From Carcharhinus longimanus (lineage: Eukaryota), in assembly GCA_030264375.1 (NCBI GenBank), contig JASCQW010000150.1:22019192-22083191 (forward strand): DNA of 64,000 nt. Reading direction: 5' to 3'. Position 1 is the first letter of the stretch. Every line of letters starts with the position of its first letter. Shown piece by piece: positions 1-64,000 of this stretch. Both the position numbers and the translations under genes were made by a program. The notes below the pieces were generated by a model that was given only the letters and a program-made list of their open reading frames with translations, searched no databases and had not been told where the DNA came from.

Positions 1-173
1 CATGGCCAATCAACCTAACCTGCACATCTTTGGACTGTGGGAGGAAACTGGAGCACCCAGAGGAAACCCATGCAGACCCGAGGAGAATGTGCAAACTCCA
101 CACAGTGACCCAAGCTGGAATCGAACCCAGGTCCTTGGAGCTGTGAAGCAACAGTGCTAACCACTGTGCTGCC
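1..173 (-). mobile_element. HE1-like tRNA-derived SINE (5' part)
   Basis: Reverse strand reads ggcagcacagtggttagcactg...gggttcgattcc (A/B-box-like), then gtggagtttgcacattctcc...cctcccacagtccaaagatgtgcaggttagg; homologous copies at 17801, 21763, 32181 and 61772. Confidence 0.85.
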
Positions 174-691
174 CAAATAATCATTCCACAGGGTGGAAAA
201 AGCTTTCTCTCTCTCTGCTATCGGCTTGGAAATTTGGATCAAATTGAACATTATCAGGTGGGAACTGACAAAAATGAAGAAAGTTGGGGTTGAGCATTTG
301 GAACTTTATCTCTAATTTAGAGTCTGCCATCAGTGAAGTTCTGCTGACTGACTTTTTCTAAAATACCCTGGGTGGGGTTTTCTGACTGTTCCCACTGGTG
401 AGATCTTCAGTCCCACCAATGGCAGTCCCTTGTTATGGGTTCCCTGACAGCAGAGGGTATAAACCAATGGGGAAACCCCATTTGACAGTAGCGAGATTGG
501 AAGATTTACACCAGAGGCCAGTGCTGGATGGCCTCCACTGCCATAATGACATCTTACCTCACCAACCACCACCACCAGCAACCCCCCCCACCCCACCCTC
601 TGTGTTGGTAAAGTGGTTAAGAGTTGTGTGCAGTAGTTTTAAGCATAAAGATAATTTTTTAGAACTGTCTGTTTGTCATCTGTGCTTGCAG

Positions 692-983
692 TGTCTGGAA
701 TGCTGGAAAATGACACCCTTCAGAGTATTTTGAGTATGACGGCAAAATCAGCCGGCTATAGAAAGAAAACAGGAGGTCTTTCTGGAGAAAATACTGCGCA
801 CACACTGAATTCCATCATTCAACAATTAAACTACTTCCATGATGTCCTCTCCAAACATGGTTTGCATCCTGAAATAATTAAACAAGTCTACCGGCAGATT
901 TATTACATAATTGCAGCAGTCACATTGAACAACTTGCTTCTAAGGAGGGATGTGTGTTCCTTTAGCAATGGAGTCCAAATCAG
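692..983 (+). CDS. Class V myosin (MYO5-like) globular tail, internal exon A
   Basis: Flanked by tgcag| and AG|gtaaaa. Translates (V)SGMLENDTLQSILSMTAKSAGYRKKTGG...IIAAVTLNNLLLRRDVCSFSNGVQI(R), matching the myosin V DIL-domain motif TLNNLLLRKDxCSxxxGxQIR. Confidence 0.93.
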
Positions 984-1388
984 GTAAAAGTCTCATGATT
1001 ATTGTTAGAATTTTGTAAAATCTTCTGTTGGCAGCAAATGCAAAAAGAAGTTATTGAACATTGTTCATTTGCCCTTTTACAGCAATGAAGGCTGTTTGCA
1101 CTGCATGTCTCATGAGCTGTCCAATGAGAGGCAATTAACTTAATTTGGAATAACACAAGTTTAGCTCTTTAAATTGGCATCAGTGTGTTTTATCCATGTA
1201 TTAGCATAATCAGCATAATATGCCATGAGGTTGATGTGCAACTCAAAGTGCTTTTCTTAGTGTTCTAGGTCTTCAGAGTGGGGGCGGGNNNNNNNNNNNN
1301 NNNNNNNNNNNNNNNNNNNNNNNNNNNNNNNNNNNNNNNNNNNNNNNNNNNNNNNNNNNNNNNNNNNNNNNNNNNNNNNNNNNNNNNN

Positions 1389-1580
1389 ACACAGGGTGGG
1401 GTTCTGGAATGTACTGCCAAGTGAGTGGTTGAGGGAGGTACGTTAGTCACATTTAAGACGTGCCTTGATATGCATATGAACAAACAAGGAATAGAGGGGT
1501 TTAAGCGGTCGGTTTAGATGGGTAAACATGATCGTCATAGGCTTGAAGGGCCTGTTCCTGTGCTACACTGTTCTTTGAGC
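1389..1580 (+). mobile_element. CR1 LINE 3' end fragment
   Basis: cagggtggg..ctggaatgtactgcca..gtggttgagg..catttaaga..cttgat..gggcctgttcctgtgctacactgttc is the typical CR1 ORF2 end plus 3' UTR. Confidence 0.7.
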
Positions 1581-4231
1581 CAAATATACTGCAGCTGCTG
1601 TATTTCTTTCAATAATGTGAATCAGGTGTACAGTGCATGCAGAGACGTGGTATTTTAGCCAATATTCATGTGGAATAGTACAGTCTTGGTGCTGCATCAT
1701 GCAATCATTGAAGGGGAAATAGTGTGGATGTGAGATGTAATAACATCAAGTCCCTGGCTGCCGGCAGTGAAATGTATAAATGTCTTTATTAGCCCTTGGA
1801 AAGTGCAATAGATGAGGTGGGGGCGGGGCAGGGAATTAAAGATGTTTCTGGCTGGTCATAAAATAAGCAGACCTTAAATGATTATCTCTATCTATCCGTA
1901 AGCTATACGGAACCCATTCCACAGGAGCTAGTAGTTGAACACCAGCATAAAAACAGCAATGGTTTGCTAGAACGCTGAAAGCGTGAAAGGTAGACTTTTA
2001 TAATATAGAAGATCCAGCCATTTCTACACATACTTGAGTTGACCACGAAACATAATTGAAACAATTTGTTTTCAACTGCAGTATTGAATTTTAAAGTCCC
2101 ACTTATTTAACCTGAATAATTAAAATGGTAAGCAGTTGAATCGCCAGCATGGATGTCCTTTTCTGGGAGGGAAAATGGTTGGTTAACAATAATGTAACCT
2201 TACATTTAGTTGTAACCATCTTGAGTGTTAAATCAATGTTGTGAAAGGTTCATTTAACTTCCCAAAATTGGAACAACTTTTTGGAGTTCTGTTCCTGTTC
2301 CTGTTACTAAACTATCTCTAAAACAGCCAGCTAGTAATACTTTTGATCTGACCCCTTCTGTTAATTACTGAGATGACAGTCCAGTAAGCAGTTCTGTGAT
2401 CATCCTGTTGGCAATCTACACACAATGCCCACTGCTATTCATGAGTGGTATGGTTTAGGCCCAAAAATCCTTGCCAGAAATTTTGTTCGAACTGCTCAAA
2501 AATGTTTGGAAGCGCTTGCTAATTGTATAAATCCCCTTGGAAATTGCATTTAATAGCTAAAGAATGACATGTCAATGTTTACACTTTTACTGTAACTAAG
2601 CCTAAAAGCTATTGACTAAACACCATTTTTGTAAATAACTTGTACCTCAAACTACAGAGAAACATTACCTTTTTTATGCTTATTACAGTCCTCGAAAACA
2701 GTCCACGAAAACAGTCCACAGTGCTCCCAGCTTCCAATGCTATCCCATAATCCACTTTTACTGACTAACTTTTTAATGATCTCCTCCAGGAACTTCCCTC
2801 AGCTTCAAGAGTCTCTTGAATCCACCACCAGCAGTAAACATGTTCTACAACCCTCCATCCTAGTCAGTATTGGATAATCTTCTGATAGATGCAGGATGCA
2901 TTTCATTGACTAGAGACCATCTCCCCCCATACCCAACTGCTTCTCTATGCTGACCACAAACTCTACTATGTGGCAATCCTTCATTTGTAGGGAAGCTTGT
3001 AACCTGATCACAAAAATTGTTTCCTCTGCTCTCTTCCCCATGGCAATGTGAAAGACATTAGCATTTCAATTTGGATACAAGGCTAATTAGCTGTTCTTGA
3101 AATCCTTTCATCTCGGAGGTAAATTGACTTTTTGCAGCACAATTATTTGCAACCCAAGACCTTTCTGGGACTTTGAGTCTTTGCCTACTCATTCCAAACC
3201 CAGAGACTTCTGCTGTTGCCTTCCTTTGATCTCCAATAATCAAACAACCCAGGCTTACTGTTGGGCAGACTGCAGAACAGGTCCTGTGACTCACTTCATT
3301 TGTCTTAAATTTAAAGATACAATCCCAAAATATTATGTCATCATTGTTACAACATGCATTGATTTGTTGATGAGCAAACACCATTAAGTTGTGGAAATCT
3401 CTGCAGTGCTGAATGATCCTAAGTTTCCACCAAATATTTAAATCAAATATGAAATTCAATTTTAATCTGAAATAAGTTCAGAAATAACCTCCAGAAATGT
3501 CATATCTGTAGATGTAGGAGAAATTACCAAGTTATTTAATAATGTTGGATAGACTACAATGTGTTGACTTGTAATTAGAAGATTTCCGCAAAATTTAAGT
3601 GTACTGCAGATGATTTGAGAAAGACAGATCTGCTTGAATTAGTTGTAGAGTTGAAACTTGGGCTTGAGTATTAGTTTGCTTTGTAAATGGCAAGAGATTT
3701 ATTGGCCACGTTGAAACTACATTCCTTGGAAAGTGGAATCTATAGAGCTGCACAATCCTAAAGCTACATTTATGAATTAGCCAATGTGTTGAAATAGTGC
3801 GTTGAATTGTTTTCAATTCAGAGGAAGGAATGAATCTTTCTAATCTGTACTGCATTGGAGTTGTGCTGATACTGGTATTGTGACTGATTCTTAAGCATAG
3901 ATAAGCCTTGGACCTTGTCAGACCTCCATAATACACAATTTAAATCTAAATTCTGATCATTGATGTTAAGTGGCTTTATGAAATTAAGTTAAATTTCCAC
4001 AAGACTGTCAATTATGCCAATGTGCAATAGACTGATATTTGAATATATCTATGGTTGTTTTGATTATAGACCATGATATGATCTTCCTAACATTTTACAT
4101 GTGGCTATATGCTTATCTTGTCATAAAATTTGACAGCCTACTGAGAGGTCGATTCTTGGCCTTTGCTGTACAGGTCTTATTATTTAGACAATTCCAAATG
4201 TTTCAGCATTCTCCTCCTCTTCCTGATCCAG

Positions 4232-4406
4232 AAACAATGTCAGCCAGCTCTCTGAATGGCTAAGAGGCAAGAACCTACATCAGAGTGGTGCACTTGAGAC
4301 ATTGGAGCCACTGATACAAGCTACACAGCTCTTGCAATTGAATAAGACAACTGAAGCAGATGCAGAGGCAATCTGCTCTATGTGCACAGCACTCTCAAAG
4401 ACACAG
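4232..4406 (+). CDS. MYO5-like globular tail, internal exon B
   Basis: Flanked by atccag| and CAG|gtgcat; phase matches exon A (AG+A=Arg). Translates [58 protein letters not shown]. Confidence 0.93.
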
Positions 4407-5954
4407 GTGCATTTCTATTTACCAACATATTTTGAGCATGCATACTGTAGTTATCTAAAAATGTTAGTTCAGTTGTAGTTTTAAAAGTACTAGGATTATG
4501 GAGGAATAGGTTTTGCAGAAATGTATTTTAAGGAGAGAGCAAAAATACTATTGAAATGATGGTTACTGAGTGCAATATAGTTGGGTAACACGTTCACAGG
4601 CAATATAGAAAGTATACTGTAGCTATTAATAGGATACAGCAGTTGCAACCAGAATTAAGCTGATGAAAGAAATGAATTATGAAGGGCAATTGCGTAAATT
4701 GGGTAGTTACTCACTAGAATAAGAATGTTATTCTAAATGATTGCAATAATAAACTGATCTGGAAGAGCTGTGTTGCCAGATCCAGAATAATTGCATCAGA
4801 GGGGACAGCCAGCACCCAAGGAGGTGTAATATTCAAAGTTAACATGTGAAAACATTATTTATATGCGCAGGTGGTGAGTCTATAAAACAACCTCCTTGAA
4901 GACAATGGACCCAGATTATATCGATTCCTTCAAATGTGAATTGGATCTCAATTTTCTTGGTGTACAGAATAATTTGAAGCAAGTTACTACAACATGAGGG
5001 GAACAGATAACTTTGGACCAACAGTTTCAAAGAATTCCACTATGGGTTTTTATTTTTGTCTAATTTTCTAGACAAATTGGTAATTGCCTTGTTTAATGGG
5101 CAACTTTTTTATTGTGCACTGCTGGACTGCCAACTGGCAAGAGGTGAACGAGAGGGAACTCCATGTTATTTTGCATGAGAATCAGGAAGATGATCGCATA
5201 ATGGAGTGACAGAAAAACATGGAAATGGTCCTTTCTGAGGATTTAATGGCTTCCAGCTGTTTACAGAGAAATAACTTCCTCCCCTTCCCTCCCGCATATA
5301 ATGCGGACTTGAGCATGTGCAACAGCCGCCTGCCACCGCCCCCCCCCCCACCTCTCCCCACCTTGCTGCTGGGAAAAGTCAGCATCACTTTTTAAAAATG
5401 TTCCCATTCACCTAGAGTTCTGGTATCCCAATGAGCAAGTTTTATTTTCCCCAGGTTGTGCTGGCTATGGAGATGGTTGAGTAGATGGCAGGCTTAGTCT
5501 GCTAAATTTCAAACACTAGCATTGTTATTTGATAGCTCACTGATGGAACAAGTTCCATCCCAAATCTCCTTGTTATAGAAGCTAAATGTCAAATTCATCT
5601 TGAGAAAAGGCCAGAGAACAACTAGTTGTGGATCTATACACTATAAGATTTGTGATATTTGCATCACGGGTGGTTGCTGGTTATCCTTGTTTACTTACCC
5701 ACTTGTGGCGGCTACTGCCTCATAGTGGGATCCCTCCTATGGGAGATAGTTTTAAATTTATAAAGTTGAGTAAAAATCTGATCAGATGCTTCAAAAATTT
5801 AACTTTCCGTGGTGTATTAGATGGAATTAAGTCCATTTGATTTTTTAAAATCTTGCTACATCTGTTCCCTTCTTGCAATTGTTACTTGGAAATTAGAATG
5901 TCATCCTGACAATTTCTTTTCTACTTACTGCTTTTACCTTTTGTTATGTAACAG

Positions 5955-6035
5955 ATTGTGAAAATACTGACTTTGTATACACCTATTAATGAATTTGAAG
6001 AACGTGTGACTGTTGCTTTTATAAAGAATATTCAG
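5955..6035 (+). CDS. MYO5-like globular tail, internal exon C
   Basis: 81-nt phase-0 exon, taacag| to CAG|gtatct. Translates [27 protein letters not shown], closest to recalled MYO5[28 protein letters not shown]. Confidence 0.95.
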
Positions 6036-6466
6036 GTATCTATTTTCAGTTATAGTAGCTGAAACAAGGCATGTTCAGTAATTACACCTAAATTTTAATT
6101 TTTCACATGTTTAGCCATGTAACAGTACTTTGCATGATCTTTTTTGTTATAGTTAAAGACTGATTTGGAAGCATGAAGTGGGTAGCTTTCTTGTGCATGA
6201 TTCTTTCCTTCTCCACTGTTCCATAAAGCAAGTACATGTACAATTGAAAATAATCTGATCTTTTTGTAGGAATAACAGAATTCCTTGGGTTTTTGAGCAT
6301 CTAATTTTTTATTTTTGTACTTTCTTGTAACTTATGATACTATAATACTGTAATTTGCATAACTTGGGTGTAAATGCCCTCTAAAATATTATCAGTTTTA
6401 ACTCTTCAGTGGGATAACTTGCCCTTTATTATACCATGAGTTTATGAATTTTGGCGGTATATCCCT

Positions 6467-7212
6467 GGGGTGAAATCTTGCCTTAAAACGGCAGTGAGTC
6501 TGGCAAGAAAATCGGCATTTTTCTCGAGAGAGACCAATCTATTTTGTCTCCAATCTTACTACATTTTTACCCAACAAAATTCAAGGGGGGAGGACTGAAA
6601 TGCACCAGCAAAATCCGGCTACACAGCGATCGGGAAGCCCTTTTTTACAGGGCACTGCAATCTGAGCAGCAATAACCCCCCCCACCCCCAGATCAGGGCC
6701 ACTATCCACTCCAATGTTGTCCCCCCCTAAAATTGACCATTGCTGGCATCCCCTGCTCACCTGTCTATTTCAGCTCACGACCACTTCTGCATGAGTCTTG
6801 TGCCCAACCCCCACCCCATGAGGCTCCCACTAGGTTCTGCCTCTTAGTACAGGATGGCACTACTACCCTCTGTAAAGGGACAATGCTGAGGGCATTGCCA
6901 GGGTACTGCCAAGCCATGTTCCTCCTCCCTTGGAGGCTATACTTGGTGGGGCTCCCCCATGAGAAGTTTGTGAATCTGTTGAAAAACTGTGCTGACTTGA
7001 TTTGCAAATATGGCAAGGGGTTATGTTACAGGGTGGCAGAGTGGTATTTTAATTGTATTAAAATACATGTAAATCAAGTTCACACCGTTTTATAGGTGTA
7101 AACCTGATGACATCGCTGGTGAGAGTGCAGGGAAGACCTGAAGCCACATTCTTACCAGCGAGTACCCTACCAGTATTTGCATGGATGGTGAAAGTGGGTT
7201 CAAGTTTGCCCC
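6467..7212. mobile_element. Non-autonomous DNA transposon / MITE-like GC-rich element
   Basis: Begins ggggtgaaatcttg and ends caagtttgcccc (imperfect terminal inverted repeats). C-rich interior resembles elements at 31237, 32380, 36616 and 49006. Confidence 0.55.
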
Positions 7213-7556
7213 CATTTTTGAGAGAATTAATGAACAAAGAATTGTGGATTGCTCATCCTTTAATTACAGTGGCCTTTTAAATGAAGGCACACTTTATATC
7301 ACAGTTTCATTCAATCTCCTCCCTGGGTCCAGATCCCAGATGGGAAAACGTATCATTTCAATAGTGCCATGTAAATTTATTTTCCTTTTGCATCATTCCA
7401 CCACCCCCCCTCCCCCGCAATCGCGCAAGCCCTGGCCAACTGCAGGACTTAAATGTTTCTTAGTCACTTAGTGCAATATTCAATGCTATTAGATTGAAAC
7501 ACTGAAAATTGCTGAGATTACCTTGCTGTTGTTACAGTTGTTTGTTTGACTTTGTA

Positions 7557-7722
7557 ATCATAGAATCCCTGCTCTACAGAAGGAGGCCATTTGGCTCATC
7601 AAGTCTGTACTGACTGCAATCCCACCCAGTCCTGTTCCCCATAACCCTCATTTACCCTCCTAATCCCCCTGATATCGTCAATTAGCATGGCCAATCAACT
7701 TAACCCGCACATCTTTGGACTG
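7557..7722 (-). mobile_element. HE1-like SINE 3' fragment
   Basis: catagaatccct..agaaggaggccatt..agcatggccaatcaacttaacccgcacatctttggactg matches the other SINE copies. Confidence 0.75.
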
Positions 7723-7895
7723 ATCTTTTTGATGAAACGTGTTCCCATAATTTCTGCAATTGGATTGCCTTGCTGTGGAATGCAGTGTAGATCTGAACCT
7801 TATTACATTTGAAATGTATTAGCCTTTCACTGCAAAACTAACCTATTATCACAGCTAAGGACGTAACTAGTTATACTGAATGTTTTGTCTTATAG

Positions 7896-8048
7896 AATCG
7901 ATTGGCAGGTAGAAGTCCAAGTCGTCAACTGCTAATGGAGTTAAAGCATGTGTTTGCTGTAAATTTTCCCATCATTCCTTCTCCTGTGAACCTGGACAAA
8001 ATCAAAATCCCTGAAATCTTGGAGCTGGACTTTCTAAATAGATTCTGA
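7896..8048 (+). CDS. MYO5-like terminal coding exon
   Basis: ttatag| acceptor. Translates NRLAGRSPSRQLLMELKHVFAVNFPIIPSPVNLDKIKIPEILELDFLNRF* (TGA 8046-8048), the same 50-aa length as the vertebrate MYO5 last exon. Confidence 0.92.
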   Translation, partial: NRLAGRSPSRQLLMELKHVFAVNFPIIPSPVNLDKIKIPEILELDFLNRF

Positions 8049-11000
8049 ACATATATATTAAGTTGGGACATCTGGAGTGGATTTATGACTTGTAAGGTTT
8101 TCGTTAATAGCTGCAGAGTATTGCAGAAGTAGCAGCTTGTTGCAAGTGACTACAATTACACTTGTGCGGTTGAATAGCAGCACCCTCTTAACGCTCTTAA
8201 GTTCACTTTGTGGGGTTATTGGTGGGGGGGGGGGAAGCAGCTTTTCTTACAAGCACTTATTTGCAGTTTGTTTGAAGATAACAGTGTAGTTCAGACATGA
8301 TGGGTGGCATTTTTTAGAAACATAAAAGAGCCTTTTGGTGGATTCAAGCCCAAAACCTAGGGGTAAAAGAGTTTGTGAAGGTCTAAGGACAGATGGAATT
8401 TTAGCTAAGGGTAATTGATTAAGGCTCACTGAAATTGTTTGTAGTTTGAGTACTTTGATTTGTTCACGTGCACCAAATTAATCTCTGCTGAGATGTTCGG
8501 TTTAGTTGTGATTCAAAGCTGAAGTGGTGTCGAGGCTTTTGAGCAGTTAACCTAACCACAGTGCAATTAATATGGTGCTTTTTCATGACATTTTTNNNNN
8601 NNNNNCAATAAAAGGACATACTTGTCAACTTTGTCTGTGTTTTGTTTCCAGTGAGTGACATTTTTCCTCCACCTGAGGAGTTGGGCATTCAATATTTAAG
8701 TCGTATGCCACTGATTTATGTTGCTGAGAGGAAAGTTTAAAATCACCTGAACCATTTCACTGATTTTAAGAACCCTATCCACCTTCCCAATGCTTAACGT
8801 AACATTGCTTCCTTTTGGTGGCCTGTCTCATAAGGACAACACAACTGAATAAAGCAAATATGAGATTGACATGGTTCTGTCTCGAGTATGTGCTTAAAAT
8901 GATTTGTTCTTGGATTATTTATAATAAAATGAACTTTTAAATAGGTAAGTGTATTTTTGTGATATTGGCCAGCAGATCAGTATGAAATGTACATTTAATG
9001 TGTATGTATAAATAGACTAATACTTTCAAAGTGACAATCTGAGGTTCCAGTCCAACATTTACATTTTTCTGCAATGCATATTAAAGAACTGTATTCTATA
9101 ATTGAAACCAATTGATTTTATAGAATTATTTCAATGTACTTCCATGTAGCTCTGCTGTAATATATTAATGTACTTTTTCTTGTCAGATTGTATGTTCATC
9201 CTTTTAAGTGTTCTTTAAATGAATTAATCTCCAATAAAATATTACTAAATATTATTAGTATCAGCAGTGGAGAAAATTACAGCTACACCATTGCTTTGGC
9301 CTAGGAAGGTCATGTTGATGACCAAAGTTATTTAAGATCTTAACACGAACAATATATCTCATAATATTCAACTGTGTGCTTTTTATTGCAGTTTGACACT
9401 ATTTTTATCTTTGTAACTTGATAATATTTTATGATGCAATCTATTTGAATGCACATTAAGGAAGTCTAGTAATACAAAAATTGTTGTTTTATTTAGACTT
9501 TGACACTTTAAAGCTGCCGTAACTTTATCATCACTTTGCTGCAGTGTTTAGCCCTGCACTCCATTGGTACCAAAATACAGTAATAGGTGAAGGTTTGCAC
9601 TTTTGAATCTTCAGAATGTAGAGTTCCTGATCTTGGTTTTTGCTAAAGGAAAAAGTGGCATGTGAATGCTATAAACTCCTAAGAAATCTAATTTTAAATG
9701 TCATTGGTCATGTAGGTCCATATTATTGCTCTCTGAAGACCGTTGCTGTAATTTGGATTTAATATTTTGTATTTGTACAGCTGGATTGAATATAGGTTTT
9801 TATTGCTGCCTGTTGAGGGAATTCTGTAATAGGTTGTTTGCATGTGGAAATGTTCTTGTTTAAGGAAGTAGGACTGACAACTATATGAAGTCAATGTATT
9901 AAACCTAGATTAATATCTACACAATATCTTGGTGTGTTTGAAATTGGAACTGAGACTGGAGATCAAACTAGTCATTGTGAGATATCAGATTTTGAGTNNN
10001 NNNNNNNNNNNNNNNNNNNNNNNNNNNNNNNNNNNNNNNNNNNNNNNNNNNNNNNNNNNNNNNNNNNNNNNNNNNNNNNNNNNNNNNNNNNNNNNNNTAA
10101 CATGTTCTCTAATTTTAGCTATAAATGAAAATCTTTGAAATTGATCCTAATCCAGGCTACCAAATGATAAAATTTTGGGAAAACAATGTTGGATGAAGAA
10201 GGAACTAACTGTTCTAGCACTACTATTCTTCTCTTCTCTTTGGGTTTTGGGGTGAGCACGGTTGGAAACTCCTGTCCTTGGTATCACCTCTTCCTAGCTG
10301 ACTTAAGTGTCTATGTAATACTAGGGTACTTTGTTCCTTGATTGGAGTGAAGTTGTAATTTATAGGATCACTGAACCCATTGTTTGTAAACAAAGTGATT
10401 AAATGACAGAATGAACAAGAATTTCTGGCTATAATTATTTTTTTAATTCTGTGTCTGTTTTATGTTAAAATATCTTTCTTTGCAAAGAGAAGCATTAGGG
10501 TTGTCCATTAATCAAACTATTGTGTAGTCTCTTTCTATAAAGATGGGGCTTTCAGTAAACCAGGCTTATCTTGTATTCTTAAGTAAGCTAATTTGTTCAT
10601 TACCTAGAATTTGCTTTTCTAATGCCTTTTCTAATCTTCTGGTATATTCAGTCTTTAAAATTGATCTTTAATGCTGACTATTTGCCAGAGAAACATTTTT
10701 CCATTCCAGTATGCAGTTTTAAATGGTATGAGGTGTAGTACCAGTTACTCTTCCATCATGTTGCTTAATATTCTCACCTTGTATTGCTATGCGTATGCAT
10801 GCTTTGATCTCTGGCTCCCTGTTGGTTTTTTCATTCATTATTATCAGTGATTGCATTCCTCAAGTCAACTTTTTTGTCCTACTAAACTTCTGAACAAAAG
10901 AAAAGGATTACTTGGCTGCCTCCCATTTCTGTTGCCAATGACCTTTTTAAGCATTCTAAGCTGTATTGCTTTGTCAGTAACTTGGAATAATTGAGTTACC

Positions 11001-12516
11001 AATTTTAACAACAGTCAACAAGAACTTGCATTTATATTGTCTTTTAATGCAGTAAAATTTCTCAAGGTGCTTAGTTATGTTTTGAAAATTGGCCAGTTAT
11101 TGGAAAAGAAAACATATAAATTGAGCTTTCAGTGCCATTAGCTCAGCCTGTAATTTTATAAGATGAATCATGCATTACCTAAAATTTTGAAGCCATCAGC
11201 ATGATATTTTAGAATTTGTAAATCTTTTGTGGTAGAGAATAAATTCAGACTTAATTTATTATATAATGAATACAGTAAATTTGTGTATAGCTATCCTTGT
11301 CATGTGTGAAGTTGGTTATTGGTAGTTGAAGTCTAGCTTACACCAGTTAAAACACCAATCATAGCAAGTGGTTGAAAGCTAGGTGTGAAAGACAAGTTGG
11401 TTAGCCTTTCGTTTTGGTTTTTAAACATTCAACCTGACGAGTGCGATTTTCAAACATTTCCCACTGTCCTTCAGCTAAATAGCTGTCAATGATTTTTTTA
11501 ATGCTTAGATTCTGACCTCTGGTGCTTTTCCCCTCTGATCTGTCCAGAACTACATCCCTCCCTTTTAAGCACCATTTTCTTCTTAATATATTCATTTTGC
11601 CCAACAATGGGCAACTACCTTATTTGCTGCTATTATATACTATAGTTAACACTTTACACACACCTTCATTAAAAAAATTGCACCTTGCACTTTTGTGAAA
11701 ATTTAATTATTCACGTTAACCTTGTAATCATGCTTTTAATTTCTATTGCTGCTTCTGTTTCCTAAGTTAATTGATCCTGTATCTTTAATATTAGCTTGAG
11801 GGACAAAATATTTTCCAGAATATTGCCAGAGTTAATACCATATGTGCATATGAGCCTAATTTGACTGTATAGATTAACACAACTGCTTTTGGCAGTAATG
11901 CTAACTTCGCCAATGTTGGAATTATCTTTATTGTTTTTTGAGACTGTTATGCACACATCCAAAATGTAAATTATTTTTCTCCAAATGTTGCCAGACCTAC
12001 TGAGTATTTCCAGCATTTTTTACATTTCTATAGTGCCTTTCTTGACGAGGTTCCAAACTGCTTCAGGACCAGTACAATAGTGACAAAAACAGAACTGGGC
12101 CATTTCAGCCTTGAGTCTGTTCCACCATTTAATTATAGTATGGCTAATCTGTACCTCATTCCATTTATGCATGTTTAATAGGTTTTAAGGGATATCGAGC
12201 AATCAAACAACCTATCGTTAGGAGTCCCCTTTAAATAATTTGGTTGATTTTTGCTTTGCTCACTTTTATTTTTGTCACATCTTTCTCTCTTCCCCACCCC
12301 CCCCCCCCCCCCCNNNNNNNNNNNNNNNNNNNNNNNNNNNNNNNNNNNNNNNNNNNNNNNNNNNNNNNNNNNNNNNNNNNNNNNNNNNNNNNNNNNNNNN
12401 NNNNNNNNNNNNNNNNNNNNNNNNNNNNNNNNNNNNNNNNNNNNNNNNNNNNNNNNNNNNNNNNNNNNNNNNNNNNNNNNNNNNNNNNNNNNNNNNNNNN
12501 NNNNNNNNNNNNNNNN

Positions 12517-12690
12517 CGCAACATCGTGGGCCGAAGGGCCTGTTCTGCGCTGTAATGTTCTATGTTCTATGAATAGAGGAATATGGTCCCCAGAAGCGTA
12601 GGGCATTTTAGTTCAGTTGAGCAGCATGGTGGGTGGAGGCTTGGAGAGCCAAAGGGCCTGTTCCTGTGCTGTAATGTTCTTTGTTCAAAG
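12517..12690 (+). mobile_element. Two tandem CR1-type 3' tails
   Basis: gggccgaagggcctgttctgcgctgtaatgttctatgttctatg, followed by a second gccaaagggcctgttcctgtgctgtaatgttctttgttc. Confidence 0.7.
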
Positions 12691-14599
12691 TTATGTCCAT
12701 TCTCTAGGAGAGAGCCTCAACTGCCCTTGTGTCTGTGCCAACATATCAGTTCTGTAAAGTATGTTTGAAATTCCAGATATGTAAATTGAAAAGAAAAACA
12801 CCTGAAGAAGCATAAATGAACGTGTGAAAGGTTTCCTGTTGCGGAAAGCCAGTTTGGAATAGAATTCTAAAGCTGAAGGCAGTGAATAATGCAATGAAAT
12901 GGGCTGCTTTGTTTAGGATGTACTGTAGTATTCTGAAATTGTTTTAAATATTTTTCAGCATCCAGCATGCTGAAAACAAGGCTTATTTTAAATGACATTT
13001 CAAAAAAAATTAGTTTCATGCTATTTTCTTATTGGACTTCAAATAAAATAATGAATATTCAGCCATAGAAAGTGCCACACCCTCATTTGGAACTATTTTA
13101 CTGTCATGCATTCCCTCACTTACACAAAAAAATCAGTTCTTACATTTAAAATTAGCATGTAAGGCAGCAAAACAAGTCTCACCCACAGTGAATGTGAGAG
13201 GATACCACTGTTGGTAGTTACCTTTTTAAAATCATCTAGGATTAGACAAAAGTTGTTTTCTCTCTGCTCACAAACATAATGAACTGAGGTAAATTGTGAT
13301 GAATGCTTTTCCTTTCCCACCTTGCATATTTAACACGAGGAAGTCAGATATTAAATTCATTTTTTTAAAGGATCATTTCTCTCCTGGTAAAATGGTATTT
13401 TTTTCATATTTTGCACAGATGATTTCAAATTAATCTTTCCTTGTCCAGACAAAAGGCTCTTTTGTCCAGACCGTAATGGGAATTGTGCACCCAGCCATCG
13501 CAGGTGTGTCACTGGCGACTGTTGGTCGGAAGACATCAGTAATGGAACTAAGATGTTTTGTTTGATTTGGTAGAAAGTCAAGAATGAATGCTGGTCTGGA
13601 AGTGTGAAAGGCAGGTTTTTGAAATTAGTCATAGCATGCTGAAAACGAATGCCATGATCATGGTGATCAAATACCACAGTGAGTAAGACAGCAGTCTTTC
13701 ACTAATTGATTTGGATAATTATGAAGCTGTTTTGTCTTTGCCTATTTACACTGCTTAAAACTAATACTTTGACTAGTTCAGTACATTGACTATTAAAAGT
13801 TGATAATCTCAATTTTATGGCTAAATGAATAGAAACAACAAATTAAATGTTCTGACTGTTCCTGCTGCCAGGTTATCAATGTCTGATTATTTCAATATTT
13901 CTATATTTAAAGTAAACACTTTGTTAGAATCCAGTAAGATAACAAGGAATTTGTTTCATGTCAGATGAGAGCAAATGCAAGCTTTGCTGAAGCTTATTTT
14001 AATCCTGTATTTTTTCTGATGTAAACTTTCATTGTTATCTTTTAGTTTAAGATTTCAAAAACAAATAAACAAGGGTGTCTAAGTATTGTTTTGGCTAATA
14101 GTTAGCTATTTATTAGTTGCAATCCATCACTGTTAGCTTCAGCATCTAGGTTTACTTGATATTGGAAGGAATACGAGTATACATGTTGGCTTTCCTGCTC
14201 CTTCCTTGTTCTGAGACTGAAGTGTGATAGTTACAAATGGATGTCTTGTAATGAAAGACAGTGGATGGAATTTCAGTCCCACCCACCTCAGGAATTGTAG
14301 CCAGCAGGACAGAAAATTTGGCAGACCATTTGAAGGTCTGACCTTGAGTGGGAATTTTCAGGTTTGGGGTGTGCGCGGCTGCAAAATCCTACCTGTAAAT
14401 CTTGATATTCCCAGTTTGGAGCTATGGGACTTGTATTTGGATGCCTTTATGGGTAATCATGAGCCTTGCCAATTCTGTTCTTTTTCAGTCTAGGCGCTTT
14501 GCAGAAAGTTGCTATTTTTTTAACCAAGTTCTATAGTGGTAGCAATGAAAAAAATAAATGATTAGATGGATGGCATTATATTATTCATAGTGGAATTAT

Positions 14600-14920
14600 T
14601 ATCAATGGAATGTTAACTTGGTTATGTTACTGCACTAACAATCTTGAAATCAAAGTATCTAGATTTTTTAAAAATTGCATTAGTAGTGACCATATAATTA
14701 AGATTTGTATATATGACAATCTGGTTCACACTCTTAGTAAAGGAACTATACTATCCTGACATTGTCTTTGCCTTTCTGTGACTTCAGATACACAGTAGTG
14801 GTTTTTAACTGCCCTCTGAAATGGCCTAGCAAACCATTCAGTTGACAAGAGGACAAAGGGGGCTGGACAATAAATGGAGGCCTTGTTAGTGCCACCCACA
14901 TCCTGTAAATGAATTAAAAA
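14600..14920 (+). mobile_element. Older SINE with CR1-like tail
   Basis: atctggttcac..tgtgacttcaga..actgccctctgaaatggcctagcaaaccattcagttg..caataaatg..ggccttg..cccacatcc..aatgaatt; recalled as a common shark SINE pattern. Confidence 0.5.
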
Positions 14921-15953
14921 TTGGAATAAAAATAAGTAGAATGCAGAGAGATATTGGTGAAAAAGGACAAAGTACATACAAGGTGTTAATAATTTTATGT
15001 AAAATTATTACTTCAATTGTGGCTAATATAATAAGGCTACTCATGATGCTTATTACAGTAATATTATTTCAGTCACAGTGCATAAGCTGAAACAAAATTG
15101 ATAAATAGATGGGAGTTTATCTAGATTGATCTAAGGGTTAATGGTAGAATAGCTATTAAATGATTTGTTCATTTGCACATTACACCAAAATTTTAAATGT
15201 ATGTTGAGAAACTAAGCTATTATTTTACAGCCGTCATTTTCTTTTGCAGTGCAATAAATTAAAATGCAAAAACTTGAGTCTAATCCTATAGGTTTGTAGA
15301 ATACCAAGCCTGTTTGTGATTACAGCTCCAGCGTAGCAATCTGTTCAGGAAAAACTTGTGGAATGTGTAAGAAATTGGCTACACCAGTGAGTATAAAGAC
15401 ACTTTGGCATTTTGGTGTTGAAGAGGAAGGTAACTGAGACTTTTCACAAGAGGTATATAAGTTCTCTCAGCTGTAGGTCTCTCCACAAGGACAGGATCAC
15501 AGTGCTCATTGTACACAGGCTCAGTAGAGTCATGCGGGATTTATTTACACAAGTGATATGCCTTAAGGTAAAGTCAATCCAATTGTTACTTGTGAATATT
15601 CAGATTTCTAAGGGGCTGGGTGCTGCCTCATGAACAAAAAAAATAAAATTAATTGTCCACGCTGGCAAAACTACAGAGACGTCATGCATATACCAAAACT
15701 TGAATCAGACTTCTTGCTGATTTTTTTTTTGCTTATTTCATAAGTGGGATATGTGGCTTCATTAGATGAGAAAACTGAAGCTCCAAAGAGTTTAAGAAAT
15801 TAAAGTTCTAAACTCTGCTCTCTNNNNNNNNNNNNNNNNNNNNNNNNNNNNNNNNNNNNNNNNNNNNNNNNNNNNNNNNNNNNNNNNNNNNNNNNNNNNN
15901 NNNNNNNNNNNNNNNNNNNNNNNCTCTGCTCTCTTGATTTTGGCCACGTTGTT

Positions 15954-16239
15954 TCAACTGCCCTCTTCAGCAGAACGTATGTCAGATTTTAATTTTACAA
16001 ACTCCTTTGCCACTTCATCATTGTTTCTTTGTGACAGTATCCTGAGGACAGTTAGTCCTGTCTCATCCATATGAATTCTGCGGCCAAGTGGTAACCAACA
16101 GGCACTACTTCCCTTCTGAATGATATCGCGCAGTTGCATCACAGCAATGCCCACACTTCGATCTTCTCGGGCAAAACAGTAATCCTTTACGCAGATCTGG
16201 AGTTCGTAACATTCTGGACCATCCTCAGCGCTCAAGGTG
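15954..16239 (-). CDS. UNC13A: UNC13A terminal coding exon (C2C C-terminal half)
   Basis: ttacag| acceptor. Translates [27 protein letters not shown]...[74 protein letters not shown] and KSDxRSAEEG fit UNC13A better than UNC13B or UNC13C. Confidence 0.93.
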
Positions 16240-16399
16240 CTGTAAAATAATGAAGCAAATTAAGTCAATAGGGTGCGTACAAAACTGATCTGTTTTGTTT
16301 TAGTACAACAAAATTTATTTGCCTTGATTTTTGTCTACTGTTAATAGCTGCAATAGCTCAGTAAGAAGGAAATTAGTTGACAATTTGTAACAAATTTAA

Positions 16400-17055
16400 C
16401 TTAAGTCTGACAGATGGGAGAATAATGTGGGAAAACATGAAGTTGTTCATTTTGGCAGGAAAAATAAGAGTTCAGAAGCAGAATTGAGGTGCAAAGGGAT
16501 CTAGTGTTCTAGTACACGAGTCACAAAGGTACAAGCAAATAAGGCTAATGGAATGCTATCAGTAATTCTGAGAGGAATTGAACATAAGATGTTATACTTT
16601 AGTTTAAACATCAAATTGTGTGCAGTTTTGGTTTCATTTGAAGAAGGGTGTAAATATGTTGGAGGTGGTTCAGAGGAGGTTTATAAGATTGATATCTGAA
16701 ATAAGTCTTATGAGGACAGGCTGGCTTGTTTCCACTGTAGTTTAGGAGAGGGTGACTTCACTGTCATATGTAAGAGCCTGAATGGTCTTTGATGTGGAAA
16801 GAATGTTTCCTCTGGCGGGTGAATCCAGAACTAGGGAGACTGTTTTTAAAATTAGGGGGTTGCCCTTTTAGGACAGATGACTTTGGAACACTTTGCCTCA
16901 GAAGGTGGCAGACATGGGGTCATTGAATATTTTTAAGGTGGTAGGGAGATTCTTGGTGAAGGAATAGGTGCAAACGTGGAATTCAAAACACAAACCGATA
17001 AGTCACAGTCTTAATGACTAGCTGAGTAGGCTGAATAACCTAATTTCGGTACCTA
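16400..17055 (+). mobile_element. Degenerate CR1 LINE ORF2 3' region
   Basis: gaagttgttcattttggcaggaaaaat, ggaggtggttcagaggaggtttataagattgata and tccagaactaggg motifs; many stops and indels. Confidence 0.75.
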
Positions 17056-17800
17056 TTTCATAGAGAGTTGATAGAGATACTCAAAAGCACTTGGAGATTG
17101 TGACAGCAAAGATGGTGAGAAGTTGATCTTGTTGGCAAAGGGCAAAAGAAGCAACAGCAATATGAATAAATGTTTACACAATGACTGGTTAGGATCTAGA
17201 ATTGAGATTGTGCAGGCAATTCTTAGTTGAGGCTTCTTAAAGCACTTGATAGAGGAATATGGTATGGGGTTAGGGAGGAGACGTGGGACTATTCTGTGAA
17301 CCAGTATGGACATGTGGGGCTAAATGAATTAATACAACTGCTGTCGTCATAATTGTTTCAGCAGATAGATGTCAGAGAGCTGAAGGTAATTCTTAGTAAT
17401 TAGCAGCTCTGCCCTCTTCTCTTTTACTAATAGAATTCAAAGTTGCAGGAGGTTATAGCATTCAACTACATGGTTATTAATTATCTTTGTGCGCACAACA
17501 TGTTGCTTTCAAAAATCTTAGATTAATGTAGAAAAATGCTAAAATATTAAATTTGGTTCACAGATGAAAAAAATCAAGTGGAACTATTCTTCCCAGGGTA
17601 AATGATACATAATTACAGTGTTTGAATTATTAAAAACATGTTAGTTTATGGCATATTTAACTCAGCCTGCTTTAAATGGAGACAGTTTAAACCATTGACC
17701 CAATGGTTCTGACCATTGGGGGAACAGTAGTGCAGGGGTAATGTCACTGGGCTAGCAAGCTAGAGGCCCAGCCTAATGGCAACTGGTGAGGGGGAGAAAA

Positions 17801-18474
17801 GGGGTGGCTCAGTGGTTAACACTGCTGCATCACAGTGCCAGGGACCCAGGTTTGATTTCCCTACTTGGGTCACTGTGGAGTTTGCACATTCTCCCTTTGT
17901 TTGTGGGTTTTCTCTGGGTGCTCCAGTTTCCTCCCACAGGCAAAACAAGTGCAGCTTAGGTGGATTGGCCATACAAAATCCCTCATGGTAGGTTGGTGGA
18001 AAAGGTTAAGGCTCATGGGATACAAGGACAGGTGTCTAGATGGATTGAGAACTGGNNNNNNNNNNNNNNNNNNNNNNNNNNNNNNNNNNNNNNNNNNNNN
18101 NNNNNNNNNNNNNNNNNNNNNNNNNNNNNNNNNNNNNNNNNNNNNNNNNNNNNNNTTTCCTCCCACACCCCAAAAACGTGCTCTTAGGCTGATTTGGTGT
18201 AACAAGTTGTCCCTAAATCAGTCTTCCCTCAATCTTCCCCAATAGGTGTAGACAAAGGTCATAGGTAGAGGAGAGCACGCAATGTTAAAATGGCGGTGTG
18301 GACTCGTTGGGCCAAAGGGCCTGTTTCCTGTGCTGTGTTGTTCTTTGTTAAATTGCCTCTTTAGAGGAAGGGGGATTAGCTAGAGTAAATGTATGGCGTT
18401 AGGGCCTAAGTGGGATTGTGGTCAGTGCAGATTTGGTGGGCCAAATGGCCACCTTCTGCAATGTAGGATTCTGT
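17801..18474 (+). mobile_element. HE1-like SINE interrupted by a CR1 RT fragment, a gap and a variant SINE tail
   Basis: SINE 5' half 17801-17973; CR1 RT peptide KIPHGRLVEKVKAHGIQGQVSRWIENW at 17975-18055; SINE resumes at about 18349 (taaattgcc) and ends about 18474. Confidence 0.75.
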
Positions 18475-18539
18475 AAAATTGTCTCATTTCCAACCCTCGT
18501 CTGTTGTAATATAAAATCAGCTCTCAGATGTGGGATGAT

Positions 18540-20290
18540 TATTTATTCTTTCATTGGCTGTGGGTGTTGCTGGCTTGCTAGCAATTATTGCCCATTACTA
18601 ATTGCCCTTGATGTTGAGCCATTTTCTTGGATTATTGTGCCCATGTGTTGTAGGAACATGTACTGTGCTGTTAGGGAGGGAATGCCAAGGTTTTGATGCA
18701 GTGTGAAGGAACAGTGCTATAATTCTAAGTCAGGCTGGTGTGTAGCTTGGAGAGGAGCATGCATCTGTGGTTGGTGTACTCCCAACCTCCTTACCCCCTC
18801 TCACCGCATCAATTGCCCTTGTCCTTCTAGATGATATATGTTGTAGGCCTCGAAGGTGATAGAGGAACCTTGGTAAGTTGTTGTAATACACTCAGAGCTG
18901 GTACACATTGCTCCCTCAACATCACACCATGCAGCAAATGTTTAAAGTGATGGATGGGGTGCCAATTAAGCAGGCTGCTTTGTGCTAGGTGGTACCTAGG
19001 TTCAAGTCTTGTTGGATGTGCATTCATCCAGGCCCATGGAAAGTTTCCCAACATACTTGTGACATGTAGATAATGGACAGTGGATAGCTGGGGAGTCAGA
19101 AGGTGACACATCACAGAATTCCCAGCCTCTAATGTTCTTGCAACCAAAGTATTTATATATAATGGTAACCCTTGGACTGTTAGTGGGGATTGACCAAGGG
19201 TAATGTCATGTGGAGATGGTCAGTGCTTGGCTCTTCTGTGGTGCAAATGTTACTTGCCACTAAATCAGTCCAAACCTAAATGTTAGCCAGGTCTTGACGT
19301 ATTCTGTATTTGAACAACAATGGCATCAGAATCTGGATTCGAGACTGGTGCTGAACATTGTGCAATCATCAGCAAACCTCCCCACATCTGACTTTATGTT
19401 GGAGGAAAGGTCATTTAACCAACCAAGAATGGTTGTGTTTGGGACACTACCTGAGGAACTCATACAGTGATGACCAGGGACTGAGATAACTGACCAACAC
19501 TATCAATCATGTATTGTTATGCTGCATATAACACCAATCAATCAGTGGAGAATTTTCCCTGATTCCCAATGCCTTCAGTTTTGTTAGGGGTGCTTGACAT
19601 CACAGCATAAGTTTAACCTTGTGTGACATCAAGGGCTGTTACATTTGCCTCACTGCATGTTCATCTGTTTTGTCCAGGTTTGTACCAAGGCTATAGAGAT
19701 CAGAAGCTGAGTGTCAGAAAGCAGGTTATTGCTGTTGAAGTGACACTTGTTAAGTGTCAATGACACTTTCCATCACTTTGAGTAGACTGCTGGGTGCTAA
19801 TTGACAGGAATGGACTTGTGCTGCTTTTGTGGACAGGATGTGGTTGGGTAATTTTTCACATTGCTGGGTAGATGCCAGTGTTGTAGCTATACTGGAACAG
19901 CTTGGCTAGGGTTCAGTTTGCTTTGGAGCACAAATCTTCAGTACTATTTTGTGAATGTAGTAATCAATGCCTTTGCAAGGAATACACAGATTGGCAGCTG
20001 TGATTCAGAATAATCATCCATGGTTTCTGGCTCAAAACTGACTGCAAACCCTTGCCTTTACCCTGATCTATTAGTGCCCCCGTCATTGAGGATGGGAATA
20101 TTTGGCGTGTCCTCCACTTAGTTATTCAGTTGCCCACCACTATTCACAACTGGAGAACTTGGATCTGATCTGTTGTTGTGGATTCACTTAGTTCTCTTGC
20201 ACACTTTCACTTGGCATGCAGAGGTTCAGTATTGTAACTTCACTGAGTTGTTATCTCATTTTCAGGTATGTCTTTTGCATTCTTCATTAG
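18540..20290 (-). mobile_element. Old CR1-clade LINE fragment
   Basis: Reverse-complement similarity to the LINE fragment at 28087-29130 (e.g. aatgttacttgccact, ccaaacctaaatgttagccaggtctt, gtgctgaacattgtgcaatcatcagc). Confidence 0.7.
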
Positions 20291-20771
20291 TATGGCTTGA
20301 GAATTGGTTTATGGTCAGAAAACACAATACATAAAATGGATCATTTTCATTTTGGTAGGCTGTAACTAAAGGGGTAGTTCATGGATCAATACTTGGCTCT
20401 CAGTTATTTAAATCTACAGAATTGAATTAGATGAGAGAAAAACAATCCAGCTTTGCCTTTTGAGGAAAAGAATTCCAGAAAGTGACAATCCTCAAATTCT
20501 CATCTCCATCTTAAATGAACAACCCTTTTAACAGTGACCTCTAATTTTAGATTCTCAGACAGGACAAAACATTCTCTCCCTAGCAATCCTGGCAAGAGCC
20601 CTCAGGATCTTTGACGTTGCCTCTTATTTGTATTTCTAATGGACACAAAACTAACCTTTACTCATAAAATAACTCACTCATCCTGTGTTCGGTGATTAGG
20701 GTGTCCCTTCATTCTATACCCCCAATCAGTTGTTGTTGGGTTATCTTGGAAGAGGTTGGATGCAGTGTACT

Positions 20772-21106
20772 GGTGAGTCTGAATTGCGATTGTACTATAA
20801 TTTTCAATTGTATTGCCAGTTCGCAGGACTTTTGTTAGTTTGCGCTTTCTGTAGCGGGACCTAGGTGCAAGGGCAGTAGAGAAGGGAGTGCGGGAGTACA
20901 AAAAGGCGGCCGCAAGAGACAGCAGGCAGCGGAGTGAAGGTGAGTGCTGCAAGGGCTTTAGCTCATAAGGCTTAGGTGAGTTACTGGTCCGATTTTTCCA
21001 TTTGTGCCATAAGGCTAAGGGCGGGCAATTAAATGACAGGGTCCTTGGGGAGGTGTGTTAGGTGCAATACGTGGGAGTTCACGAGGAGGAGAGAGGGAGA
21101 AGGGGG
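20772..21106 (+). mobile_element. CR1 LINE 5' UTR and ORF1 start (putative)
   Basis: CpG-retaining GC-rich leader; ATG at 21033 gives MTGSLGRCVRCNTWEF, with the CxxCxxWE pattern of a CR1 ORF1 zinc-finger start; runs into a gap. Confidence 0.55.
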
Positions 21107-21206
21107 NNNNNNNNNNNNNNNNNNNNNNNNNNNNNNNNNNNNNNNNNNNNNNNNNNNNNNNNNNNNNNNNNNNNNNNNNNNNNNNNNNNNNNNNNNNNNN
21201 NNNNNN

Positions 21207-21510
21207 ACTATCACTGTTTGCTGTGCAGACACATGGATTTGGGCCAGTGTCTGTGGGAGTTTGCGCATTCTCCCCGTGCTTGCTTGCATAGGTTTTCACC
21301 AGGTGCTCCAGTTTCCTCCCACACCCCAAAGATGTGCTATTAGGCTGATTGGCAGTAATAAATTAGTTTCCCTCAATGTGGATGGCCATAAAACAATAGA
21401 TAAGGGTCATGGGTGGAGGGGGCTACTGGTAGTGTTAAAATGGTGGCACGGGCTCGTTGGGCCGAAGCGCTTGTTTCCTGGGCTGTTTTTGTTCTTTGTT
21501 CTTTACTGTT
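21207..21510 (+). mobile_element. Variant SINE (HE1-related) with CR1-like tail
   Basis: gtctgtgggagtttgcgcattctccccgtg..tttcctcccacaccccaaagatgtg..gggccgaagcgcttgtttcctg..gttctttgttcttt; same variant as 18156-18348. Confidence 0.7.
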
Positions 21511-21762
21511 AGCAAAAGACCTAGTTGGAGCCAGCTGAACAATAGATACATTGATAAATGGATAGATTCCTTCACTTGGTTTTTAATTCTGATGGTTGAA
21601 TTTTGACTACTCTGATGTTTCAAAAAACATTAAAATACACTGAACTCCAGAGGTTTGGTGAGAATGACTACCCTTGACATCAAGGCAACATTTTACCAGA
21701 GAGTTGTGGAAAATGTAGTGATTGAAGCAGAGATAATGTCAACCTTTTTAAATGGAGAATGA

Positions 21763-22041
21763 ACCATAGAATTCCTGTAGTGCAGGAGGATGCCATTCAG
21801 CCCATCAAGCTTGTACCAACCACCCAGGCCCTTTCCCTGTAATGTCATGTATTTATCCTACTAATCCCCTGAACACTAAGGGGCAATTTAGCATAACCAA
21901 TCCACTTAACCTGCACATCTTTGGACTTTGAGAGGAAATCAAAGCACCTGCAAGAATGTTCAAACTCCACACAGTCACCCAAGACTGGAATTGAACCCAG
22001 GTCCCTGGCACTGAGACAGCAGACCAATGCACTGTGCTGCC
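21763..22041 (-). mobile_element. HE1-like SINE, near full length
   Basis: Matches the copies at 1-173 and 61772-62100 across head, body and tail. Confidence 0.85.
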
Positions 22042-22048
22042 ATGACAG

Positions 22049-22155
22049 TCATGATGTGGGTATGCCGGCGTTGGACTGGCGTAAACACAGTAAAAAGTCT
22101 GACAACACCAGGTTTTAGTCCAACCGAAAACCTGGTGTTGTCAGACTTTTTACTG
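22049..22155. mobile_element. Short fold-back element (Penelope-like terminus derivative)
   Basis: Perfect 29-bp inverted repeat (22088-22116 / 22127-22155) with flanking direct repeat ctgccatgacag (22037-22048, 22153-22164). Confidence 0.75.
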
Positions 22156-22522
22156 CCATGACAGAACAGGATAGAGGAATAAAGGGACTTGTGAATATAA
22201 GGGGCATTTTATATCGTAAGGATAAATACTGATATGGACCGAGATGAGTCAAATGCTTGTTTATACATTGTAATTTCACCATTGGGCAATTTTCTGCTCT
22301 TGTGACTAAAGAGTTCCCTGTTTAAAGGTTCACCTACAAGATGTAAATGATTTGTAGAAATGGATAATCCCAGAGAATTGGAACATTTAGAACCCACCTA
22401 TGGCAGGACACAAAAATTGGCTGTACTGAGCATTAATCTGAGCTGTTGCACTAACTTAGAAAGGAACGATCAAAATTCCAGCAGCTGGAATGATCACCAA
22501 AAGAGTAAGAAAAGATACTTAC

Positions 22523-22682
22523 AATTGAAAAGTTTCGTTGAATTTTGGAGCCCAGCTATTGTTTTTGGATTTGGTGGCAAACCTCCTCTTCTTGTCACTA
22601 AGGTGAGGCCCAATCATATTAACTTCAACAAATGGACGGAAGATACCAGTTGTTTGCCACTTTAGATCATTGGCAGCCACAA
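22523..22682 (-). CDS. UNC13A: UNC13A exon (C2C)
   Basis: tag| to TT|gtaagt. Translates [54 protein letters not shown]; phases match both neighbours. Confidence 0.95.
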
Positions 22683-23289
22683 CTACAAAGTGGGGGAAGA
22701 AACAGAGACTTAATTGCAGATTTAAACACAGTTTCTAGGTGCTAGAATTTCAGAGGATTAACATGGAATTTAGATCCAGATGTCACAGTTGTGCCACAAT
22801 GATTCTATTCCACTAGTCCATGGTGTAGCTACATCAAGAATGTAATTATGCCTCTTGATGCAGCAGATTACCTAATCAATTCTTTATAGATGGCAGCATT
22901 ATTTATGAACTATGGAAGTACACATTCTGTCAAGTAAATACTCCCAAAATTGGTAGGAAGAAATCAATTACACAAATGTGCTGTTTTGAATTTTTTTCAT
23001 TTCTAATGAGCATGGAGAGTGTTTTTAGTTCCCTTGGTCATTGTACATTTTCAATTAGAGCGCGTGTACAGTTGGTAAAATTTTAAACAGTTAATGAATG
23101 TCAATGTATAAATTTAAAAACAGAAGCTGGTGGAAATATTAAACAGGTCTGTTAGCATCTGTGGAGCGAGAATCAGATTTCCAAAATCTGGAATATTCTG
23201 CTTTCCTATTAGCACAAGTTAATTTGATTTTCAACAGGTCGTTGTTCTCAGTGGCCAACTATGAATATCAGGTAAAAAAGGAGAGAGGA

Positions 23290-23850
23290 ACTTGAAACAA
23301 TCATAATCACTCATTGCTTGTGATCTTCCAAAATTTCTTGGGTTATGGAAATGTTCCAGTGGATTGGAAAATTGAAAATAGTATCTCAAGGAAAAATACG
23401 GGAAACTATGGGCTAGTTAGCCTAATGTCTGTCACAGAAAAAATGTTAGGATCCATTATTAAGGAGGCAACAGAGGAAACTTAAAACTCATCATAGAAAC
23501 AGGCAGAGTCAACATGGTTTTGTGAAAGAGAAATTATGTTAACCTAATTTATTGGAGTTCTTTGAGGAAGTAACAAACAAGATGGATGTGGGAGAATCTA
23601 TTGATGTGGTGTACTCGGATTTACCAAAAGGCATTCAAAAGATCGCACCTGCATCAAAGGTTACTTATCAAATTAAGATCTTATGGTATATTGGGTAACA
23701 TATAACCATGGGTAAAGGATTGGTTAGCTAACAGGAAGTAATGATAAATAGGTCATTTTTGGGTTTGCAAGCTGTTAGTAATGGAGTGCCACATGGATCA
23801 GTGCTTGGGCCCAAGTATTTTCAATCTATATCAATGACTTAGATGGAGGG
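23290..23850 (+). mobile_element. CR1 LINE RT fragment
   Basis: ggcagagtcaacatggttttgtgaaa (QHGF), gatgtggtgtactcggattt (DVVYxDF), ggagtgccacatggatcagtgcttgggccc (GVPxGSVLGP), tatatcaatgacttagat (YINDLD). Confidence 0.85.
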
Positions 23851-26414
23851 AACATTGTGAAATAGACCCTCAGCTAAATTATATAATGCTCAAAATATGA
23901 ATGAAAGTTTAATTATGTTTTTGGAAAGCAGATATTTACTGAGAGCCATCAGTTAAATGGATGTCCTTGTTTCTCAATACAATCTTATCTATTCTCGGCA
24001 AGAACCTGAGGGGGAGAAGCACACAGGGAGCAGAACATGTAACAAGTATTAATGGAGCAGGGTGTAAAGCTCGAGCAATGGGAAATCACACCATAATGAG
24101 AGAAGTGTGTGGATAACAGAGCAGAGAGGGAGCAGGACTAAGACAAGAGGAGGCACATGGCTTAAGCAGAACTTGCTGCTGGCTAATGTTTATTCACTCA
24201 CTCTTGAATACATGCACCTTAGGATCTCACCCAAGTCACCCCATGTAGATCCCGGTTTGAGAACCACTATCTTCTGTTCGTATTTCTACCTTCATGTGGC
24301 TAATCATTCCCAGCATTCTGTGCTTTTGTGACCTGGAGTAAAATGGATTGGATGGGAGGGGTAAGGGACATCTGCAAGGCCAGGCCAAGTTACTGAATCA
24401 GGGTTAAAAAAAATGGGAACTCCTGGACGCTGAAATGCAGCAGGAACTCGAGCAATTCAAAGGCTGAAGAGAATTGATTTTTTTAGTCAGTTCTGGATTT
24501 CCAAAATGTTTTAGCACTCTACCAGTTTGCATTTAGAATGTCATGCGAGATTGCAACCACTAGCTTATCTTCTCCACCACCAACCCTTTACATCCTTTCC
24601 CATTTAATTAATGAGTGAAACTGCCCACTAGCTTTCTGCTGATAAAATTCAGCTTCGTAATAGCTTTTTGCTCTCCCTTTAGAGAGAAAATGAGTCAGGG
24701 AAAGCGAAAGAAAAAGCAATTCTACACTGCTGGGCATTTACCAGAATTCAGTGACAGTGATAGGGCCCTATTTAAAAAAAAAAATCGGTCTCCATAAATC
24801 TCACAGTAGAATTTTGAAGGCGCTAATTATTCCTTTGTGATTAGATTGATGCCGTTCTTCATTGTTAATCATTTATGGTATGGTTTATGCCTGAAGTGAC
24901 ACTTTGGGAACATGGTTGACTTGTGATTGTGCAAATTATTGAGAGGGATGTTTGATTTTGATAACTGTGGTTTCATCTTTTGACTTCCCAATGCACCTCA
25001 ACCTCGCTAAAGGTTTGTGAGATGCCCTGGATATACAAATTTCTGCTTGGAACTCTGGTTGCTCATTAAGGTTTGACTTAATACACATCTGAAGATCTGT
25101 TTTATAATATTTACACTTATGTCACTAGTGGGACACATCACTTTATGCTGGAAATATGTATTGAACTTTTTGAAAAGATAACTTTTCCTAGGCAAAGGAC
25201 ACTGGCTTACAGCAGCTGTATTTGGAATAGTCAGAGACTACCACAGGGCCAACAGTTTCACTTCATTTCTCTTAATTCTGAAATCTCTCAAAGCTGAACT
25301 GTTTGAGAGTTGAAAAACCCACCAGAAGACTTCATTGCTCCAAGCCAAGAGTTTGTAAAGGACAATTCTGATTCAACCAGCCATGACTGCAAACCAACTG
25401 CTTCACTGTGGAAAGCATTCGTTCAGTTGTAAGCAAACCTCTGGACAATCCATAAATTTACTTGTTACATGACCAAGTTTTAAAAATCTGATATTCTGCA
25501 AAGTTTTACTTTTTTCAGGCCTGGGGGACAATTTTTGTCTTGTTTCTATATTGCATTAATTGGACATATTTGTATATTTTAAACCTTTTGTTAACTTCTG
25601 CATCTTCACTGATGTGAATTTTAGCAATGAAACTAACTCTACTTGAGAGAGACTGGGTGACTTATTTCTTGCACCAAACTATCCACAGTTTAAAAATATA
25701 CTAAATTGGCAATATCATTCCCTTTTAAATTCAAACTCTATTATAAAGTGGGATAAAGAGAGGAGTCAGTTCACCCCTGCTAACTTGGTTGTAACAAAAA
25801 AACCCTTTTAAAAGTGAGGCAAATCACTTTCTTGCATTAATGCATTTATTTGTGCCTTTTTATTGCACTGATTATTTCCTTACTACTTGTTATTCATCTA
25901 ATCAAGATACTTTTGTCTAGGGTATGAGAAATACTTTTCTTGCATAAACTTAACCAAGATATCTCAGTTCTTGTGCAAATCCAATGCCATAATGGTACAG
26001 GCCTCAACACAGGGTGGGGCCAGATGGGCTATTTAAGATTTTCCAAATGCAATTCACTAAATTACATTTTGTAGACCTAAAATTCTGCTTATAGTCCATA
26101 TCTCCCAAAATTAAATTTCCATAATCTAGCTTTTACAGTACAAAGTTTGGCAAATATTATTGAACATGTGTTAAACATAATTAACATTTATTACAAAGTA
26201 TCTGCACATTTTTGGTATCTACAAAACTCTACCTTCATTCCAAAAGGCAACTGCTATAATATTTGCAATAGAAATTCTTACATATAAACTTCAATTGCTA
26301 AAAATGTAGCAATTCAGCTGTTACATTTTGAGACGTTCAGAGGATGTAGTTTTTAAATTTTCTATGCCATGAATGTTAAAAAAGTTAGAGCTTGGATGAT
26401 TCAATGTAACTCAC

Positions 26415-26507
26415 CTTTAACTGTGATTTTGTGCTCTCCAGTGCCTGGATGTGTGAAAAGCTCTACATGGATGGACACTTCTCCTACTGGATCATCCACG
26501 CCAGATC
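26415..26507 (-). CDS. UNC13A: UNC13A exon (start of C2C)
   Basis: cag| to AAAG|gtgagt. Translates [31 protein letters not shown]. Confidence 0.95.
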
Positions 26508-27296
26508 CTGTGAAGTAGCAGATTTCAAATTTTAAACACCACCTTAATGATGATGAGCAACTTTATACGTAACATTCAGTGCAAGACTCACTGTGTGCGA
26601 AGTGAGCCACCAATCCCCTCCCTCCCCCCGGAAAGGGCTTATTTTGATAACTGGGACAACCCAATGAGTCACATGCTTAAACTCATCCAATTGATGTACC
26701 TATCCCCTTCTCCCAGTGCAAGCAAAATATCAGCCATCATAAATGCCACTGGTTCTGCTCTGGTGAGTTTGATGCAATACAATTAACAGACACCAGCCTA
26801 CATTCGAATCTGCATGACAAACATTATTCAGTTTGTTGGGAGCCAAATTGCAATTAAAATACTTCAAAATTAGGCAATAAATGCAAGATGCGCTTAATGG
26901 TCAAAACCAGTAATTTGGTAGATCAATCATGCAAGAGCTTCTGCTTTTCAACAGATATAGTCAAACCTTGATTTTTTTGTTTCTCTCTCTCCTTACAAAC
27001 TGAATATATTATTTTCAGAGGCAATTCCATTTCAGGGTCTTGCAAAAACCTTTCCTTTTTACCCAAATTAAAAAAGTCCTCCATATAATTACAACTGTAA
27101 CAAGCAACCCACTACCCTGTGTTCGGTTTTTTTCTGTAGGAAGCTGCATGCTACAAAAACATGCACAAAGACTGCTCAATTTGGGTGTTTAGTACTAGAT
27201 TCTTGAAATCCCACTTCTTGGACATCAAGTGAACAGTTGTTTCAAACCCAGGCATTCTAATGCTGCCATTGACGGCAACATTATGCTCGAACGTAC

Positions 27297-27353
27297 CCTT
27301 TTCAGGATAAACCTCCTCGCTATGGGTAAACCTAATACCCTTCCCACCATGCA
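27297..27353 (-). CDS. UNC13A: UNC13A 57-nt frame-preserving cassette exon (MUN-C2C linker)
   Basis: Long polypyrimidine tract, ctcag| to AAGG|gtacgt, phase 1-1. Translates VHGGKGIRFTHSEEVYPEK, similar to the recalled rat Munc13-1 insert VHGGKGTRFTLSEDVCPEM. Confidence 0.85.
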
Positions 27354-27986
27354 CTGAGTTGTGAAATCAAAGCCAGACGGCAGGCGAAAATGAAAGGAAG
27401 AAGAAATTGAAGTGAGAATACGCATAGAAGACAGACACAGCAGTTAACCTACAAACATCTTTAGACAAATGAAGATCATCAGAAAACAGTCCAGACACTC
27501 ATGGTGTACTGCCATTTTCAGTCAAAGGTCTGTAAAGGTCAAATGACAATGTTGAGAACCATTTTGCATCTTTGTTGCTTTGTTTGAAATCAGTATTATT
27601 GGTTAGTTCATGTGGTGTTAGAGTTGATGTATTATTAATAGAATGTTGCAACCAAGCATTCTTCTAGTATTGCATTGTTATGGAAAATTATAGGACTCAA
27701 CAAATCGATCAATAGATCACCTGTTCTCCAATTTTATTCAACAGGTACTTCATCCAGAATCAAATTTAATTGTAATATGAAATTATTACAGAAATAAGAC
27801 TTAAAGTCATTCTGTCAGTTTTTACTTGGAGCAATTATTTTTCATTTGATCTCCTTAGCTGTGTATATTATATGTAACACAAAATTCATTGTAAAGCTCA
27901 GCTTTTAAACATTGTCATCCAACCTTTCAACACATTACAATTTAGGACAAAAATTTATATATTGTGCATTAAGACATTACGGTATG

Positions 27987-28086
27987 NNNNNNNNNNNNNN
28001 NNNNNNNNNNNNNNNNNNNNNNNNNNNNNNNNNNNNNNNNNNNNNNNNNNNNNNNNNNNNNNNNNNNNNNNNNNNNNNNNNNNNNN
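27987..28086. other. 100-N assembly gap of unknown true size within UNC13A
   Basis: Run of 100 N, located where the missing MUN exons are expected. Confidence 0.9.
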
Positions 28087-28089
28087 TAC

Positions 28090-29130
28090 CAAATATGTCT
28101 TCAAGAAATCCTAGAAAAACTGGAGTCAATGGGATCAGGGGGAAACTCTCCAGCAGCTGGAGACATACCTGGCACAAAGGGCGATGGTTGTGGTTGATGG
28201 AGTTCAATCATCTCAGTCCTAAGACATTACTACAAAAGGTTACTCAGTGTAGTGCCCTAGGCCCAACCATCTTAATTGTTTCATTCCTCCACCATAAGGT
28301 CAGAATGGGGATGGTCACTAATGGTTGAACAATGATGAGCACCATTCGTGACTCTTCAGATGCAGAGGCAATATGCAGAAATATCTGGATTACATTCAGG
28401 TACGGACAAATAAGTGACAAGTAACATTTATGCCACGCAAGTTTGAGGCAGTGACCGTCTCCAAGAGGAGACCATCCAACTATCTCCCCTTGACAATCAA
28501 TGGCATCATCATCCCTGAATTTCCCACTATCGATATCCTGGCGGTTACCAGTGACCATGAACTGAACTGGACCAACCATATAAATACTGTGGCTACAAGA
28601 ACATGTCAGAGGCTGAGAATTCTGCAGCAAGTAACTCACCTCCTGACTCCTCAAAGTCTGTCTTCAAAGCACCAGTGTGATGGAATGCTCCCCCCATGCC
28701 TGGATGAGTGCATCTCTGACAACACAAGAAGCTCAGCACTATCCAGGACCAAGCAACCTGCTTGATTGGACCTTATCCACCACCTTTAACATCCCCTCAC
28801 TGCACCATTGATGCACAGTGGCTGCAGTGTGTACCACTTATAAGGTGCACTGCAGCAACTCTCCTTCAACAAAACCTTCCAAACCCAGAAATTCTACCAC
28901 TTAAAAGCACCAGGGCAGCAGATGCATGAAAACACCACCACCTAGAAATTTTCCTTCAGCTCACAAACCATCCTGACTTGGAACTATATCGCCGTTCCTT
29001 CATTGTCACTGGATCAAAATCCTGCAACATCCTTTCAACAGCACTGTGGGCATACTTATACCACATGGACTGCAGTGGCTCTGTCTCAGCTCAGCTCAGG
29101 GTAAGTAGGGCTGGGGAATAAAAGTGCTGA
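28090..29130 (+). mobile_element. CR1-clade LINE 3' portion (RT C-terminus and 3' UTR)
   Basis: ggagtcaatgggatcaggggg..; ORF piece ELNWTNHINTVATRTCQRLRILQQVTHLLTPQSLS; ends ggggaataaaagtgctgacctt. Confidence 0.8.
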
Positions 29131-29134
29131 CCTT

Positions 29135-29572
29135 AGTCTAACCCTCCTGTCCTCCTGACTCCCCAACCTGAATAGCCCTCACCAACCCCACTATCCAACT
29201 TTCCCTCTCACCCCAACCTGACTGACTAGATCCAACCACCTGACTATCCCGACCTGATCCAACTCAACCATCCCAAACCACATACCACCCTAACCACATC
29301 ACCCCAATCCACCTGCCACCCTACTCACCTCTACATTACTGACCTGCCTACTGCCCCACTTCACCCACCTGCTACCTTGCCACCCTTCCCACATGCCACC
29401 CTACACTCTTACCTACTCACCCAACCCCTTACACACATCTCACCTGCCCTATCCCCTTAGCCACTTACTTTACCCATTCTATCCTCTACCAAACTTATCT
29501 CACTGGCTCTACCCCCTTATCCACTTCCTTCATCCACCCATCACCTTACCTTCTTCCCTTCTCTCCATAGCT
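29135..29572. repeat. C-rich low-complexity tract
   Basis: Degenerate caccc/taccc/acctgcc units, very G-poor on the + strand. Confidence 0.7.
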
Positions 29573-30667
29573 TTTTAAGGCAGTTTTGGGACATTTAAAA
29601 TCTTTACCTACCAGAATAAGGCAGCTGGTGCCCTAACAAGGGGGCATGGCTTCTACATGGATTCCCTTGATTGATGTTTCTGAATTCTCCTGTGTTGAGC
29701 CAGTTTGGAAGGGTCCCCCATTGGAAAATTGGATGGAAAAATTGGAGGAAGGTAAATGGGGTTCTGATCCTTATCAGAAGATTTGGGTTACTGTCATCCT
29801 CCTAGTATAGATGTAAGTGCAGTCTTGCACAGAACATATGTCTCAAACAATACAAGACAGACTGCATTGTATGCCTCTAAGATGGTCGATGGGTGCCAGT
29901 CTGTCTGTACAGTCGTAAATGATTTATGTTCTTGACTGGTTTAATATATCAAACCAGGACGAACATTTCTGAAAGTGTGAATGATATCCATTTTGTACTT
30001 AATTCACTTGGGAATAGACATTGTCAGAGAGACAGATTAACAAGCAAGGCATTGTAAGTTATTCACATTTCTACGTGTGCATGGATTTTCTGTTATCGCT
30101 AGGCAAATTAAATTAAATTTCTAGACCATGCTACTAGGAAAGTCAACTATTGTCAATATGAGATAATTTTGTTAATGTACATGCTTTCCTAAAGTGTCCT
30201 GTTATTTTAATGAATATGCCACAATACATTAATTTTAATTTCATCTAAGTGCAGTTGTAAATGCTATTTGTGTCACAGTGCATGTTCAAGCAGAGCTGGA
30301 AGGATTCACAGAATCTCAGGGTTGTTGAGGTGCAGCAGGGGTCCATTTGGCTCAACATGCCTGCAACAGCTCTCTGAATGAGCAACTCATCTAGTACCAT
30401 TCCCCCACCTTCTCCTCATAACCCTGCATTCTTCCTTTTCAGATAATAGCCCCATTTCCTTTTGAATGCTTATTGAACCTGCCTCCACCACACTCTCTGG
30501 CAGTGCATTCTCCTCCCCTCAGATCAAGTAAACACCATTACATTGTAAACAATGCATGTTGGGAGAAGGGAACAGTTAAACATCAAGGGGAAAATATATC
30601 AAATTATAAGCAACTTTGTAGACTCCTTGCAGTATTTACTACTCTGAAACACATAATGAATCAACTA

Positions 30668-30823
<156 letters not shown>

Positions 30824-31236
30824 CTAAGAAGAAAAAACAAAATAAGTCTGAAACGATTGCAAAATTGTAATACATTGTTCTGGTACTTTCTTAATACCTC
30901 CAACCGTGTAACACTAAATTTTTTTTTACATGAATAAGGAATATTACACAAAACTGAAATACTGTCTCAGCCGAATATCACTTCCTTGCCCTGCAATTGA
31001 AAAACAAACATATCTTCAACCATATGTGTTCTCCTTATATTTTTGATTGTGTGATCAAGAAATCATGAGGCACATTAATACCCCAGGAAATGGCAGTGCA
31101 TACAAATTTGAGGTGATTTCACTATCTTTCATTTAATGTTCCCTCCACCCAAATTTTCTTTAAGCTACATCCTGAGACTTAAGGAGATGGAATGTATAAA
31201 TCAAACGTATAAATGGAATGTATCAATGTTCACATT

Positions 31237-32014
31237 GGGGCTAGGATTCTCCCAAAGAAATTCTAAGTGCTGAATTCTTATAAAAACTGGAATAACTCAT
31301 GTTGGTTTTTGCAGCAGATTTTCAAAATGAAGCTCCAACACTAAGTGCCCTAGCATGAATCATCATGAAAAGCTGGGGCAGGACCAATTCTCGCTGGAGA
31401 GCGCAGCAGCATAGTGCTCAATGGGCCACTGCGCATGCGCCCATGTATCAGCGCCAAGATTGGTGCAGGTATAGTAGCCCACACTGCCAGTCTCACAATC
31501 ACTGACCAGTTCTGTGACCCTACATTGCTCGTCGTGAGACACTGCACCCCCCCCACCAGATCCCTCACTCAGGGAAGCTGAGTGGGGGACTGAGGGGAAA
31601 GGGAGGTGCTGAGTGGAGGTTTGAGTTGGATAAACCTCATGCCTGTGTTGGTGTAGGGTTAGAGGGGCGTGTGGGGGTGCAGATACCTCTCATTGCTAAG
31701 GGGCTGGTGTTGCTTCCCTGACTCTTGGGTTCTAACACGGCCGGTCCTCCTGAAGATCTGTACCAAAGGGGACAGTGGGTGAATTGTGAGAGCTATTTGA
31801 CTGAAGCTGCAAGCCCTCTAATGATACTGAAACGTGTGGTTTTGAATATGCCACTTGTTCCTGTTCGGTTTGGGTGGGAACTCAGTCAGGGCTGGCAGCC
31901 TGGCCTGGGAGGGTCACAGCGGGTATGACGCAAAACCCACTTTCCCATTGACTCCTGATCCTCCGGGTCATTGTGCTTCACGATCGGAGCTAGTGGGCCT
32001 GGAGAATCCCTCCC
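31237..32014. mobile_element. MITE / non-autonomous DNA transposon (Harbinger-like termini)
   Basis: Left end gggctaggattctcc and right end ggagaatccctccc form an imperfect terminal inverted repeat; GC-rich interior. Confidence 0.65.
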
Positions 32015-32180
32015 GTAATTAGACATCTTTACTGTATTTCAGTGGTTTGGTGTTTCTTAAAATGTATTAGGAATGTGAGAATTGGGAGGCAGTTAAGTGT
32101 CACTTGGGATTTCTCTACATGATGATGTTTTGCAGATTGTGATGTGCAATATTTACAGAGAAGCCTAAAGCAGACAACAG

Positions 32181-32278
32181 GCACAGTGGTTAGCACTGCT
32201 TAGGGAGCCGGGTTTGAATCCCGGCTTGGGTCACTGTGTGGAGTTTGCATGTTCTCCCTGTGTCTGCGTGGGTTTCCT
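32181..32278 (+). mobile_element. HE1-like SINE head, truncated by gap
   Basis: gcacagtggttagcactgct..gggtttgaatcccggcttgggtcactgtgtggagtttgcatgttctcc. Confidence 0.8.
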
Positions 32279-32378
32279 NNNNNNNNNNNNNNNNNNNNNN
32301 NNNNNNNNNNNNNNNNNNNNNNNNNNNNNNNNNNNNNNNNNNNNNNNNNNNNNNNNNNNNNNNNNNNNNNNNNNNNNN

Positions 32379-32995
32379 CCCGGGCCAACCCTGACACCTG
32401 CCCGCCTCCCACTCCTCCTGCACACAGCCTCCGCCCCCCACCCCCCCCACCACCACCACCACCACCCACCCAGCACTCCTGACAATGCCCACTCCAAAGG
32501 CCAGCGCTACCCACAGTTCGCCCTATCCCTGGCACTGATCCCAAGTGAGAGTGGCAGCCAAACCCCCCTTCCCCCAATCACCCCCAGAGGCCACATGCCC
32601 CTGTGTCCCTGCTCATGCCCCATGCGCAGTGCCATGGTGCCCCCTAGGCATTGCCACTTTGCTGCTTGGGCAACACCAGGGGCAGGCTGGCACACCCCCC
32701 TTACCCACAAACTCCTGGGGGAGGAGGGGGGTTTACATGACTCCCCCAACCCCACCCCCTTCACTCTAGTGGGAAGCTGTCGTGAACCCTGCTGTAGTGA
32801 AAAACTCCTGGCTGGGGTGGGGCAACTGCAGTCCGTTAATGATATTTAAATGCTAATTTTAATATTTTAATCAGCTCTGTGCCGATTTCGGACATGGAGC
32901 TGACCACGCCAGAAATCCAGTGGCCGGAGACGTGTGGAGGGCGTGCCGCACAGCAGAAAGCCTACATGGCCAGCAGGTTGGAAGAATCACCCCCT
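32379..32995. mobile_element. MITE-like GC-rich element (right part)
   Basis: C-rich interior ending gaagaatcaccccc, similar to the right end of 31237-32014. Confidence 0.55.
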
Positions 32996-33349
32996 GGACT
33001 TTTTAATCTGTAGATTCCACTAGCACAGTTCAATTTTGTAATCTCCAAATAAGACAGTACTTTGCATTGATATCTGTGGAGTCACTTGATTGCAAAATTG
33101 TGAAAAAACACATCTGAATTTAATATCCAAGCTGTCTAGGAATTTTGATAATAATGCATTTTTAACTTAAGTCATTGATTTCCTGTAGCATTATTCAAAG
33201 TCAGCGAGGGGGAATATAATTGGTCTTTCCTTGTTATCAGGCTTGAGACCTGCTTTATACCCATTCCAGTTCTGGGCTATGGTGAACAATCCATTGTCTT
33301 GAGTTCAGGGTTAGGAAGAAGAAAAATGCAGATGGATGCTGGTATTTCT

Positions 33350-33862
33350 TTTGGGAGTGCAAAAAAGGTTCACCAGACTGATTCCTGGGATGGTGGGATT
33401 GTCCTGTGAGGAGGGATTGAGAAAACTGGCCTGTCTTCTTTTCCTTAAGTGTTTAGAAGAATGAAAGATGATCTTATTAAAACATACACTTTTTTTTTAA
33501 AACAGGGCGCAACAGTGTAGAACCAGGAAGGATGTTTCTCCTGGCTGCGGCAGGAGGCAGTCTAGAACTAGGGGCAACAGAATAACAGGCAGGACATTGT
33601 GGAGATGAGGAGGAATTTCTTCACTCAGAGTGGTGAATCTTTGGAATTATCTGCCCCAGAGGAGCAGATAATTCCTCAGAGAGACTCAGGCATTGAGCAT
33701 GTTCAAGACTGAGACTAATAATTTTTTAGATAGGAGTTAGATCAAGAGATATGTGACAATGCGGGAAAATGGTGTTGAAGTAGAAAATATGGATCTGATT
33801 AAATGGTGGAGCAGGCTAAAGGCATTGAAGGGCCTAACCCTGCTCCTACTTCTTATGTTCAT
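33350..33862 (+). mobile_element. Degenerate CR1 LINE 3' end
   Basis: aaggttcaccagactgattcctgggatg..gagatgaggaggaatttcttcactcagag..tgctcctacttcttatgttc. Confidence 0.8.
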
Positions 33863-35242
33863 ATATTCCCAACATTACATACAAACATACAAAAATAACA
33901 CAACAAACGAACAACTGGTCCATCGGATCTATCCTATGCAACACAACATAGACATCTTACCCACCCAGAGTTATGTAATCTCCTGGGAATAGCAACAAAC
34001 CAGAAAAAAGCCAAAACTGATTAGGAAAGATTCTGCTCTGATCCTTTAGGTGATCAAAACCGGTCTCAAAAATCACATTGACCGTGATTAAGATTCAAAC
34101 AACTTATTTATGCAATAAGTCACTTCATGAATTGCCTCTTCTGCACTGTAGGGATTCTGTGATTAAATGCAACGGCTCTTATATTTTTTGGTTCTATACC
34201 AAGTAATCCATTGTTCTATTATACCCCTCACCAAAGATCATAACCAAAATTCAGCAGTAAAGGAATGACTAAAGCTACAGGATTTTCTGCTAAGTAAGTA
34301 TTCTAAAAATCAATACTTGCTTTGAGAATAAAGAGAAATAACAAAAAAAGGTGATCTAGTGGTCAAGTGAAATGGTCAAACTTCATTTCAAGAACTGTAC
34401 TGAGTTTTGGGCATCACACTTCAAGAAGGACATGCAAGGTAAATATATCCAGTGTCATTGTGTGTTTTATGTTCCTGAATAGCAAATTCTCACGTAAGTG
34501 TACAAAAATCCTGAACAGGTAGCCTGTTCAGCTTCCCTACATATTTGCTTTCATGTAGCTCACATGTAGCAAGTCTATTGCAATGATACTTTGCATCTTT
34601 CCAGATCAGGGGCTCTCTTCCTTTTCCTCCACCAAGTTCATATACAAACCAATATGATGCCCCTTCTGTGTTACAAAGCCACAAAGTGCAGTCAGGCACC
34701 TTAGTCAATCCATGGACAATATTATCACACAATTTCATATTTGGTATCAGCGACATGAGCAACTGAAAAAACTCAGGTCCTTTAACAATTGTAAGAATTA
34801 GTACACAATATGGTCTCTGATATATTGTTCACTGTTGTTTTATGTTATGTACAGAATATTGCATTATGTTTTGTAAAATCACATTCTAAAATTGCATGGT
34901 TCTGCTGGTTCACAGAAGATTTTGTAATATGTAAAAAAAGGTTTGACCTGAAATTGAGCAAAACATGTTTTTTGGTGAACTAGCACATTTTTCGTGTGTT
35001 TTTTTAAGCTGGTGTAAAAGATCGTGAAGATTTGATTAACACTGGACATGACCTGCAATTGAAATTCCTTGACCTTTTGTGTCAGTCTGGCTGATTTCAT
35101 GTGAATGGAAGGCAACCTAGCTGAACTCTTGATTGACATATTTTCACGTTGTGACTGTGTATTTTGCAGCTCAGGTATTTTTCTGTTACAAACCACGTGA
35201 CCTGGACAGTATTAAATGAGAATATCACATTTGTTAACCTAC

Positions 35243-35332
35243 CTTCATTCGAAAGAAGGTTATACTGGTTAAGAGATCAACTGTGGACTTCAAATCTTGT
35301 AGTCTTTCAGGACTGCTTGCTGGGAAATTGTT
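35243..35332 (-). CDS. UNC13A: UNC13A exon (MUN)
   Basis: cag| to AAG|gtaggt. Translates [30 protein letters not shown]. Confidence 0.95.
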
Positions 35333-35629
35333 CTGTTTAAAAGGAAGTATTTTATCCACAAATGAAAGCAACTCTTAAATAAACAACAACAAATCCATTC
35401 AAATGTTAACGACACTATAAAGCATAGAGCATGTTCTAATTGTGTAAAATCCAGAAGTTTAGCATTTCAGCTCTATACATCAACACCTTGTACCATGGGG
35501 CAAATTTAACGATCTCAAACATTTTTGTCACTCTGTTTGGTCTGCATTTCAGGGAGCTTAACTTTCAATAATATTTATTTTTGTATTAAACTTAATCATA
35601 CTTTAGAAATAATAGTAGGAGGGATTACT

Positions 35630-36180
35630 ATTTAAAGGGCAAAAAGCTGCAGCATGCTACGGTGCAGAGGGACCTGGGGGTNNNNNNNNNNNNNNNNNNN
35701 NNNNNNNNNNNNNNNNNNNNNNNNNNNNNNNNNNNNNNNNNNNNNNNNNNNNNNNNNNNNNNNNNNNNNNNNNNNNNNNNNCGACTTACAAGATAATGAA
35801 GGGGCTAGATAAGGTAGAGGTAGAGAGATTCTTCCCGCTTAGAAAGGATAGCAGAACCAGAGGGCACAGCCTCAAAATAAGGAGGGGTGGGTGCAGTTTA
35901 GAATGGAGTTGAGGAGGAACTTCTTCACTCAAAGGGTGGTGAATCTCTGGAATTCTCTGTCCCTTGAAGTGGTGGAGGCTACCTCGCTGAATATATTTAA
36001 GTCACGGGTAGCTAGGTTTCTGATAGACAAGGGAATTAAGGGTTATGGGGAGAAAGCGGGAAAGTGGAACTGATCCACTCCAGATCAGCCATGATCTTAT
36101 TGAATGGCGGGGCAGGCTCGAAGGACTAGATGGCCTACTCCTGCTCCTATTTCTCATGTCCTATTTCTTATGTTCTTATG
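35630..36180 (+). mobile_element. Younger CR1 LINE 3' end spanning a gap
   Basis: TYKIMKGLDKVEVERFFPL..SRTRGHSLKI..FRMELRRNFFTQRVVNLWNSL, followed by a (ttcttatg)n tail. Confidence 0.9.
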
Positions 36181-36615
36181 CTTTTTATTCCATCCTTCCC
36201 CACAACTTAAGTGAAACTCTCATGCTACTGAAGTTTTACATTGCAGATAGCATTATTTACAACTCATTACTATAAATCTTCAAGCAATAAATTAGATTTC
36301 CCTACTCTATCAGATTTTACATTTATACTAATAACATTAGAATTGTAGGGTGCAAAGTAAACTTGCTACAGCTATTGATTCATTTAATGCACTACAAGTC
36401 AGTTTACACAAAAACATATATAAATTTACAGTAACCTGTCTAGAAAGAAGAGGCTACATCACGCAGTGGCACTCTGCCTACTTATCAGGGCAAATAGAGA
36501 TGCAAAAAGCACCAATTTTCTGGTCCGGTGCCCAAGGGAATTTGAAATACGTTCAACTTCATATTATTTAAGGTAGGCATTAGATCCCTTGCAGATGGTA
36601 ATGAGAAACTGTTTT

Positions 36616-37322
36616 AGGGCCTACTTTGGTAGGGAGGGGGTGTTGATTTTCTGGGCCTGTCCATGGCGAGCGCAAATCCCATTCTGGTTGGAAACTCTTG
36701 CGAGAGGGCTATAATGGGATTTGCGCTGAGCAGACATCAGAATGAGATCTTCCCTGCCTGCTCCCACCCCACACCCCCTCACCACCACCACCGCTGGCAA
36801 CACAATCAATGTCCAGAGAGGGCTTGAACCTGATATGAATGAATTTAAATGAATTACAATCTAATTAAAAGGCAGAATGCTGTATATTCCGGGAACATCT
36901 GATGTTCCCATCTGCCAGCGTGACATAGTGCTTTGCAACAGTTGAGATGCCTATGCCAGGGGTGTGGAGGCCAACATAGCTCTTAAGTGGTCAGGACCCC
37001 TAGCATCCTGGCAATGACAACCTAGGGTGGGGCAAGACCAACAGGCAGACCCAAAGCAGGGTTTCCGTGGGTTGGGCAGAACTGTCTCTTCACTTTGAGA
37101 TTGGGACATCCTGTAACATTGGTGCCCCAATCTCTGTGGAGCCAGATGTGCCGGCATCATTAGACCCTGCCTCTCAGGTATCACAGTGCAAAACGCAGTC
37201 CCCCTCCTTTCTTTGTCAAAGCATTAGAGGATCTGGAGAGAAAACTTGCCTTTTCTCCGGGAAGAAATATGCTGGTTTTTAGTCAGAACCTGAACTTTCC
37301 TGTTATTTTGTAAAATTCCACC
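36616..37322. mobile_element. MITE-like GC-rich element
   Basis: GC-rich island in an AT-rich intron, ending gtaaaattccacc like related elements; boundaries approximate. Confidence 0.45.
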
Positions 37323-38460
37323 AATTATTGAAATTGTTTGGCACAGAGATGAAACAGGCCAGTTCCACTCAGATATTTACCCATTTGACAGCTGAACTAG
37401 CGGTTCTTAAAGAACTGAGAACCAAACGATAAGTATGTTTTAAAAACTTACTTTTATGTGGAGCTAAGATGGATAGAAACTCTCCTCACAGCCCTACAGC
37501 ACTATGTATTAGCCTCTCTCCACCTCCCACCCCTCCAGGTCTGACCTGGGGATTACTGAAGTGAGCATCACCAATTGCAGAGCTGCAGACTGTTACGTAT
37601 TCATAACTTCTTCATTGTATAACACATAATTTATGGTTTATTTTGAGAACAAATATGCTCAAAGAGTTAATAAGAACATTTTAGAATAAATAAACAAAAT
37701 GTACTGTTTCAGCAGTATGACTTTAACCTTACCTTCATACAAACACAAAACATTGCGGAGCTTAGAATCTGAAATGAGAACAGAAAATGCTGGAAACACT
37801 TGGGAGGTTGTCAAGCTGAGTGTTTCCAGCATTTCTGTTCATTTCAATGATCTTAATCCTACACTAAATGGTGTCTCTATTCGGGACATCTGATTCTTGA
37901 TGTAACACTTCCAGTTCAAAAAGACATTAGAAATTTCTTGCTATCAGTTTGAATCTACCTGGAAAGAAAATAAGACTGCCAATATCCTTTTCCATTAGTG
38001 ATAATTAGTAACTAGAAAGGTTAGCCAGGGTTCTACATTAACTTCTATTTGCACTACTACTACTACTAACCTGCTGTAACTCTCTTCCCTCTGCAGAGGA
38101 CTGTTAATGCAAAATATATCCATGACAACTTGTTTAACACTTTACATCTCAGTGTCAATTTAGTTAATGCAGTAAGTTAATACTGTTAACAAAAAGAAGA
38201 TTGCAACAACAGAGGCCCAAACATGCAAGTAATTATCTCATTCTGGGACAGCAAGCTGGACAATCTGAAAAAGATGCTTTTTTTCTCCATTGTATTTTTT
38301 TTATTGGTATATTTACTATTTTCTGAATCCAGTACAATTTCGGTAATCCTCAAAAGGTGACTGGTATTAACACAGGCTACTGTATATTTTGTACAGCATT
38401 ATTTTACATTTCTAATAAAGTTTTTAATAATTATTTTTAACCATGACAAAAAGAAGCTTA

Positions 38461-38589
<129 letters not shown>

Positions 38590-39280
38590 TCACAAGGCCA
38601 GATTGTCAACCTACTGCCTGGCCAATAAACTCCTGTTGAAGATCAACTACCTCTTTTACGGAGTGTCCAAATTTCATTTCTATTGAGTCTGTTGGAAACA
38701 AAATATATCCTGATATGTCAAAGTAGGCAGTAACTCTCACCAATGATTCACTATCTAAGTAATGCTTGCACATCATCTCAATCAAAATAAGTAAATTGCA
38801 ACAAATTATCAACTGACTCAGAAGAACTAAACAACATCTACACCATCATTCACGATGAGAGTAGTTATAGAATTAGAACCGCGACTCATACACATAACTG
38901 CTATACCACTATAGTATGGCTTTCACTTTTCTTTTCGCTGCTTTTCCACATGATTCAAACACCCTAGACTCCACTGGGATTCTAAAACAGAACATCAGCC
39001 ATCATGTGCTGGTGCAAATTGGACATTAGTCTTTTATTGTCAACATACATGATTTGTCATATTTATTGCAAAATGTTTACTTTAAACTTAAGTTATTTTT
39101 CTATCTCATGTACAGTTATCCCAAAAATAATGTTTACACATGCAGAATGTACAAGAAGCCGATTTACATTAATTTAAATCAATTTGAATCTAAATAAAGA
39201 ACTCCCCCACCAGATCACCTCCCCCTCTCCCCCACAAGATTTTCAAACCTTGTCGACATTTATAACAGGTTCACCCAGAT

Positions 39281-39330
39281 ATAGAACATAAGAACATAAG
39301 AAATAGGAGCAGGAGTAGGCCATCTAGCCC
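39281..39330 (-). mobile_element. CR1 3' tail
   Basis: agaacataagaacataagaaataggagcaggagtaggccatctagccc is the reverse complement of the tail at about 36120-36180. Confidence 0.8.
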
Positions 39331-39929
39331 NNNNNNNNNNNNNNNNNNNNNNNNNNNNNNNNNNNNNNNNNNNNNNNNNNNNNNNNNNNNNNNNNNNNNN
39401 NNNNNNNNNNNNNNNNNNNNNNNNNNNNNNNNNNNNNNNNNNNNNNNNNNNNNNNNNNNNNNNNNNNNNNNNNNNNNNNNNNNNNNNNNNNNNNNNGGAA
39501 GGGATGATGTCGACAATGATGGGGTTGGTGATGGGGCTGCTGGCGATGGTAGGTGGTGTTCGGGGTGGGAGCGCAAGCCCGTGGTGGAGATGAGGAAGAT
39601 TAGTTTTTGTTTCTGTGACCAGGGTGCCTTTTAATAAAGGCAGCCCGATCTCAATGGAGCTGTTTCCTGTCTCTAAAAGTACCTGCCCTGCCAGACGGAC
39701 GGTGTAAACCATGCTCACTCTTTTTTTTTGGCAATTAAAAGGACAAGATCTGGAAAGAAAACTGGCCAGTGGAGCTGGGGAGTTCCATGCCAGTTTTCTC
39801 TCCAGAACTTACACTTTGCTAAATTCTTGTAAGATTTTAGCCATTGTTCCAATTTCTCCGAGGCTTGAGGAATGGCGGAGTAGACATGTGGAGAATGCTC
39901 ACCATTTAACCAATTACCTGAGGGCTATA

Positions 39930-40080
39930 TAGAGTCATAGAGGTTTACAGCATGGAAACAGGCCCTTTGGACCAACCTGTCCATACCGCCCTTTTTTTTT
40001 AAGCCCCTAGGCTAATCCCAATTGCCTGCATTTGGCCCATATCCCTCTACACTCATCTTATCCATGTAACTATCTAAATT
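39930..40080 (-). mobile_element. CR1/SINE 3' tail fragment
   Basis: agagtcatagaggtttacagcatggaaacaggccc..cctgcatttggcccatatccctcta. Confidence 0.7.
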
Positions 40081-42787
40081 GACAGGAACATTTCAAACTG
40101 CATCTATTCACTTAATTTCTGAACAAAGGTACTTAGATAAGTAACGGAAGTTATCGAGAACAGACATTTCCCATTGTCATAATGCAGTCAGTGATATTTA
40201 TATTTATTTATACCACTGTCAAGAATAAACTTTGTCAACAGAGAGTTCACTGAAGCCAATTTTTCAAATCATCTGTACATGGATTATCTGAAGTCAAGGA
40301 AAGAAGAACTAAGTGACCTCTTTTGTCATTTACCCAAGGTATATGATCTAGACACACTTGCTTCAGGAATAGTTGAGACGCAGTTATGCCTTGACTTTCC
40401 ATTTTGTGTTTCCTGTCAGATACATACAACAAAGTAATATCCTTTCAAGAAACCACCTGGGAAACCAATTTTTGTCAGACTTATTTTTCTTATTCTCTAA
40501 ATGAAGTAAACAGCTCCTGAGATATTGGAAAGATTTGGTCCATTCCAGCTGGAGTGCCACAATCACCTACACAATGAAGATGATTTTCTTTCTCAAATTT
40601 CTGAAGATGACAAGAAAAGTCTGGAAACACTGATGTTCTACTTCATCTCAGTCACCATAAATACTTAACAGTTCATCTCTTGTTGCCAAAATGGTCCCTC
40701 AGTATAAATGAATGAGATTGATCACATGGGTAATGCCTCAGATGTCACAAAATATCTCTAAAGGCAACTCTAAATAATATTTTCCAGTATGCCAGCAGTG
40801 CATAGAAGATCAGATCCAAAAAAGAATGAGAAATATACCAGAACAACTGGAAACACAATGCTTGCAAATTTGGCAAGACATATTGGCTGTCTTAAATCAT
40901 GATAACGTTGGTTTATTTTGTATGGACTATTAGTCCTAGATACCAACAACCTTAGCTTTCAAAATGTCAAAATAATGCATATTTGCATCTTGTTTTCTCT
41001 TAATATACAATCCTTGCATTACAAATTTTAAGTCACAAAGTAACAAAGAATGTTTGACCTTAAAACTATGAAATTTAGTGCCTATTCAATTTAAAAATAA
41101 TCTACTTTTGTTAAAGTGGTATGCAATCCATAAATTATTCATTTAAACAGGTCTTTATAAATTATTATTGTAATATACAGAGTGATTATGGTTCATTTTC
41201 AGTAGCTGCATAAATCTTGATACAATGGATTGCAAATCAGCTATAATGTTTTTATTAACCTTTCTAAACACCTATGTTTTTACAGCACATTAATTTAATT
41301 ATTGGAGTTATAACATGGAGTGGTAGGGGTCTGAAAATAGCTGTAAAATTTTGTCACTTGAATGGACTTAGTTTACACATGCTTACTTTGGGCAACAGGG
41401 AAGAGACATGAGAATGGGATGAGCTGGATTGATTGCTCTTGAACAGGGCAGATCTGGACTCCATGGGTCTACTGGGATCCTGCTATGCTATAACCAAGCA
41501 GTATTTAATGATAAACTAGCAGTTGTAATGCTCACAGAAGTTTTTCCCAAACATTCTCAGGAGCACAGATTTCTTAGCATTGAAGGATTTAAGGGCAGTT
41601 GATTCCATTAATATCTTCTACCATCTTGACCATTGGCCCTTTTGCATGTCATACTGTCTGGAACATTCAATACTTGGCCTAGAATTTTCTCCATGGGTGC
41701 AACCAGGAAATTGCATCTGAAAATGCACCCAGTTGTCATGTTCATTCTGCTGATGCAAAGTTGCACCCAATCTCATTTGGAAATGTCCAAACTTAAAATG
41801 GGCAAAAATCAATAAAAGCAAATTCAGGCCCAAGGAAAGTAGTGAACTTGCACCATATGTTTCTTCCTTAAGTGTAAAAAACATAAATTTTAATTCACTT
41901 AACCACTATCCATGTCCAGATGGCACAGAATGTTTAGAGATCTGCAATCAGAGCAGCTTTTCAATTTTTAATGATACTTTTGCCTTAAAATGTTTAAAAC
42001 TAAACAAAAAATTGAACTCAGGTCTCAGTGAGGATAAATTAAAAGAAATCAAAGAATAACTTTAATTCCTGCTGTACCTGAAAATCTGTGAGATCAGATT
42101 TATGAGTAAACATTAAATCAGGATTTAATAGCTGATTATAAAAGATCAAGGAGGCTTGGAAGTATTATATTTATACAACTAACCCATTTACACCCAAAAT
42201 TCTGCAATCATTTAAACCTTGCAATTGGACTATTCCCAGTTTATGTGCATCTCTGGGCACGAATGTAGAAGTGATTCCAGGCTATAGTCTACAGATAATG
42301 AGAGCACAATTTGTTACCTCTAGGATTCTTGTGTATGTCTTGGTCTCATCATTAATTAGGTGATATCAAACAATTATTGATGCAACCAATGGCAGGAAGC
42401 ATATTTTGGAATGACTACTATAATGAGCAATGTGAATAATTACAATGCTTAGTAGAAAACTAAATAATTTTGTATATACAATAGGATGCACAGGTTTGGG
42501 TCAACATCTCTGCTTTAACTTCTAGCCTTTCTGCGGATAGATACAAAGTAAAGCTTTCTGTTAAAACTAGTTTATCAATGAAGAAATCTGCCATTTTTTT
42601 CTAACAGCTTAACAACAAAAATCATAAATTGTCCATGGACTTTTGTTTCGACTCTCATAGTCTTTACAATTAGAAAATATAAAGTTCAAATAAGCTCATT
42701 TCAATCTTGCTGCCCAAAAACATGTTAAATGAAGTCCATGTCAATGAAATTAGAGGTGAATTGTCACAATCTTCACAGAAAATTTTA

Positions 42788-43057
<270 letters not shown>

Positions 43058-44033
43058 CTAAATTTTAATTTGTCTTTTAAATATACAATATCTATTGAAG
43101 ATAAATGCAATTCCAATAGAAGCCTAACTCTGAGTGGCTGAACTATATAATTTTAAACTCAAATAGTATATGCTACTTATTTCAAAATAGTCTTCAGTTG
43201 GGTCTGTGATAACTGGAACTACAATTGGTAGTACCTTAGGTTAGAGGCAGACACTTGGCTGTCCAGTGGTCACTGTCAGAAGTGCATATGTGCACACTGA
43301 ATAAGGACAGAATAAGTCTTGATTATGTTCTCTGTCCATCACAGTGAAATGACTAACTGACACTAACATGACATACACTTAAATAATAACCATGGGAACA
43401 AGGATTCAGAGGGTGTCTTGCTCATAGCAGAATGAGACAGTCAATACAAGCGTACAGTGAAGAATAATTGATAGACAAAGTTTATAAGAAAAGGAAAATT
43501 GTAACTGCAGCAGAAATATTAAGCGAATAATGGCTGGAACTGCCAACCTATGATTTGCTGAAGATATGAAACCAGAGGCCAATTCTTTGAGGAATCAAAT
43601 AAAATGTTTTAATTGGCTATATTATGTCATCTCTGCATGGCAGAAATCAATTTGGCAAGCAACAAACTTTCCCTTAGCAACAGTACTGGCAAGAATGACA
43701 GTCACATCTATGGTAGCGAATGCCGTTTTTAGTGATTTGAGTGATACCATCTGCTTACACTCCATCTTTTTACTAAACAATCTAATGAATGCAATACTTA
43801 CAATACCTTTGACAAGAAGTGATGCAGTCAAAGAGTAGTTCCTGCTTGTTATAGGAATTAAGGTAAAATATGAAAGTGTGAAAATGTTGACATATTTTAC
43901 AATCCTCTGACTGGACGCACCACAATATTTTTGATCGTATTGAAGGAAGTTGTGTATGAATTGCTAGCATTGAAAGAGTGAATGAAATGATCTGCTCAAA
44001 AAAATACTAATTGAAACAGCAGCATGAACTTAC

Positions 44034-44197
44034 GTCATAGCCTGGTAAATGGATTCTATACCAAATCGCATTGCAAACTCATCCACTATTTCTTGGGCAG
44101 TTTCATCAAAATAAACTTTCCAGGCATCATCTCCTTTTGCATCTGGAATCTTCACAACTCCATTGTTTTGTATATCCGTCAGGTAATGAAACTGATT
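44034..44197 (-). CDS. UNC13A: UNC13A exon (C2B-MUN linker / start of MUN)
   Basis: cag| to AC|gtaagt. Translates [54 protein letters not shown](T). Confidence 0.95.
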
Positions 44198-44999
44198 CTG
44201 TATGTAAAGGTATACAAAAATTAATACAATCTTTTGACAATAAATCACAGCTAGTAAATCACAATAAATTTTGTTTATATAAAAAAACAAATTTGTTTGA
44301 AACTTTTAATTGAGGCATTGTTATGTGAGGAACAATAATGTAACTCTAAATTATATATTAAATATATATATGCGCTACACAAGACATTTGTGGAAGAAAG
44401 GAAAATAGATTATTTTGTTCCTTCCAATTTCTGAAATTGTTCACATTATTGTATATAAATGAACAGTTATACCAATCAACTTCAGGTAAATCCGGCTCTG
44501 AAGGGTGACATAAATGGCATGTGATATCAGTTGTACATTCTAGTGAAAAATTGTCAGGATTGCCACTAAAATTTAAAACATAATTTTAAGCTGAAGGAAG
44601 CAAAGGGACAAATTCTCCAAGAAAAAGCAAACTTCATCATCAATGGAATCAGAAAGATCTTGAGAATTACCCTCAGTCAAGACCAGTTAGACTGTAAGCA
44701 AATCAAGAAATCCAGCTAATGCCATAAAGTGATTTTTAAGTTAATTAAATCCAGTTACTGACACTGAATCTCTTCTGAAATAGATGTTTTATTTTACCAC
44801 AAATGATTAGGAGTTTATTGCTAGCTCTAAAAGAAAATTTTGCTAGTTGAGTTGATCTTCATGATATTCTACATAAGTTGCACCACTCTGGTTCACCCAT
44901 CCCAATGGTGGTAAAATCCCATCTAATATCTAGGATATCAGGTGGTCGTCAGGGGGTTCCCCATCGAGAAATAAACAAAGACACCAATATAATAATTCA

Positions 45000-45143
<144 letters not shown>

Positions 45144-47065
45144 TTATCAATAGAATACAGAAAAATGTGTTAAACATTACAGAAGTAAAACTAGAGCCAA
45201 GGTCGGTCTGAATCCATTTTGTCAAGCTTTTTTTTTTAAAAAGAATAGAACAACTTTGCACAGTAGCAATTAATTTTGAGACATACAGCTCCGAACCATA
45301 CCTTGAGAATTTATAATTTTATAATGAGGGTGATAAGAATAATTCTGGGAAAATATTTCCATCTATATAGGAAACTTACAAATGATTATATCCATAACTG
45401 GAGACCTGTATAAGTGAATTTCTCATTTTATAAAAATGTTTTTATTATGGACAGAATTTTCCAGCTCTTCTCACTAGGACGATCCCCAATCCCCCCATCT
45501 GCTGCAGGAGAATTCCTTTTTTGGCTTTATGTTTGTCCTCAACAATATTTTTAGTCAACCATCTATTATCAGAAAGAAGTGGCCTAAATTATGAAGGAAA
45601 ATTGCATGCATCTTTCTAGTAGCTTAAAAGACAAACGAGTCAGTAAAATTCTCATTGTCCTCATTTTCTTTTTGGCTTAATTTCTGATTGGGAATTCTTT
45701 TTTATTTACATATATATATTTTAGAAGCAATTGAACATTTTGATTAGCCAGTTATATCTTGCCACAGAAACACTTTTGTGACTTTGTATATGGATGTTGC
45801 AATGAAAAAGTTTCCCACATCTAAAGACACATGAACAGACAAAGCTCATGCTGATGTAGCTAGTTTTTCCTGGAACAGGCCAGAGAGGTGGTTTGAGAGA
45901 TGCCACTCTGCATCAAGCATGGCTAACCAGGAGACTCTCCCACTCTTACTGCCTGCCACAAATGTATTAAAGGGATATACGGGTTAATCATAAACTCATT
46001 TGGCCATGTCATGAATGCATTTTCCATGGCCATCGAGTTCTGGAGTGGACTTAAACTCAGAGCTTCTGGCTTAGAGGTAGGGATGCCATCCATTGCGCCA
46101 CAAGACCACCTTAGAGGTCATTACCATAGGCACAATTTGAACATTCACATCACTCTTCAAAGCATACCAGCACATTATATTAAACAGTGAAGAAATAGAA
46201 GTAGCATTGGAGAAAGAGCCATCCTTCAGGTCTTACAGTGAGTATATTAAAACAGGAAAAAATAAGTTATTCTTGGATCATAAGATATTTAATAGCAAGC
46301 AAATATTTGTTCAGAACAAATTAATTAATCTTTGAGCTCAAATATGAAGAATTATACACAATTCCTATCAGTATGATATCATTAGTTATTAAACAGATGG
46401 GATCAAACAAATTTACCATTTGATCGCTGTCAAAATGAAGAGGAAAAGAGGGGCAATTTTTGCATATTTTAATATATAAAAGTTGTGTCACAGTTTGCCA
46501 TTCATTGCAAAAGATGTCAGCCTAATAAAGTAACTTAAATGCCCATTTATTTTATAACTGGAAATAAAAAAAACACAAATTAAATTGGGAAATTGATGGC
46601 TTCACAAAGTCAGCACCTTGTAACTGTAATTTTTTGGCCTCTGCTCCACTGGAGTGTAGCTCCCTGTTGTCAGTATGGAAAGCATGAAGTACAGTAAATT
46701 CCAACTGATTTTAATTATAAATTAATCAAGGATTGTACTAACGCAACAAAAAGCTCTGGTGTGTTTTCAGTGCATGGGTAGCACATTTCCTTCCAATTTT
46801 TGTTTTATTCACTCATAGGAACCAGTGCCATTGGCATTTAATGCTTTTTCCCAATTGTTCTTGAGACGGTGAGTTTCCTTCTTGAACCACTGCAGTCCAT
46901 TTGATGTCGGTGTACTCACAGTGCTGCTATTATATTGAAGTTTAAAAAAATACAGAACACCCTTTTCTTTACAGTTTGCATCAGTTTTACAAAATATTGC
47001 TTCAGTTTCTTCTTACTTCAGGATTAGGGAATGTATTATATAGAATGTGTATTCGCAAAAGAAGA

Positions 47066-47274
47066 TCGTAAGAAGTCTTACAACATCAGGTTAAAGTCCA
47101 ATAGATTTATTTGGAATCACGGGCTTTTGGAGNNNNNNNNNNNNNNNNNNNNNNNNNNNNNNNNNNNNNNNNNNNNNNNNNNNNNNNNNNNNNATAAACT
47201 TGTTGGACTTTAACCTGGTGTTGCGAGATTTCTAACTGTGCCCACCCCAGTCCAACGTGGGCATCTCCACTCAT
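47066..47274. mobile_element. Short fold-back element (Penelope-like terminus derivative)
   Basis: gtaagaagtcttacaacatcaggttaaagtccaa ... gttggactttaacctggtgttgcgagatttct; flanked by caaaagaaga at 47056-47065 and 47275-47284; centre is N. Confidence 0.75.
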
Positions 47275-48725
47275 CAAAAGAAGACAGTAGTAGTAGCAGA
47301 GAAAAAAATTGGAAGACAGAGGAAAAGGCAGTTGACTTGAGAAACTGGGTTAACTAGTATTTTGCTTCTTCCAAATTGACATCATTTTTAAAGCTTTTAT
47401 AAGTATAAGGAAGCCAATGCAGTTAAGCCAAAGTACTAATTTTTTTTAAGAGTAAGCTACTAAAGTGTTTGATATTCAGCCAATATCAGCATTAATATGT
47501 TTTTGTTCCTTGACAGATTCAAAACAAGTTTAAATTGACAGTTTGGCACTGAGATTCGTAGTCTAGATTATTATCAGATCTGAAAGAATTCACATGCAAT
47601 TCACATTTCTCTTTAACAGCTCAGAGAGAAAGAAACTTACCTACATCAGAAGATTACTGATGGAATAATTTAAAAAGCAAGGGTGATTCTAAGATTTAGA
47701 ACTCAGAATTATGCAGAAAAATTTAAAGGAATTGACTTTTCCCACCACAGAAAACAAGTTTGAAAGGAGTCACAATTTAGATTATTAAAAATACTAAACA
47801 AAATGAGTTCGTAAATGTCAGTACATTATTTACTTTGGGCAATACTAGAAGTCATGATAATTGAATTAACACGGTTGAGATTAGAAATTATCCCTTCCAC
47901 CCACCACCCCCCCTCCAAAAGAGATGCAGATAAAGCAGCTAATGTTATGCTGGTTCATAGCAAATGGATAAATATGTGGTTATGCACAGCTTTTTGAGAC
48001 AGCTGAGGCATAAATAAGTGAATCATTTTTGTCGCGCTCGAATAAACACTTGTATCGGTGCGGTAGTAACTGGCCATTTTTATTTTCAGATCATTTAGAA
48101 TGTTCCAGTCAAAGATCAATAAAAACAAAAGAAGAGAGATTTTGGAGTTGAATTGCTCATTTATGATGTGCTTATTTCTATCAGGGCCCACCTAGAGTTC
48201 CGTTATTGTTTGCAAACAATAATTGTCTTTGTGGTATGATGTACTTTAAATATTACACAAAAATGATTTCAGAATACATCATGAACTGTGATAGATCAAA
48301 GGTTAAAAAAAAGTGTGTAAGATGATTGCAAAGTTTCTTACCATTCAAATGGATTAATGATTGTGTGCAAACTCTCAAAATAAACAACAATTCTGTTTCA
48401 GCAGGAACACTAAGCAGCACCACAATCTAATTAAAGATCATACATATTGAGGAGAACGTATGAGAAAATAGTTGTCTTTTACAATACTTAAACCATTTGT
48501 TTGAGCAGTCACAGAAAGGGTGCCGTCATTAAGTTTTTGGCTGGCTACTGTCTTAGACTATTAGTATGTCACATTTTCCAAAACTTGGAGAATCTGGTTT
48601 ATTAATAGTCTAAGACAAAAAGAAGACATTCATTATTTTAGATTTTTGAATGAAGAAATCTCTTCCTTTTACAGAAAATAAGTATTGATCAGTTTCTGTT
48701 GCTGATGCTATGCCCATTATAAGCT

Positions 48726-48888
48726 CGTAAGAAGTCTTACAACACCAGGTTTATTTAGTAGCTAACGCCACTAAGCGCTCCAAAAGCTAGTGGCGTTTGC
48801 TACCAAATAAATCTGTTGGATTTTAACCTGGTGTTGTAAAGCCTCTTACTGTGTTTACCCCAGTCCAACGCCAGCAACTCCACATCAT
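48726..48888. mobile_element. Short fold-back element (Penelope-like terminus derivative)
   Basis: Same arms as the 22049 and 47066 copies; flanked by cattataagct at 48715-48725 and 48886-48896. Confidence 0.75.
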
Positions 48889-49005
48889 TATAAGCTAGAC
48901 ATTATACTCTCTCTATAAAAAAATTGGTTTAAAATGTTCAATGATGGAATTAAAGAAAAACTATTTTTTAACCAGAATTCCTCTTTAAGTAGCTGCTATA
49001 CAAAT

Positions 49006-49743
49006 TGGGAGCAGATTTTCACTCAATCCTACACTTCCTAGCTGTTTGAGAAGAGTTCACATAAAAATTGGTTTTATATCAATTCGCTAATCCTCAGAGC
49101 GCTTGGGTTCCGTTGCACAAGGGTGCCCCGATCTCAGATTGCACTGGAAGACACCCCCCCCCACCCCGCCTTCCCCCATGGACAAAGGGACAAACTTCCC
49201 ACCCCCTCCTCATCGGTGGCATGTTCCTACACCCCCTCACTGACACGGGTCGCTGGCATTAGGGCCCTCCTGATAGGTCCCACTGTCTGGCCCCCCAACA
49301 AGTCTGCTTTCACAATCCACTCTGCACTTCATGGACCCCCCTCAGGACTCATCCTCTCCTAAGCCACTGGCAGTGCCCAACTGCCATAATGGAAGTGCTC
49401 AACTGTCACTGCCAGGCTGCCTGGTGGACACTGTCGGGTGTTTCAGTGGCCTTTGGAGCCCCAATATGACTGCTGTGCCAGGTCTCCGGTAGTGGCAATG
49501 ACTACTATTTCTTGCCATTAACGTGCTGCATCCAAAGGCTGGTGAATTCTGTTCCGCTGGGATTTGAATTAGCTTTGCATATTTGAATGCTACTAAAATC
49601 AGTTCACATCATTAGGAAGGGGCCAGGAGACTTACAAGCTGTTTGGCACCAAGTGTGAAATGGAATTTTAGTCCCGCACACTGTTCTCCGGGACTGGCGT
49701 GATCTACTAATGGTGCAATGAGGTCAGAGAATTCAACCTCCCC
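49006..49743. mobile_element. MITE-like GC-rich element
   Basis: Begins gggagcagattttc and ends gagaattcaacctccc (imperfect terminal inverted repeats); interior similar to 6467-7212. Confidence 0.55.
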
Positions 49744-51032
49744 AAAAGTTTTTAAATTTTTTTGTGCAATCAATACAGTTGACACCAATCAGTACTCCTC
49801 TAAGCAAAAAAATCTATTTCATTGACAGTACNNNNNNNNNNNNNNNNNNNNNGTCAACCAATGAACTGAAAAGGAGGCATGACAATCACTAGATCTTATT
49901 TAATATACTGGCAACCATTCCAAGGTTCACTATTGTCTTATTGTTTTTCTTCTTATTATGAAAACATTACAAAAGGCCTTTTTTCTTTAGCTTCTGACAC
50001 AGAATTCATAATTTCCCATAAAGATTGACAGATGAGCTATTACTAGATTATCAAAGTATTCCGTTTCTCAGTGACAAGAAGTATTCTTTGCTGGCTCATG
50101 CCTCCCCTGAGTGACCTATTGCAAATCAGAAACTTATAATTGAAGAACTTTCACCTTAATATAGCATTATGCTCAAATATAAACTAAAGACCAATTTGTC
50201 CCTGCCTTAGTGATCTAAATATGTTGAATTTTTATATGTACTTATCTTATTTGAATATAAGTGGTATTTAATTTATTTAGTTTAAACTAGAATTAATTAT
50301 ATATTTAGTTTTGCTGTATTTACTTTCTTGTATTTGAAGGTCTTGAATAGATTGCTTAACAAACACTTGTTTACTGAGAGTCCTAAGACTTTAAGCTGTT
50401 TTGTTGCAATGAATACAGATAAACTTATTAAAATATAATGTCATCAATAAAATTATGTGTCTTATAACTTTGTATTAGATTGTGTGTTGAACTTTGATGT
50501 TGAAATGCAGAATAGCATATGATCTTTAATTTCTCTTTAAGCTTGTACACTACAGGCACACACTAAAAAAATTAAAAACCTGTATGGTAATGTATCTCAG
50601 GTCTTGTAGCATTTTCTTTTGACTGCATTCACATCAATATTCAGACTTTAAAACAGTAACTGAAAAAGGAAATGAAAACAAATAAAAATATTCAACATAT
50701 TTTTAGTAGCATAACGCGAAAATGCATTCTGCACCACTTTAAAAAAAATTATACTGAGAATGAATTGACGATATTTCATGTTTCTCTGTTATATCCTTAT
50801 TGTTAGTCATCTCATTATGTCCTAATTCAGTGGGAAGGGTGGAGATTCACCTGAGATATTCATTTTTGCATGTCCGCCATCATGTTGTGCTATACAACAT
50901 TGTTGTGACTCTGGGGCTGAGTGTGACAGATCTTCTAGGCAACCTTCACTTTTGTGTGGTATTGTCATATTGCAAATTATTATCCATTTAGATACGACTA
51001 GAGGCAATACAGAACAACATAATAAATATCTA

Positions 51033-51248
<216 letters not shown>

Positions 51249-51310
51249 TTAGTTTCTGAATCAACAGGGTTCTCCGTTCAATTTGCTCTTTTTTTTACAT
51301 GTTCAATTGG

Positions 51311-51466
51311 ATGAAAATGTGATTTTTTTTAGATGAAAATGTGATTTTTCAACAAGAGTTTGTGTTAAGATAATATGTATAATTAGAATAAATAATTATA
51401 TTTATAAATAATATAATTTATAAATTATATTTATAAATAATAATATGTATAATTTAGAATAAATAA
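51311..51466. repeat. Local tandem duplications in an AT-rich tract
   Basis: gatgaaaatgtgattttt x2; taatatgtataatt(t)agaataaataa x2; aattatatttataaataata x2. Confidence 0.8.
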
Positions 51467-51551
51467 GGTGTTATAGAATCTAGATGACCTAAATGAGTGA
51501 CCAAATCAAGCTCTGGCTGTGGGAGCATGAAACAACAATCAAAATAGTTTT

Positions 51552-51736
51552 AAAAACTACGGATGCTGGAAATTTGAAATCAAATCAGAAAATGCCCAAA
51601 ATACTTGGCAAGTCTCACAGAAGCTGTAGAGAGAGAAACAGAGTTAACGTTTCAATCAATGACCTTTCATCAGACCTGAAACTTTTTCTATAAAGAGCCA
51701 GAAACTTTTTATCTGCTGACATATTTCCAGCATTTG
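51552..51736. mobile_element. Penelope-like terminal-repeat remnant with hammerhead-like core
   Basis: Outer inverted arms gatgctggaaat / atttccagcatt; inner gagagagaaacagagttaacgtttcaatcaatgacctttcatcaga. Confidence 0.6.
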
Positions 51737-51829
51737 ATGGGGATTTAGTTCATAATAATTAAAGCTAGAAAAGATAATGGTAATGGAAAAAATGTTCTTT
51801 TACTGTGCTACATTGCTTTTCATTACAAA

Positions 51830-52258
51830 TGCATCAAATTTCATCAGCTGACATGGTGAGAGAGCATCTTTTACTCTCTCAGGACATTTCAAGTTACTTT
51901 GCAGCCAATTAATTAGTTCTGATGCGGTATCACTTATTATCTAGCAAAATATCTCTCACAAAACAGTAAATATATAAATGGCCAGCTGATCTGTTTTGAT
52001 AGCATTGCTGGAGCAAAGAATGTTGGATTTCTCTACTGATTTTCACATTGTGCCTTATGATCTTTTACATCCACCTGAACAGGTTGGATAACACCTCAGT
52101 TTAATGTCTCATCTGAATGAAAGCACCTACAGCGCTGCAGCACTCCCTCTGTGTTACATTAAAATTAATTGATTATGCACTTGAATCCTGGAGCAGGGCT
52201 TGAACTAATGATCTTTGGATTCAAGCACACAAGTACTACCAACTGAGTCAAACTGAGA
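51830..52258 (-). mobile_element. Deu-domain SINE (SacSINE1/AmnSINE1-related)
   Basis: atcttttacatccacctga..cctcagtttaatgtctcatctgaa..agcacct..tgcagcactccctc..ctggag..gggcttgaac..ctaccaactgag resembles the recalled reverse DeuSINE consensus with a tRNA-like head. Confidence 0.65.
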
Positions 52259-53484
52259 GCACTGAAGGGAAAAAAAAATTATGAGGTGGTTACTGATTTA
52301 TGCAACTATCATATTTTAAGCCATTCTTTGTTCTCTTAACTTTCTCTCTGTTAAGCAACTGTTAATGAGCTTCTGGCACAATGACACTGGAACTGCAGTG
52401 GATCATGTATCATTAGGACTTAATTTTACACAATAATGTAAGGTCAGTTCAGCTAAAAAGAATATGAGTGGTACTCCTAATGTATAACACCTGATAGAAT
52501 GTCAGGTACCTGCTTAGAAGGCTGCTGATTGTCCAAGTGTTGCCACTATTATATAAAGAAGCATACAGCTATTGGAAACCAAGTGCCTTTGCTGAATTTG
52601 GCCATTGAAGGCAACAAAAATGAAATAATGTCTTAACGAAGAATGGGTTTCCTCTGAAGTGTCTGTTCCAAACTAGCAGTTAGAGATTACAATGCTGCTC
52701 TGCCATTCTAATTGCCTTATGAAGAGCAAATGGGAAGATGATGGGCCTCAGGTTGTGATAATTTGGGGAGATAGTACCCAAGGCACAATTGTTGCCTGAC
52801 ATTGTATTATCAGATCACAATTTTGGTTTACAAACTACCCAGCTGTGATTATTGCCTATAAATGAGTTTAGTGCTGTACCATCAGTTTTCCTTTTCCTGC
52901 TGTAAGGAAAAGGCCAAAGAATGTTGTTAGGACATCTTGGCATTGTTAATTTGACAGAAAGGTCTCTATTACCTTGCTTTCCTTTCTTGTCAGAAATTGA
53001 GAGCAAGAATTAAAATCATGGAATTTAGGCAGCAAGATTTGATTGAGTCAAAGAAACACATGTAGCTAAAAGTCACACTAGATTGGAAGGTGGGTGGTTA
53101 GTGGCCTGCATTATATGTGCAATGATCAAGTATAAGTTTTGCTTATTTTGTCTCTTAGGTTTTGCTGAAGCATACATTATTGTCCCACTGAGAAAGAGTA
53201 CTGAGCTGAGCTGCTTTCAAGCCTCTGTTACTATTATTCTGCCTGAACACTACAAACAAGTGGCCTGGTTTGACTTTATTTCTTATTTTGCTTCCTTCAT
53301 TTTCTATAATTTCAATGGGCTATCTGAAACCTGATGATGGAAGATGCAAAACATTCACTAACATAAACAAATTTCAAATTAGATATCTACAGGTTGTAAA
53401 GGCACTAAAAATGAAATTATTTTTAGTTCATTCCAAAGCTCCCTTGCAGCCTCCTATTTTCCACCCTCAATAAATTTGAGTGCA

Positions 53485-53846
53485 TCCAAATTCTGCTGCC
53501 CTTGCCAAATCCCATTCATCCATTGCCTGCCTGCATGTGCTCATTCTCCTACATTGGCTCCTGTCCATCAGCGCCTTGAACTAAAATGTTTATCCTCTTC
53601 AAATTCCTCCATTGTATTGCCCTCTATCTTTGTAGCCTTGTTTCACCCGTCCTTATTTATGTAATAGACCAGCCCACAACTGACAGTTCCTTCAATCCTT
53701 TAAGGTGATGTCCACCTCTTTGACTGAGTTTTTAGTTACACGCCCTAATATCTCTCTTGGCCTGGTGTAAATTTTTGTAAGCTCAAGCTCCAGTGAAACA
53801 CTTTGGGAAATTTTATCACACTTTATAAATGTAAGTAGTTGTTGTA
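53485..53846 (+). mobile_element. L2-type LINE 3' end remnant
   Basis: ctacattggctcctgtccatcagcgccttgaactaaaa (LHWLPV-like) and tail gtgaaacactttgggaaatttt..tataaatgtaagtagttgttg. Confidence 0.6.
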
Positions 53847-55232
53847 TTTATCAAAAACATATTTTTATATAGTATTTTTACTATATTATGTCCCAAAGGG
53901 CTTCACAGTTTAGGGTTAAATCAATAGGGGTGGAAAAGAGCTTGGTTAGGTAAACTAAGTAGGCATGAAGGATAAGCATTCAAGTGGAAAGGGATGAAAC
54001 AAGACAGACTGGATTTAGGAGAGTGGAGGATGAAAGCTGGGACATAGTACTGTAGCAAGTTGTGGTTAATGTTATAAGGATGTGTTTTTTGAAAACAAAA
54101 TTTCTATTTTTTTTCCCTTCTAGCTCGATTTGTTTGAAAAAACTGTGACCCTATACAGACAAAGCCAAAACTGCCCAGGTTGCTACAATCCACACAATTT
54201 CACATTTCACCAAGTGGGATGAAGACAGACACTCAAACCCGGGGACTGTGAAAGACCCCATCCCCTGTTGATTCACATCATCCTAAGACTTTTCAAACAT
54301 TTGAGTTGAGATATCAAAATGCAATTACCTATTCTGAAACAACTTCAGCATTCACAACTAGTATAATTTCTTGGGTATATACACCCAGCGAAGTATTTTA
54401 AGGATTCCATAATAAGCAGTTGGGAGAGGAAAAAAGACAATGGTGTACTGAACAGGCTGATTAAAGCTGTCCCCTCTGTTTTTCTCGAAAATGCTGTGCC
54501 CAATTTGCAAAATAATCACTCTGAGAAGATAAGCCATTTGTGAACTGTGATCTTTCAGAAAATCATGGAAATCGGCAGCAAACAATTACATCCTGGAAGG
54601 TAGCTGACCAAAATGGCCACATTGTGTAACCACCACATTGAGACTAGTCAAGGAACAGCTAACTGGATACTAATCTGTTCAGTTTTTCACAAGCTGGAAA
54701 AAAATCCGATAAAGCCTATCCACTTTCTCGCCCACATGAATTCCTGGAAAATTACAGCCAATAAATATAAATATGATTTATAATATCACCAAGGGGCAGC
54801 CTAAAGTAATAGGAAGGGTTGAAGGGCAAATCTTTGCAGATTGGTTTGCCTTGTAAATTTGGTACAAATGGAATCAGGTAAGGAAAGCACTACAGAGATG
54901 TCCTAAAGATGAGAGATTCTGAAGGATGAATGGTGTAGTCAATTCATTGAACACTGAAGAGAGATCAGAAAGGTTAATGAGTAGCATAATACAGTCACAG
55001 TTGCATAGAATGTCACTGGCAACTTTGACCAAGACACTCCAGAAAATAGAATGAAGTGATCTGAACATAACAATGGGATATGTGGAAGGACGTAAAATTT
55101 TGTATTTTTGTTTGTCAATGTCAGTTTTCCGGAAGCGTTTGGAGCAAGAAGCTAATCTGTTTTGGATGGTAAATTTACATATATTGTAACAAATACAAAA
55201 TAAAATGCATACTTTAAATACAAAGTAACTTA

Positions 55233-55397
<165 letters not shown>

Positions 55398-56768
55398 CTA
55401 ATGGTTAAATTCAGTATTCAAGGGAACAGCCAAAGTCTCAATATTTATTCTGATAAAAAAAAGTTCAGTGATATTTTTGTTGCAGCAATATATTTTAAAT
55501 CAATTCAAAAGATTTTTCAAATGTACCATGGGAAATTGAGAAAAGAACTGGAAAACAAATAAAAGCAGGAAAATCTGGAAATTCACAAGAGTTGATTAGC
55601 ATCTGAAGAGGGAGGAAGGTTATTTTTTCAGAAACAATGTCCTTGATTTAAGAAGCATTGTAAGAAGCAACATTCAGCAAAACCTTAGCTTTCTACACGA
55701 CCAAATGAACATGAGAAATAAAAGTCAATGTCAAGCCAGATTGCCTCTAAGCAATATGCCCAGTACACGTCATCCATTTATTACTAATGCAGCACCTCCA
55801 CTGAAGGACCAAAATGAAGTTTATTCTGATTGACCGTGCGTAGGCATGTTGCATAAACATAATAATCTTTTCCATGATACTGAGCATGGTGTGTCAACAA
55901 TAGATATTCCATACCATTGAGTGAACCTCTAAATTGCCACAATACCATTTCCCAAAAAAATAAAGCTTCTGGATACTTTGCAGAAAAAGGGTGAAAAGCA
56001 AAGGTTCTCCATTAGCTAGCAGGAAGTATTAAAATGAATGAAGAGAATTAAAGTAGTTGAAATCTACAGCCCAGCTAATCATGCAAAGAACTGGATGTCT
56101 TGTTCACCAATACAAGGGATTTCTCTAGCTTGAATGCATTCCACCTCCTACCACTCAAGATAACTGCTGAGCTCCATTCTAAGATAGATAACGGGGAATA
56201 GAATTACTACATTACTATGCATCAATGATGTTCTACATGAAAATCTAACATTGCCCAATTTAGAATTGTCTGCCACACCCTAAATAGCAAATGAGTCATA
56301 ATATTACTGAAACTGAATAATACTCATGTCTCAATGGATGGGACTTGCACCTGGAAGTAGCTGGATTGTCAACTCCCATTGTCGCTGTATAAAATGGCAA
56401 TAAACCAATTAATGGCTTCCGGGTGGGTTTTAAGCCCACAAAGTCTGCGAATTCTTGTTCGTCTACTCATTCAGAGCTGCAGGATGGGTGGTCTGGCAGC
56501 CGTAATCATTGACCACTACCTGGAAGGAGGTAGTGTCTGGGGATCCTGTAAATTTGTGAAATTCAAAGCAATAAGGAAGTGTTTGTTTTCTGAAAGATTC
56601 TCAGGTATTGTTTGCAGTAATTGTTATTATTCTGGAAAGTGTGTTAAATTCTGCCGAGGCTTTGAGTTAAGTGTTGTTGCCAGTGAACTCAGATGGCATC
56701 ACGCACAAAATATTAGGATCTGAAAATCGAGCAGCTTTTTAGTTAACAAAAAGCGACATCCTTCTATA

Positions 56769-56953
56769 AAGGTCAACAGCTTGGGAGTTGCCCCTCAAAA
56801 ACTGAGGCAATGAGGAAAGAGGCTGAATGACTTATCTGCAAGGGTGATTAAGTCTTCACTAAGGACTTAATCACCCACAATACGCATAAAAGAAACAGGA
56901 CTGGAGGTGGTGCCCGACTTGGCAATTGTCACGCCACTGGAGAAGAATATTCT
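56769..56953 (+). pseudogene. Harbinger/PIF-type Myb/SANT ORF remnant inside a larger degenerate element (about 56330-58900)
   Basis: Interrupted frames give KVNSLGVAPQKLRQ*GKRLNDL ... HNTHKRNRTGGG / PDLAIVTPLEKNIL, matching the QCRKRxNDL...HNxxERxRTGGG.PD...LTPxEE pattern. Confidence 0.55.
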
Positions 56954-58339
56954 GTTGCTGTCATCTGCTGAATAGATCTGCTCCATTGGCAGAGACAAGA
57001 TTGGAGCAAGGCCTGCAACTGGTGAGACTGCAAGGGGCTGAAACCAGATCTGGGACGCAGACAGGGAGAGGGGTAGAGGGAGGGAGTCTGAGGCTTGGCA
57101 TGCTTACATCAACAGCTCATGTGTTGTTTATGTGTTGAAAGGCCAGGAAGCCTCCTAGTATAAATATTCTGAGCTTGCTACAGGTGTGTTGTAATGGTTG
57201 CAAGGTGTCATATCTCAATCCACGTGCTGCTAATGATGCNNNNNNNNNNNNNNNNNNNNNNNNNNNNNNNNNNNNNNNNNNNNNNNNNNNNNNNNNNNNN
57301 NNNNNNNNNNNNNNNNNNNNNNNNNNNNNNNNNNNNNNNNNNNNNNNNNNNNNNNNNNNNNNNNNNNNNNNNNNNNNNNNNNNNNNNNGATGCTGAACAT
57401 TGTGATCTTGCATGTCTGACCAAGACTCTGAAATTTTAAATAATGCCTTTTCTTCTGTGTGCCCTGCACAGAACCTTCTACCACTGAGCCCGCCAGCCCT
57501 GTGGCGCTGACAATTGACTCCAAGAAGGAAGATCACTTGGATGAGGAGACATCAAATCCTCTTCCTGCACCAAACACCAGTGCAGATATTGGCACCACAG
57601 CAGTATTAGCACAATCTGGTGTAGGCATTTCACACTTGCACATGCAGCTGCCAAAGAGAGAGGTGGACTAGGCCTCAGTCTGTCAGAGGTGATTCAGAGA
57701 CTGAGCCTGATGATGCGTCTCTGGAGTCACCTGTGAGTGCAGCAGATACTGAATGTTCAGCACTGTGTGTGCAGAGCTTTGCTGAATACATCAGAGGAAC
57801 TGCATGCTCTGGTCTGTGGAGGCCATCTAGACAATGTGCACTGCTGTCACCCACTATTCAGAATGCCACAATTATTCACAGAACAGACTATTGACTGTCA
57901 TGGAGGGGAAAATGCTGACATGATTGTGGGCATGTGCTCTGACATGCACACTTCACCCTGATTCTGAGCTCAAGGACTCCCAGACAGGGTGACAGGGGGA
58001 CGTGGAGCCCGGTGACTGAGCCAGCTCCTTGGGATGTCCCGGGAAGGCAGGCAGAACTTATCGATTCTCAGGATGGAGGATAAGCAGCTGCTGCTGCCAG
58101 CTGGGAGCACCCTTCAGGACACTTGTAATGGTGGCAGCCTCTGCTCTGCCCCTCTGCCATTGGCAAAGTCCTCCTCAACTGCCACAGCAACAGAAGCCAG
58201 AAGCTACTCCTGTGAAAAGGCTAAGGTAGAGGTGAGGATCTAAATTCTGCTTTCTGCAGAAAAAAATGAAGCCTCCAAACAGCAAATATATCCCCTGGAA
58301 GCAGATATATTAAATATCAAACACTGACAGTATGAGGGT

Positions 58340-58399
58340 AACATAGAACATAGAACACTACAGCACAAACAGGCCCTTCGGCCCACAAGTTGCGCCGAT
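58340..58399 (-). mobile_element. CR1 3' tail
   Basis: aacatagaacatagaacactacagcacaaacaggcccttcggcccacaagttgcg is similar to the reverse complement of the 12517 tail. Confidence 0.75.
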
Positions 58400-61300
58400 N
58401 NNNNNNNNNNNNNNNNNNNNNNNNNNNNNNNNNNNNNNNNNNNNNNNNNNNNNNNNNNNNNNNNNNNNNNNNNNNNNNNNNNNNNNNNNNNNNNNNNNNN
58501 NNNNNNNNNNNNNNNNNTCCATTATGTCCAGGTGTGGTGATGTTGAGGACACAACCCAATGTCGTTGTGCATGAAAATACATTGGCACGGGAGTGGCACA
58601 GGCACCTTTTTTGCTGCGTATTATCCTGCCTTCAACTTCAGCAATCATGCATCTTGACAACCTTATTCAGAATGTTGTGCAACCCACTTAGCTCTCTTAT
58701 TAGGAGATCTTTAATGCTGACAGTCAGCAACACAGGCAAGCAATTCTTAATGAATGACAAACCTGCAGTTAATTTATATAAATCTGCCATTACTCTAATT
58801 TCCTGCAGTTGCAACTTCATGCGCTGCCAATTTAATTAAAAATACAAAGCAATGGGTTAAGTACCCATAACTAACCCAATTGTTCAATAATGCACAACCA
58901 ACTGCAATTTTTCACCGCAGTATGGCTCTCAGAGATTGTAACAATCAGACATAACTCTTAGAATAATTGCTTGGATAACACAACAGCATTATTTAAACTT
59001 TTTACAGCTCTGAGCCTTTCATGTATAGTTTTAGTTATGTTACAATTCTTGTTTTAAATCAAAATCAGTAATGCATTAGTAGAAAGATTTTTTCATTGAG
59101 TATCAAGGAAGGACTGATAGTTTCTTGATCATAACTATGATGAAATGTAAAATATCAGTTGATTAAAACATTAACAAACTACATAATCAGCTTTGTCCCC
59201 TACACTAAATAACACCGCAAAAAAACCTATTTAATGTTACAAATTAGGCATTACATTCTAGAAACCCAATATGTTCATGTAAAACAGGCTGGATAATTAT
59301 TCTGGTATGATCAAAACGCCAGGTGTGATCAATTTGTACCACTAATAGTGAAGCATTACAACAACAAGTAGACAGAAAACAAGTAGTTTAACAGCTGTGG
59401 AGGTGGAAATAGGCCGCCTTTGCAATGGGCAGGATGCGATGTTGGAACCACATTCAGAGTGAAGTGGGGCATCAAAGTGGTGAACAGTCTGGTTCAGCAT
59501 GAGACAGCAGTCAAAGGGGAATGAAATTGGTAGTGGGGAACAGAGATAGGTGGAGACAATGGGTTGAATTTCACAGAGCGTTGCAGTCAACCTCTCCACC
59601 CCTCCACCCCCCCATCCCTCGCTAAAATGTTGGCAATCCTGACAGCTACCCCTCAGCAATTTAACGCTGGGAGCAGCATTATGTATTTTAAGATAAGATT
59701 TCCACCTCATTTTTTGTCAGTTCTGCAATCCCAGAAACGGCAGCTGGAAATGGTGGCTACACTGGGATTACAGACAATCCACCACACAAAGGAGCCAAGG
59801 TAAATACTGAGTCAGGATTTTGGGTGGGGCGGGTGAGAGGCAAGGTTCAAGAGGCCATGGGGTAGATAAAAGGTGGAGATGACCTTTGGGGAGATGGTGC
59901 CTCTGATCAGCTCAGTGCACCTGTAAAGCACCCCCCCTACCCCCATATAATCTTGCTCAACATCAGTTCTGCATCTGAAGCTGCCAAACTTCCCTTATAG
60001 CTTGGGCTTACTAATGACAGAGGGATGAGGCCCTCAGTTACCATCAGTTAGCCATTTAAGCCTCAATAGGCCCAAGTGCAGGCAGGCTCCCTGTCACACT
60101 GAAATTTTATGGAGGGCATGCAGTCAGATCAGGAGAGGTGAGAAGGCCACCTGCTATTTTTTACATGCCACCCAACTTTCAAACTCTCCAGTGGTTTCAT
60201 TTTTAATTGGAGGTAATTGTAGCTAATTGAGGTTTGACGTTAAACAAGGAGGCAGACAATACAGGGCAGTGAATGCATTGAGAGAGATGGATGGTGAGGT
60301 AGAGTCAGATGTCATTAACATAAATATGGAACCCACCATCAAGATGCCGCTGAAGCAAAGCTTGTTGGTATAGGAAAGGGCCAAGGATAGATCTGTGAGG
60401 ACTCCAGAATCCATTTCAGAAAACTATCTGACTTATTGATCACTTAAGAGCCGTTTTCTACCAGCCTGTAATTTTTCAGCCAGCAAAGGAAGTTCAGTGA
60501 CAGAGAGAAAACCTGGCAGATTATCTTGTTTGGATTCTGGGTGGAAAACAGGGATGTGGTTAGAAACATCTCTATCTCTTTCCATGCCGAGTGCCTCTTC
60601 CAAGTTCTGCCTGCCTCCCTCATCTCCCACCTGGCCTTTTAATTAGTATCTCCTCTCCCCTAACCTCTTATACACTCACACTCTCTCAACCCATCCCTGG
60701 CATGTGACCCTCAAACTGCCTGTTTGGAACTGCCTGTATTCCCAATAGTGACAACTGCTCCCAGTAACAGTGCTGTGATTATAAAGTTGTCAGTCAATCA
60801 AATGTCCAGTAGTTCGCAAATGCGGAACATCCTCCTGAGTTTGGGGTTGTGGTGGCTTGTCTTCAGCCTCAGAATGCTTCTATAACAACCAAAGTTTCTG
60901 TAGCAAGCATTCCATGGCAGCTGCCACGCTTGGTAAGATAAGAGTTACCTAGATTTTGTTCAGTAATTGACAACCTGAATGGACTGTAGAAATTCCCAAG
61001 ATATGATGTAAATGCATTTCTCACATCTGATACAGTCCCATGGAGTAACTGAAGTCATATATTTCACTGAAATACAATGCACTTTGTGAGTGACAATTTT
61101 CTGTCAATAGCAGGGAGATGACTAGATTATCTATAAACAAATACATAATAATTAACATAATTGAGAAACAGTCCTTATAAACTTCAACCATAGTGGACTA
61201 ATTATCTTGAAACTTAGATTTTTGTTTTGGATCAACATTCTAGTTGGGACATGCAGGCTGTTACTGGAAGTTACTGAATCAGTTTCCAACTTGGCAGCAT

Positions 61301-61771
61301 AACATTGATGATGCTTAGCTACTGATCCAACTCTCAAAGCCAGAAGAGAGCTTAAATACTTATAGTGCAAAGGTCTATGCCCAGCCATCAAGTTTTGTAT
61401 GTATTGAGAACAGAAGCAGGAAGATCTGCATTCTCAAGAATGTCCAATTTTATAAATGCCCTAGAGGTCCAAGTTCTCTCCCACACCGTGCATTTTTAAA
61501 CAACATTTGGTACCACACTATAGTTACACTGTCACTTTCCAAGATTGCAAAGTGAATTGACACAAAAGCAGCAATAAATCTGCACCTTAAAATCACTACT
61601 TGGGAAAGCAGAATGAAGATTAGGAGAAACTAGATTGCTGGGGTTGGAGAAAATGAAAAACAATAGTAAAAGTATAATTATGGTTCGGAAGAAATATGCT
61701 TGAGAAATATGAGGTCAGGACCATAACATGTGAAGGTGCTAGGAATGTATTGTTATAAGCGTGATTATAAA

Positions 61772-62100
61772 AACCCTACAGTGCAGAAGGCCATTCAGCC
61801 CCTCAAGCCAGCACAGGCAATGATCCCACCCAGGCCCTATCTCTGTAACCTATCTCTGTATTTACACTGCTAATCCTTCTAGCCTACACATCAAGAGACA
61901 CTAAAGGGCAATTCACCATGGCTGATCCACATAACCTGCACATCTTTAGACTGTGGGAGGAAGCTGGAGCACCCGGAGGAAACCCACACAGACATGGTGA
62001 GAATGTGCAAACTTCACACAGACAGTGACCTGAGCCAAGAATCAAACCCAGGTCCCTGGTGCTGTGAGGCAGCAGTGCTAACCACTGTGACACCATGCCA
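61772..62100 (-). mobile_element. HE1-like SINE, near full length
   Basis: Head tggcatggtgtcacagtggttagcactgctgcctcacagcaccagggacctgggtttgattc on the reverse strand; body and tail match other copies. Confidence 0.88.
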
Positions 62101-62622
62101 CCCCTATCGTGATGGTATGTTGATTGTATCAAAATCTCTGTTCAGCTTTGATGAATTTTATAATAACTTAGTAATATTATATGTATTTATAGAAATATAT
62201 TTTCTTTTTGATTAATGAATATGCATTTTAATATCCTTCTTAATATGTAATTATTTCTATTCTAGCTTTTAAAAATCCAAGTTATTCTTACTACATCCTA
62301 CATAATGTTTGTTTATTCAAAGTTTGTCCTTCTAATTGCATAATTTGATTCTAATTTATCCTTTTATTAGATATATTGGAACTGTTCGAAGAAATGTTTC
62401 AGTTATGATACCTCTAGTAGCCAGCTCCTGTTCATGTATCAAGAAATGATCTTTTATTCATAAATGGCAGTGTGACATTACTGCACCTTTAAGAATTTTT
62501 TTAAAATCATGTTCTCTGAATATATAAGCAGTTTTGGTTTCATTGCAACTGGGCCATCTGCTAGAAGTCGTTATTGCTCCTTCAATGGCTTAAATGGGGT
62601 TGTTTATTTTTTACTCTGGGAT

Positions 62623-63333
62623 CTTTTATGACCCCGTATTTTTAGGAGGAAGGTCATATGTTTTGGACTTTTTTTTCTACTAGTGAATTTAAGATTTCAT
62701 TTTCTGTTTTGGCTGGGTGCAGTTTTTAGTTTCAGATGGGACATCAAGCTGAAAAGAAGTGTTTTTCTCTCTCTCTCCCTGATTTTGGAAATTTTGCTGG
62801 TTCATTGGAAGCAAGGCTTCTTGCCTTCCTTGAATAGAACATCTGCTGCTGGCTTGAGCAGGGTCTCTTTGGCGTTCTGGGAAGCTGTTCTGGCTTCAAA
62901 CTGTTCTGAGTGTGTCCAGAGGGCTGCTAGAAGTTACAAAACTGAGAAGTCATGATTTTCAATTCTCCAACCAAAGAACCCAATTCCAGTATCACATGGG
63001 CATTAGTCTTTGCTGTGTTAAACCTGTGGAAAGGATTTTTGCCTATGGGAAGTTTATGTTTGGAACATTTTAGATATATTCGTTAAAAGGTTACACATTT
63101 TCTTGGTTGTTTTGTTTTTGTTTGTAATTGATAAAGGTTATTACTAATTTTCTTTCCACACATATTAACTATATTCTTAAATAAACCTTGTTTGATGAAA
63201 ACTTCCAGGTGGGTCATTTGAATCATACCTGAAGTGAAACATATTATGCTTATCCTAGTCAAATTCAAAGTGCAAAACTTATGATCCAGGCAGGCCTCAT
63301 GGAACACTTGAGTTTCTGACCTGAATTATAACA
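62623..63333. mobile_element. Possible solo LTR
   Basis: Starts near (t)ttatgac and ends ataaca (TG..CA-like, degenerate 5' end); internal ctctctctct and aataaa near 63180. No internal coding region seen. Confidence 0.3.
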
Positions 63334-64000
63334 ACAGAAAATTCTTCCAGTTTCTTTTCACGTGATATGTAGGTTGGATATTCTTCACTGTGTCTGTAAC
63401 AATAATCTGTATATCAGTGCTTTAGCTATTCCTTAAGGCACATACCGATGATCTCAGTAATGTCATTATTTCATTAAAAACAGAATTCTATCTCATTTTT
63501 ACAGCCATGGTATCTAAAAGAAAGACTTGCACTAGCACCAAACCTCTGGAGCTAATGGCTTTGTGCCAAGGCTGAGAAATATATGCACAGGGTAAGGGGA
63601 TAACCTCTTACAACTAGTCAGTTCCCACGCATTTTTCCAAACTGAGATATTTACCAGGAGTCTGACAAACTTCCAGGATACATTTAAGCGAACCATAGAA
63701 CTCCCACACAGTGGAAACAGCAGTTAGTCAACTGCATATAATTGCATCCCACATAATGTTAATTCCACCCCCAGCCAGCTTCTCTTCAACTCTATTTTCC
63801 AAAGACAATCTCATTAAAATGAAATTTCAAGGCCTGTCACATTTACTTTTGATTTGACATTATTTTTGGCCAATGCACAAACAGCACATATTAGAATCCT
63901 GTTTTCTTTTATCTCACTGAAATAGTTTTCTTGTCGGGTTCTTTTTTAGTCATAATTGTCAATATCATCTTTAAAAAGGAAAAAAAAATCTAATGCCCAG

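What the first reader, a model, noticed from the sequence alone, without database searches (positions are those of the whole stretch)
692..8048. Possible fourth vertebrate myosin V paralogue, tail-to-tail with UNC13A
Seen: four intact, in-phase exons of a myosin V cargo-binding tail ending 7.9 kb from the UNC13A stop. The protein is a mosaic: [11 protein letters not shown] and ERVTVAFI are MYO5B-like; QQLNYF, KTT, PSP and FLNRF are MYO5C-like; VSGMLE and AICSMC are MYO5A-like. Established: human MYO5A and MYO5C lie at 15q21 near UNC13C, MYO5B at 18q21, and UNC13A at 19p13 has no MYO5 neighbour. Inference: this is a whole-genome-duplication ohnologue retained in cartilaginous fish and lost in mammals, likely auto-annotated as 'myosin-Vb-like'. 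It may already be catalogued in myosin surveys; I cannot check that.
Basis: partly seen in the sequence, partly recalled or inferred. Interest (0 to 1): 0.7.

Follow-up and report, generated by a model that had tools for sequence, protein, structure and literature searches.

The report
Known fourth myosin V gene (myo5bb)
This is the tail end of an intact, spliced shark gene for a fourth myosin V cargo motor, already published as myo5bb; it likely arose in an early vertebrate genome duplication and is reported missing from mammals, so it is a correct spot of a known gene.

Summary
Real, and already known. The four exons are intact, have AG/GT ends and are joined in a public transcript-like contig. 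They end a myosin V gene of about 111 kb with an intact motor. The same shark genome has separate MYO5A, MYO5B and MYO5C loci. Tail and motor trees put the gene in its own jawed-vertebrate clade, sister to MYO5B; a shark-specific MYO5B duplication is rejected. Its neighbours (ONECUT, MBD2/3, MEX3, UNC13A) are mirrored beside MYO5B and MYO5A/C. This is myo5bb of Nuckels, Nice and Garcia 2019 (PMC6372264): the listed neighbours match, and the teleost members of my clade carry that paper's diagnostic P-loop. Two points fail: the gene is not limited to cartilaginous fish (sturgeon, teleosts, turtles, an owl and a frog have it), and the 'mosaic' has no support. Small addition: 14 of 14 chondrichthyan copies change four Rab11-contact residues, including Y1714 to N, so Rab11 binding is predicted to be weak or lost (untested). 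The scan's earlier notes held nothing on this gene.

The parts
692..983 (+). myo5bb globular-tail exon (fourth from last); carries the positions equal to human MYO5B W1706 and M1710, here F and V
   Evidence: AG/GT ends; PDB matches; alignment; partly covered by contigs of X1-X3
4232..4406 (+). myo5bb tail exon (third from last); positions equal to Y1714 (here N), Q1748 (kept) and K1750 (here N)
   Evidence: junction from exon 1 seen in 3 of 3 runs of one study
5955..6035 (+). myo5bb penultimate exon; keeps the lysine equal to MYO5A K1781 (autoinhibition)
   Evidence: residue role from PMC3858360 passages; numbering mapped by me from the alignment
7896..8048 (+). myo5bb last coding exon with TGA stop
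8049..8585 (+). likely 3' UTR: contigs of the RNA-like runs reach 8585; an AATAAA lies near 8607
   Evidence: tables 2 and 8; the transcript end is not shown
15954..55376 (-). 3' part of UNC13A (12 exon matches), tail-to-tail with myo5bb; exons for about 460 residues have no match in the window and a 100-N gap lies there

Best explanation
The four exons are the spliced, intact cargo-binding tail of the shark myo5bb gene, a fourth jawed-vertebrate myosin V that is sister to MYO5B and likely arose in a vertebrate whole-genome duplication. Shown: a full-length gene with intact P-loop, switch I, switch II, six IQ-like motifs, coiled coil and tail; separate A, B and C loci; duplicated neighbours. 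Inferred from the family: it works as a two-headed actin motor that carries vesicles through its globular tail and folds back to inhibit itself (motor D136 and tail K1781 kept, K1708 changed to R). Predicted and untested: the chondrichthyan protein binds Rab11 weakly or not at all, because W1706, M1710, Y1714 and K1750 are F, V, N and N, so it would be recruited to cargo through another adaptor, as a specialised spare copy of MYO5B.
For: Gene: tblastn of the white-shark relative P0002 finds ordered exons from window -103,476 to 8048; three of the four unmatched stretches coincide with N runs and the fourth is a short segment that other sharks also lack. No stop in the 917-position motor and IQ translation, 83 of them X; motifs. 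A motor exon finds exactly 4 hits at 80-100% identity among 25 myosin hits: C150 (this gene), C1 (best match Vb), and two on C163 180 kb apart (best matches Va and Vc). Tail tree, 38 rows: bb 93/93, MYO5B 100/99, bb+B 100/98. Motor+IQ tree, 26 rows: bb 100/99, MYO5B 100/100, bb+B 82/90. AU tests reject a chondrichthyan duplication of MYO5B (p 2.7e-6 tail, 7.0e-6 motor) and reject chondrichthyan bb joining MYO5B without the bony members (p 0.004, motor). Synteny: C150 has ONECUT 20.66 Mb, MBD2/3 21.79, MEX3 21.86, MYO5 21.92-22.03, UNC13A; C1 has MYO5B 28.5-28.6, MEX3 29.25 (same strand, upstream), ONECUT 46.0, MBD 48.8, UNC13 52.2; C163 has MYO5C/A 17.5-17.7, UNC13 22.8, MEX3 31.7. Link to the published clade: onecut3, mbd3b, mex3d and unc13a (printed 'unk13a') are in its synteny list; both teleost members with a motor carry GESGSGKT, and none of the other 23 rows with a P-loop does; one teleost member is annotated as mbd3b. 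Rab11 site: F, V, N, N in 14 of 14 chondrichthyan copies; aromatic at 1714 in 8 of 8 MYO5B, 7 of 7 MYO5A and 8 of 9 bony bb; Y1714E abolishes Rab11a binding (PMC7496772 passages).
Against: bb support in the tail tree (93/93) is under the tool's starred level, and bony members are long branches. The motor alone does not reject bb+MYO5A (p 0.106), though the tail does (p 0.0026). The site-mixture tree finished only as a quick search (bb 85) and held a frame error in one exon of the genome's MYO5C, fixed afterwards. No lamprey, gar or coelacanth bb sequence was in my sets, so 1R versus 2R timing is not tested. Paralogue names of ONECUT, MBD and MEX3 on C150 are inferred (MBD hits score best to MBD2 chains). 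Q1748, the other known Rab11 contact, is kept in all rows; Y to N is not the tested Y to E. The assembly misplaces two MYO5A exons, so long-range order may hold errors.
Confidence: 0.95

Rival explanations
1. It is the shark MYO5B, or a shark-specific copy of it, moved next to UNC13A.
For: MYO5B is its sister group and its closest paralogue by a hair (59.8% versus 59.0%); many databases name relatives 'myosin-Vb-like'.
Against: A true MYO5B sits on C1 and groups with white-shark Vb at 100/99; AU tests reject the nesting in both partitions; bony vertebrates have the same clade.
Confidence: 0.02
2. It is a chimera of MYO5A, B and C made by recombination or gene conversion.
For: Exclusive matches go to all three (B 16, A 9, C 9), with a borderline tendency to cluster (p 0.057).
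Against: Motor and tail give the same clade; 10 of the 34 exclusive matches are also the amphioxus state and 66 columns are unlike all three; tail exons are 72-92% identical to chondrichthyan orthologues.
Confidence: 0.02
3. A fourth paralogue, but from a segmental duplication rather than a genome duplication, or sister to MYO5A/C rather than MYO5B.
For: Motor-only AU test does not reject bb+A (p 0.106); bb+B is only 82/90 in the motor tree; no cyclostome sequences tested.
Against: Four neighbour families recur on C1 and C150 over megabases; tail gives bb+B 100/98 and rejects bb+A; PMC6372264 maps the loci to separate fragments of one ancestral chromosome.
Confidence: 0.08
4. A decaying pseudogene.
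For: Some exons are not seen, and the clade evolves faster than A or B.
Against: No stops in the exons read, intact catalytic motifs, spliced contigs, and 92% tail identity to the white-shark copy; missing exons coincide with N runs.
Confidence: 0.01

Closest known systems
myo5bb clade (Nuckels, Nice, Garcia 2019, Genome Biol Evol, PMC6372264; parts 1-7 of 8 of the text and part 1 of 2 of the supplement read, figures not seen)
   Same: Fourth MYO5 paralogue sister to MYO5B; neighbours onecut3, mbd3, mex3d, unc13a; present in shark, ray-finned fish, turtles and birds; reported absent from mammals; divergent cargo-binding domain.
   Different: No difference in identity. The paper sampled one chondrichthyan and analysed Rab11 sites in teleosts only; here 14 chondrichthyan copies share W1706F, M1710V, Y1714N, K1750N while teleosts keep W and Y. 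Sharks keep the ordinary P-loop. A frog (Discoglossus) has the gene, whereas the paper found none in Xenopus.
MYO5B (myo5ba) of jawed vertebrates
   Same: Sister clade; same tail intron positions in this genome; MEX3 upstream on the same strand.
   Different: About 59% tail identity; bb proteins lack most of a roughly 95-residue segment of the proximal tail and the exon D segment; Rab11 contact residues changed in chondrichthyans.
MYO5C
   Same: Also changes W1706 and Y1714 (to C and C in 3 of 3). That MYO5C does not use Rab11 is recalled, not from a call.
   Different: Separate clade (100/100), tandem with MYO5A on C163, 46% identity.

Membership tests
class V myosin | motor with P-loop, switch I and switch II, six IQ motifs, coiled coil, DIL globular tail | tested here: met
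   IQ count by eye
myo5bb (PMC6372264) | clade separate from MYO5A, B and C, spanning chondrichthyans, ray-finned fish and sauropsids | tested here: met
myo5bb (PMC6372264) | sister to MYO5B | tested here: met
   tail 100/98 and bb+A rejected; motor weaker, 82/90 and bb+A not rejected
myo5bb (PMC6372264) | neighbours of the onecut3, mbd3, mex3d, unc13a set | tested here: met
   UNC13A named by homologues; ONECUT, MBD2/3 and MEX3 family genes on C150, paralogue names inferred; tcf3, btbd2, hmg20b, zbtb7 not searched
myo5bb (PMC6372264) | teleost members carry P-loop GESGSGKT | tested here: met
   2 of 2 teleost members with a motor; 0 of the other 23 rows with a P-loop (paper text)
myo5bb (PMC6372264) | groups with the paper's own shark record XM_007910183.1 | tested here: inconclusive
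   elephant-shark XP_007908374.1 (P0020) groups with the window at 100/100; that it is the product of XM_007910183.1 could not be checked
myo5bb (PMC6372264) | absent from mammals | tested here: inconclusive
   the few mammalian rows placed fell in A or B; searches list only top hits (120 of 2160), so absence rests on the paper
MYO5B orthologue (myo5ba) | nests in the MYO5B clade and is the genome's only MYO5B | tested here: not met
Rab11-effector myosin V | aromatic residue at 1714 and Q at 1748 | tested here: not met
   N at 1714, Q1748 kept; binding itself not testable here

The most novel reading that the evidence does not exclude
In cartilaginous fish the fourth myosin V has a rebuilt Rab11-binding surface (W1706F, M1710V, Y1714N, K1750N in 14 of 14 copies from chimaera to rays and sharks) and is a Rab11-independent vesicle motor with its own adaptor, a change parallel to MYO5C and absent from bony-vertebrate myo5bb.
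Probability: 0.4. Interest if true: 0.4.

Novelty: already known. Interest (0 to 1): 0.2.

Why it matters
As a gene discovery it does not: myo5bb was described in 2019. It remains a little-studied, often misnamed gene (only 3 papers in the library use the name; databases call it Va-like, Vb-like or Vb), so orthology mistakes are likely in shark, fish and bird work. The fixed change of Rab11-contact residues in chondrichthyans offers a simple natural test of how myosin V tails switch cargo.

Tried and rejected
Name 'MYO5D' or 'myosin Vd': 5 papers hold 'myo5d', none on this topic by title or abstract; none in the main text of PMC11231147 or bioRxiv 591974 or in the held supplement of Kollmar and Muhlhausen 2017, whose Figure S11 on vertebrate duplications I could not see and which may also list this gene. 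Other searches found nothing further. The two primary papers on the MYO5B-Rab11 interface were not held, so residue roles come from PMC6372264 supplement table 5, PMC7496772, PMC5021521 and PMC3858360 passages. Aegotheles 'Vb-like' (P0098) was expected to be bb but is MYO5B, so names and short lengths do not diagnose the clade. No RNA holder is on record for the stretch; tissue and level of expression are unknown, and splicing of exons upstream of the window was not examined. The serine at the MYO5A S1650 position is G here but varies among chondrichthyan copies, so I make no claim on it. The Rab8-site Q1300 is not kept even in shark and coelacanth MYO5B, so it is uninformative. No exon D match was found in the matching intron, a weak negative. 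No fold or complex prediction was run. Rows dropped between trees for speed: five; unnamed or distant rows were left out of later trees. The scan's earlier notes returned nothing relevant.
Full report
Observation. Exon 1 matches solved MYO5A, B and C tails. One contig of an RNA-like run joins all four exons without a mismatch, and the first junction is in 3 of 3 runs of that study, while the fourth run laid reads through the introns. The convergent gene is UNC13A, 7905 nt stop to stop.

The whole gene. The window is on contig C150 of the genome. The closest proteins are shark, ray and chimaera sequences named 'myosin-Vb-like' or 'Va-like', 64-84% identical in exon 1 against 54-57% for true MYO5A. 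With the white-shark one as query, ordered exons run from window -103,476 to 8048. Three unmatched stretches coincide with N runs. The motor and IQ exons translate without a stop and keep the P-loop, switch I and switch II.

Other paralogues in the same genome. A motor exon finds four class V loci among 25 myosin hits: this gene, one on C1 that matches Vb best, and a tandem pair on C163 matching Va and Vc. Tail exons of B and C were recovered there.

Trees. In the tail tree (38 rows, LG+G4) the window lies in a chondrichthyan group (100/100) inside a wider clade with sturgeon, four teleosts, a turtle, an owl and a frog (93/93), sister to MYO5B (100/98) (names). The motor and IQ tree (26 rows) gives the same clade at 100/99, with bb+B at 82/90. 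AU tests reject a chondrichthyan duplication of MYO5B in both partitions; bb+A is rejected by the tail (p 0.0026) but not by the motor (p 0.106). A site-mixture run finished only as a quick tree, with the same groups and bb at 85, and contained a frame error in one MYO5C exon that I fixed. Long branches and the lack of cyclostome, gar and coelacanth bb sequences limit the timing claim.

Synteny. C150 carries ONECUT, an MBD2/3 gene, MEX3, this myosin and UNC13A in that order. C1 carries MYO5B with MEX3 upstream on the same strand, plus ONECUT, MBD and UNC13. C163 carries MYO5A/C, UNC13 and MEX3. This pattern is what a genome duplication would leave (inference).

Prior work. Nuckels, Nice and Garcia 2019 (PMC6372264) named this clade myo5bb, found it in teleosts, gar, coelacanth, elephant shark, turtle and birds but not in mammals, anole or Xenopus, listed onecut3, mbd3b, mex3d and unc13a among the synteny genes, and assigned it to the vertebrate genome duplications. 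Their teleost signature GESGSGKT is in 2 of 2 teleost members of my clade that have a motor and in no other row, and one of those members is annotated under mbd3b.

Mosaic claim. The tail is about equally far from A and B, 66 of 229 columns match none of A, B or C, and the 34 exclusive matches are not significantly clustered (p 0.057), with 10 of them also the amphioxus state. An old independent lineage explains the pattern without recombination.

How it likely works. By family knowledge it is a dimeric actin motor that carries vesicles with its tail and inhibits itself by folding; D136 and K1781 are kept and K1708 is R (roles from PMC3858360 passages). The bb proteins lack most of a roughly 95-residue proximal-tail segment and exon D. 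Of the ten Rab11 contact positions in the paper's table, W1706, M1710, Y1714 and K1750 are F, V, N and N in 14 of 14 chondrichthyan copies; position 1714 is aromatic in 8 of 8 MYO5B, 7 of 7 MYO5A and 8 of 9 bony bb rows, and C in 3 of 3 MYO5C; Q1748 is kept everywhere. Y1714E abolishes Rab11a binding in human MYO5B (PMC7496772 passages). I therefore predict weak or no Rab11 binding and another adaptor, at about 40%. The paper already suggested changed cargo for teleost myo5bb; I did not find the chondrichthyan pattern in it or in the searches.

Verdict. A correct identification of a real but published gene. Novelty: already known. Interest 0.2.

Noticed in passing
window 27987-28086 (UNC13A): Exons for about 460 residues of UNC13A (1021-1483 of P0340) have no match in the window; 90-95% matches to a part of them lie on unplaced contigs C1729 and C4750, so this is likely a scaffold gap, not a deletion.
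   Followed up: yes
L002 (C109:64.95 Mb) and L006 (C163:4.76 Mb): Two consecutive MYO5A tail exons sit alone, far from the MYO5A motor at C163:17.73 Mb; likely assembly misplacement.
   Followed up: partly
P0148 (Discoglossus pictus): A frog protein falls in the myo5bb clade in both trees, on a long branch; the 2019 paper found no copy in Xenopus, so losses within amphibians may be patchy.
   Followed up: partly
P0098 (Aegotheles): A bird 'myosin-Vb-like' is true MYO5B, while an owl protein (P0161) is bb, so birds as a group have both.
   Followed up: partly
G000 C61289:194-509: A further UNC13-like match (65-72% identity, stops inside both pieces) on a small contig; could be a fourth UNC13 copy, a remnant or intron read-through.
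   Followed up: no
L069 (C24379): A divergent ONECUT-type CUT domain on a 1.3-kb unplaced contig; no ONECUT was found on C163, where ONECUT1 would be expected.
   Followed up: no
window 1400-1580 and 7556-7722: High-copy interspersed repeat fragments in the introns, with very high depth in all four runs laid.
   Followed up: no
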